Positions 1-32,000 of a DNA stretch of 32,000 nucleotides are shown here, in pieces (within the stretch, counting starts at the first letter, position 1; the number at the start of each line of letters is the position of its first letter). The notes under the pieces are model-generated. The model did no database searches. It was not told where the DNA came from and saw nothing but the letters and a program-made list of their open reading frames with translations. This stretch comes from Candidatus Omnitrophota bacterium (GTDB lineage: Bacteria; Omnitrophota; Gorgyraeia; Zapsychrales; JANLHA01): positions 750,001 to 782,000 of the forward strand of contig OY759724.1 in assembly GCA_963662715.1 (NCBI GenBank), in the 5' to 3' direction. The translations under genes were made by a program, and so were the position numbers.

Positions 1-350
1 TTCCGGGATGATCCGGTTGTTTTCATATGGCGATAAGTTGACCCACAGTTCGTCTTCAGGGACCGTCAAAGCCGCCAGGAAATACTTGATCAGCCTCTGT
101 GACTCGGCTTCAAAAGAGGCTCCTTTTAAATCCCTGTCTCCCGTATCAATAATGAAATCAAACTGCAGAGGGTTGTCCGGATGGATGGTGAGCCCCCGCA
201 GGATCGCCGGCGCGAATGTCTCGCTGATCGAAAGGATCGTCCCGGGCTGCGGCAGAGAGAAGACAGCGGCACGCTCTTCTTTGGCCCACCCCGGTGTCGG
301 CATAAGGACGGACGACAATAAAAAGACCGCCGCCATACCCGCCGATAAAA
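1..350. repeat. Copy A of a ~350-bp near-identical segment (5' coding end of a giant paralog)
   Basis: I aligned it by hand to 8357..8706 and counted about 19 mismatches in 350 nt, only 5 of them in the first 210 nt. Identity collapses beyond ~350 (codons 1-18 and upstream). Confidence 0.85.
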
Positions 351-402
351 AGCGGCGCGGGATTGTTTTCAATTTATGATTTGTCGGCTTATGCCTATTC
401 AT
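1..402 (-). CDS. Giant secreted protein paralog, first 134 codons only (gene continues beyond window start)
   Basis: The minus-strand frame is open from ATG 402..400 down to position 1. My translation is MNRHKPTNHKLKTIPRRFLSAGMAAVFLLSSVLMPTPGWAKEERAAVFSLPQPG...WVNLSPYENNRIIPE. It is almost identical to the first ~130 residues of the 2770-aa ORF (same signal peptide and head domain). It is missing from the ORF track only because the window edge cuts it; + ORF 8..379 is its antisense shadow. It starts 37 nt after the stop of the 2770-aa gene on the same strand. Confidence 0.8.
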   Translation of the reverse strand, partial: MNRHKPTNHKLKTIPRRFLSAGMAAVFLLSSVLMPTPGWAKEERAAVFSLPQPGTILSISETFAPAILRGLTIHPDNPLQFDFIIDTGDRDLKGASFEAESQRLIKYFLAALTVPEDELWVNLSPYENNRIIPE

Positions 403-439
403 TTCAATCTGATTCCATGTCTTCCAAAACTAAAATAAC

Positions 440-3400
440 TTAATTCAGCCAGCTGATATCTTTTTCACGGCCGGCATAAAATTTTTCCCGGCTGTCAGAC
501 GGTAAGGCTGACCGCCTTGTCGCCGAAGGAGGACTTTCTTCCGGCCCCTCCTCAGTTAAACCTAACAATAAAGGAATATTCACCGGCGCGATGTTAATGA
601 TAACCGGCAAAAACCCGTCAATTCTCATATCACCCACCGGCTGCTGCGGCAAAGGCAGCGGCACGCCCTGGCCGTCCCGCTTGATCTGCAGATCAAGTGC
701 GGCCGGGTTAAAGTCAATACCGCCTAACGGCGAAGAGGCCGGTTCAGGTTCTTTCCCCAGTTCATAGCGTTTAATCTCCTGCCGATAGTCCCTGGCCCTG
801 TCCTGATAAAACCAGCGCTCGGACAAGACCACGGAATCCACGTCCACGTCTCCCCAATGTTCATAGCGAATATCTTCAATGGCTTTTAAAAGGATCTCCG
901 GTTCATCTCCGGTTAAATCTTCAACAATCCAGCCAAAAGTCGCATGAGCGACAAACGGATCAAACTTTGGGCCCTTTTGCGTCATATCAAAAAATTGATC
1001 CTGCAGGCCCTTCACTTCATCCCGGGCATTGTCCGTCATTAACATCGGGATAAAAATGGCTTTGCCCTGAAACATGCCTATCCCCTGAGCCATGAATTTA
1101 AAGGCACCGACCCGCCCCGGGATAAGCTGATCAAGCACAGCCACGGTTTCCTCTGTCACTTGCTCTTTCTGCCGGGGATCAGTCGTAAAATATGTCACTG
1201 AAGCATACGGCAGCGAGGGCACATCCCAGGCGATCTTATCAATGATCGATTGGGGAAGACGCGCCTTAAGCGCTTCCTGCGCTTTGGCCATGATCGCCTC
1301 CGGCATATTAAAATGCAAGAGATGTTTTAATTCCTCCTCCATCATCCTTTGGTCTTTCTGCACGGGCGTTCGTAAGGCCTCCTGCCACTTCTGTTCAAAG
1401 ATATCCCAGCTGGCCTGATATTCCGGAAGGATGGCGACCGGAGAACTTGCAGTATCAAAACTGTCAGTAATATTAATGACCTCGGCCTTATCTTTTTGAT
1501 GTATTGCGCTTGATACATTTTCATTTAACCGTTTTGTCCATTCGGCATATTCTTCTTCATACCCTTGTCTTGTCGCATTAGGTATTCTGTGCTCACCTAT
1601 AACTTCAGTATCTCTTCCCCACGTTTGGTTTTCCGGGCCGGCACCTTCATTAGGATCCCATAAGATTGGGAATACAAGTTCTTCTGGCTCTCTGGCAATA
1701 CGATCCAGAAGGGCTTCCATGGCCCTTTTGTATAATTTTACTGCGGAAGCACCTCTATATCCCCGACCCCATAAAATATCAGAAATAATTTCGAGTCTCA
1801 TATCAGGATATCTCCGGTGATGGGTGTCGATAAACTCCACGATTTCATCTTCTGTGACACCCCCTGTTCTTAAAATTTCTTCAAGAGCGACAAAAGTTTC
1901 CTTGTTCCTCAGAAAATCTTTGATCTCAAATAGAGAACGAAGGGTTTCTCTGTCTTCAACCTTCCCCAATGCTTGCATAGTCCATATTCTCGAACTCAAT
2001 GGGGCCTCATAAAAACCTTCACTATATTGACTTGCTCTTAGATAAGCACCCGCCAATTCCGCCTCAGACACTTCTAATGTTTTTAATGCTTGATCCACTG
2101 CTTCTAAAAGGTCAATATCCGCCTCGGAAAACATTTTCAGCAATACCGGGACAGCCTTCTTTACGCGTAAATTTTCCAACACTTTAACAGCATTTAATTT
2201 TGCGGATTTCCCTTTTCCTTTCTCAAGGATACTTATGTAAGTGTCAATAAGATCTGAGAGGGCCACCCCCAATTTGTTCAAGGATGATTCCACCGCCTTT
2301 ATCAACGGCTCGTCATCCTCATAAAGCAATCCTGTGAGAACTTCAATCGCCCCTTTATTATCTAAATCAGCTGAATCTCCCAACAAATCTCCTAAAGTAC
2401 GGACCGCCCTAAGCCTGGCGATTCCTTTTCCTTTCTGTGCCGCCATAATATAGGCCTTTACTAATTTTTCTTTTGTTACGCCTAACTTTTCCAGGACTCC
2501 TTCAACGGCATTTAAAATCACTTTATTTTCTTCTGACAATAAATTCAATAAAGGTTCTGCCGCGTTTCCCTTATGGGAATCAGCAATAAAATCAAGAATA
2601 CTCAGTCTCACAGAGTCGGGGACCTGATGGTTGGCAAGTATTTTATATAATACGTCATCTATTCCTGCGGTATTCAACAAGACTGAAAGTATCGGTTCTT
2701 TCCTGTCGGAGTTTATTATCATCCCCGTTAAAATTTTCACGGCGGAGACCAAAGGAAGCTCTTTAGCTATTTCTTTTATTTGATCGTCACGGATATCTTC
2801 TCTAAGGACTACAAGAATCTCCTCTGCTTTATAGGCATGCGTTGTTTTAGGATTTTTAAGGACTCTGATCAAATGCGGTATTATTTTAGCGCCATAACCT
2901 ATCATTCTTTCCTTTGACAGTTTATTGTAATAATCATTACTATCAATTCTTAACAAATGGACATTGCCTCGCATCGTATGAAGTCTCCAAAACTTGTATA
3001 TCTTCCAAGCCGCTGTTAACGCTATCGCCCCGCCGATCGTGTACTCATTGATCAGTCCCGCCTCGGTCAAAGGCCGGGTGAAAGACAAATCGACAGTTTG
3101 TCCGTTTGCGACAGATAACAAACCGCCGTTTAAAACGCCGGCGAGGGTTATCGGCGAACTTTGCAATTCGGAATCAGCTGTCACCACCGGAGAAGAAACA
3201 GGACTGTCTGACGTACCGGTTTGCACCAATTCTATTCTTTCTGGAATAACGCTGACAAGTTCATCCCGTGCCGGCTCTATTACTTTTACTTGATCCCATG
3301 CCTCAACCCATCTCGTCTTTCTGGGCATTGTATAACCGGAAACATAGGAGACATCATCATAATCCTCATATTCATCCAAATAGCCCTCATGATGAATCGT

Positions 3401-6400
3401 CTCGGTCACCGCCTCATGATGTTTGTGTTCCGTCTTTTCCGGCCGGTAATTCACCATAAAATTATCACCGGATAAAACAATTTCTAATCCTTCGATGAAA
3501 AACGCGGCAACCTTATTCTTCGGCAATATCGCATTAAGACTCGCATAGGTTCGGTTGACGGCTAATGTTCGTGCATCGGTTAACCCATATATATTTGATA
3601 TATGTATAAAGGCGTCTATAACACCTAAACTTGTTGCCTCGAACATAACATCATAAAGCGCATCTAAAGCCTTGACGTCCGCCAGTTCCGCAAGTCCCCG
3701 GGCTATGCTTTCGGCATGATCTTTACTTCCCTGCAAGGCAGTGATAAGAGCCGTCACAAACCGTCCCTTATCAACACCGGCATTGAGCAGATCCCGGCTG
3801 AATCCCGGTCGTGAAAAAAGTGTCAACGCTCTTTCCAAATTAATAACTTTTATAGCCTTGATATTCAAATCTTCAAGATATTCATCAAGTCGGGACAGGC
3901 CAAACGCCCCTTCTTCATGCTGTTTTAAAATCCGCAAGTAATCCGCCAGCCCCGCCCGGGTATTCAGGCCCAAAGACTGCAGGAAAGACAGCACGTCCGC
4001 CCTAATGATATAAAGGTCTTCTCCGTCCTTTTCCCTGGCCAGGATATCTTCACCTAAACGCATATACCTGTCATCAGCCGTCTCTCTCAAGTATTCGGCC
4101 AATCTTCTTACCGCGTGTCTCTTAAGGTTATAACCGGCGCCCGGATACGGCTGATCAACCCACTCTACAAGTATGCCTGCAAAACTCTCCTCATCTCTCA
4201 TTCGTATAATATCCAACAGTTCCGCCTCTAAAACTCTCATCTGTCCAGGAGTCGGAGATCTCAGATTTCTTGCCCACTGGATATATGTTTGAAGGTCTCC
4301 CTGAACGCCGAACCGCTCCAAAGCAAGCATAAATAAGACACGGTTTTCCGGCGTAACAGCTTCATTCAAACGCGATTCCAGAAGCGGGACAGCCGTCTTT
4401 CTGTTGAGTCCGGCTGTTATTTGAATAGCCGCGTCACGGTCAACAGCATTAGTGCTCCTTAACAGGGATTCCAGGCTCCCCAACCTTCTCTTTCTTATAA
4501 CAGTATCCGTTATTTGGGCAACCACCGCCGGTTCTGACAACAATCGATACAAGTCCTTTTTGTCGAGACTTTTTACCCGTCTTAATCTTTCGCCCTCGGG
4601 CGCCGGCTGCACTTCTTCGATGTCTTTAAAAGCTCCCGGCATACGGTTCAATGTCCTTATGATCCGTCCATAATCTTCTCTGGTCGAGCAACCCAATGAT
4701 TGCAACATTTCATCCGCCGCTTCCCTGATAACGACAATTTCCGCTGATTGTTCTCCCTCGCCAATGGCTCTATCCTTGCCGAACTTATCAAAGAGGGGCT
4801 GCCGGTTTTCTGCCTGAAGTTCAAACATCCTTCCCACGGCAAATATTCTCATTGCTTGATCAACGTCATCCCCCAACCATGCTGTTAAAAGGCTTTTATA
4901 GTTTTCCTGATCATATTCCTTTAAAACATCCATCCCCTTAAAGACCTGCTCAGGAATACGCCCTGCGGAAGCTTCATGCACTCCTTGCAGCCACTCCAAT
5001 AAAGCCGGGACGTGCCCCTGTTGACCAAGCCGCGCTAAAATATAATTCAAGAGGACACGCATGCCTGCATCGTTTTTTGCCTTTATCAATAAAGGTTGCA
5101 GAAGCGGGATCGCAGCCCGCATATTTAAATGGGCAATGAGGTTTAACGCAAAAACATGAATATCCCTGTCAGGATGATCCAGTAAGGACCTGATATGGTA
5201 TAAAGTAAAGTCCCCTGCAAGACTGGTTAATGATTCCAATATGCTCTCTTTAACAGCGGCCCCCCGGTGATCTCTGTCTAATCTGAAGCGGAAATCATAC
5301 AACAAAGAAATCAACGGCAAAATAGCCTGTTTGCTTTGATATATTCCCATACCTTTAATGGCGTCCATGATTTCAGAATAATTATCAGTTAAATCAAGGC
5401 CTTTCTTTGTCACACGGAGAAGAATTCTTCTATACACTTCAGCTTTTTCTTCATCACTCAAATCATATTGCTCCAAGAGTTTTCTTTTGGCCTTATACCT
5501 TGTCCAGGAATAAGAACCATCCAAGCCATAAAACGCACCGCGCTTTGTTGTGTGCCGCCATAATCCCCATACCGTCCCCAGCCCCCCGGCGGCTATCGCA
5601 GCCCCGATGGAATAAGCATTAATGAACTCTGCGCCGGTAACCGGAGAACTGACATACTTCTGCCCTTCCTCTAATAATGGAGAAACAAAAGACAGGTCGA
5701 CTTGCTGTCCTTTAGCAATGGAAGTGAATCCATTCTTGAGCGCCCCGGCAATAGTCCCGGGGATAAAACCGGACAGGTTAATACTTGTGATTCCCGATGA
5801 AACGCGTTGAATATCCGCGGCTGTCATCTTTTCCACCGGGTAAACGTTGCCTTTCAAGTCGCGATAAAACGGGTTATCTCTTTCCACCGCTTCTTTAATG
5901 CGTTTCATCTGCCTGTTCAGGCTTCTGGGAACAAAGATGTCTCCCCGTCTCCCCGCCCACTCCGGCAGTAACTGTTCATTCATCAGGCGAAGGTTAAGAA
6001 TAATACCATGCTCTTTCGCAACCTGATCAAAAAGCGAAAAAAACAACTCATAGCCAATGAGATTGACAATATAACGAATTTTACGCATATCAAATTCATC
6101 TAATGAAACTGGTTCTCCAAAAGTCGAAAAACTGGTTTTTCGATCAATCAGCTCCCGCACTTCCGCAAACTCTATCCAGAATTGGCTTGATTCAACAAAC
6201 TTACCAATTAAATCCTGAACCGTCTTCAAATAAGTGTTCATGTCCGAGGTCGAAGTTGCAATGCGGTAAGTTTCGGATATGCCGGATTCTTCCAGCTTTT
6301 CTTTAACACGCGCTCCCAATGCCTGATAAAAATCTCGGCGGGCCTGCTCCAGCCTCCGGGTTTCTTCTCTTGTCAACCGCACTTGACTTTGCCTGCCAAG

Positions 6401-8752
6401 AGAAGACGGTTCTGCAACTTTGGCAATAATGTTCAACTCAGGTATCTTTAGATCTTGTTCGGGCAAAATATTAACAGGAAGCATTTCTAAAGCGGGTTTA
6501 TTTTGTTGGCTCTGATGATAATCGTCCAGGAGTTCCCGCGTCACTATCAAATAAAAATTCTGGTATTTATCCACCGCAATGGCCTGCACCGGATAACGTT
6601 TAAACCCGTCCGGACCTTGTGTATAAAAATAATCCTTAATCCCTTCTGCGGCATAATCTGTGGTTAAATCAGTAAAAGAAAAGATTATTTTTCGATCACT
6701 TAAATTAATCTCCGTAGCAGCTACCAGCTTTTTGTTCGTATCACGCACGCCTACTGTAAACATCAACTCCTTCATACCTAATTGCGACGTCTGCCAATGT
6801 ATTGAAAGATATTTATTATTAAATTCGATTAATCCATACTGCCCCTGCGGGTCCTGCACGACATTCACCCCTTGTTGTTTTTCCAATGCTTGGGCGAGCT
6901 GGGTGTAAAGATTCTTGACCTTCCCCTCTGCCGAAATCGCCGAGGAAGCATTGTCAGGTGGGATAGGAGTAGATATCGATATAACCGAAATTCTTTCCGG
7001 GATAACGACTTTTTCTTCATCCATTTTTTGTAGCATTAACGATCCGGTAACATATCCATCAGTATGATCCTCTCCTTCTCCGACAATTACATATCCAGGA
7101 GGGATAGAAGATCGGTCCACGGTTTCACCATTGCTAATGGCGGCAGATCCATAACTTATTCTTTCCCCGGGAATATATTGTATTTCTTCTTTTTCAGGAA
7201 TATACTCAACTTTAAAATCATTCCCTCCTTTTCTGATCTTCCAGGCCTCATGAAGATGCCTTAAAACTTCGTCATCAGCTTTTAATTTTGTCGATTTTCC
7301 TTCCAGCACTTGTTGAACTCTTCCCCTCAAATCCTCCTCAACTTGAAAAAGATTTATGACGATAGGATCATCTTTAGCTGTTAATTTCAAGTTAGATAAT
7401 GCTGTGTTAACTCTTTGAATATTCGAACTCCCAAGCTTGAATAAATTCCAGCTAATATATAACCGCTTTAATATCGGGGAAGAACTCCCTTCTGTTGGGG
7501 ATAAATCATCCAACCCTTTATCTGCATTCTCAACCAGCTCGATGCTCACCCGTCTGTCCTTACCCTTCGTCGACTCAGGCTGCGTGATCGCCGAACTCAC
7601 GCGTCCCGGCAGCCGGCCCGGCTGGCCGCGCAAGACCTCCAGTTTGTCCACCGTCACAACGCCTACGCCCAACCCCCCGGAAAAATATTTCCGCGGTATC
7701 ACCTGCTGCGTCGCTTCATCGTAATCTTCCCGTATATAGTTGTAGACGCCTTGCTTGAACGCGTCCAGATACTGCTGGTATATCTTCTCCTTTATCTCTT
7801 TGTCTTCAACATCGATCCCCTTCACCTTGTTCCGGTCCATGTACACCTGGCCCAATAAACTGTCCCGCAAATTCTTCTTGTACCAGGTCGCCAGGATCAT
7901 TGAGTTGTAGATCTGCCGCAAGTTCGCGAACGTCTGCCCTTCATTCACTTCCTTCTCTATCGCCGGAAGGATAATATCCTTGACGATCTTTGAGGACAGT
8001 TCATTCAGCTCCTTGGCCTGCCCTTCTGACTGTTTGTGCAACCCCAGGTCTTTGCTCTGCAGATTGTGCTCTAACGCCAGATAATCCTCTTCCAGCATCA
8101 CCTTCAAGTGCCGTTCCACCACAAACGCGCTGCCCTCATGCTCATAGACAACCGCCTTATCCGGCACGATCCATACCTTATTAAATGTGTTTACCGGGAT
8201 GTTTGTCGTGCCGTACAGCTCATAGGCCTTTTTATAGACTTTATTCCAGAACGCCTGGCCCAGGTCCTCTTCCGGATACATCAACGAAGCGGTGAGCTGT
8301 TTCAGCAGGTAATCCTGGGAGAGCATGTCCTTGCCCATTTCCGTAACGCCCAACCCTTCGGGGATGATCCGGTTGTTTTCATATGGCGATAAGTTGACCC
8401 ACAGTTCATCTTCGGGGACCGTCAAAGCCGCCAGGAAATACTTGATCAGCCTCTGCGACTCGGCTTCAAAAGAGGCTCCTTTTAAATCCTTGTCTCCCGT
8501 ATCAATAATGAAATCAAACTGCAGAGGGTTGTCCGGATGGATGGTGAGCCCCCGCAGGATCGCCGGGGCAAATGTCTCGCTGATCTTAAGGATCCTCCCC
8601 GGCTGCGGCAGGGAGAAGACAGCAGCCCGCTCTTCTTTGGCCCACCCCGGTGTCGGTATAAGGACAGACGACAATAAAAAGACCGCGGCCATGCCGGCCG
8701 ATAAAAGGCGGCGGAATATAATATTCGACTTTGTTATAAATAACTCAAACAT
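440..8752 (-). CDS. Giant (2770 aa) secreted modular protein: signal peptide, conserved head domain, two hydrophobic-helix + HEAT-repeat arrays, conserved C-terminal tail motif
   Basis: This is the longest ORF in the window. The N-terminus has a basic stretch (FRR), a hydrophobic core (LLSAGMAAVFLLSSVL) and PTPGWA/KEE, which looks like a signal peptide. Residues ~45-375 form the head domain shared with the 27311..32000 ORF. Recurrent A[IV]P[LV]L..L motifs indicate HEAT/PBS-lyase-like repeats. The C-terminal GGIDFNPAALDLQIKRDGQGVPLPLPQQPV...FLPVIINIAPV motif is shared with the other giant. All + strand ORFs inside it are short antisense shadows. Confidence 0.9.
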   Translation of the reverse strand: MFELFITKSNIIFRRLLSAGMAAVFLLSSVLIPTPGWAKEERAAVFSLPQPGRILKISETFAPAILRGLTIHPDNPLQFDFIIDTGDKDLKGASFEAESQRLIKYFLAALTVPEDELWVNLSPYENNRIIPEGLGVTEMGKDMLSQDYLLKQLTASLMYPEEDLGQAFWNKVYKKAYELYGTTNIPVNTFNKVWIVPDKAVVYEHEGSAFVVERHLKVMLEEDYLALEHNLQSKDLGLHKQSEGQAKELNELSSKIVKDIILPAIEKEVNEGQTFANLRQIYNSMILATWYKKNLRDSLLGQVYMDRNKVKGIDVEDKEIKEKIYQQYLDAFKQGVYNYIREDYDEATQQVIPRKYFSGGLGVGVVTVDKLEVLRGQPGRLPGRVSSAITQPESTKGKDRRVSIELVENADKGLDDLSPTEGSSSPILKRLYISWNLFKLGSSNIQRVNTALSNLKLTAKDDPIVINLFQVEEDLRGRVQQVLEGKSTKLKADDEVLRHLHEAWKIRKGGNDFKVEYIPEKEEIQYIPGERISYGSAAISNGETVDRSSIPPGYVIVGEGEDHTDGYVTGSLMLQKMDEEKVVIPERISVISISTPIPPDNASSAISAEGKVKNLYTQLAQALEKQQGVNVVQDPQGQYGLIEFNNKYLSIHWQTSQLGMKELMFTVGVRDTNKKLVAATEINLSDRKIIFSFTDLTTDYAAEGIKDYFYTQGPDGFKRYPVQAIAVDKYQNFYLIVTRELLDDYHQSQQNKPALEMLPVNILPEQDLKIPELNIIAKVAEPSSLGRQSQVRLTREETRRLEQARRDFYQALGARVKEKLEESGISETYRIATSTSDMNTYLKTVQDLIGKFVESSQFWIEFAEVRELIDRKTSFSTFGEPVSLDEFDMRKIRYIVNLIGYELFFSLFDQVAKEHGIILNLRLMNEQLLPEWAGRRGDIFVPRSLNRQMKRIKEAVERDNPFYRDLKGNVYPVEKMTAADIQRVSSGITSINLSGFIPGTIAGALKNGFTSIAKGQQVDLSFVSPLLEEGQKYVSSPVTGAEFINAYSIGAAIAAGGLGTVWGLWRHTTKRGAFYGLDGSYSWTRYKAKRKLLEQYDLSDEEKAEVYRRILLRVTKKGLDLTDNYSEIMDAIKGMGIYQSKQAILPLISLLYDFRFRLDRDHRGAAVKESILESLTSLAGDFTLYHIRSLLDHPDRDIHVFALNLIAHLNMRAAIPLLQPLLIKAKNDAGMRVLLNYILARLGQQGHVPALLEWLQGVHEASAGRIPEQVFKGMDVLKEYDQENYKSLLTAWLGDDVDQAMRIFAVGRMFELQAENRQPLFDKFGKDRAIGEGEQSAEIVVIREAADEMLQSLGCSTREDYGRIIRTLNRMPGAFKDIEEVQPAPEGERLRRVKSLDKKDLYRLLSEPAVVAQITDTVIRKRRLGSLESLLRSTNAVDRDAAIQITAGLNRKTAVPLLESRLNEAVTPENRVLFMLALERFGVQGDLQTYIQWARNLRSPTPGQMRVLEAELLDIIRMRDEESFAGILVEWVDQPYPGAGYNLKRHAVRRLAEYLRETADDRYMRLGEDILAREKDGEDLYIIRADVLSFLQSLGLNTRAGLADYLRILKQHEEGAFGLSRLDEYLEDLNIKAIKVINLERALTLFSRPGFSRDLLNAGVDKGRFVTALITALQGSKDHAESIARGLAELADVKALDALYDVMFEATSLGVIDAFIHISNIYGLTDARTLAVNRTYASLNAILPKNKVAAFFIEGLEIVLSGDNFMVNYRPEKTEHKHHEAVTETIHHEGYLDEYEDYDDVSYVSGYTMPRKTRWVEAWDQVKVIEPARDELVSVIPERIELVQTGTSDSPVSSPVVTADSELQSSPITLAGVLNGGLLSVANGQTVDLSFTRPLTEAGLINEYTIGGAIALTAAWKIYKFWRLHTMRGNVHLLRIDSNDYYNKLSKERMIGYGAKIIPHLIRVLKNPKTTHAYKAEEILVVLREDIRDDQIKEIAKELPLVSAVKILTGMIINSDRKEPILSVLLNTAGIDDVLYKILANHQVPDSVRLSILDFIADSHKGNAAEPLLNLLSEENKVILNAVEGVLEKLGVTKEKLVKAYIMAAQKGKGIARLRAVRTLGDLLGDSADLDNKGAIEVLTGLLYEDDEPLIKAVESSLNKLGVALSDLIDTYISILEKGKGKSAKLNAVKVLENLRVKKAVPVLLKMFSEADIDLLEAVDQALKTLEVSEAELAGAYLRASQYSEGFYEAPLSSRIWTMQALGKVEDRETLRSLFEIKDFLRNKETFVALEEILRTGGVTEDEIVEFIDTHHRRYPDMRLEIISDILWGRGYRGASAVKLYKRAMEALLDRIAREPEELVFPILWDPNEGAGPENQTWGRDTEVIGEHRIPNATRQGYEEEYAEWTKRLNENVSSAIHQKDKAEVINITDSFDTASSPVAILPEYQASWDIFEQKWQEALRTPVQKDQRMMEEELKHLLHFNMPEAIMAKAQEALKARLPQSIIDKIAWDVPSLPYASVTYFTTDPRQKEQVTEETVAVLDQLIPGRVGAFKFMAQGIGMFQGKAIFIPMLMTDNARDEVKGLQDQFFDMTQKGPKFDPFVAHATFGWIVEDLTGDEPEILLKAIEDIRYEHWGDVDVDSVVLSERWFYQDRARDYRQEIKRYELGKEPEPASSPLGGIDFNPAALDLQIKRDGQGVPLPLPQQPVGDMRIDGFLPVIINIAPVNIPLLLGLTEEGPEESPPSATRRSALPSDSREKFYAGREKDISWLN
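8357..8706. repeat. Copy B of the ~350-bp near-identical segment (5' coding end of the 2770-aa gene)
   Basis: Same manual alignment as for 1..350, at an offset of 8356 nt. Confidence 0.85.
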
Positions 8753-8868
8753 AAAAATTTTTTAGGGTGGACAGGGGCACAAAAATACACTTATGAATTT
8801 TTTCCAAGAGAGGAACTCTTGAAAATACATGAAAGGGTGTAACAGGGTGAAATACTAATATATATTAG

Positions 8869-8897
8869 AGTATATATGATTAATAGAAAAATGTCAA
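8869..8897 (-). promoter_or_regulatory. Sigma70-like promoter for the giant-gene pair (TTGACA-17-TATACT)
   Basis: The minus strand reads TTGACA (8897..8892), then a 17-nt spacer tttttctattaatcata, then TATACT (8874..8869), about 115 nt upstream of the ATG at 8752. The perfect 14-bp palindrome CTAATATATATTAG (8855..8868) abuts the -10 box. Confidence 0.55.
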
Positions 8898-8951
8898 TGA
8901 ATATTGATATTAGAAGAAATTAGGCTTTTTTGCAATTTTGAGCCGAAAAGA

Positions 8952-9341
8952 TTATTCCTCCCAGGCGACTTCCATTCCTACGGCAGGGTCACTGTCCTGT
9001 TGTCTGGCCTGGGATGAGGGCAAAAACTGCACATTACTGGCCACAACTTTCAGGCGGCTGCGTTTTTCTCCGGATTCCGTTGTCCACTGATCCTGCCGGA
9101 GTCTCCCGGTAACGACAACCGGACTTCCCTTTCTTAAATATTTGCTGCAATTCTCCGCCATCTGCCCCCAAACATCAACATCCACAAAAGCCGTATCTTT
9201 CTTTTTTTCACTGTTGATGATATAGGTCCTGTTGCTGGCAACGACAAAAGAAGCGACCTTCCTTCCTCCCGCAACATCTCGCAGGACCACGTCTCTGGCT
9301 AAGTTGCCCCCGAGGATAACACTGTTAATTTCTATCGACAT
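8952..9341 (-). CDS. ssb: Single-stranded DNA-binding protein (OB fold), short form
   Basis: The translation is SSB-like: INSVILGGNLARDVVLR...FVVASNR...FVDVDVWGQMAENCSKYLRKGSPVVVTGRLRQDQW...RLKVVASNVQFL. I place the start at ATG 9341 because AAGGAG (9353..9348) lies 5 nt upstream of it. The GTG at 9347 used by the ORF track overlaps that SD. Confidence 0.85.
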   Translation of the reverse strand: MSIEINSVILGGNLARDVVLRDVAGGRKVASFVVASNRTYIINSEKKKDTAFVDVDVWGQMAENCSKYLRKGSPVVVTGRLRQDQWTTESGEKRSRLKVVASNVQFLPSSQARQQDSDPAVGMEVAWEE

Positions 9342-9409
9342 AGGCACTCCTTTTCTCCGGCTTGGGGTGAACCTTGTTATTGATATTTCCCCGCCTTTTT
9401 CGCTTATTT

Positions 9410-9826
9410 TTAAACAGACTGATCACTGATCTGCGGAGGTTTTCTGGATTTCGGGATCAGGAGCCAGAGGATCACGTAAAGGACAAAGCCTATTCCTCCG
9501 GCAAAGACCATAAGCACGAAAAGAATGCGAAAGAAGACCGGATCAACCTGAAAAAATTCTCCCAGTCCTCCGCAGACTCCCGCAAGCTTGCGGTCCTCGG
9601 TTGATAAAGAAATCCGTCGAGCGACATACGCCTCCGGCTGGTCGGGATCCTGGTTAGGAACCATAATCCACATAATGAAATAGGCAAAAACACCGACGCC
9701 CCCTAACGGAATAAAAAAAATAAAGAGGACTCGGAAAAGGACCGGATCAACGCTGAAATAATCTCCCAGTCCTCCGCATATTCCCGCTAATTTGTAATCT
9801 TCCTTTGAGCGGAATAATTTTTTCAT
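9410..9826 (-). CDS. PspC-domain membrane protein with two tandem PspC domains
   Basis: Two copies of the PspC signature are present: KLAGICGGLGDYFSVDPVLFRVLFIFF and KLAGVCGGLGEFFQVDPVFFRILFVLM, each followed by a hydrophobic helix. I place the start at ATG 9826, preceded by AAGGAGGG with a 6-nt spacer. The longer track ORF (to 9889) has no SD. Confidence 0.85.
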   Translation of the reverse strand: MKKLFRSKEDYKLAGICGGLGDYFSVDPVLFRVLFIFFIPLGGVGVFAYFIMWIMVPNQDPDQPEAYVARRISLSTEDRKLAGVCGGLGEFFQVDPVFFRILFVLMVFAGGIGFVLYVILWLLIPKSRKPPQISDQSV

Positions 9827-10106
9827 GACATGCCCTCCTTCTTTATATTCAATATATTCAGTTTCAAAAAGGAAACCGCCGTTAACCAAAGGCTCCCGTA
9901 TAATACCAATATCCTTTTCCGTTGTCTACAACAAAACTTCTCCTGCCGCCCGTTACGACTCATGCCTTCGTCGTTAACAATCTTCCAGCCCTTTCATGAA
10001 AGACCGGTTCATTTTCAACAAACGCGTTACAGGCCTTTAAGTCTTTGCAAAATATGGCTTTGGTTTTAAACGTATTTGCACAGCAAGCGAAAATCAAGGG
10101 CAGGCA

Positions 10107-10376
10107 TTACGGAGGGGAATCCGGACCGGATTTATGCAGGCGCGTTCCTTTATAAAACAAAAAATAGGCCACGATGATTTCACACAGGATTAAAAACCAG
10201 AACAAATTCGGATGGTCGGTTTGCCTGACATACACGGGCTGGGTCCTTATAAAAAAGTTGGCATGAAGAGTCACAACCTTTGCTTGGACCTGCCACATAA
10301 CCAGGACAGCAAGAAAAAGCCCTCCGCCGACCTGATAAAATGATTTGTCTTCCGGCATAAAAGCATCCCCTTTCAT
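10107..10376 (-). CDS. Hypothetical small membrane protein (two predicted hydrophobic helices)
   Basis: An 89-aa ORF immediately downstream of the lipoprotein gene on the same strand. It has hydrophobic segments GGGLFLAVLVMWQV and LFWFLILCEIIVAYFLF. The internal ATG at 10358 has a better SD (AAGGGGA), so the true start may be there. I recognise no family. Confidence 0.5.
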   Translation of the reverse strand: MKGDAFMPEDKSFYQVGGGLFLAVLVMWQVQAKVVTLHANFFIRTQPVYVRQTDHPNLFWFLILCEIIVAYFLFYKGTRLHKSGPDSPP

Positions 10377-10409
10377 TCCGTCGGGATCTTCAGCATATCA
10401 ACAGGAACC

Positions 10410-12026
10410 TTATTGTGCGGCTCCGGAGAGAGAGACATTCTCGATTTTAAAGGGCATCTCATATTTCTCCGGATTTTCATGGACTTCTAAAACAATTCTG
10501 CCCGTCTCCGGGAATGTGCCTTGGGACAAAGTGAAATGATAGGTTGTCTCCCCGCCCATGGAACTATAACCCTGCGAGACTTGTAAAGGCCTGTCGTCAG
10601 GGCCGAAAATTTTAACCGACTCCACCCGTTCCGGAGAGAGGCTCACCTCCACGTTCATTTGTTGTTTTCCCGGCTCCCATTCACTGTCCTGAATCGAAAC
10701 GATTTTCGCCCCGTAAGACGTCCCCTCGGCCCCGGGAGTGAAGGAGCTTATCTGCAAATCCTTTTCCCGCATACCGGAGGCCACAATATACTCCAGGACA
10801 CCGGAAACTTCCCGGATGCCTTTCACGGCCGCAGAAGGTTTTTCCAAAGTCACTTCAAAAACGGTGAACTTCTTGTCTTTCGAAACATGAGGAAAATTGA
10901 TGTTGCGGGACCACTCATTTTTCGGCAGAAGATTCTCCCCGTTATCAGCCAGGGCCGTTGTCAATGCGCCGCCGGTCACTTTAATGACTTTATCCGGGAG
11001 ATCCCCGATGACCGCCAGGGTGTAACCTTCATCATAGTTAAAGGGCCGGACCTCGTTCTCCATGTCGGAAAAAGCGACAAGCCTGACCCCTCCGATCCTA
11101 AAGGACCCCGGCGCTCTTTCGAGCTTTTTCTTTTCCATAACGCCCAGGTCCTTTAAAACAGCCGCCGGCATCCCGCCTGCCGCAGAAACTTCCTTATTGT
11201 AGTCAAACAAAGGTTCGCCGACATCAACAATCGCTTTTACCGGAGCATTCTGTCCGAACAATTTTTCGTTCAGCATATTATCATCTTCGGGTTTGTCCTT
11301 AAACGGATTGCGTCCGGCCTGAATCTCTGCGCGCATCCACTCTTCGTCATTGAACAGGCTGTCCATGACAGACAACAATTTCTCTCCTGAAAAATGAAAA
11401 AGGAGGCTGCTGTCCTGAGCCGTTTCTAAATTCATGGTTTTAACGACTGCCCCGGGCAGGTAAAAGGTCCGCTTAATCTTGAATTCGGAAAGAACGCCCG
11501 CCATCATGACCCGTGTTTTATCCATCTCGGCCTGTATCTCCTGAATCTTTTCCGCCACCTCGCTTTCTGACAACGGCGACTGTTCCTCTGTTTCAGAAGA
11601 ATCTTCTTCCTCTGCTTCGCTGGACGTGATATTTAAAATAAGCTGTCCGCCCTTCGGCAGGATTTCTATCCGGTCAAACAAATTAAACGACATCCCCCCG
11701 TTGTGGAATTTTAACTGCGACACATCCCTGAAATAAGCCGTGCCTTGAAATATCAGCTTATCATTTCCATCCAGACTGAACGAAATATCTGTCCAGGCAT
11801 CCACGCCTTGAGCTTTCTCCAGTTCTTCTTTTACACAATGTTTCATTTGTTTTTCCGGATCACTGTCCTGTCCGGGGAAACCCAAGTTCATCATAGGGAT
11901 CACGGATTTATGAAGGACTTTACCCGAACCGTCCGGATTAACCGTGTAAGTTTCCTCGATATTCAGACAGCCCGAGACCGCGATCAGAAGGAAAGCAAGC
12001 GTGACCGCCTTGACCAGATTATTCAT
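10410..12026 (-). CDS. Hypothetical lipoprotein (about 538 aa)
   Basis: From ATG 12026 the protein begins MNNLVKAVTLAFLLIAVSGC, a signal peptide with lipobox VSG/C, preceded by GAAAGGTGG. It contains an acidic Ser/Glu linker (SSEAEEEDSSETEEQS). I recognise no family. The + ORFs inside it are antisense shadows. Confidence 0.8.
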   Translation of the reverse strand: MNNLVKAVTLAFLLIAVSGCLNIEETYTVNPDGSGKVLHKSVIPMMNLGFPGQDSDPEKQMKHCVKEELEKAQGVDAWTDISFSLDGNDKLIFQGTAYFRDVSQLKFHNGGMSFNLFDRIEILPKGGQLILNITSSEAEEEDSSETEEQSPLSESEVAEKIQEIQAEMDKTRVMMAGVLSEFKIKRTFYLPGAVVKTMNLETAQDSSLLFHFSGEKLLSVMDSLFNDEEWMRAEIQAGRNPFKDKPEDDNMLNEKLFGQNAPVKAIVDVGEPLFDYNKEVSAAGGMPAAVLKDLGVMEKKKLERAPGSFRIGGVRLVAFSDMENEVRPFNYDEGYTLAVIGDLPDKVIKVTGGALTTALADNGENLLPKNEWSRNINFPHVSKDKKFTVFEVTLEKPSAAVKGIREVSGVLEYIVASGMREKDLQISSFTPGAEGTSYGAKIVSIQDSEWEPGKQQMNVEVSLSPERVESVKIFGPDDRPLQVSQGYSSMGGETTYHFTLSQGTFPETGRIVLEVHENPEKYEMPFKIENVSLSGAAQ

Positions 12027-12240
12027 AATGTCCACCTTTCTGAAGAATAGTCCAATTAATGAAAAAAAGCCTTTAGGCAAGCATTTTTCGTTCATTCACG
12101 GCCTGGAACCGGCCGGACACCTTTTCATCTTAACAATAGTGATGCCCTGTGTCTACGGGAAAAAAAGACATTTACCCGCTGTTTTCTTTGGCGGTAACTT
12201 CATTATCCTCAACATATTATGAAAACAAATCTGCTGGTCT

Positions 12241-12269
12241 TTGCTGCTGGCAAAACCCGGTTTTATATT
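12241..12269 (+). promoter_or_regulatory. Candidate sigma70-like promoter (TTGCTG-17-TATATT) for the riboswitch-controlled transcript
   Basis: TTGCTG lies at 12241..12246, followed by a 17-nt spacer and TATATT at 12264..12269, about 30 nt upstream of the candidate aptamer. This rests on sequence pattern only. Confidence 0.35.
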
Positions 12270-12295
12270 TTATACTTTATATTAGATATAGCGGA

Positions 12296-12380
12296 CTGAA
12301 CGATAAAGGCAAAACCGGTGTAAACCGGTGGCGCAAAGCTATAGGGTCCTTCAAAAGGATAGCCTGGCTGCCGAAGAAGT
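12296..12380 (+). promoter_or_regulatory. Candidate c-di-GMP-I (GEMM-I) riboswitch aptamer
   Basis: The sequence reads AAAGGCAAAACC-[ACCGGU GUAA ACCGGU]-GGCGCAAAGC-[GCUAU..CCUU CAA AAGG AUAGC]-CUGGCUGCCGAAG. P1 pairs GGCA 12308..12311 with UGCC 12369..12372. P2 is a perfect 6-bp stem (12314..12319 / 12324..12329) capped by the GNRA tetraloop GUAA. The conserved CGCAAAGC junction is at 12332..12339. P3 pairs 12338..12342 with 12359..12363 and carries an internal bulge. From memory, this layout and the GGCAAA / CGCAAAGC / UGCCGAA strings match the GEMM-I consensus and the V. cholerae Vc2 aptamer. Confidence 0.65.
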
Positions 12381-12388
12381 CAAAGAAA

Positions 12389-12428
12389 ACAGGCTTATTC
12401 CTTATTGAGGGGATGAGCCTGTTTTTTT
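12389..12428 (+). terminator. Rho-independent terminator (riboswitch expression platform)
   Basis: An 11-bp stem pairs 12390..12400 (CAGGCUUAUUC) with 12411..12421 (GGAUGAGCCUG, including G-U pairs). The loop is 10 nt and a run of 7 T follows at 12422..12428. AGCCUG also occurs inside the aptamer (12361..12366) and could pair with CAGGCU 12390..12395 as an antiterminator. Confidence 0.7.
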
Positions 12429-12513
12429 GGCCAAACGAGGTCAAAGGCCAAAACAGGAATACAAAAGCTCTGTGACCACTTTTCAGCCGGGTCTGCCTAG
12501 AAAGGAGACACTT

Positions 12514-12747
12514 ATGCAACGAATGAGATGGGCGGCTCTAATCCTCTTGATGGTGATTTCTCCGTCTTTGGGACAAGCGGAAATGCTGGCAAAAACCTCC
12601 GTGCTTAACAAACCACAGAAACAAGAACAGGTCGTTAAGAAAAAAGGCGCGATGATCAAAATCGGAAGTGTGCCTTACAGTAAAGACGGAGTGCTGAGAA
12701 AAGGAGCTGCGCTTAAAATAGGCTCCTATCCTTTGACCGAAAGTTAA
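12514..12747 (+). CDS. Small secreted Lys-rich protein (77 aa) with an internal GxxxKIGSxP repeat
   Basis: ATG 12514 is preceded by AAAGGAG (12501..12507). The protein begins MQRMRWAALILLMVISPSLGQA/EM, a signal peptide. The mature part contains GAMIKIGSVPY and GAALKIGSYPL. It lies downstream of the riboswitch and terminator. The longer track ORF (from 12427) would start inside the terminator. Confidence 0.65.
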   Translation: MQRMRWAALILLMVISPSLGQAEMLAKTSVLNKPQKQEQVVKKKGAMIKIGSVPYSKDGVLRKGAALKIGSYPLTES

Positions 12748-12782
12748 TGAACACGTATTAGAACTTGGACGATAAATCATAA

Positions 12783-12830
12783 AGGCCGGTAGAGATCTTG
12801 CCTCTTGCTGATCTGCTGCCGGCCTTTCTT
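12783..12830. terminator. Candidate bidirectional hairpin terminator between convergent genes
   Basis: AGGCCGG (12783..12789) pairs with CCGGCCU (12819..12825), and an inner helix pairs AGAUC with GAUCU. T-rich sequence (TTTCTT) follows on the + strand and an AAA/T-rich flank lies on the other side. The stem is imperfect. Confidence 0.4.
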
Positions 12831-12919
12831 CCGTTTGCTCAACTCGGCAGGGACGGCAAAATAACGGCGGGGCTCTTCCCGGGAGGGGCAAAAGCAGAGG
12901 CCCGGCGGAGGGATAAAAG

Positions 12920-14317
12920 TTAAAGTGTCATTTCCTCCAGATAATCCGGGATCAAAATTTCACTTGGGATTTTCTGTTGCAGGGCCCCGGCAAACGCGTA
13001 GGCCGAGTCTTCTTCCGCATGGACAATAATAACTTTTTGAAGTTTGGGATTAAAATGCGTGACCCAGCGCAGGAGGTCACTCTGTCCCGCATGGGCAGAA
13101 AACCCGTTCAATGTTTCAATTCTCGCCTTAACAGGGTGCCTGTGCCCTAATATCCGGACGTCCCGGGGCTGCTCTAAAATATACCGGCCCAACGTTCCTT
13201 TGGCCTGGTACCCCACGAAAAGAATCGTGCTTTCCGGCTTGGAAATGTTATGAACGAGGTGATGTTTGATCCGGCCGCCGGTACACATGCCGGAAGACGA
13301 CATGATAATGCAGGTTCCTTTTTCATGATTGATCTCTTTGGACTCCTGAACCGAAGAAGTGAATTTCAGCATCGGCATTTGAAAAAGCGTCTTGTGCGCC
13401 CGCAGCCGTTTTTGCGCCTCCGCATCAAAATAATCAGTGTGCTTGTTGAAAACTTTCGTAATATTGATCGCCATCGGGCTGTCCATGAAAGTCCTTAATT
13501 CCGGGATACGCCCTTGTTCGACCAGTTGATTCAGGTCATACATCAATTCCTGGGCCCGGCCGATCGCAAAAGTCGGGATGACAATGTTCCCGTTTGATTT
13601 CTTCGTTGTCTTGATCACTTCCGCCAGTTTCTGAAGGGCGTCCTGCCCTTGCTCATGGTCTCTGGCCCCATACGTCGCTTCCATGACCACATAATCGGCT
13701 CTTTGAAAAAGATACGGGTCCCCGATAATGGGCCGTCCCCACCGGCCGATATCGCCGGAAAAAACAATCCGTTTCTCCTGCCCCGCATCATAAACGACAA
13801 GCTCAATCATGCTTGATCCCAGGATATGCCCGGCGTCGTAAAAAACCGCTTTGATATCCTTCTGAACATTAACTTCCGTCAAATAGTGCACGGGACTGAA
13901 GAGCGGAAAAACCTTCTCCACATCTTCAATGGTATACAAAGGCACCTCGGGATGAGGCCCGCTCCTTCCTTCCCGCTGATGTCTTTTCTTTTTGTCCTGC
14001 GCATCCGCCAGCTGCAGGTGAGCCGAATCAATCAAACTGACCTTGGAGATGTCTGCCGTCGGAGGCGTGCAGAAAATCTTTCCGCTGAAGCCGTCAGCCG
14101 CCAATTTCGGCAAATAACCGCAGTGGTCTATATGCGCGTGCGTCAAGAGAACAGCGTCAATGCCGGCGGGGTCAATGGGCAATTTATCCCAGTTACGAAA
14201 CCGGAAATCCCTCTCCTGAAAAATACCGCAATCAATCAGGATGCGGGAAGAATCCGTTTCTAAAACAAACTTTGAACCTGTGACATTTTTTGTCGCCCCC
14301 AGAAATATTATTTTCAT
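12920..14317 (-). CDS. MBL-fold metallo-hydrolase of the beta-CASP (RNase J / CPSF-like) family
   Basis: The N-terminus reads MKIIFLGATKNVTGSKFVLE...ILIDCG, and the metallo-beta-lactamase motif THAHIDHCGYLP (HxHxDH) is present. The length (465 aa) and C-terminal region (GFSAHAGQSDL) are typical of beta-CASP ribonucleases. Confidence 0.9.
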   Translation of the reverse strand: MKIIFLGATKNVTGSKFVLETDSSRILIDCGIFQERDFRFRNWDKLPIDPAGIDAVLLTHAHIDHCGYLPKLAADGFSGKIFCTPPTADISKVSLIDSAHLQLADAQDKKKRHQREGRSGPHPEVPLYTIEDVEKVFPLFSPVHYLTEVNVQKDIKAVFYDAGHILGSSMIELVVYDAGQEKRIVFSGDIGRWGRPIIGDPYLFQRADYVVMEATYGARDHEQGQDALQKLAEVIKTTKKSNGNIVIPTFAIGRAQELMYDLNQLVEQGRIPELRTFMDSPMAINITKVFNKHTDYFDAEAQKRLRAHKTLFQMPMLKFTSSVQESKEINHEKGTCIIMSSSGMCTGGRIKHHLVHNISKPESTILFVGYQAKGTLGRYILEQPRDVRILGHRHPVKARIETLNGFSAHAGQSDLLRWVTHFNPKLQKVIIVHAEEDSAYAFAGALQQKIPSEILIPDYLEEMTL

Positions 14318-14374
14318 AAACCATGTCCTTGATTTAAAACATACGGATAAAATTTTGATTATGTATCGCCGCCG

Positions 14375-15163
14375 TCAAGACCTCAGCCTCACCGTAACAG
14401 CGGTTCCTGTTGCCGCCCGCAAATAATTGCGGGCATCTCCTCCCCGCACGGATATCTCCAGGAACTCCGAACTTCCAATAACGGAACAGATTTCCCCTTC
14501 CCTGACATCCTGATAAACGCGGGACAGGCCTCTAATCCTGACGTTCTTTATCTTTATCTGCACATCGTTTTTCTTTTTCCAGGAGTTCAGGGTCTCTTCT
14601 GCAATATTCGTCACCAAATTTCCGAACCCGTCAATATAAACAACCTTTCCTTTTATGGCATCCGGCTTAACTGCGGGCAAAGCAAAATCTAACAGGGACA
14701 TGTCATTTAATACCGGCCCCAAACGGCGCAGCGGGCCCCCTTTCGAAACCCATGCGGCGGCCGGGGCGAAAATATCCCGGCCGTGAAAAGTCCGGGAAAC
14801 CGGATGAAGCGCTAACTGACGATTTTTAATCCAGATGATTTTCCTGATCCCGTTATCCTGGGCCGCAAGGCTCAAAACCCCGTTATCCGGTCCAATAAAA
14901 TAATAGTCTTTACTGCGAACCAGAATCGGCTTTCGCTCTGACCCCACCCCGGGGTCGACCACAACAAGAAAAACAGTGTTTCGGGGGAAAAAGGAATAAC
15001 TGTTTTTCAGTAAGAACGCGGCATGGAAGATATCCTGGCCCGGGACGTCATGGGAAACATCAATCCACCTTGCCTCCGGGGAAATGTTTAAAATGACGCC
15101 TTTCATCACCCCGACATAATGGTCCTGCTTTCCGAAGTCTGTTAACAAGGCAATAGGTTTCAC
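14375..15163 (-). CDS. S-adenosyl-L-methionine hydroxide adenosyltransferase family protein (DUF62 / chlorinase-fluorinase fold)
   Basis: The N-terminus IALLTDFGKQDHYVGVMKGVI, plus VVDPGVGSERKPI, GPDNGVL and FHGRDIFAP, are characteristic of the PF01887 family. The start codon is GTG at 15163, preceded by AGGAGG. Confidence 0.85.
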   Translation of the reverse strand: MKPIALLTDFGKQDHYVGVMKGVILNISPEARWIDVSHDVPGQDIFHAAFLLKNSYSFFPRNTVFLVVVDPGVGSERKPILVRSKDYYFIGPDNGVLSLAAQDNGIRKIIWIKNRQLALHPVSRTFHGRDIFAPAAAWVSKGGPLRRLGPVLNDMSLLDFALPAVKPDAIKGKVVYIDGFGNLVTNIAEETLNSWKKKNDVQIKIKNVRIRGLSRVYQDVREGEICSVIGSSEFLEISVRGGDARNYLRAATGTAVTVRLRS

Positions 15164-15436
15164 CTGACCTCCTGGTTTCTTCGTACGGGTTTAAATAAAA
15201 TTCAACATTCAACGCTTCATATTCTAATAGGATCAGGCGTATTTTGCAAAACCCTTTGTCATTTTCCAAGACAGTGGCAGCGTTTCGCAGGACACAACAT
15301 CAGATATTCACCGTTCCACCTCCTTTCGTATGGCCGGTTTTTTCTGCTTTTTTGTAAGATTCCTTTCATCATTCCTACATATAACAGCGTTATAAGTCTT
15401 TTAGTATCTTTTCAGTTATGAATTTGGAGAAATACT

Positions 15437-15868
15437 ATGAATCAATCGATAGGCATCCGGGCTCCCGTTCTTGCGGGTATATTATGCCTTGCTATACAGC
15501 AGCCGGTAGCCGATTCAGCCGTCAGCCGTCCTCCCGCCAAAGCCTACCACAGAAAAGGCCCCCGGGTTCTTTACGGCCAGGCCTCCTGGTACTCTGAAAA
15601 ATCTCCCGGGATCAGGAAAAAAACAGCTAACAATGAAATTTTTAACGATAAAAAACTGACAGCGGCTATGTGGGACGTGGCTTTTAACCAGAAGGTCAAG
15701 GTGACCAATCTGGACAATGGGAAAGCTGTGATTGTCAGGGTGAATGACCGGGGGCCGCACAGGCGTTATTATAAAAAAGGCCGGATCATCGACTTAACCA
15801 AGGTCGCCTTTGCCAGGCTGGAACATCCGAAAAAGGGACTGGTCAGTGTCGAGATGCTGAAAGACTGA
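15437..15868 (+). CDS. rlpA: RlpA-like septal ring lytic transglycosylase (DPBB domain) protein
   Basis: A signal-like N-terminus is followed by GQASWYSE...TANNEIF...LTAAMWDVAFNQKVKVTNLDNGKAVIVRVNDRGP...GRIIDLTKVAF, the RlpA double-psi beta-barrel signature. A GGAG SD lies 8 nt upstream of the ATG. Confidence 0.8.
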   Translation: MNQSIGIRAPVLAGILCLAIQQPVADSAVSRPPAKAYHRKGPRVLYGQASWYSEKSPGIRKKTANNEIFNDKKLTAAMWDVAFNQKVKVTNLDNGKAVIVRVNDRGPHRRYYKKGRIIDLTKVAFARLEHPKKGLVSVEMLKD

Positions 15869-15874
15869 TTCTTT

Positions 15875-17089
15875 CTAAGGCTGGCCGGGCTCGAACAATC
15901 CTGCGGCTTTCATTTTCCGGGCGATACACCGGGCAAAGTTACGGGAATTTTTTTCATTATAATGACAGAGGTCAACATAAAGGGATTCTTCAACCCCTTC
16001 CTGAATATCCGCACACCAAAAAAAATTTTCTCCGACAGGATGGTTTTCCATATAATCCGCCATCCGGACATATCCGTATTTCAGCAGGACATCATCAAGG
16101 ATGGGGATGGCAAATAAATAATATTGGGGGTCGTATTTATAAGTCGAAATGGGCTGCCAGACGAAAACAGGCGTAATGCGGTAAGCACGGGCAATAGATT
16201 CTATCATCTTTTTATTGGCAAGGTACTGCGGAATGACAATATCTGTGATCCGCTCTTTTAGATCATTCACCGACTTCTCGTATTTCAAATCCTCCATTTC
16301 TTCGTGAGCCAGACTTGGAGCCTGAGGTTTCTTTTTCAAATCATTTATAGCCCTGACAACCGGCCAGCGGCTCAAAGGGCCCTGCAGGGCTTCCCTCAGC
16401 GATAATGTGCCCCGGCTTTCAAAAAACCGCGTGATTTTTTCCGTAAAATAAGGACGGTCATGATAAGAAATAAACTCATTATATCCGTCAATAAATATCG
16501 CCATGTCCGGAACATATCCCCTGACAATCAATCGCAGGAAAAGGACGGCTTCCTGGGACGAATAATAATATCCGCGGCCGAAATTATAAATACGCACGGC
16601 CTTCCCGGAGGATGCCCGGGACAAGATATCCTGCAGGTGAGAAGCAATGGTCAGGGAATCCGGTAGGCCGTAATTAAAAGTCGTCGATCCGCCGAACAGA
16701 AAAATATTATAATATTTTTCATCAGGCGGCCATGGCCCCTGGTTTTTGCTGTACCGGAAACCCTCCGGGTGGACATTAACATACGTGCCCTTCAAAGCCC
16801 TTTCCGAAAACTGAGTGAAAGGTTCATACACAAAAGGCCTGTGCCAGCTTTCATGTAAAATCTTATTTATTTCTTCTTCCGAAAACTGCGGGTAAACATC
16901 TTTTATTTTCCCCCCGTATTTCCGGGAGACATAATTCTGCTGTTGGGCTCCGGACGGCTTAAAAAAGGCATCTTTAAAAGCAAAGAAACCCCACAGGCAA
17001 CAATGCAGGAACACGGCCAAAACAATGACGTTCAGCACGATGACAGCTGTGCTCTTATAAATCTGCAGGAATTTATGAATATGTTTCAT
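15875..17089 (-). CDS. Membrane-anchored SGNH/GDSL-like hydrolase or acyltransferase family protein (function tentative)
   Basis: A 404-aa ORF with an N-terminal TM helix (AVIVLNVIVLAVFLHCCLWGFFAF) and a block-I-like motif NIFLFGGSTTFNYG. The family assignment is a weak impression; the ORF itself is solid. Confidence 0.7.
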   Translation of the reverse strand: MKHIHKFLQIYKSTAVIVLNVIVLAVFLHCCLWGFFAFKDAFFKPSGAQQQNYVSRKYGGKIKDVYPQFSEEEINKILHESWHRPFVYEPFTQFSERALKGTYVNVHPEGFRYSKNQGPWPPDEKYYNIFLFGGSTTFNYGLPDSLTIASHLQDILSRASSGKAVRIYNFGRGYYYSSQEAVLFLRLIVRGYVPDMAIFIDGYNEFISYHDRPYFTEKITRFFESRGTLSLREALQGPLSRWPVVRAINDLKKKPQAPSLAHEEMEDLKYEKSVNDLKERITDIVIPQYLANKKMIESIARAYRITPVFVWQPISTYKYDPQYYLFAIPILDDVLLKYGYVRMADYMENHPVGENFFWCADIQEGVEESLYVDLCHYNEKNSRNFARCIARKMKAAGLFEPGQP

Positions 17090-17367
17090 AAGGCAAAGCC
17101 AACGGTCTTCAGTCCCCCGGGTGGCCCATTTTTCCAGAAGGGCGGACTAATAATTTTCTGCAATAATGTGCGGTACTAATTATGCCATAAATTAAACCCC
17201 GCGACAATTCATAATCAGGCAAGATCTTCTTCCTTATAATGATTCATAAAAAAGCCCCGCGCAGGCTGAGTCCCCCCCTCAATCACGACGGGACAGCAGG
17301 GAATGATGGAAGAGGAAAAAGACACACTCCGCAGATATTCTTTGTCATCTAATTAAAAAAAACGCTG

Positions 17368-17396
17368 TTAGGCAAAAACACATTTTATGATATAAT
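17368..17396 (+). promoter_or_regulatory. Candidate extended -10 promoter (TGaTATAAT) for the TRL lipoprotein gene
   Basis: TATAAT lies at 17391..17396 with TG at 17388..17389. A weak -35 (TTAGGC, 17368..17373) sits at 17-nt spacing. The element is about 60 nt upstream of the GTG start. Confidence 0.4.
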
Positions 17397-17457
17397 GTTG
17401 TCCTAACTAACGGAATAAAGGAATGTAACATCATCAACTAAAAAGGGAGGTAAAAAC

Positions 17458-17775
17458 GTGAAAAGAAAAATCTCATTACTCAGTCTTGTCCTTATCGCCA
17501 GCATCATGGTTTCCGGGTGCGCCACACTTTATCCCGTGGGCTCTTTTTACTCAGAAGTAGCCTTCCCAGCCGCTGTCGGTAATGGAGACGCAGACTACTC
17601 AAAAGTAGGTAAAGCGACAGCCAATTCCTACTTAGCGTTAATCGCTACCGGAGACTGCAGTATCGCAACGGCAGCGAAAAACGGCGGTATTACGGAAATC
17701 AAATATGTTGATTATGACGTAAAGAATATCCTCGGTATCATTGGTGAGTATACAACAGTCGTTTACGGAGACTAA
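17458..17775 (+). CDS. TRL-like family lipoprotein
   Basis: The GTG start is preceded by AGGGAGG. The protein begins MKRKISLLSLVLIASIMVSGC (lipobox). The body contains GKATANSYLALIATGDCSIATAAKNGGITEIKYVDYDVKNILGI...TTVVYGD, which matches the TRL (PF13146) pattern as I remember it. Confidence 0.85.
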   Translation: MKRKISLLSLVLIASIMVSGCATLYPVGSFYSEVAFPAAVGNGDADYSKVGKATANSYLALIATGDCSIATAAKNGGITEIKYVDYDVKNILGIIGEYTTVVYGD

Positions 17776-17790
17776 TATTATTTGACAGAT

Positions 17791-17829
17791 AAAAAAAGCA
17801 CGTTTCTTAATAGAAACGTGCTTTTTTTA
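17791..17829. terminator. Bidirectional rho-independent terminator
   Basis: A perfect 10-bp stem pairs AGCACGTTTC (17797..17806) with GAAACGTGCT (17813..17822), with a 6-nt loop. An A-run lies upstream and a T-run (17823..17829) downstream. It sits between convergent genes. Confidence 0.8.
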
Positions 17830-17840
17830 TTTATTCTCCT

Positions 17841-18914
17841 TCAGCCGTCAATGGATATTAAATCATACTCCAGATTCCCTACCCCCAACTGAGCGGCATA
17901 ATTCAACTGCTTCATTCCGTCACGTTGAGGATGCGCCTCCCTGAAAATATCTCTGCCACACACGCGCACCACAGCATCATAACAGGCTTTATCGATACTC
18001 ACCGGGTCCGGGGATGCAAACAGCCCGACATCCGGAGAAATCCGCGGATCATCTTTGGCCAGGCAGTCGCATTCTTTCGTAATCTTAACGGCAAAATTGA
18101 TAAACACGGACGGCCCGCTGCGGCCGGCTAAGACGGCGTTCGCATATTCAACCATCTTTTCCTGAATAGTCGTGCCGCCCGACTCCCAAACGACATCTAT
18201 CGCTCCGTACGGACAGGCGGCGATACAGCTGGCGCAGCCGATACAGAGCTCTCCGTCAATCAAAGATTTCTGATCACTGATCTTTATGGCATCCGCAGGA
18301 CAGACCTCCACGCATTCCCCGCAGCCGACACACGCTCCCTCTTCAACATAAGGAGACACATCGCAATGCTGGGCCAGTTTCCCTTGCCGCGATGCGCAGC
18401 CCATCCCGATATTTTTCAAAGCGCCGCCGAAACCTGTCATCAAGTGGCCTTTAAAATGAGAAATATCAACGAGAACATCCGCGTCCAAAAACAGCGGCAC
18501 CACCTTGGCGACTTGAATGAACTTCTGGTTGATCGCCACGGCTCTTTCATTCTCGGGGATATTCTCCGGGATACGGATTTCGGCTCCGGTCTTTTCAAAG
18601 GTAAAACCATGTTCTGCCGCAAGGCTCAGATGATCTTGTGAATTCGTCCTTCTTCCCCGGTATAACGTGTTGGTATCCGCCATGACCGGAACGGCGTCTT
18701 TTTTTTTGATTTCCTCCGCGATAATTTTAACCCATTCCGGTTTAACATGGCCTTTGTTCCCCTGCTCCCCGAAATGCATTTTAAGGACAGCCTGATTCCG
18801 GGGCGCTATTTGAGAGAATATCCGGCTTGTCCGAATAAGCTTCCGTAATTTCTCCTGCACCGCAGAGACGCTGTCTGAATTCTGCACTTTAATAAAGTAT
18901 ACTGGACTTTTCAT
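17841..18914 (-). CDS. DUF362 domain protein with embedded 4Fe-4S dicluster ferredoxin domain
   Basis: Two ferredoxin motifs are present: CVGCGECVEVCP and CIGCASCIAACP. The flanking sequence (VYFIKV...LKMHFGE.GN...MADTNTLY..RR.N) is typical of DUF362. I place the start at ATG 18914, preceded by GAGGGAG. Confidence 0.85.
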   Translation of the reverse strand: MKSPVYFIKVQNSDSVSAVQEKLRKLIRTSRIFSQIAPRNQAVLKMHFGEQGNKGHVKPEWVKIIAEEIKKKDAVPVMADTNTLYRGRRTNSQDHLSLAAEHGFTFEKTGAEIRIPENIPENERAVAINQKFIQVAKVVPLFLDADVLVDISHFKGHLMTGFGGALKNIGMGCASRQGKLAQHCDVSPYVEEGACVGCGECVEVCPADAIKISDQKSLIDGELCIGCASCIAACPYGAIDVVWESGGTTIQEKMVEYANAVLAGRSGPSVFINFAVKITKECDCLAKDDPRISPDVGLFASPDPVSIDKACYDAVVRVCGRDIFREAHPQRDGMKQLNYAAQLGVGNLEYDLISIDG

Positions 18915-18979
18915 GATGACTCCCTCTATATCGTTTCTCAATTATCCGAAATACCCAAGGGCTGCGTCCGCCTTTCTTG

Positions 18980-20311
18980 TCACAGGGACACGCGTCTCTT
19001 GATTCTCTTTTTAGACGGGTTAAAATATCCCGTCATGATGCGGGGATACGTTTTCTTAACAAATCGTATCAGCTTCGGTATGTCCCACAACGCCTCAGGG
19101 GCGGGATGAAACCGAAGCAAACGGAAATAAGCCCGGGGATCGTAATTCAGATTCCGCCATTGAATCATATCAACAGGATATGCCGCCAGAAACTTCTGAA
19201 GAGCCGCAACTTCCTGACGGGAATCCGTAAAACCTGGGATGATCAAATAATTCAAAGAAATAAAAGCCCCCCGCTTCCGGGCAACCCTGACGGATTTCTT
19301 CACGTCCTTGAATGAATAATCTTTCGGCTGATAATAGCGTTCATAATACTTCGTTTGAACGCTGTTGAGGCTCACCCGGATGCTGTCCAGGCCGGCGTCC
19401 AAAAGCTTCGCAATCATACGGGGCCGGCTGGCATTGGTGTTTAAATTAATAATCCCTTTTCTGGTTTTGCTCCGGATGAGTTTAACGGCTTTTTCGATCA
19501 CCGGTCCCGCCAGCAGCGGTTCTCCTTCACAGCCCTGCCCGAAACTGACCACCGGGTCCTTCACGTGGAGGATATGAAACAGGGCCACCTCGGCGATTTC
19601 CTCCGGGCTGGGCACAAAACGGATACGCGGCTGCGTGACAGGGCACGTGCCGCCGGGCTGCAGAGAAAGACACCCGGCACACTGCGCGTTGCAGGACGGC
19701 GATGTCGGCAGCGGGCCTTCATATCTTTTGAGAAAGAAATTCTTGGCCGCCGGGCACTGATTGACAAGGGCACAGTTTTCCAAATGCCGCACCAGCCTGT
19801 TTTTGGGGAACATTTTTTCAAATATTTTCACGTTTCTGCGAACCCGTTTCATATCCATAAAACGGACATCCTGACGGAGTTCCCGGTCAACACGTATCCC
19901 GCTGACATAGAAATCCCCCTCATAGAAGGCCACCGCAGCGTAGGCAAAAAGCGGCAGCAACCCCGTGTGCGGAATTTCAAGATACGCGGCATTCTCCGTC
20001 ACTGTATATCCCGGCGCCATAAAAGCCGCCACAGCATAACAGGGCTCGGGGCCTTTTGTGTTAAATGGATTTTGTTCCAAAGAGACAAATTCCCGCGATT
20101 CAGGATCAAAACCTACGGGGAACCGGTCAGGCAACATAAAAAGCTGACTGCCGTAAGGCAGTTTCGTCATCCGGGATAAACGGAGCCGGCTGTAATGCCC
20201 GCCCCGCATTCCGGCGGAAGCCAGGAAAGGCACATTGTAAATACGGCCCTCTTTATCTGCGACACACAATTCCGGGTAACGCGCCCGGGAGGATACGACA
20301 CTCATCGTCAT
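18980..20311 (-). CDS. Radical SAM protein with ~200-aa N-terminal extension
   Basis: The CX3CX2C motif SCNAQCAGC lies at about nt 19668..19697, and a downstream GQGCEGEPLL glycine-rich SAM motif is present. The SD AAGAGGAAA overlaps the stop of the upstream gene, suggesting translational coupling. Confidence 0.85.
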   Translation of the reverse strand: MTMSVVSSRARYPELCVADKEGRIYNVPFLASAGMRGGHYSRLRLSRMTKLPYGSQLFMLPDRFPVGFDPESREFVSLEQNPFNTKGPEPCYAVAAFMAPGYTVTENAAYLEIPHTGLLPLFAYAAVAFYEGDFYVSGIRVDRELRQDVRFMDMKRVRRNVKIFEKMFPKNRLVRHLENCALVNQCPAAKNFFLKRYEGPLPTSPSCNAQCAGCLSLQPGGTCPVTQPRIRFVPSPEEIAEVALFHILHVKDPVVSFGQGCEGEPLLAGPVIEKAVKLIRSKTRKGIINLNTNASRPRMIAKLLDAGLDSIRVSLNSVQTKYYERYYQPKDYSFKDVKKSVRVARKRGAFISLNYLIIPGFTDSRQEVAALQKFLAAYPVDMIQWRNLNYDPRAYFRLLRFHPAPEALWDIPKLIRFVKKTYPRIMTGYFNPSKKRIKRRVSL

Positions 20312-20319
20312 TTTCCTCT

Positions 20320-21627
20320 TTATTTTTCAATGTCCAAAATATCTATTTTTAAAATTTTCAACCGAACCATCTGTTCTTTTGTGAGGATGTCCGAGAGCTT
20401 TCTTTCGACGTCTTTCTTAATCTTATTGATCTCCTCCAGGTACGTCGTACGGCCTCCCGGGACAGAAAGGCTCAACAGCTCCAGAAACTTCTGCATCTTC
20501 TTGATATCCTGCAGATCGGAAGATTCGAGATCCTGGATTTCCTGAATCATGTTGCGATGATCTTTCCTCGGCTTTTGCAGAAGATCCCACATGCGCACCT
20601 TTCCGGAATAGATGACGTCCCAAACAGGCAGTTTTTGCCGCTGCTCCATCTCCAGCTGTAAGGCCAAATTCTGCATCGTCGGCTTTTTCTTCGGCACGTA
20701 TTCTTCCCGCCGTCTTTTCCCCCCTTGTTTTGTTAGGCTCTGTAAATGCGCCTCCAGGAGAGGAAGAACACGCGGGTTTAGAAGATATTGCCCGGCTCGT
20801 GATAACCCGCCGTGCATAGCGGAATTCAATTCAAGGAAATCATTAAACTTCCGGGATATTTCTTCATAATAATGAACCATTTGCTTGGCTAAACGTGTTT
20901 TATGTATTAACACATCCTCCTCGGTCATCCGCCTCGCTTCCTCCGCAACGGAAAGCAGTCTTTTTCTCTCCTGCTCTTTCTCCTCCGGAGCCATCACCCC
21001 GAAGTGCACTTCCCGGTCAAAAAGCAGATTATCGACAAAATCCTCCACAAAACTTTCATAGGCTTTCGGAGGCAAACGGTTGATGAGCAGCAGAATGTTC
21101 TCGATGGCTGACAAGTCCGAACCGGCCTGCCCGGCGCGGATAGGATTGGAAAGTTCCTGGGGCGGAATAATACAGGGCTGAAATCGCTGAATGATATATT
21201 TCTGACTGTCGTCCAAGATATCGTTCAGACGGCGGTCGAAGTCTTTTATATCGGCATAAAAGCCCTGCTGCTGCATCTTCAGCTGTTGCTCGATATCCTG
21301 GACTTTCTTCTGTTCACCGGCGGAAAAGCCTTCATTAGCCTGAAGAACCGTCTTAAACTCTTTTAGAACGAGAAGATATTGATCCTGAAGTTTTTGGTTC
21401 CGGGCAACAAACGCATCCCGGGTCTTTTGGACCTCCGCGGCCAGGGCGATCAGCTCTTCGACCTGATCCGCGGTTAAATATATCCCGTTTAAAAGGTTCA
21501 GCAGGCTGACATCTTCAGTGACGGCTGCGATCTCTTTTGTTTCCAGGACGTTCAACCAGTCTTCAGCGCTCACAGACCGGTAAACAAAAAAACAGAATAT
21601 TAAAAAAAATAAAAAAAATTTTTTCAT
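20320..21627 (-). CDS. Secreted coiled-coil protein with LTxxQ (Spy/CpxP-like) motifs
   Basis: The signal peptide is MKKFFLFFLIFCFFVYRSVSA/ED. The body is highly charged and helical, with LTADQ near the N-terminus and LTKEQ near the C-terminus, like the periplasmic LTXXQ-motif family. This assignment is tentative. Confidence 0.7.
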   Translation of the reverse strand: MKKFFLFFLIFCFFVYRSVSAEDWLNVLETKEIAAVTEDVSLLNLLNGIYLTADQVEELIALAAEVQKTRDAFVARNQKLQDQYLLVLKEFKTVLQANEGFSAGEQKKVQDIEQQLKMQQQGFYADIKDFDRRLNDILDDSQKYIIQRFQPCIIPPQELSNPIRAGQAGSDLSAIENILLLINRLPPKAYESFVEDFVDNLLFDREVHFGVMAPEEKEQERKRLLSVAEEARRMTEEDVLIHKTRLAKQMVHYYEEISRKFNDFLELNSAMHGGLSRAGQYLLNPRVLPLLEAHLQSLTKQGGKRRREEYVPKKKPTMQNLALQLEMEQRQKLPVWDVIYSGKVRMWDLLQKPRKDHRNMIQEIQDLESSDLQDIKKMQKFLELLSLSVPGGRTTYLEEINKIKKDVERKLSDILTKEQMVRLKILKIDILDIEK

Positions 21628-21717
21628 CGATCGGCTCGCGGGGACGGATGCCCCGATTTTATTTGTATATGAATGAAATATTTTATCCCCGAGGGATTAA
21701 ACAGACGGGATGAAACC

Positions 21718-22716
21718 CTACGGCATATCCACACCGTCTAAAATTCTGTCCACCAGATTCTCGGCCGTTATGTTCAGCCCGCGGGCCTGGTAACTTTCGA
21801 TTAACCGATGGCTCAGAACATCCCGGGCCACAGCTCTGATGTCCTGCGGCCGCACATAAGCCCGGCCCTGAACCAAGGCGTAGGCCCGGCTGGCCACGGA
21901 AAGATGTATGCCGGCCCTCGGTGAAACACCGTATTTAATAAGCCCGACTAAATCATTCATCCCGAACTTATCCGGCTGGCGGGTTGCTTCAACAATATCC
22001 AAGATATAATCCTGCACCTTTTTTTCGATATGTATGCGGTCTACAAGGGTTCTGAGCCGCAGGATATGTTCAGGGTCCAGGACGGGATTGACGTCGAATT
22101 TGACATCGGTAAAAGCCATGCGCTGCAGGATCAACGCTTCTTCCTCCCGTGTCGGATAAGTCATCGACACCTTCAACATAAACCGGTCCAATTGAGATTC
22201 GGGCAAGGGATAAGTCCCGTCCTGCTCTATCATGTTCTGGGTGGCGAGGACTAAAAACGGCTCTGTTAATGCATAAGAGGCATCCCCGATCGTGACCTGC
22301 CGCTCCTGCATGGCTTCCAGCAGCGCGCTCTGGACTTTGGCCGGGGCACGGTTAATTTCATCCGCTAAAACAATGTTGGCGAACACGGGCCCTTTTTTAA
22401 CATAAAAAGACGCCGTACGCTGGTCGTACACCGGGGCCCCGGTTAAATCCGCCGGGAGCATGTCAGGGGTAAACTGAATACGGCTGAACTGCAGCTGCAC
22501 GGCCATGGCGAACGTTTTTACGGCCAGGGTTTTCGCCAGGCCGGGCACGCCTTCGATGAGGATATGCCCTCCGGCGAGCATCCCCAGAAGAATACGCTCA
22601 ATCAGGTCCTTCTGCCCGACAATAACATTTTCTATCTGCTGAAAGAATTCTCCGAATTTCCGAGACTCGTGCTGGATTTCTTTTTCTAACTCTTTCATCG
22701 TAGATTCTTTCATCAT
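21718..22716 (-). CDS. MoxR-family AAA+ ATPase
   Basis: The sequence reads VGQKDLIERILLGMLAGGHILIEGVPGLAKT (MoxR Walker A, GxPGxAKT), then LADEINRAPAKVQSALLEAMQE (Walker B/sensor region), then ATQNMIEQDGTYPLPESQLDRF. The size (332 aa) fits. Confidence 0.9.
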   Translation of the reverse strand: MMKESTMKELEKEIQHESRKFGEFFQQIENVIVGQKDLIERILLGMLAGGHILIEGVPGLAKTLAVKTFAMAVQLQFSRIQFTPDMLPADLTGAPVYDQRTASFYVKKGPVFANIVLADEINRAPAKVQSALLEAMQERQVTIGDASYALTEPFLVLATQNMIEQDGTYPLPESQLDRFMLKVSMTYPTREEEALILQRMAFTDVKFDVNPVLDPEHILRLRTLVDRIHIEKKVQDYILDIVEATRQPDKFGMNDLVGLIKYGVSPRAGIHLSVASRAYALVQGRAYVRPQDIRAVARDVLSHRLIESYQARGLNITAENLVDRILDGVDMP

Positions 22717-22740
22717 ATATCCCCTCTCCTGTTTTCTTCC

Positions 22741-25700
22741 TTACCAGTAAAAAATCCGGTTTTCATCTCCGGCCAGCGTTTCAACCAGATTTTTTTCACT
22801 CATCTTAGCACCGACCATAAAAATATTCATCTTTTTTTCACGAAGAGGACTCATCCGGATCTCCTGCTCCGTTCTCTGCATAAAGTCCGTCAACGCGACC
22901 TGCTGTAAGAAAACATCATTTTCTTCAGACGTATAAAAATCCAATCCGGAGATATCCAGCGTCATATGCCCGGCGATGCTTTGTTCATATCTTTCTTTGA
23001 TCTTCGTCAAAATTTTCTCGGAAAAAGACAAACAGTCTCTATCGGCAGAAAGACGTACGGGATATTCATGCAACGTTCCCGTGGGGTCAATCAAAATCAG
23101 TCTCTCTAACACCGTTTCGGAACGGAACAGATGGAACATTTTGACCGAACGGGCAAAGTCCCTGGCCCAAAGCCTTCGGCCCTCTTCATAATGCAAACCC
23201 CTCATATCCAGCCACAGGGCGACGCGGGCCCCGTAAGGATTGCTGAAGCGTCTGACCATGGGAACGGATGTGGCATAGCGCGCCGTGGCCTTCCAATCAA
23301 TGTGCCGGATATCGTCTCCCGACATATACTGCTCAAGCCGGTCAAACTCCACGCTCGTTTCATTGTTTTCCGGGATTTTGTCTCTCAGAAAATTAAAATT
23401 CATATGGGTCACCCGGGATTCCTGGAGGAGAAAGTCAAAAACCAGGGGTTTGACCCTGTCCAGGACATTGTCTCCTCGCGCCTTGGGGGCATTCTTCTGC
23501 GGCGGGGTATAAGTGTAAAAGATCTTTTTAAAACGGCTGTATAAAGACGGACAGGACGCTGTTTCCCGGATTTGAGTCAGCATAGACGCGATACTGTCAT
23601 TATATTCTTCCCGCAGATGAAAATATTTCTGCACCGGCCATATCCATAAAGCACGGCCCAGGTAAGGCCCCAAGAACGGCAGAAAAAACAACAGGTCATG
23701 CGCCTTGTTAACGACAGCTGATTTCTGCGGATTCAAGGGCGCCAGGAAAAGACAAACATCAAAAATAAACCGTTCTTTATCGCTGGCGGTTGATTTAAAC
23801 GCGCAAATATCCTTTTTAAGCTGAGGGTCTATCTGCCCTTTGGCAAGATAAACGCGTTTCAAAAGTTTCCTTTCCCGCTGTTCGGCTCCGAAGCTGTAGC
23901 CTTTGGCCCAGGGATTGTTGTTATAAATGCGGTCGATAATACTGGCCGGATCCCGGCCGTAAAACCTGCGTTTTCTATACGGAGCTCCCAGGGTATGAAT
24001 AAAGAATGCCGATAAGTTGAAAAAGATGAAGACAAAAACAGCTGCCGCGATGGATTCCGCGCTGGTAGCCTGGGGCAGGTGTTCGGAACGATAAAAAATC
24101 AAGCTGAGGGCATTGCGCAAAAATGACCACAAATGAAAGCCCCCTCCAACGCTGTCGGCTGTCCCGTCAAAAATAAAACGGGGTCCGCTTCTGGGGCCGA
24201 CCAAACCCACGCCGCCCAGGATATAACCCCGCTGTGCGATTCTGTGATCCGTTCCGTAAATGACTTCCTGAAAATTTGACATGACGGACATGTACCGGCC
24301 CGGCTCGGCCGTGGACAAATATTTCTCCGGTTCGCGATAAAGAAGATACGCCACTTCATGAAGAACATCATTGTCCATTTTTTGGATGTCGGCGGCGATA
24401 CGCCGGATGCGGTCTTTTTCAAAACGGTTGGAGATCAAAGGAGCTTTCCGGCCGGGGTTCTGCTCTGACAAATAAATGGACAGCCCGTTAAGAATCCCCT
24501 TGGAAGCTTGAGAATAATGGTCGAATTCATCCCCTTTTAAGGTTTCGGCCACCAGTCTCTGAGAGATGTACTCCTTCCGGTCACCGGCCCATAAAACCGG
24601 GGCCAGCATAGAATTCAATTCAATATTTTCGGGTAACGGCTTATTTTCAAAACGAAAACGCAGGTGATCAACGACGTGTCCCGTTTCATGAAAGGCCGTC
24701 CATTCCACGTGAGAAGTCATCCGGCGGAAAACAATGGCAAATTCACCTTCAAAGTATCCTGCCCGGTCAAGAAAAGGATACTCCTCTCCTTCCACGACAT
24801 AAGAAACAGCCGGCCACAACTCTGATCTTTTAACCTTCTCCCTATCCATTCCCAGACGCTGAAACGCCTCTTCAGCAAAAACGTACCGTTTTAAGATCGG
24901 TTCCGAGAACAAAAAAAGATAAGGAACGTCCTCTTCCAAAATAATAAAGGTAAAAGGAAAAACATTATAAGAGATAAATGCTCTTCTCAGATCCAGAAGT
25001 TCATTTCTTAAAGCCCCTTCCTGTATGGTCTGCTGCCCGAACAGCGTGATGATATTGCCGATAGAACGCGCGATACGTCCGTCAAGATAATAAGCCGCTT
25101 CCACGACATCGTTCTTCAGCTGGGCATCCAGGTTCCAGTCTGCCATCAGCAGAAAAAAACCTTTGAGGATATGCCGGCAGAAAAAGAGGAACCCTTCCCG
25201 GGAACGGTAAAGCCTTTTAGCGTAAAAAACGCGAAGATTATGTCTTATCTGCTCCGGAGAATAAGTTTCCCCGATAGCTGCGACCCGGGTTTTGAAGTAT
25301 CCTTCTTTTTCTTTATCGGCGAGGGATTCGGCATCAAATTTGAAAATCTTTTTTAGCTCAAAAACAAAAACCCGCCATAACCGGTTATCCGCATCCGTCC
25401 GCTCCAGGGCGGCCAAACAGAGTCCGGACAACACAAAAGCCAGAACCAAAGCCGCCGTTAAATTTCGAAATCTTTTCCGCTGGCCGGCCCGGACAAACCG
25501 GACAAAAGGATCGACGGTACGCCGGTACATATCCTTAAGCTGGTCGGAAAAAGGATAATACCCGTGCAGCCAGTCTTCCAGTCGGATAAGCCAGGCGCTT
25601 TTCCCGGAGCCTTCCTCCCTGAAATCTTCGGGAACGGCGGCCGTTAAAGTTTTCTGAGCTTCTATGAAAAGCCCGGTCATGGCTTCCTGGGCCATAGTGA

Positions 25701-26316
25701 TCTGAAAACGGTTACGCAGGTTATAATGACTTTCCGTGAGGATAAAACGCAAATACCGGTAAATATGACCGCATAACTTATGATAAACAACCCGCCAGGG
25801 GCTGGTGTTGGCCGGGATGCGGTCCAATTGCCGTTTAAGAAGATATATTTCGCGTTCCCGTGCCTCGGGCCACAGGCCTTTTTTAGCTTTATCTTCCAGG
25901 TCCTTCCAAAGATCGCTGGCCTCTTTTTCAACACGGTGACGTTCTTTATCGTGCCGTTTTCCCGGCTGTTTCCCGGGCAGATTTTCTTCGGCGGGCCAGC
26001 GCAGATCGGCATAAAACGCGATCCATCGCCTGGTTTTAAAATAAATAGCATCAATCTGTGACAAATATTTCAGAAAAAACGGCTGTAATTGCGGCTTGTC
26101 CGCCGGGGTATGTTTCTGTAACGACAGAATATATGCCCTCAGGCGGTGATGGGATAATTCCACCTGCCGGTCGATAGATAAAATACTTAATGTATCTGCT
26201 TTGGGATGGCGGATGCTTTTTCGATAGGCATCTTCTAATCTGCGGATATGCTTAAGAGGCTCTTCGCTCAAATTCTCGGAGAGAGCGAAAAATTTTTTAA
26301 TAAAAGAAAAAGTCAT
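22741..26316 (-). CDS. Large (1191 aa) membrane protein: N-terminal region with HExxH motif fused to a C-terminal DUF58 domain
   Basis: The DUF58 signature YMSGDDIRHIDWKATAR lies at about nt 23280..23320. HETGH lies at nt 24676..24690 in the context EWTAFHETGHVVDH. Hydrophobic helices LTAALVLAFVLSGLCLAAL and AAAVFVFIFFNLSAFFIHTL are present. The stop is 24 nt before the MoxR start. Confidence 0.85.
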   Translation of the reverse strand: MTFSFIKKFFALSENLSEEPLKHIRRLEDAYRKSIRHPKADTLSILSIDRQVELSHHRLRAYILSLQKHTPADKPQLQPFFLKYLSQIDAIYFKTRRWIAFYADLRWPAEENLPGKQPGKRHDKERHRVEKEASDLWKDLEDKAKKGLWPEAREREIYLLKRQLDRIPANTSPWRVVYHKLCGHIYRYLRFILTESHYNLRNRFQITMAQEAMTGLFIEAQKTLTAAVPEDFREEGSGKSAWLIRLEDWLHGYYPFSDQLKDMYRRTVDPFVRFVRAGQRKRFRNLTAALVLAFVLSGLCLAALERTDADNRLWRVFVFELKKIFKFDAESLADKEKEGYFKTRVAAIGETYSPEQIRHNLRVFYAKRLYRSREGFLFFCRHILKGFFLLMADWNLDAQLKNDVVEAAYYLDGRIARSIGNIITLFGQQTIQEGALRNELLDLRRAFISYNVFPFTFIILEEDVPYLFLFSEPILKRYVFAEEAFQRLGMDREKVKRSELWPAVSYVVEGEEYPFLDRAGYFEGEFAIVFRRMTSHVEWTAFHETGHVVDHLRFRFENKPLPENIELNSMLAPVLWAGDRKEYISQRLVAETLKGDEFDHYSQASKGILNGLSIYLSEQNPGRKAPLISNRFEKDRIRRIAADIQKMDNDVLHEVAYLLYREPEKYLSTAEPGRYMSVMSNFQEVIYGTDHRIAQRGYILGGVGLVGPRSGPRFIFDGTADSVGGGFHLWSFLRNALSLIFYRSEHLPQATSAESIAAAVFVFIFFNLSAFFIHTLGAPYRKRRFYGRDPASIIDRIYNNNPWAKGYSFGAEQRERKLLKRVYLAKGQIDPQLKKDICAFKSTASDKERFIFDVCLFLAPLNPQKSAVVNKAHDLLFFLPFLGPYLGRALWIWPVQKYFHLREEYNDSIASMLTQIRETASCPSLYSRFKKIFYTYTPPQKNAPKARGDNVLDRVKPLVFDFLLQESRVTHMNFNFLRDKIPENNETSVEFDRLEQYMSGDDIRHIDWKATARYATSVPMVRRFSNPYGARVALWLDMRGLHYEEGRRLWARDFARSVKMFHLFRSETVLERLILIDPTGTLHEYPVRLSADRDCLSFSEKILTKIKERYEQSIAGHMTLDISGLDFYTSEENDVFLQQVALTDFMQRTEQEIRMSPLREKKMNIFMVGAKMSEKNLVETLAGDENRIFYW

Positions 26317-26442
26317 GGGGTCGGGGTGTCTTTAACAGTAAAAACATATGACCTGTTCGGCTACTTGTCATTATAATCGTTATAAGGACTTAGGAAAGCA
26401 TTATTTATTGTTCCCTTGAAACGTCATGGCCGGATTCACATA

Positions 26443-26494
26443 CAAAACGGGGCCGTAAGAAGCAGCGCTCAGCCACCTTCTTCCTCCGGCCCCG
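26443..26494 (-). terminator. Candidate terminator hairpin after the 44-aa ORF
   Basis: The minus strand reads GGGGCCG-GAG-GAAGAAG...CUUCUU-A-CGGCCCC followed by GUUUUGU. The outer stem pairs 26488..26494 with 26449..26455. Confidence 0.45.
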
Positions 26495-26510
26495 GATATT
26501 TTTTCTGTTC

Positions 26511-26645
26511 CTATCCCCTTACCGGGGTGGAAGAAACGACAAATGAACTTCCATAGGAATCCGTGACTTCCAGTATTTCAAATAAATTCCCGAACCAGAT
26601 AGCCACAAGAAACAAAGGAATAAATATGTAAGCTGTTCTTTTCAT
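26511..26645 (-). CDS. Candidate 44-aa hydrophobic peptide (below the ORF-track size cut-off)
   Basis: My own translation is MKRTAYIFIPLFLVAIWFGNLFEILEVTDSYGSSFVVSSTPVRG, ending at stop TAG (26513..26511). It is preceded by the strong SD GAGAGGAGAAAAGA-ATG. It has one N-terminal TM-like helix, and a hairpin terminator follows. Confidence 0.4.
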   Translation of the reverse strand: MKRTAYIFIPLFLVAIWFGNLFEILEVTDSYGSSFVVSSTPVRG

Positions 26646-26858
26646 TCTTTTCTCCTCTCTCGAATCCCTTCTTCAGGTATTCACCTTATTGCCCCTTTAA
26701 TGTCTTTACTTGTGATTTAGTCGGGAATACAGGGACTTGCTTACATGGAAATCATCACGCCGTTACGGGAATAATGCAAATTATTGACATATAGCATATT
26801 AGAATCATAGAAATCGGGCACAAGGGAAGGATTGTTGGAAGCTTTCTGCGTCCTGATG

Positions 26859-27083
26859 TTAAATAATACTCCCGAAGGGGTTCCGGGGGCCGAGATTAAC
26901 GGCTCGCAGAAACGAAGGAAGTTTTCTGGCGGGGATAATAATTTCCGTGACCTTTTCTCTTGTCACGTCTTCAAAAATCATCTTTAAACCAACCTGGCCT
27001 TCATCATCACTGAAATGTTTGGCATAAAGGCTGTAATTCGCTCCGCAATCGCTCCATTCAATGAGTTCATTAATTCTGGCCAT
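26859..27083 (-). CDS. Hypothetical 74-aa soluble protein
   Basis: The ORF has a GGAG SD 5 nt upstream of its ATG. A perfect consensus promoter lies about 45 nt upstream of the ATG. I recognise no family. Confidence 0.6.
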   Translation of the reverse strand: MARINELIEWSDCGANYSLYAKHFSDDEGQVGLKMIFEDVTREKVTEIIIPARKLPSFLRAVNLGPRNPFGSII

Positions 27084-27126
27084 ATGATCGCTCCAATGTT
27101 TTATGGTTGAGTTGGCTTTGGAAGGA

Positions 27127-27155
27127 ATTATATTATTCCGCCATTTTCATGTCAA
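27127..27155 (-). promoter_or_regulatory. Perfect consensus sigma70 promoter (TTGACA-17-TATAAT)
   Basis: The minus strand reads TTGACA (27155..27150), then the 17-nt spacer tgaaaatggcggaataa, then TATAAT (27132..27127). It lies directly upstream of the 74-aa ORF and downstream of the giant-gene terminator. Confidence 0.65.
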
Positions 27156-27216
27156 GCGCAGATGATATAGATATCCACCGGCTCACGCCAGCGACTTTTA
27201 CACACCCATAAAAACT

Positions 27217-27253
27217 GAAAAAAGAGAGCCTCAAAAGGGGCCCTCTTTTTTTC
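27217..27253. terminator. Bidirectional rho-independent terminator after the giant gene
   Basis: The stem pairs AGAGAGCCUC (27223..27232) with GGGGCCCUCU (27237..27246), with one mismatch and one G-U pair, and an AAAA loop. An A-run (27218..27223) and a T-run (27246..27252) flank it. It lies about 60 nt downstream of the stop at 27311. Confidence 0.65.
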
Positions 27254-27310
27254 AATATTTTCTAAGATGAAACATTTATATTCTGCAGGAAGGGATAAAA
27301 ATCCTGCAAA

Positions 27311-30300
27311 TCAGAAAACATCCTGCTTGGCGCCGGCGTCTAACGATGACAGCTGATCTTCATCGCCGGGCTCAACGTCCGAATCCGAACCGAATAACAG
27401 CGGGAGGTTGGGAACAGGGGTGATATTAATAATAACAGGTAAAAATCCTCCGATATCCATCTGCTGAACAGGCTGCTGCGGCAGAGGCAAAGGAACGCCT
27501 TCCCCGTCACGCTTGATCTGCAGATCCAACAGTTGAGGATTAAGATTGATACCTCCATACTGCCCGTTATCAACAACCTCTTCCGTTATCGCCGATTGAA
27601 ACAGGGGTGACGATGCAACCGCTTGCTGAATGATCTCCTGGCTAGGCAGATAAAGATCTCTGCCGTCGGACAATTCCGGCCTTCTCAGCTTCTCGACATT
27701 ACCGTCAGCAGCGAACAAATTTTTCATAACTTCATTCCATTTGGCTATATCCTGCTCAGACATGTCACGGACCGGCTCCAGCAGACGATCAACTTCAGCC
27801 AGCAATCCCTTTTCCCGGCTTAATTCCAGGAAAACCTCTTGGAGAGCTTCTTCCGGATTAGCCGAATGCACCGCATCTTCAAAAATGGTTTCCGTGCCCC
27901 AGGCCTGGTAAAGAGCCGTCTCAATATCCCCCTCGACTAAATTATCATAAATAGTTTTTAAAGGTTCCAGACCTTCTCTCCCGAGTAAATCTTCAAGATG
28001 ATGGATCAGGTCCCCCCGTCTGTTATAAGCCGTGCCGTTGTTGGAGTGATGCGCAATCACTCTGCGCAGCTGCTCGCCGCTCAGCTTAAGCCGTTCATAG
28101 GTCGCAAGGAAATCCGCAACAGAGGGCTCACTGCTCGCGATATTCTGAACGCCCTTCTCATTAATATACTGCCAGAAAAAAGGATCTCTGTCTTCCACGG
28201 GTTGATCCAACGCCGTCAATACGGCTTCCTTATGCTCCAGCAAGTCGTTTATCAACCGGGCCCGCTGGGTCTTCATCTTAAGAGCAAGCTGTAACAACTG
28301 CAATTGGGCCCTGGACTGACTCTTTTCCACATCAACTTTAGGGGAGGTCCGCAGGGCATTATACAGAAGCTGTTTACTCTCTGTATTGAACCTGTTGCCC
28401 AATCTTGCCAGTCCGACCAAAAGATTGCCGGCCGACGGGCGCCGGCCTCCGCCTTCCTGCTGGCTTTTCCGGCCGCTATACTTAATCAGATAACCGTTTC
28501 TTATTTCGTATTCCCCGTATTTCAGCCCGCGCAACAATTCATTATGAGTGAGGCCGGTTTTAATGACATCGACTCTCTGCCCGGTGCGCACGTCAATCAC
28601 ATCAAACAGTTCCGGCATCGTCCCGCCCCAGACCCCGAACATAAAAGCGCCGTTGGTAAGGGCCTTCATCATACTTGTCGCAGACGCTTCCAGAAACTCG
28701 TCCGACAACATAATCGTCGCCGCCACCCCGCGGAAAATCAGCGGAGCGTCATAAGGGTTGTAATTTTCAAGAAAGGCAATTTGATCCCCGAGGCCCAGAT
28801 CCTTGACCATGCCTTTCAACTCTTCGAACAGCTGATTGGCTTCGTGCCCAAAGATTCTTCCGCCCAGAGCCAGCCGCATCTTGGAATCCCGGAACTGTTT
28901 AAGCGCTCTGGGGTCCTTTAAAATCCCGAGGATCTCTTTATAAATGTCCGGCCCTTTATAAGGCACCTGCCGGCGAAGGTTCGCCGCAACAGGGTTCTGA
29001 ATTAAAACATCCTTCAATTTCCCGAGTTTCTCATCCAAGGCTCTCCATTGTCCCTCATTCTTAACATCCGCTAAAGCCTGATTAAGCAGGCCCGCATATT
29101 CTTCCCGTAAAGCCCTGACGTCCGTCTGGCTGTCCAGCCCCGATTCCTTGAGGAGCTGGGCAAGCCACTGGGATCCACCCAAATCCTGCGTCTGGTTCTC
29201 CTGTAACCAGAGATAAAGGTCCATCATATACAGCACCTTAATCTGCTCAAACTGGCTCTGAAAACGGGCCAGCTCAGCGGGGTTTTCTTCCAGTTTGTCA
29301 TAAAACTGCACGTCGTCTGTTTGAGCGGTTAAACCCAACGATACTTTGTAATCATCAATGATGCTTCTCAGTTCATGGCCCTGCCACTGGTCAAAAAGGA
29401 CCCCGTTGCTGTTACGCTGCTCTCCCTGATACCATTGCCAAATTTTATGCGCAAGATCAGGAAGCAGATTGTTTCTCAAGACCGGAGTATGTTCATACAC
29501 ACTGACCCCCATAAAAAGATCGACATTTTCCGCGGCATACCTCACGATATCGATAACATCCCGGCCGCCTTCCTTAAAGACAATGGCCTGCCGGTCTTTC
29601 TCCTCAAAACCCATTAACTTAAAGGCATATTCCGGAGGGTTGTACATCGCCGGCTTATAAACACTGTGGTTGATCTCGGCCCTCATGGCTGTTTCCGTGA
29701 CAGGCGGCTGCTCAATCCCAAGCTCGGCGAGATCCATTTGTTCGTTTTTCGGCAAGCTGACGAAAATTTCATTTTCCACCCAGGTGACTTTACTTTTTAT
29801 TCTCCCGTCCGCCTGTAACATCCTGGCGAACCGCTGGGTCGCCTTGTTGTACACAACCATCTGAATGACCCGCCAGTCCTTGGCCGGGGAAATCTCATCA
29901 GAATATATCTCGTCAAAAATATACTGTTTGTTCCCGTCATCATCAAGATAATAGGCGTCTTCATAAAACTCCGGAAGCGTCGTGAAGGAAGACTCCAGTT
30001 CATAAAGATCAACGGTGATCGGGCGCCCCTGCGCCTGCGCCAGCAATTCCTTCATTTTGGCGAATTTTTCATCATCCAATTCAGAAAAAGCTTCCCGGGC
30101 CTCATCTTCTAATCCTTTAAGCACATACTGGCTCTGATCGAGATACCCCATCTGGATCAGACGCGAGGAAAGGGCTTCGGCCAGTCCGCCATCTACGCCA
30201 AGCTGTTCCAGTTCCTGCTTGGAAACAGCTCGGCCGACCAGCTGTTTCGCCTTGTCAAAAACGGCTTTGTTTCTGAAATCCGTATCATTCAACCGTAACG

Positions 30301-32000
30301 TAACACTCTTCTGCGCCGGCGGCAACACGTCCCTGATTAACTGCCCCAGAGCGACACTCCCGTCTGCGATATAGTTTTTGAAAATCTCTTCCGGGACTTC
30401 TCTAACTGTTCCTTTTATACGGTTGTTCAACGTATTAAAAGAAACAACATCAACGCCCGCCCTCTTCCAGGCGACAACGAGATCATGCATCAACGCGCCC
30501 AAACCTCCGCTCATATTGACCTGAGAAATGAAACGGGTCAGTTCTTCCCCATATTTGGCTGCCAGCGTGTCGACCAGAAATCCGCGGTCCAGGGAGGCCT
30601 CCATCTGCAAACTGATAACCGTGCGGTCCATAAGATCGGGAACATTTTGGGCCGCCCAGGAATTTTCATCAACACCCTGCAGGTCAGCCTCCGTCGTCTC
30701 CCCCATCCGGACCGGCGCCGCTTTCTTGCCGTTTAACACGTCAACGGCCTCGGCCATAAAATCCAATATCTGCAAAGCGCTCAAAAGTTTCCGCTGATCT
30801 ATTCTTGATAAACTTGTCCGCACCGATGTCTCCGGCAGTTGCAGCGGAGATGAGACCGCTCCCTGTCCGTCTATCGACAAGCGGACAACATCATCCATCG
30901 CATCAGCCGCGGCCTTATTTCCGACTTCGGTGAGATTCACCTGGATATTAATAGGAGAACTCCCTGAAGCTGTTCCGGCCCCGCGCTCCTGATAACGGGC
31001 CGGCAGGTTTCCGCGAAGGTCTTCCCTTATATGTTTCACCGCCGTAAGCTGCATCCCTCCGGAAAAATACTTCCGGGGAATCGGCTGGGTCTCCTCCGGG
31101 TGGTTCTCTTCGCGGATATAATTGAACACGCCTTTTTCAAAAGCCATGAGATATTGTTGATAAATTTTCTCGCTGATCCGCTTGTCCTCGACATCAATGC
31201 CTTTTGTTCTGGTCTTATTGACATAAACCTTCCCCAGCAGGGATTGCCGCAGATTGTCTTTATACCAGGAGGCTAAAATGACCGAGTTATATATCTGCCG
31301 AAGGTTGGAAAACGTCTTGCTTTCATTCACTTCCTTTTCAAGTTCCGGGATGAGGATCTCCCGGACAATATCAGAAACATCCCCGCTGATTTCTTTGGCT
31401 TCATGGTCAGAGACATGATCAAGCCCGAATTTTTTAGTGCCCCGGGTTTTCTGTAAAGCAAGATAATCCTGTTCAAGCATAACCTTTAAATGGCTGTCGA
31501 CCACATAAGCTCCGCCGGCTTTCTCGTAAACGACAGCTTTATCCGGAACAATCCAGATTTTATTAAAAGTATTGACCGGGATATTGATCGTCCCGAAACG
31601 CCGGTAAGCTTTCTCATAAGCCCTTTGCCAGAATTCCTGCCCCAGTTTTTCTTCCGGATAAATTAACGAAGCAGAAATTTGTTTCAGCAAATAGTCTAAA
31701 GCTAAAAGATCCCGTCCCATTTCCGTCTTCCCGAAGGCCTTCGGGATAATACGGTCTTTTTCATAAGGGGAAAGGTTGACCCACATGTCTTCTTCCGGAA
31801 TTGTGAGAGCAGCCAGAAAATACTTAATTAAGTCCGTGGCTTGACGCCGGAATTCCTTCCCGTCAGGGTCCTCGTCTCCGGGATCAACAATAAAATCCAG
31901 ACGTAAGGGCTGGTCAGGATAAATCCGGACGCCCTGGATAATCATCGGGTTAAAAGTGCCGCTGAGACGGAGCATCTTCCCGGGAGGCGGCAGGTCCGGC
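27311..32000 (-). CDS. Giant secreted modular protein paralog (at least 1562 aa, N-terminus beyond window end) with head domain, embedded GT35 alpha-glucan phosphorylase-like domain and C-terminal tail motif
   Basis: The track ORF starts at an internal Met (31975). The frame stays open to 32000 and reads ...PDLPPPGKMLRLSGTF, which aligns with SLPQPGRILKISETF of the 2770-aa protein, so the true start is outside the window. Head-domain blocks LIKYFLAALT, WVNLSPYE, NIPVNTFNKIWIVPDKAVVYE and PRKYFSGG are shared. The phosphorylase motifs SGGLGALMHD and FLENYN...EASATSMMKALTNGA are present. The tail reads GGINLNPQLLDLQIKRDGEGVPLPLPQQPV...FLPVIINITPV. Confidence 0.9.
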   Translation of the reverse strand, partial: PDLPPPGKMLRLSGTFNPMIIQGVRIYPDQPLRLDFIVDPGDEDPDGKEFRRQATDLIKYFLAALTIPEEDMWVNLSPYEKDRIIPKAFGKTEMGRDLLALDYLLKQISASLIYPEEKLGQEFWQRAYEKAYRRFGTINIPVNTFNKIWIVPDKAVVYEKAGGAYVVDSHLKVMLEQDYLALQKTRGTKKFGLDHVSDHEAKEISGDVSDIVREILIPELEKEVNESKTFSNLRQIYNSVILASWYKDNLRQSLLGKVYVNKTRTKGIDVEDKRISEKIYQQYLMAFEKGVFNYIREENHPEETQPIPRKYFSGGMQLTAVKHIREDLRGNLPARYQERGAGTASGSSPINIQVNLTEVGNKAAADAMDDVVRLSIDGQGAVSSPLQLPETSVRTSLSRIDQRKLLSALQILDFMAEAVDVLNGKKAAPVRMGETTEADLQGVDENSWAAQNVPDLMDRTVISLQMEASLDRGFLVDTLAAKYGEELTRFISQVNMSGGLGALMHDLVVAWKRAGVDVVSFNTLNNRIKGTVREVPEEIFKNYIADGSVALGQLIRDVLPPAQKSVTLRLNDTDFRNKAVFDKAKQLVGRAVSKQELEQLGVDGGLAEALSSRLIQMGYLDQSQYVLKGLEDEAREAFSELDDEKFAKMKELLAQAQGRPITVDLYELESSFTTLPEFYEDAYYLDDDGNKQYIFDEIYSDEISPAKDWRVIQMVVYNKATQRFARMLQADGRIKSKVTWVENEIFVSLPKNEQMDLAELGIEQPPVTETAMRAEINHSVYKPAMYNPPEYAFKLMGFEEKDRQAIVFKEGGRDVIDIVRYAAENVDLFMGVSVYEHTPVLRNNLLPDLAHKIWQWYQGEQRNSNGVLFDQWQGHELRSIIDDYKVSLGLTAQTDDVQFYDKLEENPAELARFQSQFEQIKVLYMMDLYLWLQENQTQDLGGSQWLAQLLKESGLDSQTDVRALREEYAGLLNQALADVKNEGQWRALDEKLGKLKDVLIQNPVAANLRRQVPYKGPDIYKEILGILKDPRALKQFRDSKMRLALGGRIFGHEANQLFEELKGMVKDLGLGDQIAFLENYNPYDAPLIFRGVAATIMLSDEFLEASATSMMKALTNGAFMFGVWGGTMPELFDVIDVRTGQRVDVIKTGLTHNELLRGLKYGEYEIRNGYLIKYSGRKSQQEGGGRRPSAGNLLVGLARLGNRFNTESKQLLYNALRTSPKVDVEKSQSRAQLQLLQLALKMKTQRARLINDLLEHKEAVLTALDQPVEDRDPFFWQYINEKGVQNIASSEPSVADFLATYERLKLSGEQLRRVIAHHSNNGTAYNRRGDLIHHLEDLLGREGLEPLKTIYDNLVEGDIETALYQAWGTETIFEDAVHSANPEEALQEVFLELSREKGLLAEVDRLLEPVRDMSEQDIAKWNEVMKNLFAADGNVEKLRRPELSDGRDLYLPSQEIIQQAVASSPLFQSAITEEVVDNGQYGGINLNPQLLDLQIKRDGEGVPLPLPQQPVQQMDIGGFLPVIINITPVPNLPLLFGSDSDVEPGDEDQLSSLDAGAKQDVF

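Follow-up and report, generated by a model that had tools for sequence, protein, structure and literature searches.

The Omnitrophota are described as an epibiotic or predatory phylum whose large proteins increase on attachment (PMC10066038). Giant multi-enzyme proteins of this phylum have been presented as 'Archaeovorins' (West-Roberts et al. 2023, 10.1101/2023.11.21.568195; Nielsen & Lui 2026, 10.64898/2026.06.07.730766); 39% of the published giants combine a signal peptide with transmembrane (TM) helices and 9% carry a signal peptide only (10.64898/2026.06.07.730766). The window examined here—the whole stretch of 32,000 nucleotides—holds three members, designated ORF A, ORF B and ORF C, of a family in which a constant head and a constant tail enclose a variable cargo. 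A sequence-only reading of this DNA had proposed an undescribed export/anchoring scaffold for giant proteins, possibly in a host-attached or predatory uncultivated bacterium. The guess about the organism fits, the homologues of the head being nearly all labelled Omnitrophota. The novelty stands in part: the conserved head and tail do not appear in the accessible parts of the publications on Omnitrophota giants, but large multi-enzyme proteins with signal peptides have already been published there (10.1101/2023.11.21.568195; 10.64898/2026.06.07.730766). The label 'giant' has to be given up, the proteins being large, not giant, by the standards of the phylum.

Three family members in the window

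The three ORFs and all the features given below lie on the (−) strand. ORF A (440..8752) encodes 2770 aa arranged as signal peptide, head, HEAT-rich cargo and tail, and its exact product is present in a public collection as P0153, on a contig of 3,360,633 bp. Its signal-peptide-like N-terminus (8639..8752, residues 1-38), with RR, the hydrophobic LLSAGMAAVFLLSSVLIP and then PGWA/KEE (the stroke marking the putative signal-peptidase site), is followed by the head (7661..8638, residues 39-364), two copies of a Gly/Ala-rich hydrophobic module (5513..5803, residues 984-1080, and 2957..3202, residues 1851-1932) with the best HEAT_2 match (PF13646; 4985..5188, residues 1189-1256) between them, the tail motif GGIDFNPAALDLQIKRDGQGVPLPLPQQPVGDMRIDGFLPVIINIAPVNIPLLLGL (557..724, residues 2677-2732) and a C-terminal extension (443..556) with an acidic start, a net charge of about −1 and the end ..REKDISWLN. 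The Gly/Ala-rich module, found elsewhere only in P0157 (twice) and P0160 (once), is ambiguous as a membrane segment at a hydrophobicity of 1.17-1.34. A sigma-70-like promoter match (TTGACA-17-TATACT, 11/12, a consensus match only) is located at 8869..8897, with the start codon of ORF A following ~117 nt downstream.

ORF B (27311..32000; at least 1562 aa) comprises a head, a glucan-phosphorylase-like cargo and a tail, with the N-terminus past the window end. Its frame is open over 27311-31999, from the stop at 27311 to the end of the window (1562 codons), and since homology to ORF A begins at residue 3 of ORF B, the true start lies outside the window. The head covers 30995..31999 (residues 1-335 of the visible part), a weak stretch resembling GT35/alpha-glucan phosphorylase 28592..28924 (residues 1026-1136, including EASATSMMK) and the tail motif 27389..27556 (residues 1482-1537). 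ORF C (1..402; 134 aa) represents the signal peptide and head start of a tandem paralogue of 1553 aa, P0154, encoded on the same contig as ORF A; it agrees with the first 62 residues shown of P0154, whose cargo is of the HEAT type and whose tail ends in ..NLSRLN. On re-check, the previously given coordinates and shared motifs of the three ORFs all hold, the earlier head ranges (7672..8638 and 31054..32000) matching the recomputed ones.

The claim of a constant head and tail around unrelated middles is borne out by BLASTP of ORF A against ORF B. The heads (A48-384 vs B3-335) share 203/337 residues (60% identity, E = 1e-125) and the tails (A2677-2731 vs B1482-1537) 43/56 (77%, E = 1e-21), with no significant alignment between head and tail. 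ORF A and ORF C are 93% identical (116/125; head 94%), the tails of ORF A and P0154 are 59% identical and their cargo is unrelated. At the DNA level, the ~95% identity of A and C begins abruptly inside the signal-peptide codons, and in a related genome the syntenic position is occupied by a 124-aa gene that keeps only the signal peptide, joined to the latter half of the tail. From these identities, the DNA break and the 124-aa gene, it appears that head, cargo and tail shuffle as independent modules.

The two constant ends and their cargo

Searches seeded with either end nearly always recover head and tail together; their co-occurrence in homologues from other genomes, set beforehand as a test, thus holds from both sides. 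In the 80 head-seeded loci, the tail was found at E ≤ 1e-5 in 60 of the 72 complete head ORFs. Of the 12 tail-negative ones, masked N runs interrupt six (two of these resuming with a tail in another frame), a divergent but still recognisable tail is present in four to five (one overlapping the masked group) and two are short and head-only. Conversely, in 79 tail-seeded metagenome loci, a head is present in 39 of the 42 tail ORFs whose 5' end is intact, and one further tail ORF has it in the same frame, interrupted. The tail was also found in 106 of 145 cluster representatives, lying ≤72 aa from the C-terminus in 105 of the 106. The architecture is far beyond chance, since thousands of database proteins have the same layout.

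The head, ~320-325 residues long, is matched by 8054 clusters at 50% identity, and among the best 150 of these it is always found at residues ~40-365 of proteins 420-5312 aa long. Species-representative genomes contain at least 573 copies, with several to a genome, and two or three family copies occur in 21 of the 80 loci. Head identity amounts to 55-70% both over the phylum and between old paralogues (~56% throughout). Its AlphaFold model (pLDDT 88.4, pTM 0.86), on which it is a folded domain, is of the alpha/beta type with three beta hairpins. That neither end fits a named family, as had been claimed, is upheld: the confident head model gave no Foldseek match, and head and tail gave no match in Pfam/NCBIfam, with the isolated ends searched even at E ≤ 10, nor in the PDB by sequence or profile search.

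The tail spans ~55 residues with the consensus GGI(D/N)LNP..LDLQIKRDG.G.PLP..QP, then GF.PVIIN..PV.N.PLLLG, the spacing from GGI to GF.P being 36 residues in 127/157 tails. GGI is conserved at 99%, G and P of GF.P at 99% and 96%, and I and P of the hydrophobic core at 96% and 98%; in the core, three prolines are nearly invariant and two asparagines are conserved. AlphaFold models the tail as three beta strands, not a helix (the GGID strand at pLDDT ~82), within a poor full-length model (pLDDT 58.6). Residue conservation, fixed spacing and the strand model together suggest that the tail is specifically recognised, beyond mere greasiness. The extension behind it varies in length (median 25 aa), is net negative in 69% of members and ends in [LVI]S.L(N) in about a third.

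Concerning the cargo, the middles range from 0.2 kb-equivalent to >4.5k residues, are unrelated between members and include hexokinase, PGK, PGI, PGM/PMM, PfkB, UDPGP, radical SAM, methyltransferase, NUDIX and HEAT domains, as well as DnaJ, response-regulator receiver, GGDEF and PP2C. HEAT-repeat arrays are the commonest cargo in the lineage of the window, and the HEAT call for ORF A is above the cut-off (E = 4.6e-10, 40.1 bits vs 27.7). The GT35-like call for ORF B, by contrast, is sub-threshold only: TIGR02094 matches with E = 2.6e-6 and 26.5 bits, below its cut-off of 191.7, Pfam Phosphorylase with E = 0.0045, and glycogen phosphorylase (PDB 2c4m) with E = 0.15, aligned across the EASxTSxMK pyridoxal-phosphate lysine motif.

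Proposed export and anchoring, and rival explanations

The two features on which a secreted, export-anchoring scaffold would rest are the signal-peptide-like N-terminus and the hydrophobic C-terminal motif. They coincide exactly with the two most hydrophobic 19-mers of the 2770 residues of ORF A, the tail scoring 1.99 and the signal segment 1.94 (Kyte-Doolittle). The N-terminus of the family members, basic and then hydrophobic, resembles a cleavable Sec signal peptide; a hydrophobic N-terminal segment is present in 88/106 members, and the N-termini inspected have typical n-, h- and c-regions usually ending ..YA/Q, the signal-peptide call thus being one of hydrophobicity plus inspection. TM-like segments in the cargo are rare (0.22 per 1000 aa).

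Based on the above results, we give even chances to the explanation that ORFs A, B and C are paralogues of an Omnitrophota-wide head-cargo-tail family of Sec-exported envelope proteins with the ends as shared sorting/anchoring modules; these ends probably serve to sort the proteins in the cell envelope or to anchor them there. The precursor would be exported by Sec, with head and tail acting as shared handling modules and no catalytic part of each protein. The head may be a docking or assembly domain binding one conserved envelope partner, and the tail a small beta-rich C-terminal sorting/anchoring signal recognised by machinery whose genes lie elsewhere in the genome. Cargo swap between constant ends would give rise to new members, A and C being a putative recent example, and the family might represent small counterparts, each with a single cargo, of the phylum's giant multi-enzyme envelope proteins. 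Against this explanation stand the cytoplasmic-type cargo, whose need for ATP, UTP, SAM or Fe-S clusters makes a periplasmic or surface site awkward (Sec export of a radical SAM domain is difficult to believe), the acidic extension, unlike the basic tail of sortase/exosortase signals, and the neighbourhoods, no sorting enzyme, secretin or transporter being conserved beside the family genes in 80 loci.

The same cofactors would be at hand if the proteins were host- or prey-directed effectors, their ends serving as recognition/translocation modules for contact-dependent delivery and their enzymes rewiring the carbon metabolism and signalling of the attached host; ATP, SAM and sugar phosphates are present inside a host cell. 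The described epibiotic or predatory habit, with large proteins up on attachment (PMC10066038), is in line with this, as are the high copy number, variable cargo and cassette-like exchange, and giant genes are reported close to loci for type II secretion and to type IV pilus-like loci (10.1101/2023.11.21.568195). Effectors nevertheless seem unlikely, if possible: neither toxin-like cargo nor immunity genes were found, secretion genes are linked in none of the 80 loci, proteins of 1500-5000 aa have no known delivery route here, and HEAT-repeat arrays are not obvious effectors.

The cargo type would also suit a location in the cytoplasm, with both hydrophobic ends as membrane tethers, or an N-terminus without a working export signal, and the proteins as inner-membrane scaffolds for enzymes and HEAT platforms. 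The two most hydrophobic segments do lie at the two ends, and published topology predictions for the giant relatives differ between programs (10.1101/2023.11.21.568195). This is nonetheless quite doubtful: the basic residues ahead of the first hydrophobic segment mean that the head should face outward, normally no TM segment separates head from cargo, the c-region ..YA/Q resembles a signal-peptidase site, and the tail, with its prolines, asparagines and strand model, is unlike a simple anchor helix. The obligatory pairing of the ends, finally, would be expected if head and tail bound each other, in the same or another molecule, the tail strands completing the head sheet to form chains or a coat displaying mixed cargo. 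The three beta hairpins of the head and the three modelled strands of the tail are in line with this, the extreme head conservation among old paralogues suits a self-assembling interface, and a protein coat has been proposed for Velamenicoccus (PMC10066038). Head and tail identities are, however, discordant between paralogue pairs, which rules out pairing of specific cognate partners but leaves room for generic pairing, and such binding is considered very improbable.

Comparison with known systems

Like the polymorphic toxins (Rhs, CdiA, MafB), the family has constant ends, a variable part, tandem arrays and cargo-replacing recombination. The analogy, drawn in the sequence-only reading, turned out to be weak: the variable part is internal, the cargo is metabolic, signalling or HEAT, no Rhs/YD, haemagglutinin-repeat or toxin domains match in ORFs A and B, and there is neither toxin cargo nor a pattern of immunity-like genes downstream. 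With the LPXTG, PEP-CTERM and GlyGly-CTERM proteins (sortase, exosortase and rhombosortase), the family shares a signal peptide, a C-terminal signature followed by a hydrophobic stretch, and large paralogous sets with unrelated middles. In the family, however, this stretch is proline-rich, with conservation at the level of single residues, and a long acidic extension replaces the short basic cluster; none of the corresponding signal models match the tail, and no sortase-like neighbours occur in the 80 loci. As in SLH and dockerin enzymes, one conserved non-catalytic module accompanies many different enzymes, and binding to a single envelope partner, as in those, would explain the very high conservation. 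Neither SLH nor dockerin was matched in ORFs A and B; two modules are needed in the family, and the cargo belongs to intracellular-type metabolism, not to polymer hydrolases.

T9SS cargo resembles the family in the Sec signal peptide, the diverse enzyme or adhesin cargo and the small, beta-rich conserved C-terminal module (CTD). Porphyromonas T9SS cargo has an N-terminal Gln after signal-peptidase cleavage, and so would many family members after the predicted cleavage. Searched even at E ≤ 10, the tail sequence matches neither Por_Secre_tail nor TIGR04183, and its ~55 aa are followed by an acidic extension, whereas the T9SS CTD is the extreme C-terminus; the family also has an extra obligatory N-terminal domain, and T9SS belongs to Bacteroidota.

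The Omnitrophota giants share with the family the phylum, frequent N-terminal signal peptides, cytoplasmic-type enzymes predicted outside the cytoplasm, and HEAT_2, hexokinase, PGM/PMM, starch-synthase or GT, methyltransferase, NUDIX, radical SAM and response-regulator receiver domains. They measure 10-147k aa instead of 0.7-5.3k aa, and the most TM-rich giant has about one helix per 370 residues, far from the sparse TM-like segments noted above; SecA-DEAD and C39 domains are absent from ORFs A and B. In the publications on them, the N-terminal regions of the giants are called unannotated and the giants themselves poorly conserved, whereas the present family has two strongly conserved ends.

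Common ends of the three window genes and their family

The genes of the window were defined by a six-frame ORF listing and translation, by which ORFs A, B and C are three co-oriented genes of the minus strand. ORF A (440..8752, −) encodes 2770 residues, ORF B (−) has its stop at 27311 and stays open to the window end over 1562 codons, and ORF C (−) runs from 402 past the window start, so that its N-terminal part lies within the window. A BLASTP comparison of A with B gave exactly two significant segments—the N-terminal head (A48–384 with B3–335; 60% identity, E = 1e-125) and the C-terminal tail (A2677–2731 with B1482–1537; 77% identity, E = 1e-21). Since the similarity begins at residue 3 of B, the start of B lies beyond the window. 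A and C share 93% identity across the 125 comparable residues; these comparisons bear out the three related genes, the coordinates and the shared motifs described in the sequence-only reading. Among the database relatives, P0153 is ORF A itself, and P0154 (1553 aa), encoded on the same 3,360,633-bp contig, agrees with ORF C across the displayed residues. It should be noted that only 37 nt (403..439) separate the stop of A from the start of C, which suggests co-transcription of the tandem pair, and that a near-consensus sigma-70-type promoter match (11/12; 8869..8897, −) is found ~117 nt upstream of ORF A.

Concerning the family, a word-indexed search with the head retrieved 1274 proteins; the best 120 of these are 53–70% identical to it, the named ones being nearly all recorded as hypothetical proteins of Candidatus Omnitrophica/Omnitrophota. 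The lengths in this search (316–555 aa for the head, 61–183 aa for the tail) are misleading, because the long members from the exhaustive search are unlisted there. The latter, a HMMER search of 1.84 billion cluster representatives, matched the head in 8054 clusters at E ≤ 1e-3, 6340 of them at E ≤ 1e-30; in the best 150 of the 8054 clusters the head occupies roughly residues 40–365 without exception, in proteins of 420–5312 aa. When one genome of each GTDB species was scanned, at least 573 head copies were confirmed, several per genome, all matches listed coming from MAGs of Omnitrophota or from MAGs with the label "uncultured Planctomycetales" or "bacterium". At the genome loci, complete members measure 774–3535 aa (median 1524), with 11 further ones exceeding 3670 aa at a locus edge.

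Head, tail and their pairing

The model of the head, built from 103 homologues, is a confident alpha/beta fold (pLDDT 88.4, pTM 0.86) consisting of three beta hairpins and about eight helices. Foldseek gave no match to it in the PDB (best E = 0.13, TM ≤ 0.17) or in BFVD (best E = 0.12), neither phmmer nor the 103-sequence profile matched any PDB sequence at E ≤ 10, and nothing credible for head or tail was present in Pfam or NCBIfam; the earlier statement that neither end belongs to a named family therefore stands across these resources. The top Foldseek rows, i.e. pore-forming toxins of the NheA/MakA/ClyA type, V-ATPase subunit a and colicin Ia, were regarded as noise (TM 0.09–0.17, rmsd >20 Å); the long hairpin of the head is amphipathic, whereas a beta-tongue is hydrophobic. 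A weak match to DUF5095 (E ~ 0.015) was likewise set aside, its recurrence in both A and B being due only to their homology. The invariant positions of the head, which include WVNLS, T..G, Y.LK and E.N....F...RQ.........W.K, present in our reading no obvious catalytic Cys/His/Ser constellation.

The head is preceded by a segment that was inspected for a basic n-region, a hydrophobic h-region of 10–20 residues and small residues at −3/−1. The N-terminus of A reads ..FRR-LLSAGMAAVFLLSSVLIP-TPGWA↓KEE (hydrophobicity 1.94; ↓, putative cleavage site), that of B lying outside the window, and a hydrophobic N-terminal segment occurs in 88 of 106 relatives. The family N-termini inspected combine a Lys/Arg-containing n-region and a hydrophobic stretch with a c-region mostly ending in ..YA↓Q, and no other 19-mer of the entire A is as hydrophobic as those of the signal segment and the tail. 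Judged by its residues, the N-terminus is signal-like. The signal-peptidase site predicted in most members (..YA↓Q) would leave an N-terminal glutamine, A and C having ..GWA↓KEE instead; the cyclisation of N-terminal glutamine to pyroglutamate is a hallmark of Porphyromonas exported proteins.

The alignment of 170 unique tails yields the consensus V-GGI(D/N)LNP.LLDLQIKRDG.G.PLP..QP followed by (I)(E/D)GF.PVIIN(I/V).PV.N(L)P(L)LLG. Its GGI is conserved at 99%, the glycine and proline of GF.P at 99% and 96%, and the isoleucine and proline of the core at 96% and 98%, the distance from GGI to GF.P being exactly 36 residues in 127 of 157 tails. Given this residue-level conservation, the fixed spacing and the presence of three prolines and two asparagines within the hydrophobic core, a recognised mini-domain seems more likely than a generic membrane anchor. 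In the full-length model of P0164, a relative of 727 aa, the tail is formed by three strands instead of a helix, at low confidence (pLDDT 58.6); docking between head and tail was also sought in this fold, the model being poor. Beyond the tail there is a variable extension (median 25 aa, range 0–76), net negative in 69% of tails. About a third of the members end in ..(E)(E)[LVI]-S-x-L-(N)-COOH, as in ISWLN, LSRLN, LSYLN or VSSLN; A ends in ISWLN (443..457, −) and C in LSRLN, whereas B, closing with ..KQDVF, has no such end. The S-x-L(N) end is a second conserved C-terminal feature, located past the variable acidic extension.

The pairing of the two ends was followed with HMMs for both, run on every stop-to-stop ORF of 80 head-seeded loci from the species-representative genomes. 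A tail at E ≤ 1e-5 was present in 60 of the 72 complete head ORFs. Among the remaining 12, six are broken by masked N runs (loci L019, L027, L054, L059, L067 and L074), which inflate the apparent count of head-only genes, two of these six also running on into the tail in a different frame; four or five, one overlapping the masked group, carry a recognisable divergent tail, GGI..GF.P.I..P...LLG, and two further ones are short ORFs with a head only. The confidently scored ORFs of the same loci that have a tail only are 5'-truncated or form the latter part of a split gene, with the single exception of a marginal match (E = 1e-4) in locus L015. Among 145 cluster representatives the tail was found in 106, in 105 of them no more than 72 residues from the C-terminus, and the others appear to be 3'-truncated. 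Reciprocally, a metagenome scan seeded with the tail alone gave 42 tail ORFs whose 5' end is intact; 39 of these have the head, one has it in-frame but interrupted and two are tail-only. Head and tail thus co-occur in the homologues of other genomes from whichever end the search is seeded, contrary to what would have counted against the sequence-only reading, and their pairing is near-obligate.

Cargo, gene dynamics and neighbourhood

The regions between the constant ends, i.e. the cargo, are unrelated to each other. HEAT_2 scored above its Pfam gathering score in the cargo of A (40.1 bits versus 27.7) and was also matched in C, represented by P0154 (42.6 bits). The cargo of B resembles GT35 alpha-glucan phosphorylase only partially and below threshold (TIGR02094, 26.5 versus 191.7 bits; PF00343, 15.7 versus 27 bits); it weakly matches PDB 2c4m (E = 0.15), with EASATSMMK aligned to EASGTSNMK of the PLP-lysine motif, and has an SGGLG motif ~600 residues upstream of that stretch. 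Pfam scans were extended from A and B to 75 further members, the cargo of which covers scaffold repeats (HEAT); sugar and carbon metabolism (hexokinase, UDP-glucose pyrophosphorylase, phosphoglycerate kinase, PGM/PMM, PGI, PfkB and starch-synthase GT5); cofactor-dependent domains (radical SAM with a B12-binding domain, methyltransferases, NUDIX, metallophosphatase and ARMT1-like phosphatase); signalling (PP2C, GGDEF, receiver domains, FHA and ABC1 kinase); as well as DnaJ and M48 peptidase. Transmembrane-like segments are rare in cargo (0.22 per 1000 aa).

A itself contains two copies of a Gly/Ala-rich hydrophobic, lineage-specific module (5513..5803, −, A 984–1080; 2957..3202, −, A 1851–1932), built of an SSP linker, an amphipathic Gly-rich stretch, ..Q.VDLSF.., a Gly/Ala-rich hydrophobic stretch and W+..T.RG. 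It could form a membrane hairpin and so alter the topology of A. The idea of a membrane module common to the whole family was rejected, since outside A the module occurs only in the close relatives P0157 (two copies) and P0160 (one copy). The string [AGSV]SSP[VIL] is repeated where domains meet, one such place being immediately in front of the tail (e.g. A 423, 1034, 1852, 2435 and 2672; B 346, 382 and 1462); it may act as a linker or else mark a site of processing or glycosylation. Family-wide, SSP[VIL] is 8–9-fold commoner than in shuffled sequences (57 versus 6.75) or neighbouring genes; at just 0.3 per 1000 aa it was rejected as a defining feature.

With regard to gene dynamics, A and C (P0154) are 94% identical over residues 8–414, show no similarity thereafter, and again share 59% identity in the tail. 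At the DNA level, ~95% identity sets in abruptly inside the signal-peptide codons, the upstream sequence being unrelated. The pattern is the opposite between A and B (head 60%, tail 77%), which indicates that the modules have separate histories. General concerted evolution of heads in tandem arrays was rejected, same-locus pairs having a median of 58% identity versus 56% for all pairs; the 94% of A and C is therefore a local and recent event. A locus syntenic with 8.9–26 kb of the window (MoxR – radical SAM – DUF362 – ... – beta-CASP – SSB) is present in two samples of a related organism, and there A is replaced by a gene for the 124-aa protein P0122, in which the family signal peptide is joined to the second half of the tail (last ~75 residues). 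This gene was recovered in two independent sequencing runs (locus L081, 10001..10375; locus L082, 2906..3280). Its junction lies between the similar strings SLPQPG, at the start of the head, and PLPLPQQP, in the middle of the tail, from which the gene apparently arose by a deletion between the two.

Clustering of about 600 neighbour ORFs from 80 loci revealed no conserved partner, secretion or sorting genes included, beside the family genes, the top cluster being generic response regulators (12 of 80 loci). The neighbours in the window are SSB, PspC, a beta-CASP nuclease, SAM hydroxide adenosyltransferase, radical SAM, DUF362 and MoxR/DUF58. Immediately downstream of ORF B (21718..26316, −), a MoxR-type AAA+ ATPase (332 aa) adjoins an unusually long protein of 1191 aa, the only recognisable part of which is a C-terminal DUF58 segment; the MoxR gene of L081 is likewise preceded by a long unannotated gene (1207 aa). 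A c-di-GMP-I-GGC riboswitch aptamer (12299..12376, +; RF03167, 65 bits versus a gathering score of 59, E = 2e-13) is located a short way upstream of a small ORF (12427..12747, +; 106 aa) with a signal-peptide-like segment. Published work links giant Omnitrophota genes with nearby genes for PilZ, a c-di-GMP-binding domain.

Possible roles and comparison with known systems

Based on the above results, we see about an even chance that the family represents phylum-specific, Sec-exported modular proteins, the constant ends of which are shared handling modules while the cargo is swapped by recombination. The ends would serve docking or assembly, plus sorting or anchoring, and recombination would exchange what lies between them. 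The sequence-only reading had proposed an export or anchoring scaffold with constant ends and variable cargo, and it is upheld in part: the analysis shows the architecture and the scale on which it occurs, the close pairing of its ends, a signal-like N-terminus and the lack of a known relative, whereas export, the handling roles and the link to the giants are what we infer. The main difficulty is that the cargo is cofactor-dependent and of cytoplasm type, and two rivals remain for this reason. The proteins might be delivered into a host cell, where such cargo would be at home, which is considered rather unlikely; or they might be membrane-tethered cytoplasmic scaffolds, with which the same cargo agrees, and this is judged more improbable still. 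Going beyond the exported modular family, a speculative proposal, to which we give a modest chance, is that the new fold of the head and the C-terminal beta motif form a previously unrecognised phylum-specific sorting or assembly system. Through it, hundreds of different enzymes that depend on ATP, SAM or NDP-sugars, and HEAT scaffolds as well, would leave the cytoplasm, either for an extracellular coat built by head-to-tail docking or for an attached host cell, the giants—very large multi-enzyme Omnitrophota proteins—being concatenated versions of the same units.

The Omnitrophota are ubiquitous, uncultivated, ultra-small epibionts or predators. Nothing about them is more striking, or less well understood, than their large and giant proteins, which published work describes as poorly conserved and for the most part without annotation. 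The ends, 55–70% identical across the phylum and occurring in at least 8000 protein clusters, offer the first conserved handle on such proteins. They could support a searchable domain definition, the enumeration of the whole cargo per genome and antigens for localisation; with them it could also be tested directly if metabolic enzymes really exit the cytoplasm, and through what machinery. If sorting signals, the ends would amount to a new route of protein sorting in bacteria; should the cargo prove cytoplasmic, to a new kind of membrane-tethered metabolic scaffold.

Compared with known export systems, the earlier view that the ends are unlike those of RHS, CdiA, MafB and T9SS CTD proteins holds in Pfam and NCBIfam. 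Unlike T9SS cargo, five isolated tails (E ≤ 10) and full-length A and B matched neither Por_Secre_tail (Pfam) nor the NCBIfam sorting-domain models; the tails had no NCBIfam or Pfam match to LPXTG, PEP-CTERM or GlyGly-CTERM signals. Sortase and exosortase signals comprise a signature motif, a transmembrane helix and a basic cluster at the extreme C-terminus, whereas in the family the hydrophobic stretch is followed by the extension, mostly net negative, described above. Autotransporters, two-partner secretion and the Rhs, CdiA and MafB systems differ in that A and B have no beta-barrel translocator, haemagglutinin/YD repeat or toxin-tip domain (Pfam, NCBIfam, E ≤ 0.1).

Concerning the giants, large signal-peptide-bearing multi-enzyme Omnitrophota proteins are already known as a general phenomenon. 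In the accessible parts of the published accounts (10.1101/2023.11.21.568195; 10.64898/2026.06.07.730766; Seymour et al. 2023), the N-terminal regions "generally lack identifiable domains", the ORFs are "poorly conserved", and a conserved head or tail is unmentioned; the two bracketing modules, their pairing and the unmatched head fold thus appear undescribed in the accessible literature. A signal peptide with TM helices is predicted for 39% of the giants and a signal peptide only for 9% (10.64898/2026.06.07.730766). The "Archaeovorin" giants are encoded by a gene of >90 kb (protein >30,000 aa), whereas A, C and B measure 2770, 1553 and at least 1562 aa and the largest member seen 5312 aa. They also have numerous transmembrane helices, unlike the family cargo, and SecA-DEAD-like domains, whereas A and B are without a SecA_DEAD or C39 match at E ≤ 0.1. 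What the family and the giants have in common is the cargo repertoire—glycosyl- and methyltransferases, NUDIX, HEAT and sugar kinases—the repertoire reported for giants of 10–147 kAA being that of the family cargo (10.64898/2026.06.07.730766; 10.1101/2023.11.21.568195).

What the first reader, a model, noticed from the sequence alone, without database searches (positions are those of the whole stretch)
557..724. Conserved C-terminal tail motif GGI(D/N)xNP..LDLQIKRDG.GVPLPLPQQPV..M.I.GFLPVIINI.PV shared by both complete giant C-termini
The 2770-aa protein ends ...PASSPLGGIDFNPAALDLQIKRDGQGVPLPLPQQPVGDMRIDGFLPVIINIAPVNIPLLLGL plus a 38-aa charged tail. The other giant ends ...GGINLNPQLLDLQIKRDGEGVPLPLPQQPVQQMDIGGFLPVIINITPVPNLPLLFG plus a 25-aa acidic tail (nt 27389..27556). 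The two stretches are also visibly similar at the DNA level (for example cttgatctgcagatc in both). A short conserved motif, then a proline-rich stretch, then a hydrophobic segment at the extreme C-terminus recalls sorting or anchoring signals such as LPXTG, PEP-CTERM, GlyGly-CTERM and the T9SS CTD. The sequence matches none of those. I have a vague memory of GGIDLN-type C-termini in hypothetical proteins of uncultivated phyla, but I cannot verify it.
Basis: partly seen in the sequence, partly recalled or inferred. Interest (0 to 1): 0.7.

Follow-up and report, generated by a model that had tools for sequence, protein, structure and literature searches.

The report
Omnitrophota cargo-protein C-terminal signature module
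The shared tail is real: it is the unannotated, about 55-residue C-terminal hallmark of a very large Omnitrophota protein family, always paired with one N-terminal module around exchangeable enzyme 'cargo', and it fits no known sorting signal.

Summary
Observation confirmed. Window 557-724 (-) and 27389-27556 (-) encode a 56-aa stretch that is 77% identical between two large proteins whose middles are unrelated.

- **Distribution.** A profile of the tail finds 5,294 protein clusters. In all 150 listed hits it lies at the extreme C-terminus. It also finds 337 genomic sites. The best 80 are titled Omnitrophota, 'uncultured Planctomycetales' (unverified) or unnamed, often several per genome and in tandem.
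- **No known family.** Pfam, NCBIfam, PDB sequences and Foldseek give no match.
- **Not free-standing.** Every complete carrier also has a cleavable-looking signal peptide and the same ~320-aa N-terminal module.
- **Cargo.** Between the two modules sit unrelated domains, including complete hexokinase, PGK, aldolase, sucrose synthase, radical SAM and HEAT repeats.
- **Unlike sortase-type signals.**
  - The hydrophobic segment is the most conserved part, with three near-invariant prolines.
  - The extension after it is acidic, not basic.
- **Structure model.** AlphaFold places the hydrophobic half against the N-module (pLDDT 84-87).

Best reading (about 0.4): a sequence-specific docking peptide that works with the N-module to localise or assemble exported cargo. 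A processed anchor or a secretion signal remains possible. The family is undescribed and its function is untested.

The parts
557..724 (-). C-terminal signature module of protein A (residues 2677-2732, GGIDFNP...LLLGL)
   Evidence: Translation. 77% identical to the B tail. In register with the family profile, whose boundaries are G-G (100%) and G (96%).
440..556 (-). Post-module extension of A (38 aa, mixed charge, ends ...REKDISWLN) plus stop codon
   Evidence: Extensions are variable across the family, with median length 30 aa. 57 of 314 tails (18%) end in LN, mostly S-x-L-N. The positional ortholog in L001 ends ...REENISWLN.
755..7600 (-). Variable cargo region of A (about residues 385-2666): HEAT repeats, two internal related segments with weakly hydrophobic stretches, six SSP punctuation motifs
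   Evidence: Pfam HEAT_2. Hydropathy. SSP positions. No similarity to B or to the ortholog's middle.
7601..8611 (-). N-terminal family module of A (residues 48-384)
   Evidence: 60% identical to B. 1,446 database relatives. Present in every complete tail carrier. AlphaFold pLDDT about 85-97 in a homolog, with no PDB fold match.
8639..8752 (-). Signal-peptide-like leader of A (residues 1-38, ...PTPGWA|KEE)
   Evidence: Hydropathy 1.94. 84% of family members have an [AGSVT]x[AGS]|Q site just before the N-module.
27389..27556 (-). C-terminal signature module of protein B
27311..27388 (-). Acidic 25-aa extension of B plus stop codon
27557..30994 (-). Variable cargo region of B (weak alpha-glucan phosphorylase / GT1-like similarity)
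   Evidence: All these hits are below the curated cut-offs.
30995..31993 (-). N-terminal family module of B (the leader is cut off by the window end)
1..402 (-). 5' end of a third family gene (C), starting 38 nt downstream of A's stop. The leader and the first ~95 residues of the N-module are visible.
   Evidence: Translation. The DNA alignment A5 shows 91% mean column identity to the 5' end of A overall. By my count from that alignment it is about 96% after the divergent first ~45 nt.

Best explanation
**What is shown.**
- The 56-aa stretch is the C-terminal signature module of a very large modular protein family. The family was found here only in Omnitrophota-type genomes.
- The domain order is: Sec-type, apparently cleavable signal peptide; conserved ~320-aa N-terminal module; exchangeable cargo of 100 to more than 4,000 aa; flexible linker; this ~55-aa module; and a variable, mostly acidic extension.
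- The window holds three members: A, B and the 5' end of C.

**What is inferred.**
- The module is not a lipid anchor or a sortase-type signal.
- It is a sequence-specific binding peptide. Its invariant hydrophobic half, I-(D/E)-G-F-x-P-V-I-I-N-I-x-P-V-x-N-L-P-L-L-L-G, docks onto the family's own N-terminal module.
- Docking could be in cis, closing the protein so that the cargo is held as a loop. It could also be in trans, chaining paralogs head to tail.
- Either way, the two constant ends would act together as handles that localise or assemble diverse cargo outside the cytoplasmic membrane, in the periplasm or a surface coat.
- The conserved ends, arranged in tandem arrays, would also provide homology for swapping cargo between genes.
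For: **Always terminal.**
- In all 150 listed profile hits the match reaches to within about 110 aa of the C-terminus.
- In 95 genomic ORFs the match ends 1-65 aa before the stop.

**One-to-one link with the N-module.**
- All 55 N-module hits among the profile-search proteins are signal-peptide-bearing tail carriers.
- About 60 of 66 ORFs that lie fully inside their locus have both modules. Three of the exceptions (L043, L050, L078) are split by a frameshift. Three others (L048, L057, L063) are short tail-only ORFs that I did not resolve.
- Every N-module ORF without a tail is cut by the locus end or interrupted by an in-frame stop or frameshift.
- Among relatives of P0054, 102 have both modules. 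Nine have the N-module but no tail, and these look truncated.

**Cargo is unrelated between members.** It includes complete hexokinase, PGK, class-I aldolase, sucrose synthase, and radical SAM with B12-binding and HAD domains. It also includes Glu dehydrogenase, UDPGP with a receiver domain, and HEAT repeats.

**A positional ortholog has different cargo.** The L001 gene sits in the same RNase J - SSB - family gene synteny as A. It keeps the N-terminal 490 aa at 66% identity and the C-terminal 125 aa at 59% identity. Its middle is about 300 aa and unrelated, against 2,150 aa in A.

**Sequence-specific conservation.**
- The module is sharply bounded, from GG (100%) to G (96%).
- Nearly every column is conserved, including the hydrophobic stretch, three near-invariant prolines and a conserved Asn.
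- Only 17 of 38 identical residues between A and B share a codon.

**AlphaFold2 of the 549-aa member P0317.**
- The N-module is confident.
- The tail segment 491-510 has pLDDT 84-87 and is extended.
- Its single beta-bridge residue (492) can only pair with the N-module, because all other strand residues lie between 41 and 332.
- The same kind of segment modelled alone has pLDDT 72-77, pTM 0.17 and no structure.

**Linkers.** The regions on both sides of the cargo are predicted disordered.

**Tandem arrays and a recent N-module copy.** Tandem arrays are common. The adjacent genes A and C share a near-identical N-module at the DNA level.
Against: **The docking evidence is indirect.**
- It rests on one model whose coordinates and PAE I could not inspect.
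- The gain in confidence over the isolated tail is modest (84-87 against 72-77).
- Direct-coupling analysis on 181 sequences (Meff 166) put five N-module x tail pairs in the top 20. Inter-module pairs make up 37% of all pairs, so this is not an enrichment.

**A membrane helix is not excluded.** The hydrophobic stretch reaches transmembrane-like hydropathy in about half of the members (median 1.59; 1.99 in A).

**Cargo and location conflict.** Kinases, dehydrogenases and radical-SAM enzymes are hard to reconcile with a location outside the cytoplasm. The export inference rests only on leader features. No signal-peptide predictor was available.

**No experimental data exist.**
Confidence: 0.4

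Rival explanations
1. It is a C-terminal sorting and anchoring signal of a new type. After Sec export, the hydrophobic stretch holds the protein in the inner membrane. An unidentified dedicated enzyme then recognises the conserved motif, cleaves it and attaches the protein to the envelope. This would work like the exosortase, rhombosortase or sortase systems.
For: - The element is at the extreme C-terminus, with a motif, a Pro-rich stretch and a hydrophobic stretch.
- An N-terminal signal peptide is present on nearly all members.
- There are many copies per genome.
- Hydropathy is >= 1.6 in 48% of tails.
Against: - There is no basic cluster. The first 8 residues after the hydrophobic stretch are acidic in 79% of tails and positive in 9%. 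That disfavours a stop-transfer anchor.
- The hydrophobic stretch itself is the most conserved part and carries three near-invariant prolines.
- The invariant GG lies 35 residues upstream of the hydrophobic stretch, not adjacent to it.
- It is never found without the N-module.
- No profile match to any curated sorting domain.
- No recurrent neighbouring enzyme gene in 80 loci.
Confidence: 0.2
2. It is a secretion signal. The module, possibly together with the N-module, is recognised in the periplasm by an outer-membrane translocon or a host-delivery apparatus. The cargo enzymes are then moved to the cell surface or into a host or prey cell. The logic is that of T9SS CTD substrates: a Sec signal plus a C-terminal domain.
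For: - The layout is Sec-type leader plus C-terminal conserved element.
- The cargo consists of cytoplasm-type enzymes that would make sense inside another cell.
- Omnitrophota are proposed predators or symbionts with large surface proteins (PMC10066038; bioRxiv 10.1101/2023.11.21.568195).
Against: - No fold or profile resemblance to the T9SS CTD. There is no beta-sandwich, and the module alone is unstructured.
- No conserved translocon gene was found nearby.
- It does not explain why a 320-aa N-module is obligatory.
Confidence: 0.2
3. It is a monotopic, re-entrant membrane or lipid anchor. The P-x6-P-x3-P hydrophobic stretch forms a short proline-kinked hairpin that dips into one leaflet. This resembles the oleosin proline knot.
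For: - Three near-invariant prolines are spaced i, i+7, i+11 within a 19-20-aa hydrophobic stretch. From my own memory, this is the spacing of the oleosin PX5SPX3P knot.
- Acidic flanks argue against full membrane spanning.
Against: - The stretch is far shorter than the ~72-residue oleosin hairpin.
- The conserved Asn residues and the conserved polar first half (QIKRDG) are not explained.
- AlphaFold places the stretch on the N-module.
Confidence: 0.1
4. It has no function of its own. The tail is a conserved paralog end kept as a DNA homology arm for cassette exchange, or is simply inherited.
For: - Tandem arrays are common.
- The N-modules of the adjacent genes A and C are near-identical at the DNA level.
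- The cargo differs between positional orthologs.
Against: - Synonymous sites in the A and B tails are largely randomised (17 of 38 codons shared), while the protein sequence is held across 5,294 clusters.
- The local DNA palindrome is not conserved in the family.
Confidence: 0.05

Closest known systems
Tripartite C-terminal sorting signals (LPXTG/sortase, PEP-CTERM/exosortase, GlyGly-CTERM/rhombosortase, PGF-CTERM/archaeosortase)
   Same: - Extreme C-terminal position.
- A conserved motif followed by a hydrophobic stretch.
- An N-terminal signal peptide on the same protein.
- Many carriers per genome.
   Different: - No profile match.
- The conserved element is 55 aa long, not 3-6 residues.
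- The hydrophobic stretch is itself sequence-conserved and proline-rich.
- The terminal extension is acidic and 20-40 aa long, instead of a short basic cluster.
- It is always coupled to one N-terminal module.
- No associated enzyme was identified.
T9SS C-terminal domain (CTD) substrates of Bacteroidota
   Same: Sec signal at the N-terminus, diverse cargo, and a conserved C-terminal element shared by many proteins of a genome.
   Different: - The CTD is an 80-100-aa beta-sandwich. This module is about 55 aa and is predicted unstructured on its own.
- No sequence or profile similarity.
- Different phylum.
- An extra obligatory N-module.
Dockerin-cohesin assembly (cellulosomes)
   Same: A short C-terminal module on diverse enzymes that, in my preferred reading, binds a dedicated receptor module to assemble multi-enzyme structures outside the cell.
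   Different: - No dockerin (PF00404) similarity and no Ca-binding repeats.
- Receptor and ligand would sit on the same polypeptide.
- Binding is inferred from a model only.
YSIRK-type signal peptide paired with LPXTG in Gram-positive surface proteins
   Same: A sequence-conserved N-terminal leader co-occurs with a C-terminal signal on the same proteins. This suggests a dedicated route.
   Different: Here a whole 320-aa module accompanies the leader. There is no sequence relation. Omnitrophota are presumed diderm (my own knowledge; not tested here).
Giant and long membrane-associated proteins of Omnitrophota (West-Roberts et al. 2023 bioRxiv 10.1101/2023.11.21.568195; bioRxiv 10.64898/2026.06.07.730766)
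   Same: - Same phylum.
- Same odd content of cytoplasm-type domains behind signal peptides: HEAT, radical SAM, GT1 / starch synthase, receiver, HATPase_c, HAD.
   Different: - Term searches of those papers (for C-terminal, N-terminal, motif, sorting, anchor) found no description of a shared N-terminal module or this C-terminal module.
- The members here are mostly 0.5-5 kaa, and 81% have no internal TM-like segment.

Membership tests
Sortase/exosortase/rhombosortase/archaeosortase-type C-terminal sorting signals | Match to a curated profile (NCBIfam/TIGRFAM or Pfam models for LPXTG, PEP-CTERM, GlyGly-CTERM, PGF-CTERM and similar) | tested here: not met
   No hit on the tails even at E <= 10 or E <= 1 in NCBIfam or Pfam. 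Both tail subtypes were tested.
Sortase/exosortase/rhombosortase/archaeosortase-type C-terminal sorting signals | Short signature motif directly followed by a transmembrane helix | tested here: inconclusive
   A 19-aa hydrophobic stretch exists, with Kyte-Doolittle 1.99 in A, 1.48 in B and a family median of 1.59. It carries three near-invariant prolines and a conserved Asn. The invariant GG lies 35 residues upstream.
Sortase/exosortase/rhombosortase/archaeosortase-type C-terminal sorting signals | Cluster of basic residues after the helix at the very C-terminus | tested here: not met
   The extension is net negative in 75% of 314 tails. Its first 8 residues are acidic in 79% and positive in 9%. 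The median length is 30 aa.
Sortase/exosortase/rhombosortase/archaeosortase-type C-terminal sorting signals | Signal occurs on otherwise unrelated proteins | tested here: inconclusive
   Cargo regions are unrelated. However, every complete carrier shares the same leader and N-module.
Sortase/exosortase/rhombosortase/archaeosortase-type C-terminal sorting signals | Dedicated processing enzyme co-occurs in the genome | not testable with these tools
   Whole genomes could not be scanned. No recurrent neighbour gene in 80 loci. Window neighbours are housekeeping genes.
T9SS C-terminal domain | 80-100-aa beta-sandwich fold and a match to the CTD profiles | tested here: not met
   No profile hit. 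AlphaFold of the tail alone shows no regular structure, with pTM 0.17. In full-length context it is extended.
T9SS C-terminal domain | N-terminal Sec signal plus C-terminal element on diverse cargo | tested here: met
   84% of 200 members have an [AGSVT]x[AGS]|Q site after a strongly hydrophobic leader. Cargo is diverse.
Dockerin | Duplicated Ca-binding loop-helix repeats (PF00404) | tested here: not met
   No Pfam hit on any tail.
Oleosin-type proline knot hairpin | Three prolines spaced P-x6-P-x3-P | tested here: met
   Alignment columns 68, 75 and 79 are Pro in 99%, 99% and 86% of sequences. The comparison to oleosin is from my memory.
Oleosin-type proline knot hairpin | Knot centred in a ~70-residue uninterrupted hydrophobic hairpin | tested here: not met
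   The hydrophobic stretch is only about 19-20 aa. It is flanked by polar and acidic residues.
Omnitrophota leader + N-module + cargo + C-module family (defined here) | N-terminal ~320-aa module, with a hydrophobic leader before it where the N-terminus is present | tested here: met
   A has the leader (residues 1-38) and the N-module (residues 48-384). B has the N-module, but its leader lies outside the window. C has both in its visible 134 aa.
Omnitrophota leader + N-module + cargo + C-module family (defined here) | 55-aa GG...G module within about 110 aa of the C-terminus | tested here: met
   Met for A and B. The 3' end of C lies outside the window.

The most novel reading that the evidence does not exclude
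The two constant modules define a phylum-specific export and assembly system. Complete, normally cytoplasmic metabolic enzymes are carried across the inner membrane behind a conserved signal peptide. Examples are hexokinase, PGK, aldolase, GAPDH-like domains, sucrose and starch synthases, and radical-SAM enzymes. The cargo is then clipped together or to the envelope through N-module/C-tail docking. This would build an extracytoplasmic multi-enzyme coat, or an arsenal delivered to host or prey cells. Cargo would be shuffled between tandem genes by recombination in the conserved ends.
Probability: 0.3. Interest if true: 0.9.

Novelty: new variant of a known kind. Interest (0 to 1): 0.7.

Why it matters
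- **Scale.** The module and its N-terminal partner define one of the larger protein families I could find with no annotation. There are at least 5,294 clusters at 50% identity, in a phylum with almost no cultured members.
- **Relevance to an open problem.** Large proteins full of cytoplasm-type domains behind signal peptides are a recognised puzzle in Omnitrophota.
- **What the constant handles offer.**
  - A sequence definition of the family, so its members can be recognised and counted.
  - A short peptide and a 320-aa domain that can be expressed and tested for binding.
  - A C-terminus whose processing can be checked by proteomics.
- **If the docking or export reading holds.** It would be a new way of localising or assembling enzymes outside the bacterial cytoplasm. 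It would also be a natural cargo-swapping scaffold.
- **If it is a processed sorting signal.** It would imply a still unknown sorting enzyme.

Tried and rejected
- **Known domains.** Pfam and NCBIfam scans of whole proteins and isolated tails, both subtypes, at permissive E-values gave nothing. PDB sequence search with the tail profile and the N-module gave nothing. Foldseek of the full-length model against the PDB gave no match at E <= 1e-3.
- **Candidate partner or sorting enzyme in the neighbourhood.** I clustered all ORFs >= 100 aa from 80 loci. Only the family itself recurs (72 loci). The next clusters (9-12 loci) are antisense ORFs or unrelated membrane or coiled-coil proteins.
- **DNA-level signal.** In A, LDLQIK is encoded by an 18-nt perfect palindrome. 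The core GATCTGCAGATC occurs in 2 of 45 family sites, against about 1 expected. I rejected it as a recombination site.
- **Recent gene conversion between the A and B tails.** Rejected from codon comparison.
- **ORF 8..379 (+).**
  - It looked like a conserved small gene and has no Pfam hit.
  - The window-wide Rfam scan found no RNA there.
  - It is the antisense reading of the N-module of a third family gene.
- **Direct-coupling analysis of N-module against tail.** Underpowered and inconclusive.
- **The look-up of encoding contigs for A and P0365.** Not on record, so the 3.36-Mb source contig could not be surveyed.
- **Short 'standalone' tail proteins in the first search.** They reflect a length window in that tool that I inferred from the hit lengths, together with contig fragmentation. 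They are not a free-standing small protein.
Full report
**1. Observation**

- The minus strand of the window carries two large ORFs.
  - A is at 440..8752 and is 2770 aa.
  - B is at 27311 to beyond 32000. It shows 1562 aa in the window. By alignment to A, only the ~45-aa leader is missing.
The extensions are 38 aa and 25 aa, at nt 557-724 and 27389-27556.
- BLASTP shows three things.
  - The 56-aa tails are 77% identical (E = 1e-21).
  - A 337-aa N-terminal region is 60% identical (E = 1e-125).
  - The middles share nothing.
- The quoted 15-mer is present at both loci. Otherwise the DNA is only about 67% identical. Just 17 of 38 conserved residues use the same codon. Conservation therefore acts on the protein.

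**2. How widespread it is**

- A search with the bare tail returned 30 short fragments. One is labelled Candidatus Omnitrophica. Judging from the hit lengths, that tool only returns proteins of about 0.9-1.75 times the query length.
- A profile of the two window tails plus these 30 (alignment A2) was scored against 1.84 billion cluster representatives.
  - It found 5,294 proteins at E <= 1e-3 and 2,548 at E <= 1e-10.
  - Among the best 150, carriers range from 80 to 4,969 aa. The match always ends within about 110 residues of the C-terminus.
- A scan of species-representative genomes found 337 confirmed sites.
  - The best 80 come from about 50 assemblies. Their titles read Omnitrophota/Omnitrophica, Candidatus Zapsychrus, 'uncultured Planctomycetales' (I did not verify that label), or just 'bacterium'.
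  - Up to four sites come from one assembly.
- Re-searching these loci found 95 tail-bearing ORFs, often adjacent.
- Protein A lies on a 3.36-Mb contig. With B and C, that suggests at least five members in that genome. I could not confirm that they share one contig.

**3. The tail is one end of a modular family**

- All 55 N-module hits among the profile-search proteins are signal-peptide-bearing tail carriers. The module sits at residues ~40-360, with full-length matches at E = 1e-109 to 1e-155.
- In the genomic loci, about 60 of 66 tail ORFs that lie fully inside the locus start with the N-module.
  - Three exceptions (L043, L050, L078) are frameshift-split genes.
  - Three others (L048, L057, L063) are short tail-only ORFs that I did not resolve.
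- Every N-module ORF without a tail is cut by the locus end or interrupted by an in-frame stop or frameshift.
- Among relatives of the 821-aa member P0054, 102 have both modules. Nine have the N-module but no tail, and these look truncated.
- The leader is strongly hydrophobic in 96% of members. In 84% it is followed by an [AGSVT]x[AGS]|Q site immediately before the N-module.
- 81% of 205 members have no TM-like segment in the middle.
- The middles are extremely diverse. About 40 Pfam families occur in 120 proteins. I confirmed complete or near-complete copies of the following, all lying between the two modules:
  - hexokinase;
  - phosphoglycerate kinase;
  - class-I aldolase;
  - a GAPDH C-domain;
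  - UDP-glucose pyrophosphorylase plus a receiver domain;
  - B12-binding, radical-SAM and HAD domains together;
  - glutamate dehydrogenase;
  - sucrose synthase.
- A has HEAT repeats. B has weak phosphorylase/GT1-like similarity, below the curated cut-offs.

**4. Turnover of the middle**

- Locus L001 is syntenic with the window, in the order RNase J - SSB - family gene.
- Its family gene keeps A's N-terminal 490 aa at 66% identity. It also keeps the C-terminal 125 aa at 59% identity, including the ...ISWLN end.
- Its middle is about 300 aa and unrelated, against 2,150 aa in A.
- A third family gene (C) starts 38 nt downstream of A and runs off the window. Its N-module DNA is near-identical to A's.
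  - The alignment shows 91% mean column identity overall.
  - By my count it is about 96% after the first ~45 nt.
  - For comparison, A against B is about 66%.
- The constant ends are therefore sites of recent duplication or conversion.

**5. Anatomy of the module**

- In 180 distinct tails the module is sharply bounded, from G-G (100%) to G (96%). Flanks on both sides carry little information.
- The first half, GGI(D/N)(L/F)NP-x-LLDLQIKRDG-x-GVPLPLP-x-QP, is replaced in 58 of 315 tails (about 18%) by a second subtype.
- The second half, I-(D/E)-G-F-x-P-V-I-I-N-I-x-P-V-x-N-L-P-L-L-L-G, is shared by both subtypes. Its prolines are 99%, 99% and 86% conserved, at spacing i, i+7, i+11.
- The hydrophobic stretch has a median Kyte-Doolittle score of 1.59 (1.99 in A, 1.48 in B). 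That is borderline for a membrane helix.
- The extension after it has a median length of 30 aa. It is net negative in 75% of tails. Its first eight residues are acidic in 79% and positive in 9%. 57 of 314 tails (18%) end in LN, mostly S-x-L-N, as A does.

**6. Structure**

- AlphaFold2 of the 549-aa member P0317, with 66 full-length relatives, gave mean pLDDT 72.5 and pTM 0.66.
  - The N-module is modelled at pLDDT about 85-97. It is an alpha/beta domain.
  - The linkers are disordered.
  - The first half of the tail has pLDDT about 50-55.
  - The hydrophobic half (residues 491-510) has pLDDT 84-87 and is extended.
  - Its one beta-bridge residue (492) must pair with the N-module, because every other strand residue lies between 41 and 332.
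- The window's tail alone gives pTM 0.17 and no secondary structure. Its hydrophobic block has pLDDT 72-77.
- Foldseek found no PDB relative at E <= 1e-3. Sequence searches of the PDB found none.
- A mean-field DCA on 181 sequences placed several N-module x tail pairs in the top 20. Two examples are N103 with the F of GGIDF, and N169 with an I of the hydrophobic stretch. This is not enriched over chance and is confounded by shared ancestry.

**7. Interpretation**

- *Shown.* This is a real, sharply defined, unannotated C-terminal module. Among the genome records I could inspect it occurs only in Omnitrophota-type assemblies. It is obligately paired with an N-terminal module and a Sec-type leader around exchangeable cargo.
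- *Inferred (confidence about 0.4).*
  - The invariant hydrophobic half is a docking peptide for the N-module, in cis or in trans.
  - The two ends together localise or assemble the cargo outside the cytoplasmic membrane.
- *Against the sortase-type reading.*
  - The extension is acidic.
  - The hydrophobic stretch is sequence-specific and proline-rich.
  - The tail is never independent of the N-module.
  - There is no profile hit and no recurring neighbour enzyme.
- *Rivals that remain.* These are a processed anchor of a new type (0.2), a secretion or host-delivery signal (0.2), a monotopic proline-kinked anchor (0.1) and no protein-level function (0.05).
- *Unresolved tension.* ATP-, NAD- and FeS-dependent cargo sits behind what looks like a cleavable signal peptide.

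**8. Literature**

I queried three Omnitrophota papers by term search, not by reading them in full. The terms were C-terminal, N-terminal, motif, sorting, anchor, signal peptide and giant.

- The papers are West-Roberts et al. 2023 (bioRxiv 10.1101/2023.11.21.568195), the 2026 complete-genome preprint (10.64898/2026.06.07.730766) and Seymour et al. 2023 (PMC10066038).
- The passages returned describe giant or long proteins with the same odd domain content and signal peptides.
- None of them describes a shared N-terminal module or this C-terminal module.
- I therefore treat the family as undescribed in the sources available to me.

**9. Verdict**

The sorting-signal interpretation is partly supported.
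- I rate the module a new, sequence-unrelated variant of C-terminal localisation or assembly tags. A substantial chance remains that the whole two-handle cargo system is something not yet described.

Noticed in passing
window 1-402 (-): A third family gene (C) starts at an ATG at 402, 38 nt after A's stop, and runs off the window. Its leader and N-module DNA are near-identical to A's 5' end: 91% mean column identity overall, and about 96% by my count after the first ~45 nt. A against B is about 66%. This points to recent duplication or gene conversion between tandem neighbours. ORF 8..379 (+) is only the antisense reading of this N-module.
   Followed up: yes
window 12299-12376 (+), with ORF 12514-12747 (+): A c-di-GMP-I-GGC riboswitch (RF03167, 65 bits, gathering score 59) lies here. 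It is followed by a terminator-like hairpin with a T-run (about 12388-12427). A 77-aa ORF with a signal-peptide-like start follows; it has no Pfam hit.
   Followed up: partly
A residues 424, 1035, 1853, 1865, 2436, 2673; B residues 347, 383, 1463; family-wide: The short motif (A/S)-S-S-P-(V/I/L) punctuates module boundaries. There are 307 occurrences in 209 members, against 50 expected from composition. 27% of members have one within 45 aa upstream of the tail. It could be a linker, a processing site or a modification site.
   Followed up: partly
A residues ~990-1065 and ~1865-1925 (window about 5560-5785 and 2980-3160, minus strand): Two related internal segments (...Q(Q/T)VDLSF..PL.E.G... 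then Y(S/T)IG(A/G)AIA...W...W(R)LH) each contain a weakly hydrophobic stretch. The first scores Kyte-Doolittle 1.34. The second is below 1.3. They may be membrane-dipping or repeat boundaries.
   Followed up: no
L001 (JAKQKX010000069.1) 4897-10288 compared with window 440-14317: This is a syntenic locus in a related MAG. The order RNase J - SSB - family gene is conserved. The family gene is about 940 aa instead of 2770 aa, with the same ends and an unrelated middle. The window has about 3 kb extra (PspC-domain protein, an 89-aa ORF, a 561-aa ORF and the riboswitch) between RNase J and SSB.
   Followed up: partly
window 680-697: In A, LDLQIK is encoded by an 18-nt perfect palindrome, CTTGATCTGCAGATCAAG. 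From my own reading it contains GATC and CTGCAG sites. The core is not conserved at the DNA level in the family (2 of 45 sites), so it is a codon coincidence.
   Followed up: yes
window 21718-26316 (-): A MoxR-type AAA ATPase (332 aa) lies directly downstream of an unusually long 1191-aa protein that has a DUF58 hit near its C-terminus. The first ~990 residues of that protein have no Pfam match.
   Followed up: no
window 10410-12095, 15875-17089, 20320-21627 (all -): Three ORFs of 561, 404 and 435 aa have no Pfam match. The 435-aa ORF lies next to a radical-SAM gene (18980-20311) and a DUF362/4Fe-4S gene (17841-18941).
   Followed up: no
family-wide (P0317, P0054, P0369, P0026, window A): A second, optional conserved element sits at the very C-terminus of the extension: (R/K)E(P)x2-4(I/V)S-x-L-N-COOH. 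57 of 314 tails (18%) end in LN, in both tail subtypes. A has it (REKDISWLN). B does not.
   Followed up: partly

Follow-up and report, generated by a model that had tools for sequence, protein, structure and literature searches.

A probable class I c-di-GMP riboswitch of predicted OFF design upstream of an orphan gene for a predicted secreted peptide in an Omnitrophota-like genome

The window, meaning the whole 32-kb stretch of DNA that was analysed, contains a compact plus-strand locus that comprises, in this order, a c-di-GMP-I (GEMM-I) aptamer, an intrinsic terminator, and an open reading frame (ORF) for a 77-aa pre-peptide (Table 1). Aptamer, terminator, antiterminator, ribosome-binding site, and ORF all lie on one strand, in the arrangement of a sense 5′ leader, and a candidate promoter detected by consensus scan would put the transcription start approximately 15 to 20 nt 5′ of the aptamer. 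The neighbour on the upstream side is a divergent 561-aa lipoprotein-like ORF of no known family. On the other side, a beta-CASP metallo-hydrolase gene converges on the peptide ORF, and the 16-bp hairpin between the two genes, which has T-rich flanks, is probably a bidirectional terminator that would stop both transcripts. The next plus-strand gene after the peptide ORF does not occur before position 15437, so the leader would serve a single-gene transcript. A preliminary description of this DNA placed the element between loci for giant surface proteins and called the peptide the sole regulon member. The former does not describe the immediate neighbours, which are those given above, the giant ORFs (2770, 1191, and 1554 aa) being at least 3.7 kb away, and the latter is not claimable from a single 32-kb window. 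Pfam analysis of 17 window ORFs detected no GGDEF, EAL, or PilZ domain, in line with the same description. The best relative of the beta-CASP protein is encoded in a Candidatus Omnitrophota metagenome-assembled genome (L002; 60% identity), which points tentatively to the phylum, and neither the riboswitch nor the peptide was found at the corresponding site of L002.

Table 1. Positions of the features of the riboswitch locus in the window
Feature	Position	Strand	Basis or details
Sigma-70-like promoter (candidate)	12247..12276	+	Consensus scan, 9/12 matches; −35 CTGGCA, 18-nt spacer, −10 TATACT; putative function
c-di-GMP-I (GEMM-I) aptamer, type II	12299..12376	+	RF03167, 65.0 bits; model R1, 75.4 bits; GUAA tetraloop, no tetraloop receptor
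G20 equivalent	12308	+	Model alignments; unpaired in consensus fold
P2 (P1a)	12309..12334	+	Model alignments; G12309-C12310/G12333-C12334 plus 6-bp helix 12314-12319/12324-12329, GUAA cap 12320-12323
A47 equivalent, ligand-contacting base	12335	+	RF03167 alignment: consensus CGCGAAgC, window CGCAAAGC
P3 (P1b)	12337..12369	+	Model alignments; 10 pairs, bulges AU 12341-12342 and AG 12361-12362
Antiterminator 5′ strand (predicted)	12348..12366	+	Duplex energy, nascent folding; P3 loop plus P3 3′ strand, G83 included
C92 equivalent	12371	+	Model alignments
Intrinsic terminator	12383..12428	+	Folding and shuffles; core stem 12390-12403/12408-12421, then U7 12422-12428
Antiterminator 3′ strand (predicted)	12390..12411	+	Duplex energy, nascent folding; terminator 5′ arm, loop, and first bases of 3′ arm
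Shine-Dalgarno sequence	12502..12507	+	Read from sequence; AAGGAG, 6 nt 5′ of ATG
77-aa pre-peptide ORF	12514..12747	+	Ribosome-binding site, predicted signal peptide, repeats
16-bp hairpin between peptide ORF and beta-CASP gene	12782..12826		−33.3 kcal/mol, z = −3.1
beta-CASP metallo-hydrolase gene, convergent to peptide ORF	12920-14317	−	

When the whole window was scanned with Rfam at gathering thresholds, the only match was at 12299..12376 on the plus strand, to RF03167, named c-di-GMP-I-GGC (gathering score 59; E = 2e-13). A second member of clan CL00126, most probably RF01051 (gathering score 35), also exceeded its own gathering score and was ranked below RF03167, and a permissive Rfam rescan of 12200..12520 added nothing beyond noise. 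An independent covariance model of our own, R1, was built from an alignment of 57 unrelated metagenomic aptamers of the short-P3, A47 type, with the window sequence left out. Searched against both strands of the 32 kb at E ≤ 10, R1 returned 12299..12376 as its only match (E = 7e-20). The match is far beyond chance, and the two lines of evidence agree with the preliminary call of a GEMM-I aptamer. The helices on which the model depends are well supported among the 57 relatives: 92% of paired cells held a pair, as against 23 to 44% when the partners were slid, and double changes were present in 173 cells compared with 49 expected from shuffles. For the inner helix of P2, changes on both sides were seen at all six pairs, with 97% of cells paired, and for P3 91% of cells were paired.

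The three-way P1/P2/P3 architecture that marks membership of GEMM-I can be formed in the window, with standard base pairs at all 20 consensus pairs of the aptamer. P1 of the family corresponds to C12301-G12302 paired with C12372-G12373; the GGCA/UGCC helix previously offered as P1 is an RNAfold alternative to it. The inner helix of P2 reads ACCGGU-GUAA-ACCGGU (12314..12329), the junction CGCAAAGC occupies 12332..12339, the P3 strands 12337-12348 and 12358-12369 pair around an asymmetric bulge, and the 3′ segment CUGGCUGCCGAAG lies at 12364..12376, in keeping with the preliminary description, nearly all of whose features occur at the positions given there. A GNRA/GYRA tetraloop on P2 is accompanied by a receptor in type I aptamers and not in type II (PMC11218506). 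The GUAA tetraloop and the short P3 devoid of a receptor motif assign the window element to type II. As identified by its sequence, 12299..12376 is a genuine, canonical class I c-di-GMP (GEMM-I, type II) aptamer. It has in common with RF01051, as represented by Vc2 of Vibrio cholerae, the three helices, G20, A47, and C92, the C44-G83 pair, a GNRA-type P2 tetraloop, and a place in the 5′ leader of a secreted or surface-related gene. Vc2, with its GAAA tetraloop and 11-nt receptor, belongs to type I; the window aptamer, a type II member with GUAA, has a short P3 from which this receptor is absent. The window element also differs from Vc2 in its probable host, an Omnitrophota-like bacterium, and in having an orphan as its regulated gene.

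The ligand-contact residues of the family are G20, A47, and C92 (PMC4744006, PMC11218506, PMC6140456), and each has an identical counterpart in the window (Table 1). Of the two guanines of c-di-GMP, one is contacted at its Hoogsteen edge by G20, where an A would be indicative of cGAMP, and the other is bound by C92 through Watson-Crick pairing (PMC6140456). C44-G83, a conserved interhelical Watson-Crick pair (PMC4744006), is represented by C12332-G12362; C12332 is part of the P2 bulge GGC, and G12362 belongs to the P3 bulge AG. Family membership and the binding-site nucleotides were computed, and ligand binding is predicted from them: given canonical G20, A47, and C92 together with C44-G83, the expected ligand is c-di-GMP, rather than cGAMP or an unidentified ligand. 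Some characterised GEMM-I elements do not give the predicted c-di-GMP response, Bc1 in vivo being an example (PMC11218506).

The terminator downstream of the aptamer folds with −28.4 kcal/mol (z = −6.4), and none of 200 shuffles folded as well. Both the terminator and its run of seven U residues had been described before, with a stem of 11 bp; the core stem has 14 bp, and A:U pairs lengthen the hairpin to 21 bp over 12383-12428. A simple terminator scan did not flag 12383..12428. The upstream A-tract makes the terminator element symmetric.

A competing helix connects the two structures. The hexamer AGCCUG is found twice, at 12361-12366 and 12416-12421, and its complement CAGGCU at 12390-12395, exactly as reported in the preliminary description, and the pairing extends beyond the hexamer to an 18-bp duplex of −24.1 kcal/mol between 12348-12366 and 12390-12411. 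Among 2000 shuffles of the downstream segment, one gave a duplex as good (p ~0.0005). In simulated nascent transcripts with a 3′ end between 12395 and 12415, the antiterminator is the minimum-energy fold, and with the 3′ end at 12410 its advantage over the best aptamer-retaining fold is 8.9 kcal/mol; the terminator becomes favoured only after its 3′ arm is made. The minimum-energy fold of the full-length leader in the absence of ligand is aptamer plus terminator. It follows that antitermination can only be a kinetic effect, and termination might be constitutive for the most part. The aptamer, which ends at 12376, shares no bases with the terminator, which leaves no room for a direct ON design. 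The competing helices and their relative energies were computed; for the direction of the switch in vivo, we infer that an OFF switch, with c-di-GMP binding favouring termination, is most likely. The same logic had been proposed earlier from the repeated hexamer, and the statistically unusual 18-bp antiterminator that dominates the nascent folds supports and extends that proposal.

Orthologous leaders were sought in genome contigs by way of the beta-CASP neighbour and none was found, and the one further copy of the locus, a strain variant, shows no differences across this region, so covariation gives no support to the expression platform. Among the aptamers found, the one nearest to that of the window is L120, which shares its layout; by eye, 10 nt from the 3′ strand of P3 (TCAAGGATAG) recur in the 3′ arm of the L120 terminator. 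The duplex shuffle test applied to L120 alone was not significant, and an automated antiterminator test of the other terminator-bearing loci, with crude arm definitions, was mostly not significant. A precedent for the proposed direction is the set of transcriptional OFF c-di-GMP-I switches that Sudarsan et al. reportedly described in 2008, among them Cd1, 5′ of flgB in Clostridioides difficile. As in Cd1, the window aptamer is succeeded by an intrinsic terminator, and ligand is predicted to favour termination, leaving the gene on at low c-di-GMP. The predicted antiterminator of the window differs from that of Cd1 in being drawn from the P3 loop and 3′ strand, and not mainly from the P1 3′ strand. 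Altogether we consider it probable that the locus is a canonical GEMM-I type II transcriptional OFF switch on a single-gene transcript.

The ORF downstream of the switch begins at 12514, one nucleotide before the start previously given, and otherwise matches its earlier description as a 77-aa signal-peptide ORF with two GxxxKIGSxP repeats. A Sec-type signal peptide, MQRMRWAALILLMVISPSLGQA, followed by E as the first mature residue, is predicted from sequence features; it is composed of MQRMR, then WAALILLMVISPSL, then GQA, contains no Cys, and has a hydropathy peak of 3.3 at residues 7-15. The mature part of 55 aa has a pI of 10.0 and 10 Lys residues and includes both repeats, GAMIKIGSVP and GAALKIGSYP. 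GC content by codon position has its minimum at position 2, as in the neighbouring genes. L001, a conspecific assembly that differs by 8 SNPs over 3719 nt, has both the riboswitch and the ORF unchanged. AlphaFold2, run on the peptide with no alignment supplied, gave an uninformative model, with a pLDDT of 61 and a pTM of 0.20.

No family could be assigned to the peptide with Pfam or NCBIfam, as the preliminary description had anticipated. A word-indexed search of 5.8 billion clustered proteins returned the peptide itself only, and an exhaustive phmmer search of 1.84 billion cluster representatives returned the peptide itself and P0002, with no credible homologue. P0002 is a protein of 1147 aa with many ...IKIGSKTY... 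repeats, and its match (E = 3.6e-5) was judged to be a repeat and composition artefact. The KIGSxP motif was not detected in six-frame translations of approximately 120 GEMM-I loci, and a resemblance of the N terminus to that of an ORF 3′ of another of the loci, L127, was set aside when BLASTP gave no alignment. The case that the 77-aa ORF is a real gene is thus built from signals in its own sequence, with no homologues to add to it, and secretion and function of the peptide are predicted. Flp pilins, type IV pilins, and small secreted proteins are frequent 3′ of the approximately 120 metagenomic GEMM-I aptamers, and for this reason a tiny secreted product is ordinary for GEMM-I, its orphan status being the only notable feature.

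These elements can be assembled into a mechanism. Transcription would start near 12283, and the emerging aptamer (12299-12376) would adopt the P1/P2/P3 junction fold. With c-di-GMP held by G12308, A12335, and C12371, and with C12332 paired to G12362, P3 would be kept closed, which would leave 12390-12403 free for pairing with 12408-12421; polymerase would then stop in the run of seven U residues (about 12428), releasing an RNA of approximately 145 nt. At low c-di-GMP, segment 12390-12411 would, once transcribed, invade P3 and pair with 12348-12366, and the resulting 18-bp antiterminator would block formation of the terminator. Read-through would proceed via AAGGAG into the 77-aa ORF, whose product would leave the cell through the Sec pathway, as a cationic peptide of 55 aa. 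Antitermination at low c-di-GMP implies that the peptide would be made in the low-c-di-GMP state.

In another reading, the aptamer is real and the ~145-nt terminated RNA might itself be the main product; like merRNA, it would serve as a sponge for c-di-GMP or work in trans as an sRNA, with the ORF secondary or spurious. The very strong terminator is consistent with such a role, as are the aptamer-plus-terminator fold of the ligand-free leader and the orphan ORF. The closest counterpart of the flanking beta-CASP gene lies in a genome of the Omnitrophota, a phylum for which host dependence has been proposed, and this counts in the same direction. The precedent is merRNA of the predatory bacterium Bdellovibrio bacteriovorus, a riboswitch RNA that has no conserved downstream ORF (PMC3627812). 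The window locus resembles it in the c-di-GMP-I aptamer, in the short terminated transcript, and in a bacterial host that may live at the expense of other cells. The two differ in that merRNA is massively expressed and lacks a conserved downstream ORF, whereas in the window an antiterminator and an ORF with clear signals are present. Under constitutive termination an 18-bp pairing as statistically unusual as this one would be purposeless, and the ORF has a strong, ideally spaced ribosome-binding site, a predicted signal peptide of textbook form, and a downstream hairpin of its own. The well-signalled ORF and the antiterminator make a merRNA-like role less likely, and we consider it unlikely as the main function of the locus.

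Read-through transcripts might instead, or in addition to controlling the peptide, act antisense on the beta-CASP gene. The convergent gene arrangement would permit this, and antisense-acting riboswitches are on record (PMC9943018, PMC3627812). Against it stand the proper ORF found directly 3′ of the switch and the 16-bp hairpin with T-rich flanks at 12782-12826, which probably ends both transcripts; with this hairpin intervening, antisense action is less likely, and we give it little credence.

The remaining alternatives accept the switch and change its ligand. Some Geobacter members of GEMM-I, the GEMM-Ib group, respond to cGAMP, and the window aptamer might be a cGAMP or bispecific riboswitch of this kind. 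The Geobacter examples are ON switches 5′ of extracellular electron-transfer genes. The fold is identical and the clan is the same as in GEMM-Ib riboswitches such as Gs1761, and cGAMP riboswitches have been hidden among GEMM-I collections (PMC7266159). However, position 20 is A in GEMM-Ib and G (G12308) in the window, and wild-type Vc2, with G20, binds cGAMP at ~10 uM compared with picomolar binding of c-di-GMP (PMC6140456). A cGAMP-responsive or bispecific aptamer at this locus is accordingly very improbable.

The other proposal follows from the Rfam label itself. RF03167 is the best-scoring clan member (65 bits against 59), and its scaffold is nearly identical to that of the window. We take the name GGC to denote the binding-site triplet G-G-C, with G in place of A at position 47, a reading drawn from the model consensus and from the variant that Weinberg et al. 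reportedly described in 2017. A scaffold pattern, GGCAAA...CGCRAAGC...AGCCNNGNTGCC, was scanned over metagenome contigs and gave 120 matches, in 119 of which position 47 is A. When 20 of these loci were rescanned with Rfam, all 19 that carry A47 had RF03167 as their top label, at 59 to 79 bits. The RF03167 label on A47 aptamers is a systematic cross-hit and is not diagnostic. That the window aptamer is a GGC variant sensing an altered or unknown ligand is the least probable of the alternatives, since the window has A12335 where the RF03167 consensus (CGCGAAgC) has its defining G, just 3′ of the closing G-C pair of P2, ordinary A47 aptamers receive the same label, and R1, a model made from A47 sequences alone, scores the window higher, at 75.4 bits.

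The canonical c-di-GMP-I OFF switch poses no challenge to the current understanding of riboswitches, and its value is first one of annotation, in that a little-studied lineage has a clean c-di-GMP-I riboswitch that is probably functional. The clan competition of Rfam 15 labels ordinary c-di-GMP-I aptamers as the GGC variant, and in view of the RF03167 cross-hits, nucleotide 47 should be inspected before an altered ligand is inferred. The riboswitch marks the 77-aa orphan peptide as a predicted output of c-di-GMP signalling and makes it a reasonable candidate for expression studies. More speculatively, and with a low probability in our estimation, the cationic 55-aa peptide might be a lineage-specific product secreted when c-di-GMP is low, such as a factor for attachment or attack in a free or searching state, or the 145-nt RNA might be a merRNA-like sponge. 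If either were true, the locus would offer a first entry point to behaviour under c-di-GMP control in a phylum without cultured models.

The aptamer nearest to that of the window is L120, from a metagenomic contig that stops 81 nt past the aptamer. The element TCAAGGATAG of its P3 3′ strand recurs in the 3′ arm of its terminator, and because of this repetition the antiterminator design of L120 is like that of the window riboswitch. In the window, an A-tract precedes the riboswitch terminator and a U-tract follows it; given this symmetry, the terminator could act on minus-strand transcripts too. Between the convergent 77-aa peptide ORF and beta-CASP gene lies a hairpin with T-rich runs on either strand, which is probably a bidirectional terminator. 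Coordinates of these and other features are collected in the table.

Features in the window and in metagenomic contigs
Feature	Location	Strand	Remarks
Riboswitch terminator	Window 12383-12428		
Intergenic hairpin	Window 12782-12826		16 bp, -33 kcal/mol
2770-aa ORF	Window 440-8752	-	Hydrophobic N-terminal segment
Gene cluster	Window 21718-31975	-	MoxR-type AAA ATPase (332 aa), 1191-aa protein, 1554-aa ORF
1191-aa protein	In the gene cluster	-	Contains DUF58 segment
Nearest aptamer	L120 895-1020		
GEMM-I aptamer pair	L028 888-967 and 1237-1316	Both on one strand	~270 nt between
GEMM-I aptamer pair	L059 2812-2890 and 3712-3791		
GEMM-I aptamer pair	L034 7009-7098 and 2961-3049		
tmRNA gene	L002 6940-7333		194 bits

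Five of the eight SNPs that separate the window from L001, a second assembly of the same species, are grouped at 12068-12222 (in the site 12029-12222). This places them upstream of the point where the divergent 561-aa lipoprotein-like ORF likely begins (MNNLVKAVTLAFLLIAVSGC, at about 12026), and the annotated 5′ extension of the ORF, to 12095, is probably noncoding. Among the large minus-strand ORFs, HEAT repeats were the sole domain detected in the 2770-aa ORF, and a Pfam search of the 1554-aa ORF at E ≤ 0.001 found no family. The cluster encoding the latter is similar in make-up to MoxR/DUF58/vWA-type operons but differs from them in its giant members.

GEMM-I aptamers occur in pairs on three metagenomic contigs, and the L028 pair may represent a tandem arrangement. 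The tmRNA gene on L002, the Omnitrophota MAG contig used in the synteny check, has no connection with the riboswitch finding.

With Rfam 15 and clan competition, the label RF03167 (c-di-GMP-I-GGC, the variant with G at position 47) was given to the window aptamer (12299-12376) and to all 19 ordinary A47 c-di-GMP-I aptamers tested (L013, L020, L022, L028, L034, L037, L041, L059, L063, L101, L103, L113-L115, L120, L122, and L125-L127). Automated annotation of such A47 aptamers could falsely point to a variant ligand.

Follow-up and report, generated by a model that had tools for sequence, protein, structure and literature searches.

The functional unit at this Candidatus Omnitrophota locus consists of two genes, a 1191-aa membrane protein (hereafter the big protein) and the MoxR AAA+ ATPase encoded directly downstream of it, and not of five. 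In our reading, the two form a new version of the MoxR-vWA remodelling pair that is anchored in the membrane and joined to a putative gluzincin. On balance we favour the view, with somewhat better than even confidence, that these two genes act on the envelope as the MoxR clade's equivalent of an AAA+-coupled metalloprotease and that the other three stand apart from them. The envelope-spanning protease-type module that the initial annotation had suggested for the locus is retained for the first two genes, which form a conserved pair with a gluzincin-like signature and a predicted opposite-side topology, and is given up for the remaining three.

The five-gene locus and its two-gene core

The window is a 32,000-nt stretch of a Candidatus Omnitrophota genome, and all the organisms with which it was compared are uncultured, represented by MAGs. 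The five minus-strand ORFs of the initial annotation were all found where it had placed them: the big protein (26316..22741), the MoxR ATPase (332 aa, 22716..21718), a 435-aa secreted, helix-rich protein (21627..20320), a radical SAM (rSAM) protein of 443 aa (20311..18980) and a DUF362 protein (18941/18914..17841; 366 aa from a TTG or 357 aa from an ATG). The gaps of 24, 90, 8 and 65 nt between them hold as well, the last one with the DUF362 ATG at 18914, where homologue alignments begin. At two junctions, big/MoxR and 435-aa/rSAM, SD-like AGGAG and AAGAGG lie on the stop codon of the preceding gene or immediately behind it. Pfam bears out the DUF58, MoxR, radical SAM and DUF362 domains, and the reported absence of a BatA/BatB-type vWA gene agrees with the lack of any VWA match in the 14 window ORFs that made up the Pfam scan, a set that leaves out a 2770-aa ORF. 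Rfam gave no match in the five-gene region, and no terminator-like site was found across the five genes before 17832, the edge of a bidirectional terminator-like hairpin with a 20-bp stem (17787..17832) lying between the DUF362 gene and the convergent TRL gene.

The 332-aa ATPase is of the MoxR-proper type. It matches Pfam AAA_3 (4e-63, 211.6 bits against a cut-off of 27) and AAA_lid_2 (4e-18, 65.4 bits against a cut-off of 22.7), its Walker A (GVPGLAKT at aa 56) and Walker B (IVLADE at aa 115) motifs are intact, and its closest solved structure is 2R44 (5.6e-101), followed by midasin. A second MoxR paralogue, P0241, is encoded on the same 3.36-Mb contig.

The DUF58-bearing gene of the big protein ends 24 nt upstream of MoxR, and this succession is conserved: MoxR directly follows the big protein in six of eight lineages, down to big-protein identities of ~35% or less. 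The two genes are adjacent in the clade of the window (the window with L001, L002, L004, L088 and L089; hereafter the clade) and in L084, L085, L087, L169 and L170; in L086 and L168 no MoxR adjoining the big-protein homologue was found. MoxR orthologues beside big-protein homologues are 57-85% identical and the other surrounding genes vary, distant pairs being followed by PilZ genes (L085), Exo_endo_phos (L087) or opposite-strand genes (L170). When the neighbourhoods of all five genes were checked for conservation, only the big protein and MoxR were kept together outside the clade; the five-gene system of the initial annotation is not confirmed.

The big protein and its zincin-like domain

The big protein comprises, in this order, an N-terminal helical domain (aa 1-285), TM1, the zincin-like domain, TM2, a conserved linker and a C-terminal DUF58 domain. 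TM1 (aa 286-304, LTAALVLAFVLSGLCLAAL; 25405..25461, minus strand) has a Kyte-Doolittle peak of 2.49, and family members also carry a TM at the equivalent position; since its N-terminal flank contains six K/R and no D/E, that flank is predicted to be cytoplasmic. The same prediction applies to the C-terminal flank of TM2 (aa 755-777; 23986..24054, minus strand; Kyte-Doolittle peak 2.35), which contains five K/R and no D/E. Hydropathy and the positive-inside rule thus predict that the zincin-like and DUF58 domains lie on opposite sides of the membrane, the N-terminal domain and the linker/DUF58 part being presumably cytoplasmic and the zincin-like domain extracytoplasmic. A strongly conserved hydrophobic stretch at aa 850-895, just under the TM threshold used, could alter this topology. 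The family counts 82 profile matches, of which ~22 are full-length clusters at 50% identity; a word-indexed search retrieved just five relatives (P0002-P0006) and badly under-counts the family relative to these 82. NCBIfam holds nothing for the whole protein, and a full-length AF2 model built with 6 sequences was unusable (pLDDT 51).

The C-terminal domain (aa ~951-1191; 22744..23466, minus strand) is of the DUF58, vWA-like type. Pfam DUF58 (PF01882) matches at 29.6-32.4 bits, above its cut-off of 23.4, over positions 4-45 only of the 216 in the profile and over 44 residues of the protein (aa 996-1039). A GDDIRxIDW motif is invariant in the domain, and so is the LWLDMR of the beta-1 strand, which is free of serine; the DxSxS MIDAS motif is absent, and Pfam VWA finds no match in the 1191-aa protein. 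A comparison of the C-terminal 285 aa with the PDB returned spurious matches only, such as an acyl-CoA thioesterase at E 0.01, and these were rejected.

Between the two TMs lie the ~440 aa of the zincin-like domain (aa 310-750; 24067..25389, minus strand), which is without a Pfam family. The HExxH noticed by the initial annotation is real (H543-E-T-G-H547) and belongs to a putative active site, HETGH-x18-E (24619..24690, minus strand), with the residues H543, E544, H547, N564 and E566. These five residues do not vary in any of the 47 diverse family sequences, which include those of giant proteins and share ~25-70% identity. In the AF2 model of the domain (37-sequence alignment; pLDDT 85.1, pTM 0.82), a beta-sheet is followed by the HExxH helix and then by a Glu-bearing helix (helices at model residues 228-248 and 258-267), and the signature of gluzincins, an HExxH with the third-ligand Glu on the next helix, is present. 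The domain resembles the gluzincins (M1, M3, M49 etc.) in its HExxH-x18-E spacing, which is that of M1, and in this modelled succession of sheet, active-site helix and Glu helix. It differs from them in lacking any significant match and any Pfam peptidase family: Pfam gave nothing at E<=10, the best hit of a PDB profile search was oligopeptidase A (E 0.36, non-significant), and the best hit of the model in Foldseek against the PDB was DPP III (E 0.099, TM-score 0.2 or less, non-significant). The weak top Foldseek matches are gluzincins, of families M49, M32, M61 and M2, and significant similarity to a known peptidase family was found neither by Pfam nor by PDB sequence nor by Foldseek. Two further conserved motifs, GYFEGE and YYxQAxKGIxNG, are peculiar to the family. 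The zincin-like domain defines a new family that Pfam does not contain; we regard it as a putative gluzincin, for which the motif suggests peptidase activity.

The same domain occurs in giant proteins of 2-5 k aa, where it lies directly behind AAA_5 modules in all seven proteins tested and is followed, ~150 aa further towards the C-terminus, by a Pfam VWA in five of the seven. The named members of the family are Omnitrophota, two family clusters bearing such names, and the domain offers a starting point for understanding some of the Omnitrophota giant proteins that lack annotation. With the zincin-like domain between AAA_5 modules and a C-terminal VWA, these proteins are laid out like midasin/Rea1; eukaryotic midasin is not known to contain a zincin-like domain. 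The pair of the window looks like a split, membrane-anchored version of this giant midasin-like arrangement, and departs from midasin/Rea1 by its separate single-module MoxR, its DUF58-type vWA-like part and the two TMs that flank the central domain. In the TM-free giant proteins, the zincin-like domain has to be in the compartment where the AAA modules are; either this conflicts with the extracytoplasmic position predicted in the big protein, or the compartment differs between the two architectures.

The position of the domain in the giant proteins, between AAA modules and (in five of seven) a VWA, is also that of the linker of midasin, and together with the lack of significant likeness to any peptidase family it would suit a zincin-derived fold that has lost its peptidase function and serves as a metal- or peptide-binding linker, in which case the pair would act purely as a chaperone that remodels a membrane or envelope complex. 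We consider this unlikely, because the catalytic Glu and the NxE helix are invariant in the 47 sequences along with the metal ligands, a pattern that purifying selection on catalysis would produce.

Proposed mechanism and relation to known systems

The MoxR clade, midasin included, generally works with vWA co-chaperones (PMC7159879), and NorQ has been found to twist and stretch the linker of its VWA partner NorD (PMC13036017). By analogy, we propose that a MoxR hexamer docks on the cytoplasmic, vWA-like DUF58 domain and would pull or twist the conserved TM2-DUF58 linker, as NorQ-NorD do, and that the movement of this linker would switch or position the zinc-peptidase-like domain; the big protein and MoxR would then work at the envelope as the MoxR-clade counterpart of an AAA+-coupled metalloprotease. 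A broader reading, to which we give rather less than an even chance, is that Omnitrophota possess an undescribed class of AAA+-coupled zinc metallopeptidases, drawn from the MoxR/midasin clade and not from the classical FtsH/Lon clade. This class would exist in a fused giant form (AAA_5 modules, zincin-like domain and VWA) and in a split membrane-anchored form (MoxR with the N-domain/TM1/zincin-like/TM2/DUF58 protein), and in the latter an ATP-driven pull on the DUF58 linker would govern proteolysis across the membrane. The working mode and most of the clients of MoxR ATPases are poorly understood, and DUF58 is without an assigned function. Here, one polypeptide covalently combines a DUF58 adaptor with a putatively catalytic zincin-like domain and with membrane anchorage, and the pair offers a concrete and testable output for a MoxR-vWA system, namely proteolysis or the control of a protease.

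The arrangement is not a described system, as the initial annotation had rightly said. With the canonical MoxR-proper operons (Bacteroides Bat/aerotolerance, Borrelia BB0170-0176, Mycobacterium moxR1-Rv1480-Rv1481) the pair shares an AAA_3-type MoxR whose closest structure is 2R44, a DUF58 gene adjoining MoxR and an expected association with the membrane. However, the DUF58 protein comes first here, in reversed order; DUF58 makes up the last fifth of a protein of 1191 aa and two TMs, in which it is accompanied by an unclassified zincin-like domain and an N-terminal helical one; the MIDAS is absent; and no BatA/BatB vWA-TM or TPR genes were found in the 14 ORFs scanned. By its reversed order, its fused DUF58 and the lack of VWA and TPR matches in these 14 ORFs, the locus falls outside the Bat/aerotolerance operons. 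NorQ-NorD, CbbQ-CbbO, CoxD-CoxE and RavA-ViaA likewise combine an AAA+ hexamer with a vWA-like adaptor, a combination deduced from sequence in our case, and the conserved linker N-terminal to the vWA-like domain could transmit force as in these systems (PMC13036017). The pair of the window differs in having no identifiable metalloenzyme client, rSAM and DUF362 not being conserved neighbours, and in having an adaptor that is embedded in the membrane and carries a putative catalytic domain. FtsH (AAA+ with an M41 HExxH) likewise unites an AAA+ ATPase with an HExxH zinc site and is anchored in the membrane; in FtsH, however, a classical-clade AAA is fused to the protease, both are cytoplasmic and substrates are threaded, whereas here the MoxR-clade ATPase is a separate protein and the zincin-like domain is predicted to lie across the membrane. 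Neither Pfam nor the PDB profile search revealed M41 similarity in that domain.

Several predicted conflict systems that use peptidase effectors are also built around a MoxR-vWA pair (PMC7159879), and the big protein with MoxR could be such a conflict or defence module, whose zincin-like effector is released upon a threshold signal, instead of a housekeeping envelope factor. Pfam bpMoxR does match the ATPase (46 bits, cut-off 27), and giant Omnitrophota proteins that diverge rapidly contain the zincin-like domain, one of them with weak, sub-threshold matches to a Death-effector-domain (24.0 bits, cut-off 35.9) and to nSTAND3 (20.1 bits, cut-off 27.2). Nevertheless, we judge this improbable: the AAA_3 score of 211 bits is far above the 46 bits of bpMoxR, PADLOC returned no match for any of the five proteins, and in every lineage examined the pair sits among ordinary chromosomal genes, with no signs of mobile elements. 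The third component of the MoxR-vWA ternary conflict systems (Kaur et al. 2020), be it VMAP, iSTAND, FtsH or a beta-propeller, was not found among the neighbours in the window or in its relatives.

The three downstream genes and the transcription unit

The 435-aa gene is a recent insertion between MoxR and rSAM, found in this genome alone and outside the conserved module. It is missing from all five clade relatives, in which MoxR and rSAM are separated by 5-10 nt with no such gene between them, and tblastn detected no relative of its product in any of the 170 fetched loci. The protein has a signal-peptide-like N-terminus, and its sequence contains the strict LTxxQ pattern twice where 0.12 occurrences would be expected (p about 0.006). 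Spy and CpxP are about three times shorter than its 435 aa. The Spy/CpxP-like label that the protein had been given is unsupported, neither Pfam nor the PDB sequences giving any match at E<=10.

The rSAM and DUF362 genes are conserved widely among anaerobes, independently of the pair, and lie downstream of it only in this clade. The rSAM protein (Pfam Radical_SAM 4e-16, 60 bits against a cut-off of 29.5) consists of a ~200-aa N-terminal domain followed by an invariant C207-x3-C211-x2-C214. It fits none of the NCBIfam radical SAM subfamilies (MoaA, PflA, NrdG etc.), the best of which reached 34 bits against cut-offs of 129-500, and it belongs to a widespread orphan family of at least 7980 homologues. 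From 597 rSAM loci confirmed by tblastn in the genome collection, 80 GTDB species loci were kept and tested; in 79 of these 80 other species, no MoxR, DUF58 or DUF362 lies within 10 kb of rSAM, the exception being L004, from the same clade. The Desulfobacterota neighbours of rSAM are housekeeping genes, which by inspection only read as an L11 methyltransferase (prmA), a Fur-family regulator, tyrS and RNase Y, and no conserved neighbour was found in Omnitrophota. The DUF362 protein (Pfam DUF362 6.5e-40, Fer4) contains an inserted 2x[4Fe-4S] ferredoxin domain. Among its orthologues, the rSAM/MoxR context persists only around those of L088 and L089 (63-66% identity), which belong to the clade; in L090-L114 (31-60% identity) none of the other genes is nearby.

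Within the clade, the order big-MoxR-rSAM-DUF362 is kept in six members. The synteny also reaches the unrelated flanking genes, TRL, a 404-aa ORF and beta-CASP, and the shared order is thus what shared ancestry alone would give. A single system of all five genes, or of the four that the clade retains, in which MoxR and DUF58 mature or load the metal centres of rSAM and DUF362, a proposal favoured by their tight spacing without a terminator-like site before 17832, by MoxR-rSAM gaps of 10 nt or less in the six-member order and by the maturation of metalloenzymes by NorQD, CbbQO and CoxDE (established knowledge; PMC13036017), is very improbable and already largely refuted by the neighbourhood data, namely the 79 rSAM loci devoid of partners, the partnerless DUF362 orthologues at 60% identity or less, the unrelated genes that follow more distant big-MoxR pairs and the inclusion of unrelated flanks in the clade synteny. 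The MoxR-driven maturation put forward by the initial annotation is accordingly unsupported, its adjacency being confined to one narrow clade, the kind of outcome that the annotation itself had named as refuting it, and a link between MoxR and the maturation of Fe-S enzymes, a synteny accident of that clade, should not be propagated. Since no terminator precedes 17832, rSAM and DUF362 are probably co-transcribed with the big-MoxR pair in the clade, and since the 5-10-nt MoxR-rSAM gap fits co-transcription, a clade-specific functional link may exist.

Upstream of the pair, a perfect sigma-70 consensus, TTGACA-17-TATAAT (27127..27155, minus strand; a consensus match only), lies downstream of a terminator-like hairpin at 27218-27251; the transcription unit may begin there, with ORFs of 74 aa and 44 aa following. 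The 44-aa ORF (26511..26645, minus strand), which encodes a single TM, has a good SD and directly precedes the big gene, is an uncertain member of the big protein/MoxR module; it is kept within the clade only, with ORFs of 61-62% identity at the same place in L001 and L002.

Composition and conservation of the five-gene array

ORF calls confirmed that five minus-strand genes lie in tandem, as the initial annotation had proposed: they encode a 1191-aa membrane protein (26316..22741, the big protein), a 332-aa MoxR ATPase (22716..21718), a 435-aa secreted protein (21627..20320), a 443-aa radical SAM protein (rSAM, 20311..18980) and the ferredoxin-containing DUF362 protein (18941..17841; 366 aa from a TTG, the start backed by homologue alignments being the ATG at 18914). 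The intergenic gaps are, as first counted, 24, 90, 8 and 65 nt (the last one with the ATG at 18914), and SD-like sites, AGGAG and AAGAGG, are indeed present at or just past the upstream stop at two junctions. Pfam matches agree with the domain identities assigned: DUF58 in the big protein (29.6 bits against a cut-off of 23.4, spanning aa 996-1039 only), AAA_3 (4e-63) and AAA_lid_2 in MoxR, Radical_SAM (4e-16) in rSAM, and DUF362 (6.5e-40) with two 4Fe-4S motifs; NCBIfam offered no specific subfamily for any of the five array proteins. A 20-bp bidirectional hairpin (17787-17832, both strands) closes the array; upstream, on the minus strand, it is preceded by a terminator-like hairpin (27251-27218) and by a perfect sequence match to the sigma-70 consensus (TTGACA-17-TATAAT, 27155-27127). 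Downstream of this match is a 74-aa ORF (26859..27083, minus), 82-85% conserved in the clade of close relatives (L001, L002, L004, L088 and L089) and located several kb farther from the big-protein gene there. Just upstream of the big-protein gene, a 44-aa ORF with one TM helix and a strong SD (26511..26645, minus) is kept at the same position in L001 and L002 (61-62% identity).

The array had been read as one functional system, which neighbourhood conservation does not support: the five genes are kept together in none of the loci fetched from other genomes, and the order big protein-MoxR-rSAM-DUF362 is found in the clade only. Firstly, we analysed 80 species-representative rSAM loci with 10-kb flanks, searched with all window proteins; the big protein, MoxR and DUF362 adjoin rSAM only in L004, a clade member, and none of the three was detected in the other 79. 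Secondly, among the DUF362 orthologues, MoxR-rSAM-DUF362 order is retained only in L088 and L089, of the same clade (63-66% DUF362 identity), and those at 56-60% identity and lower stand without a MoxR-rSAM context. Thirdly, what lies downstream of the more distant big protein-MoxR pairs differs between loci: PilZ genes in L085, an Exo_endo_phos gene in L087 and genes on the opposite strand in L170. Since synteny within the clade extends to the flanking TRL, 404-aa and beta-CASP genes, recent common ancestry alone can explain the gene order. Judged by its genomic distribution, the five-gene operon as described is best read as a synteny accident.

The rSAM family comprises at least 7980 homologues; those of Omnitrophota are 55-70% identical, and those of Desulfobacterota, among them cultured Desulfopila, Desulfocicer and Desulfobacter, 45-50%. 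It is a very large, well-conserved orphan family (loci L004-L083; 45-70% identity overall), also present in a Nitrospirae MAG, with a conserved N-terminal domain of ~200 aa and no fitting NCBIfam model. In Desulfobacterota the neighbouring genes read, by inspection only, as L11 methyltransferase (prmA), a Fur-family regulator, tyrS and RNase Y, the rSAM gene usually lying between a 141-aa gene and the gene reading as prmA; no conserved rSAM neighbour was found in other Omnitrophota. A SAM hydroxide adenosyltransferase gene (SAM_HAT_N, SAM_HAT_C; 14375..15163, minus) is located past the DUF362 gene at a distance of 2.7 kb; searches of the clade relatives' loci did not recover it, and it is therefore considered unlinked to rSAM.

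The 435-aa gene is missing from each of the five clade relatives, in which at most 10 nt separate MoxR from rSAM, and no relative of its product occurs in any of the 170 fetched loci. The gene is, on this comparison, an insertion specific to the window's genome. Its product had been described as an LTxxQ, Spy/CpxP-like protein: the two LTxxQ strings exceed chance (0.12 expected, p about 0.006); the Spy/CpxP label finds no support, no Pfam or PDB match being obtained at E<=10. The 90-nt gap between MoxR and this gene contains a GC-rich hairpin (CGGGG-7-CCCCG, 21639-21655), terminator-like on the plus strand only, and the gene is without a clear SD; both features may be scars of the insertion.

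The conserved pair and its zincin-like domain

As far as gene order indicates, the conserved unit is the big protein and MoxR, which are adjacent in six of eight lineages. The MoxR homologues form a graded identity series, with orthologues lying directly after a big-protein homologue in L084 (70% identity), L169 (about 69%, partial), L085 (66%), L087 (65%) and L170 (58%). The big-protein homologues of these five loci (1150-1203 aa) are homologous over their full length (tblastn identity of 36-40%, measured for L084, L085 and L087); no MoxR adjoins the two more distant members of the family, found in L086 and L168. A second MoxR paralogue (P0241, 57% identity to the window's copy) lies on the same 3.36-Mb contig outside the window, which argues for the window's MoxR being a dedicated copy.

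A profile of the first 945 aa of the big protein, searched against 1.84 billion representatives, matched 82 proteins, of which ~22 are full-length clusters (1130-1224 aa); the members that carry a name are labelled Candidatus Omnitrophota. Larger variants (2.7-3.2 k aa) retain both ends, the N-terminal domain and TM+DUF58, around a different middle. Hydropathy revealed two strong TM helices, aa 286-304 and 755-777, both conserved in the family, with cytoplasm-type flanks (charges of +6/0 and +5/0); this predicts an N-in, C-in topology with aa 305-754 outside. The DUF58 signature GDDIRxIDW lies within the last 240 aa, and the beta-1 strand of the DUF58 domain reads LWLDMR and hence lacks a MIDAS motif.

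A Pfam search relaxed to E<=10 gave no match for the domain between the TM helices. Seven residues (G524, H543, E544, H547, N564, E566 and Y601) are invariant in 47 diverse sequences, alongside strongly conserved GYFEGE and YYxQAxKGIxNG motifs, and the HExxH-x18-E arrangement has gluzincin spacing. The AF2 model of the domain (37-sequence alignment; pLDDT 85.1, pTM 0.82) is ordered as a helical N-lobe, a beta-sheet, the HExxH helix and a Glu-bearing helix; a full-length model (pLDDT 51) was set aside. Foldseek returned nothing significant from the PDB, the weak best matches being gluzincins (DPP III of M49, E 0.099, then M32, M61 and ACE), and a PDB sequence-profile search retrieved oligopeptidase A (M3) only, aligned across the HExxH region at E 0.36. 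By these comparisons, the pair contains a new, putatively zincin-like domain family.

Giant proteins and a possible mode of action

The zincin-like domain is also part of giant proteins 2.1-7.6 k aa long. We scanned seven of them, metagenome proteins of 2.1-4.5 k aa (P0280, P0281, P0282, P0288, P0290, P0293 and P0308), with Pfam: an AAA_5 module of the dynein/midasin type ends roughly 10-140 aa ahead of the domain in all seven, and a VWA domain starts about 140-170 aa past it in five. Most lack a TM helix. P0290 additionally has long arrays of HEAT repeats plus a methyltransferase domain, and P0281 gives a weak Death-effector-domain match. Three domain types (an AAA module of the MoxR/midasin clade, the zincin-like domain and a vWA-type domain) thus recur together in two arrangements, fused in the giants and split into a membrane-anchored gene pair in the window, which constitutes Rosetta-stone-type evidence that the big protein and MoxR act as one machine.

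As initially noted, the DUF58 partner precedes MoxR and no BatA/BatB-type vWA gene follows; the pair is not a Bat-type operon, given its inverted gene order, its fused DUF58 and the missing vWA-TM genes. Of the two functions then envisaged, an envelope-protease module stands in part, for the first two genes (conserved pair, HExxH-x18-E, predicted topology), but not for the other three. MoxR-driven maturation of rSAM/DUF362 is not supported, these genes being unlinked to the pair outside the clade; because no conserved client exists, the pair is not a NorQD/CbbQO-type maturase. Neither is it FtsH, nor a recognised conflict system, since PADLOC returned no hit and a third component is missing. 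Full-text literature searches on MoxR/DUF58, DUF58/HExxH and Omnitrophota giant genes with AAA returned no description of the arrangement or the zincin-like domain; the core pair and its tie to the midasin-like giants are new and testable.

MoxR-clade ATPases, including midasin, act via vWA co-chaperones (PMC7159879). By analogy, we infer that the mode of action of the pair would be that of a MoxR-vWA remodelling pair. A MoxR hexamer would dock onto the cytoplasmic DUF58 domain and pull the highly conserved TM2-DUF58 linker (aa 778 to about 990, with its invariant AHDLLFFLPFLGPYLGR), and this pulling would switch the zincin-like domain or set its position. The compartment assigned to the zincin-like domain is the weakest point of this scheme: hydropathy places it outside, whereas in the TM-free giants it lies beside AAA modules in one compartment.

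Two giant ORFs of the window, 440..8752 (minus, 2770 aa) and 27311..31975 (minus, 1554 aa), are paralogues (60% identical over the N-terminal ~330 aa and 77% over the C-terminal 56 aa, with unrelated middles); neither contains the zincin-like domain, and the 1554-aa protein has no Pfam match. Elsewhere in the window, a c-di-GMP-I-GGC riboswitch aptamer (RF03167; 12299-12376, plus; 65 bits against a gathering score of 59, E 2e-13) lies directly 5' of a small ORF (12427..12747, plus) that encodes a protein with a signal-peptide-like segment, MQRMRWAALILLMVISPSLGQA.

Follow-up and report, generated by a model that had tools for sequence, protein, structure and literature searches.

Why should an alpha-glucan phosphorylase be embedded in a large protein that looks secreted? 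Glucan phosphorylases are normally cytoplasmic, stand-alone enzymes that depend on pyridoxal phosphate (PLP). A first-pass annotation of the window (the whole stretch of 32,000 nucleotides analysed here, from an Omnitrophota bacterium) placed a GT35-like domain at 28560-30600, inside what it called a giant secreted protein. The motif strings it quoted are all present in the minus-strand open reading frame 27311..>32000, which has 1562 residues within the window; the first 54 residues of the full protein (P0001, 1616 aa) lie past base 32000. The protein is large, but it is not giant by Omnitrophota standards. The domain lies where it was flagged, although the conserved core is larger, at about 27932-30670.

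The first step is to establish whether this core belongs to GT35. Weak single-sequence matches of P0001 point to GT35 every time: PF00343 scores 15.7 bits (E 0.0045; cut-off 27), TIGR02094, the top curated-HMM match, scores 26.5 bits (E 2.6e-6; cut-off 191.7) with only ~105 residues aligned, and phmmer against the PDB gives an E-value of 0.15. The HMMER comparison proposed in the first pass therefore returns GT35 families as best matches, but both fall below their curated cut-offs. Standard Pfam thresholds thus miss the domain. Five relatives (P0002, P0121, P0122, P0123 and P0128) score 30-36 bits with PF00343 and so clear its gathering threshold, though over only ~60-90 residues, and one intermediate sequence reaches 90 bits. 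When the core family is compared with E. coli MalP/GlgP by hhalign, the probability is 93% (E 2.8e-7), and it is 98.3% (E 1.2e-14, 601 columns) with 24 intermediate sequences added; residue placement was taken from the local mode with these intermediates. A transitive chain of profile comparisons links the core to the intermediates at E 9e-102 and the intermediates to MalP at E 4.6e-20, and the family profile searched against the PDB matches GT35 entries only. Furthermore, an AF2 model of the core reaches a pLDDT of 85.6 and a pTM of 0.86 (a model built on a 5-sequence alignment, with a pLDDT of 51, was not used), and its top 50 Foldseek matches in the PDB include nothing but phosphorylases of glycogen, starch or maltodextrin (E 1.6e-16 to 5e-15; TM 0.41-0.55; ~920 columns aligned at the best matches). 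Identity to the solved structures in these alignments is ~12-13%. The 98% profile-profile probability and the GT35-only fold matches make the homology clear despite the sub-threshold single-sequence scores. Profiles and model together confirm the flagged region as a real, very divergent GT35-type domain with a complete predicted fold; it is a divergent variant of a known enzyme type.

The second step is to ask how the core is housed. Here all features lie on the minus strand. A putative signal peptide, MKRQTLSRQSKRVFCKVSNVFLILVISSSLIIPSPVAWFSPVSAAYA, forms the hydrophobic N-terminal segment of P0001 (aa 1-~48; upstream of base 32000 and outside the window). It is followed by a conserved head domain (aa 55-405; 30947-32000), recognised from a homologue search, a head HMM and the paralogous ORF 440-8752, and by a linker (aa 406-497; 30671-30946) that is poorly conserved and unaligned among homologues. 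Next comes the GT-B core of alpha-glucan phosphorylase type, delimited by AF2, Foldseek and hhalign (aa 498-1410; 27932-30670). Its N-terminal half carries a 71-aa insertion (aa 644-714; 30020-30232) that has low pLDDT (44-67) and is missing in 5/5 close homologues, and so is specific to P0001; its last ~150 residues (aa ~1260-1410) form a family-specific C-terminal helical/beta extension. A spacer of low conservation (aa 1411-1535; 27557-27931; pLDDT <50 at its start) then leads to the conserved tail, GGINLNPQLLDLQIKRDGEGVPLPLPQQPV...FLPVIINITPVPNLPLLFG (aa 1536-1591; 27389-27556), identified by paralogue identity and a tail HMM, and to an acidic end (27314-27388) before the stop codon. The N-terminus and the head and tail HMMs bear out the earlier description of a domain with a signal-peptide head on one side and a conserved tail on the other.

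This arrangement had been called unusual. The architecture is real, but far from being confined to this enzyme it is standard in a very large Omnitrophota paralogue family. The same window holds a second head-cargo-tail protein of 2770 aa with a HEAT-repeat cargo (440-8752, minus strand), whose head and tail are 57% and 77% identical to those of P0001; since it shares both ends, head-cargo-tail is a reusable cassette. The head matches >4,356 database proteins at E<=0.001, nearly all of the named ones from Omnitrophota, with identities of 50-63% to the matches listed among >4,300 proteins, and it has no relative in Pfam, NCBIfam or the PDB by sequence or profile. Among the best 120 of the >4,300 head matches, the head HMM matches N-terminally in 120/120 and the tail HMM near the C-terminus in 119/120. 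The tail consensus of ~56 aa, GGI(D/N)xNP..LDLQIKRDG.GVPLPL..QP....F.PVIINI.PV, is matched by P0001. Cargoes in these best 120 head proteins include PGM, UGPase, PGI, hexokinase, FBA, TIM and GAPDH, as well as PGK, enolase, PPDK, GT5 and sucrose synthase.

The N-termini suggest where such proteins go. P0001, P0002, P0003, P0123 and P0128 each open with a basic n-region that leads into a hydrophobic segment, P0122 is of the same type and only marginally under the hydropathy threshold used, and a segment of this kind, stereotyped in sequence, is found in 109/120 of the best head proteins. An Ala-x-Ala-like or YAQ motif follows the hydrophobic core. Tat export was rejected as a general route, a twin-arginine-like motif occurring in only 3/112 complete N-termini. 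Since the other cargo enzymes bear this head and tail too, I infer joint export or anchoring of the phosphorylase with them, and its putative signal peptide suggests that it may act outside the cell. As a counterpoint to export, a Sec signal implies unfolded passage, so that the enzyme would acquire its PLP only after leaving the cytoplasm, in surroundings where neither free PLP nor phosphate at millimolar levels is to be expected.

Alternatively, an active phosphorylase may stay on the cytoplasmic side, where the N-terminal segment, and perhaps the tail, would tether a glycogen/glycolysis metabolon to the inner membrane. Cargo enzymes of the family depend on ATP, NAD+, UTP or PLP, and their classical place is the cytoplasm; furthermore, in the accessible text of their studies, the authors who described giant Omnitrophota proteins caution that glycolytic domains may have been wrongly predicted as extracellular and that roughly half of the long proteins seem to face the cytoplasm. 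However, an n-region, a hydrophobic core and an Ala-x-Ala-like/YAQ motif make up either a Sec signal or an N-in segment with the bulk of the protein outside, and beyond its N-terminus P0001 contains no other segment that is strongly hydrophobic. A cytoplasmic location is thus unlikely, though it retains some chance of being right.

Exported or not, does the core keep what a phosphorylase needs? Conservation was counted over 38 members of the core family at ~35% pairwise identity, with the 24 intermediates included for the phosphate-site block. Rabbit GP numbering was checked on 842-aa rabbit GP chains, in which LNDTH holds His341 and YTNHT holds His377, and the equivalences given here come from profile alignment rather than structural superposition. 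The GGLG loop (G552-G555; 30497-30508) corresponds to rabbit G134-G135-L136-G137, each residue present in 38/38. NEIF (aa 797-800; 29762-29773) is the counterpart of the GT35 'NDTH' block: the equivalent of D339 is an invariant Glu (E798, 38/38), and the equivalent of His341 (position 800) is Phe in 29 members, Tyr in 5, Leu in 2 and Val in 1, with His absent among the residues listed and Phe in P0001 itself. NHS (N831-H832-S833; 29663-29671) matches N376-H377-T378, its Asn and His being kept in 38/38; His377 is a ligand of glucose O6 in GT35. The first pass had proposed VYEHTPV as the counterpart of FTTHTPV/YTNHT, which was a misplacement, as the actual block is EINHSVYKP and GVSVYEHTPV aligns with GT35 'NGVxxLHS'. 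Further along, NGVLFDQW (aa 919-926; 29384-29407) corresponds to TNGITPRRW (N484...W491), with N919, G920 and W926 in 38/38.

The remaining blocks concern the cofactor and phosphate. RRQVPYK (aa 1063-1069; 28955-28975) is the equivalent of the phosphate-site block K568-R569-x3-Y573-K574; R1063, R1064, Y1068 and K1069 have spacing identical to GT35 and occur in 38/38 of the core family and 24/24 intermediates, K568 being represented by Arg. The equivalent of Y648 is kept in 36/38. EASATSMMK (aa 1158-1166; 28664-28690) matches GT35 EASGTGNMK in HMMER alignments to PDB phosphorylases, and K1166 (codon 28664-28666) aligns with the PLP lysine (rabbit K680, MalP K646), making it the putative Schiff-base lysine. 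E1158 (equivalent to E672) and K1166 are found in 38/38, T1162 (T676) in 37/38 and the S674 equivalent in 31/38, whereas G675 has become Ala, and the PLP-phosphate loop reads A-T-S-M in place of the G-T-G-N of GT35. In the 280s gate loop (the N284 region) only Tyr-Pro-Asp is conserved, and N284 is not alignable. The PLP lysine is retained, as the first-pass annotation had stated, and the catalytic and PLP-site residues whose loss would have counted against its reading survive with it, just as the GT35 match it asked for is significant at the level of profile and fold: the equivalents of K568, R569, Y573, K574, H377, N484, W491, Y648, E672 and T676 are kept in 36-38 of the 38 members. Judged from these alignments, the PLP lysine and the phosphate site are retained in the P0001 core and the glucosyl subsite in part, the His341 equivalent being among the residues that differ.

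The substitutions raise a second alternative, namely that the GT35 fold is kept as an exported alpha-glucan- or carbohydrate-binding module, serving adhesion without phosphorolysis. Besides the Phe at the His341 position and the altered gate and PLP-phosphate loops, this would fit a domain that lies under curated HMM thresholds and a presumed location outside the cytoplasm, where the supply of PLP and phosphate is doubtful; a role in prey adhesion has also been proposed for Omnitrophota long proteins in the accessible text of two papers (10.1101/2023.11.21.568195; PMC10066038). However, residues that serve only the chemistry (the equivalents of the PLP Lys, the R/R/Y/K phosphate site, E672 and H377) are invariant in 38/38 at ~35% identity, which is the pattern expected under selection for catalysis, and in some relatives the core is joined to further catalytic domains of glycogen breakdown. 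The invariant residues similarly disfavour the repurposed glucan-binding module that the earlier annotation had offered, and a pseudoenzyme seems rather improbable.

Those relatives are rare. Two word-indexed homologue searches gave 3 proteins and 1 protein, and an exhaustive search was used instead, in which the family HMMER profile found 176 proteins among 1.84 billion representatives and did not recover canonical GT35. The relatives are mostly from Omnitrophota and mostly lie inside proteins of 2,000-8,000 aa; P0123, P0128 and P0122 stand alone. In P0124 the same core is fused to a GH77 4-alpha-glucanotransferase and a GDE_C amylo-1,6-glucosidase domain, and in P0121 to a GH13 alpha-amylase domain. 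Beyond the core, eleven more long proteins show nothing from Pfam at E<=1e-4 or 1e-5, and core-bearing long proteins of 2,000-2,850 aa have no Pfam match at E<=1e-5, so that Pfam-based surveys would overlook the domain. The gene neighbourhoods of P0001 (the window), P0002 and P0122 contain no glycogen operon. A UGPase-like middle domain in P0003 was unconfirmed and was dropped as evidence.

Phosphorylases are reversible enzymes, and a third alternative is that the domain works mainly in the synthetic direction from glucose-1-phosphate, or that it is a GT5-like NDP-sugar glucan synthase. Homologues give weak PF08323 (starch synthase) matches of 17-22 bits over the N-terminal GGLG region, an R-x4-K-G-x-D block is similar by eye to the GT5 'RLxxQKG' motif, and GT5, sucrose synthase and UGPase occur as cargoes of head-tail paralogues; GT5 domains are also frequent in Omnitrophota long proteins, according to the accessible part of the literature on them. 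Against this, hhalign of the core with the GT5 enzyme E. coli GlgA gives a probability of <1% (E 0.07-0.13, not significant) compared with 93-98% for GT35, and a GT5 identity was rejected on that comparison. The Foldseek top 50 contains GT35 enzymes alone, an invariant Lys eight residues past a conserved Glu is a GT35/PLP signature and not a GT5 one, and the fusion partners (GH77, GDE_C, GH13) are degradative. Synthesis is accordingly very unlikely to be the domain's role. Finally, chance resemblance of a handful of short motifs within a large protein of low information content, which the marginal single-sequence E-values might have suggested, has virtually no standing against nine colinear GT35 signature blocks, a profile-profile E-value of 1e-14 and a confident model that matches only GT35 at 1e-16.

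I return to GT35 catalysis in an exported protein, and estimate at roughly 65% the probability that what is encoded here is a highly divergent GT35 member, full-length and competent for catalysis, in an exported head-cargo-tail design specific to Omnitrophota. Going by sequence, the function of P0001 is most likely PLP-dependent alpha-glucan phosphorolysis by an exported or anchored enzyme. The phosphorylase would be the cargo between a Sec-type signal peptide with a ~350-aa head and a ~56-aa tail. K1166 would carry PLP as a Schiff base, R1063, R1064, K1069 and Y1068 would hold orthophosphate beside the PLP phosphate, and the GGLG loop, H832, N919 and E1158 would place the glucose at the end of an alpha-1,4-glucan, with glucose-1-phosphate as the released product. 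Such an enzyme could feed glycogen or maltodextrin, possibly prey-derived, into a co-localised sugar-phosphate pathway.

What would this mean for the organism? Omnitrophota are ultra-small, possibly predatory bacteria in which the externalisation of enzymes is debated. A bolder and doubtful proposition is that they tag a whole glycogen-to-pyruvate set (phosphorylase, PGM, UGPase, hexokinase, PGI, aldolase, TIM, GAPDH, PGK, enolase and PPDK) with one signal peptide, head and tail and export it outside their own cytoplasm, to the cell surface, into an enlarged periplasm, or to a site within or against prey cells. If so, the divergent GT35 clade would open the pathway by mobilising prey glycogen, and an externalised central-metabolism pathway would come with an undescribed protein-sorting or display system. 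The clade appears always to carry an export signal or to lie in multi-thousand-residue proteins, with its predicted catalytic constellation largely kept, which raises the questions of how PLP is loaded outside the cytoplasm, where phosphate comes from and which glucan is attacked. Some of what is 'Pfam-dark' in the long proteins of Omnitrophota can now be named, and as most glycogen and glycolysis enzymes share these ends, one construct family could test the debated externalisation.

Among known systems, the closest is GT35 itself (MalP, GlgP, rabbit muscle GP; PF00343). P0001 shares its large GT-B fold of two Rossmann domains with GT35-specific elaborations over ~900 columns, the colinear motifs GGLG, YP(N/D), N(D/E)xx, NH(T/S), GVxxxH, NG...W, (K/R)Rx3YK, GG(K/R), ENY and EASxTxxMK, and the PLP lysine, the phosphate-site residues and several of the glucose-site residues. 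It differs in its ~12-13% identity, the His341 to Phe change, the A-T-S-M loop, extra insertions and the ~150-aa C-terminal extension, and in having its core in a multidomain protein with a putative signal peptide, whereas canonical GT35 enzymes are cytoplasmic and stand alone. With the archaeal/thermophile-type 'Alpha-glucan family phosphorylase' of TIGR02094 it shares the EASGTSxMK-type PLP block, and a member of that family, PDB 20yr from Segatella copri, is matched by both the family profile and Foldseek, but at 26.5 bits P0001 is far under the cut-off of 191.7. GT5 GlgA (PF08323) shares a GT-B fold with the core, as well as the (K/T)GGLG loop near the N-terminus and the R-x4-K-G motif; it differs in being about half as large, in having no PLP lysine and in showing no significant profile similarity.

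Two further comparisons concern the architecture. The accessible text of two papers describes Omnitrophota 'Archaeovorins' and 'multi-enzyme metabolic clusters', in which sugar-metabolism and glycolytic domains lie in long proteins predicted to face outward (10.1101/2023.11.21.568195; 10.64898/2026.06.07.730766). In that text I found neither a description of the head-cargo-tail cassette nor a phosphorylase or GT35 domain among the domains given. These long multi-enzyme proteins come from the same phylum, bear signal peptides or TM segments and carry sugar-metabolism domains, as P0001 does; most relatives of the core likewise lie in ORFs of 2,000 to >4,800 aa. However, the Archaeovorins of West-Roberts et al. 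(2023), as described in the same text, run to tens of thousands of residues, have numerous TM segments and carry dockerin or C39/S8 peptidase domains, whereas P0001 has 1616 aa and a single, N-terminal hydrophobic segment, and dockerin and C39/S8 peptidase Pfam domains are absent from it. Finally, by analogy, the cassette resembles the dockerin/cohesin display of the cellulosome, where one targeting module is likewise placed on many catalytic cargoes per organism; the two have no sequence relationship, and the Omnitrophota cargoes are enzymes of central metabolism rather than polysaccharide hydrolases.

The minus-strand ORF that runs from 27311 to beyond 32000 (1562 codons inside the window) has an identical database copy, P0001, a protein of 1616 aa encoded on a 3.36-Mb contig, which supplies the 54 N-terminal residues beyond the window. 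The first-pass annotation had placed a GT35-like (alpha-glucan phosphorylase-type) domain at 28560-30600; the domain is there, but that span is too narrow, as the conserved core covers P0001 aa 498-1410 (27932-30670). All the strings it quoted are found in this ORF, where GGLG lies at 30497-30508 and EASATSMMK at 28664-28690 (both minus strand). The GT35-type domain in P0001 is complete. It carries a helical, low-confidence insertion of 71 aa at 30020-30232 (minus strand; RAVSKQELEQLGVDGG...LLAQAQGRP), unique to P0001's copy of the core, and a C-terminal extension specific to the core family.

Taken alone, the window protein matches PF00343 at E 0.0045 over 59 residues (15.7 bits, cut-off 27), TIGR02094 at E 2.6e-6 (26.5 bits, cut-off 191.7) and its best PDB entry at E 0.15. 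The HMMER comparison proposed earlier thus stays below both curated thresholds, but every one of these weak matches is to an alpha-glucan phosphorylase, and a PDB search with the core-family profile returned GT35 entries only. Profile-profile comparison of the core (38 sequences) with the E. coli phosphorylases MalP and GlgP gave a probability of 93% (E 2.8e-7, 615 columns). The 24 sequences that bridge the two families (intermediates) match the core at 100% (E 9e-102, 715 columns) and MalP/GlgP at 99.3% (E 4.6e-20, 551 columns); core and intermediates combined match MalP/GlgP at 98.3% (E 1.2e-14, 601 columns). With 5 sequences aligned, AlphaFold2 gave a poor model (pLDDT 51); a 24-sequence alignment raised this to pLDDT 85.6 and pTM 0.86, and the 50 highest-ranking Foldseek matches in the PDB are without exception glycogen, starch or maltodextrin phosphorylases (E 1.6e-16 to 5e-15, probability 1.00, ~920 columns aligned). 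Profiles, model and Foldseek together confirm the GT35 fold first claimed from sequence, and the core is almost certainly homologous to GT35.

Five close homologues share 39-45% identity with the window protein. Two of them, P0002 and P0003, come from Omnitrophota and have its conserved N-terminal domain (head) and C-terminal segment (tail); P0121, labelled Elusimicrobiota, fuses the core to a GH13 alpha-amylase-family domain, and P0122 and P0123 stand alone at 1032 aa; the 90% cluster of P0122 includes proteins of Candidatus Orphnella occulta, classified in Omnitrophota. Four of the five, P0003 being the exception, score above the Pfam gathering threshold, but the matched stretch is limited to the C-terminal 60-90 residues. 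Searched exhaustively with HMMER, 1.84 billion cluster representatives yielded 176 proteins at E<=0.001, of which some 40 have the whole domain; some distant matches are ordinary-looking PF00343 proteins (e.g. P0163 at 90 bits). Degradative fusion partners recur in P0124 (2357 aa), where the core precedes a GH77 4-alpha-glucanotransferase and a GDE_C amylo-alpha-1,6-glucosidase domain (E 1.7e-103), a complete single-chain glycogen-degrading set. A scan of species-representative genomes located 24 loci with the core; Omnitrophota MAGs account for most, and a few come from MAGs that carry a Planctomycetia or Elusimicrobia label. At most of the loci the core lies within an ORF >3,000 aa, and one ORF of >4790 aa (locus L006) holds two tandem copies. 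Eleven core-profile relatives of 980-2,850 aa (P0129, P0130, P0134, P0136-P0138, P0140, P0147, P0150, P0151 and P0205) have no Pfam match at E<=1e-4 or 1e-5, so the core belongs to what goes unannotated in such proteins. Being invisible to standard annotation, this divergent GT35 core explains some of the 'dark' sequence in Omnitrophota long proteins.

The head (~350 aa; 30947-32000, minus strand) matches >4,356 database proteins at E<=0.001, nearly all named ones being Omnitrophota, with 50-63% identity to the window protein among the matches listed. In the best 120 of these it is N-terminal without exception (120/120), and 119 carry the ~56-aa tail near the C-terminus, which bears out the earlier picture of a signal-peptide head and a tail enclosing the GT35 domain. 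Neither head nor tail has relatives in Pfam, NCBIfam or the PDB. A second member of this head-cargo-tail cassette lies within 20 kb: a 2770-aa HEAT-repeat ORF (440-8752, minus strand) with the same kind of signal-like N-terminus and 57% (head) and 77% (tail) identity to the target. By precomputed Pfam domains of head-matching proteins, cargoes include PGM, UDP-glucose pyrophosphorylase, glucose-6-phosphate isomerase, hexokinase, aldolase, TIM, GAPDH, PGK, His_Phos_1-type phosphoglycerate mutase, enolase, PPDK-type domains, starch synthase (GT5), sucrose synthase, isocitrate lyase and malate synthase, as well as receiver, GGDEF and HEAT domains.

The N-termini are stereotyped: a basic n-region, a hydrophobic core (roughly YRILSAFIAFTFIFS), PP, then a YAQ or AxA-like site. 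The rough consensus over P0001-P0120 is ...YRILSAFIAFTFIFS..PP...YAQ...LNLP, the window protein's own N-terminus being upstream of base 32000. A hydrophobic segment is present in 109 of the best 120 head proteins (of >4,356) and opens the stand-alone phosphorylase-like P0123 and P0128; P0122 begins similarly, its hydropathy just below the threshold used. Tat-like export was rejected, a twin-arginine-like motif occurring in 3/112 N-termini only. These features suggest export by a Sec-type route, or an N-in anchor that leaves the bulk outside, and a location outside the cytoplasm is somewhat favoured for the window protein. A membrane-tethered metabolon facing the cytoplasm would share the hydrophobic segment and the glycolytic company, and I consider it unlikely. 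Such sequence conservation across the head family is unusual for signal peptides; it may hint at a dedicated sorting route.

Residue equivalences were read from the alignment of core and intermediates with MalP/GlgP, in rabbit muscle phosphorylase numbering verified by peptide search (LNDTH, His341; YTNHT, His377), and conservation was counted by column over 38 core homologues. The positions compared I take to be the PLP-, phosphate- and glucose-binding residues of glycogen phosphorylase. The putative catalytic constellation is largely retained. Rabbit G134/G135/L136 correspond to P0001 G552/G553/L554, N484 and W491 to N919 and W926, K568/R569/Y573/K574 to R1063/R1064/Y1068/K1069 and K608 to R1102 (all 38/38), and Y648 to Y1134 (36/38). 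In N831/H832/S833 (rabbit N376/H377/T378) N and H are invariant (38/38), as are Y and D in Y753-S-D755 (rabbit Y280-P-N282), with the remaining gate loop unconserved. N797/E798/F800 replace rabbit N338/D339/H341, E in 38/38 and position 800 never His (F29 Y5 L2 V1). E1158-A-S-A-T-S-M-M-K1166 matches rabbit E672-A-S-G-T-G-N-M-K680 (E, K 38/38; T 37/38), so the putative PLP lysine was correctly recognised at the outset, and the other presumed PLP- and phosphate-site residues, R1063 to K1069, hold equally well. One early equivalence was wrong: VYEHTPV is not FTTHTPV, since the YTNHT/FTTHT block is EINHSVYKP and GVSVYEHTPV aligns with the 'NGVxxLHS' block.

With chemistry-specific residues invariant at ~35% pairwise identity, this pattern argues for an active enzyme over a decayed binding module, and I put catalytic activity at roughly 0.65-0.7. 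A glucan-binding pseudoenzyme, to be judged on the missing His341 as well as on these invariant residues, is improbable. GT5-like chemistry or a synthetic direction is very improbable: core with or without intermediates scores <1% against E. coli GlgA (E 0.07-0.13, 422-449 columns). In an active phosphorylase, K1166 would carry PLP, R1063/R1064/K1069 would hold orthophosphate, and glucose-1-phosphate would be released from alpha-1,4-glucan by an enzyme exported or anchored beside head-tail-tagged PGM and glycolytic enzymes.

Gene neighbourhoods (window, P0002, P0122) are uninformative on function. Directly downstream of the target gene, 21718-26316 (minus strand) encodes a 332-aa MoxR-type AAA+ ATPase and, after it, an unusually long protein of 1191 aa; Pfam matches the latter only in a short DUF58 segment towards the C-terminus. 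The ~1 kb that borders the target ORF on its downstream side (26317-27310) holds no ORF >74 aa, Rfam match or tRNA. A minus-strand cluster at 14375-20311 encodes a SAM hydroxide adenosyltransferase (DUF62-type), two unannotated ORFs, a DUF362 protein with a 4Fe-4S dicluster and a radical-SAM protein. Ordinary neighbours at 8952-9889 (minus) and 15437-15868 (plus) comprise SSB, a PspC-domain protein and a DPBB_1 (lytic transglycosylase-like/RlpA-type) protein. On the plus strand, unlike most genes, is a c-di-GMP-I-GGC riboswitch aptamer (RF03167; 12299-12376; 65 bits, gathering score 59, E 2e-13), upstream of a small ORF (12427-12747, plus) without a Pfam match.

Outward-facing Omnitrophota long proteins with sugar-metabolism domains have been reported in general terms, the portions consulted listing GT5, GT1, PGM and glycolytic domains (10.1101/2023.11.21.568195; 10.64898/2026.06.07.730766), so the core is not categorically new. 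Those portions list no phosphorylase domain and describe no head-cargo-tail cassette, which may be the more consequential feature. Compared with known GT35 enzymes, the core falls below curated HMM thresholds, differs at His341, the gate loop and the PLP-phosphate loop, and has extra insertions (the 71-aa one in P0001 only) and a C-terminal extension; by predicted fold and active site it belongs with GT35 and would probably work like GT35.
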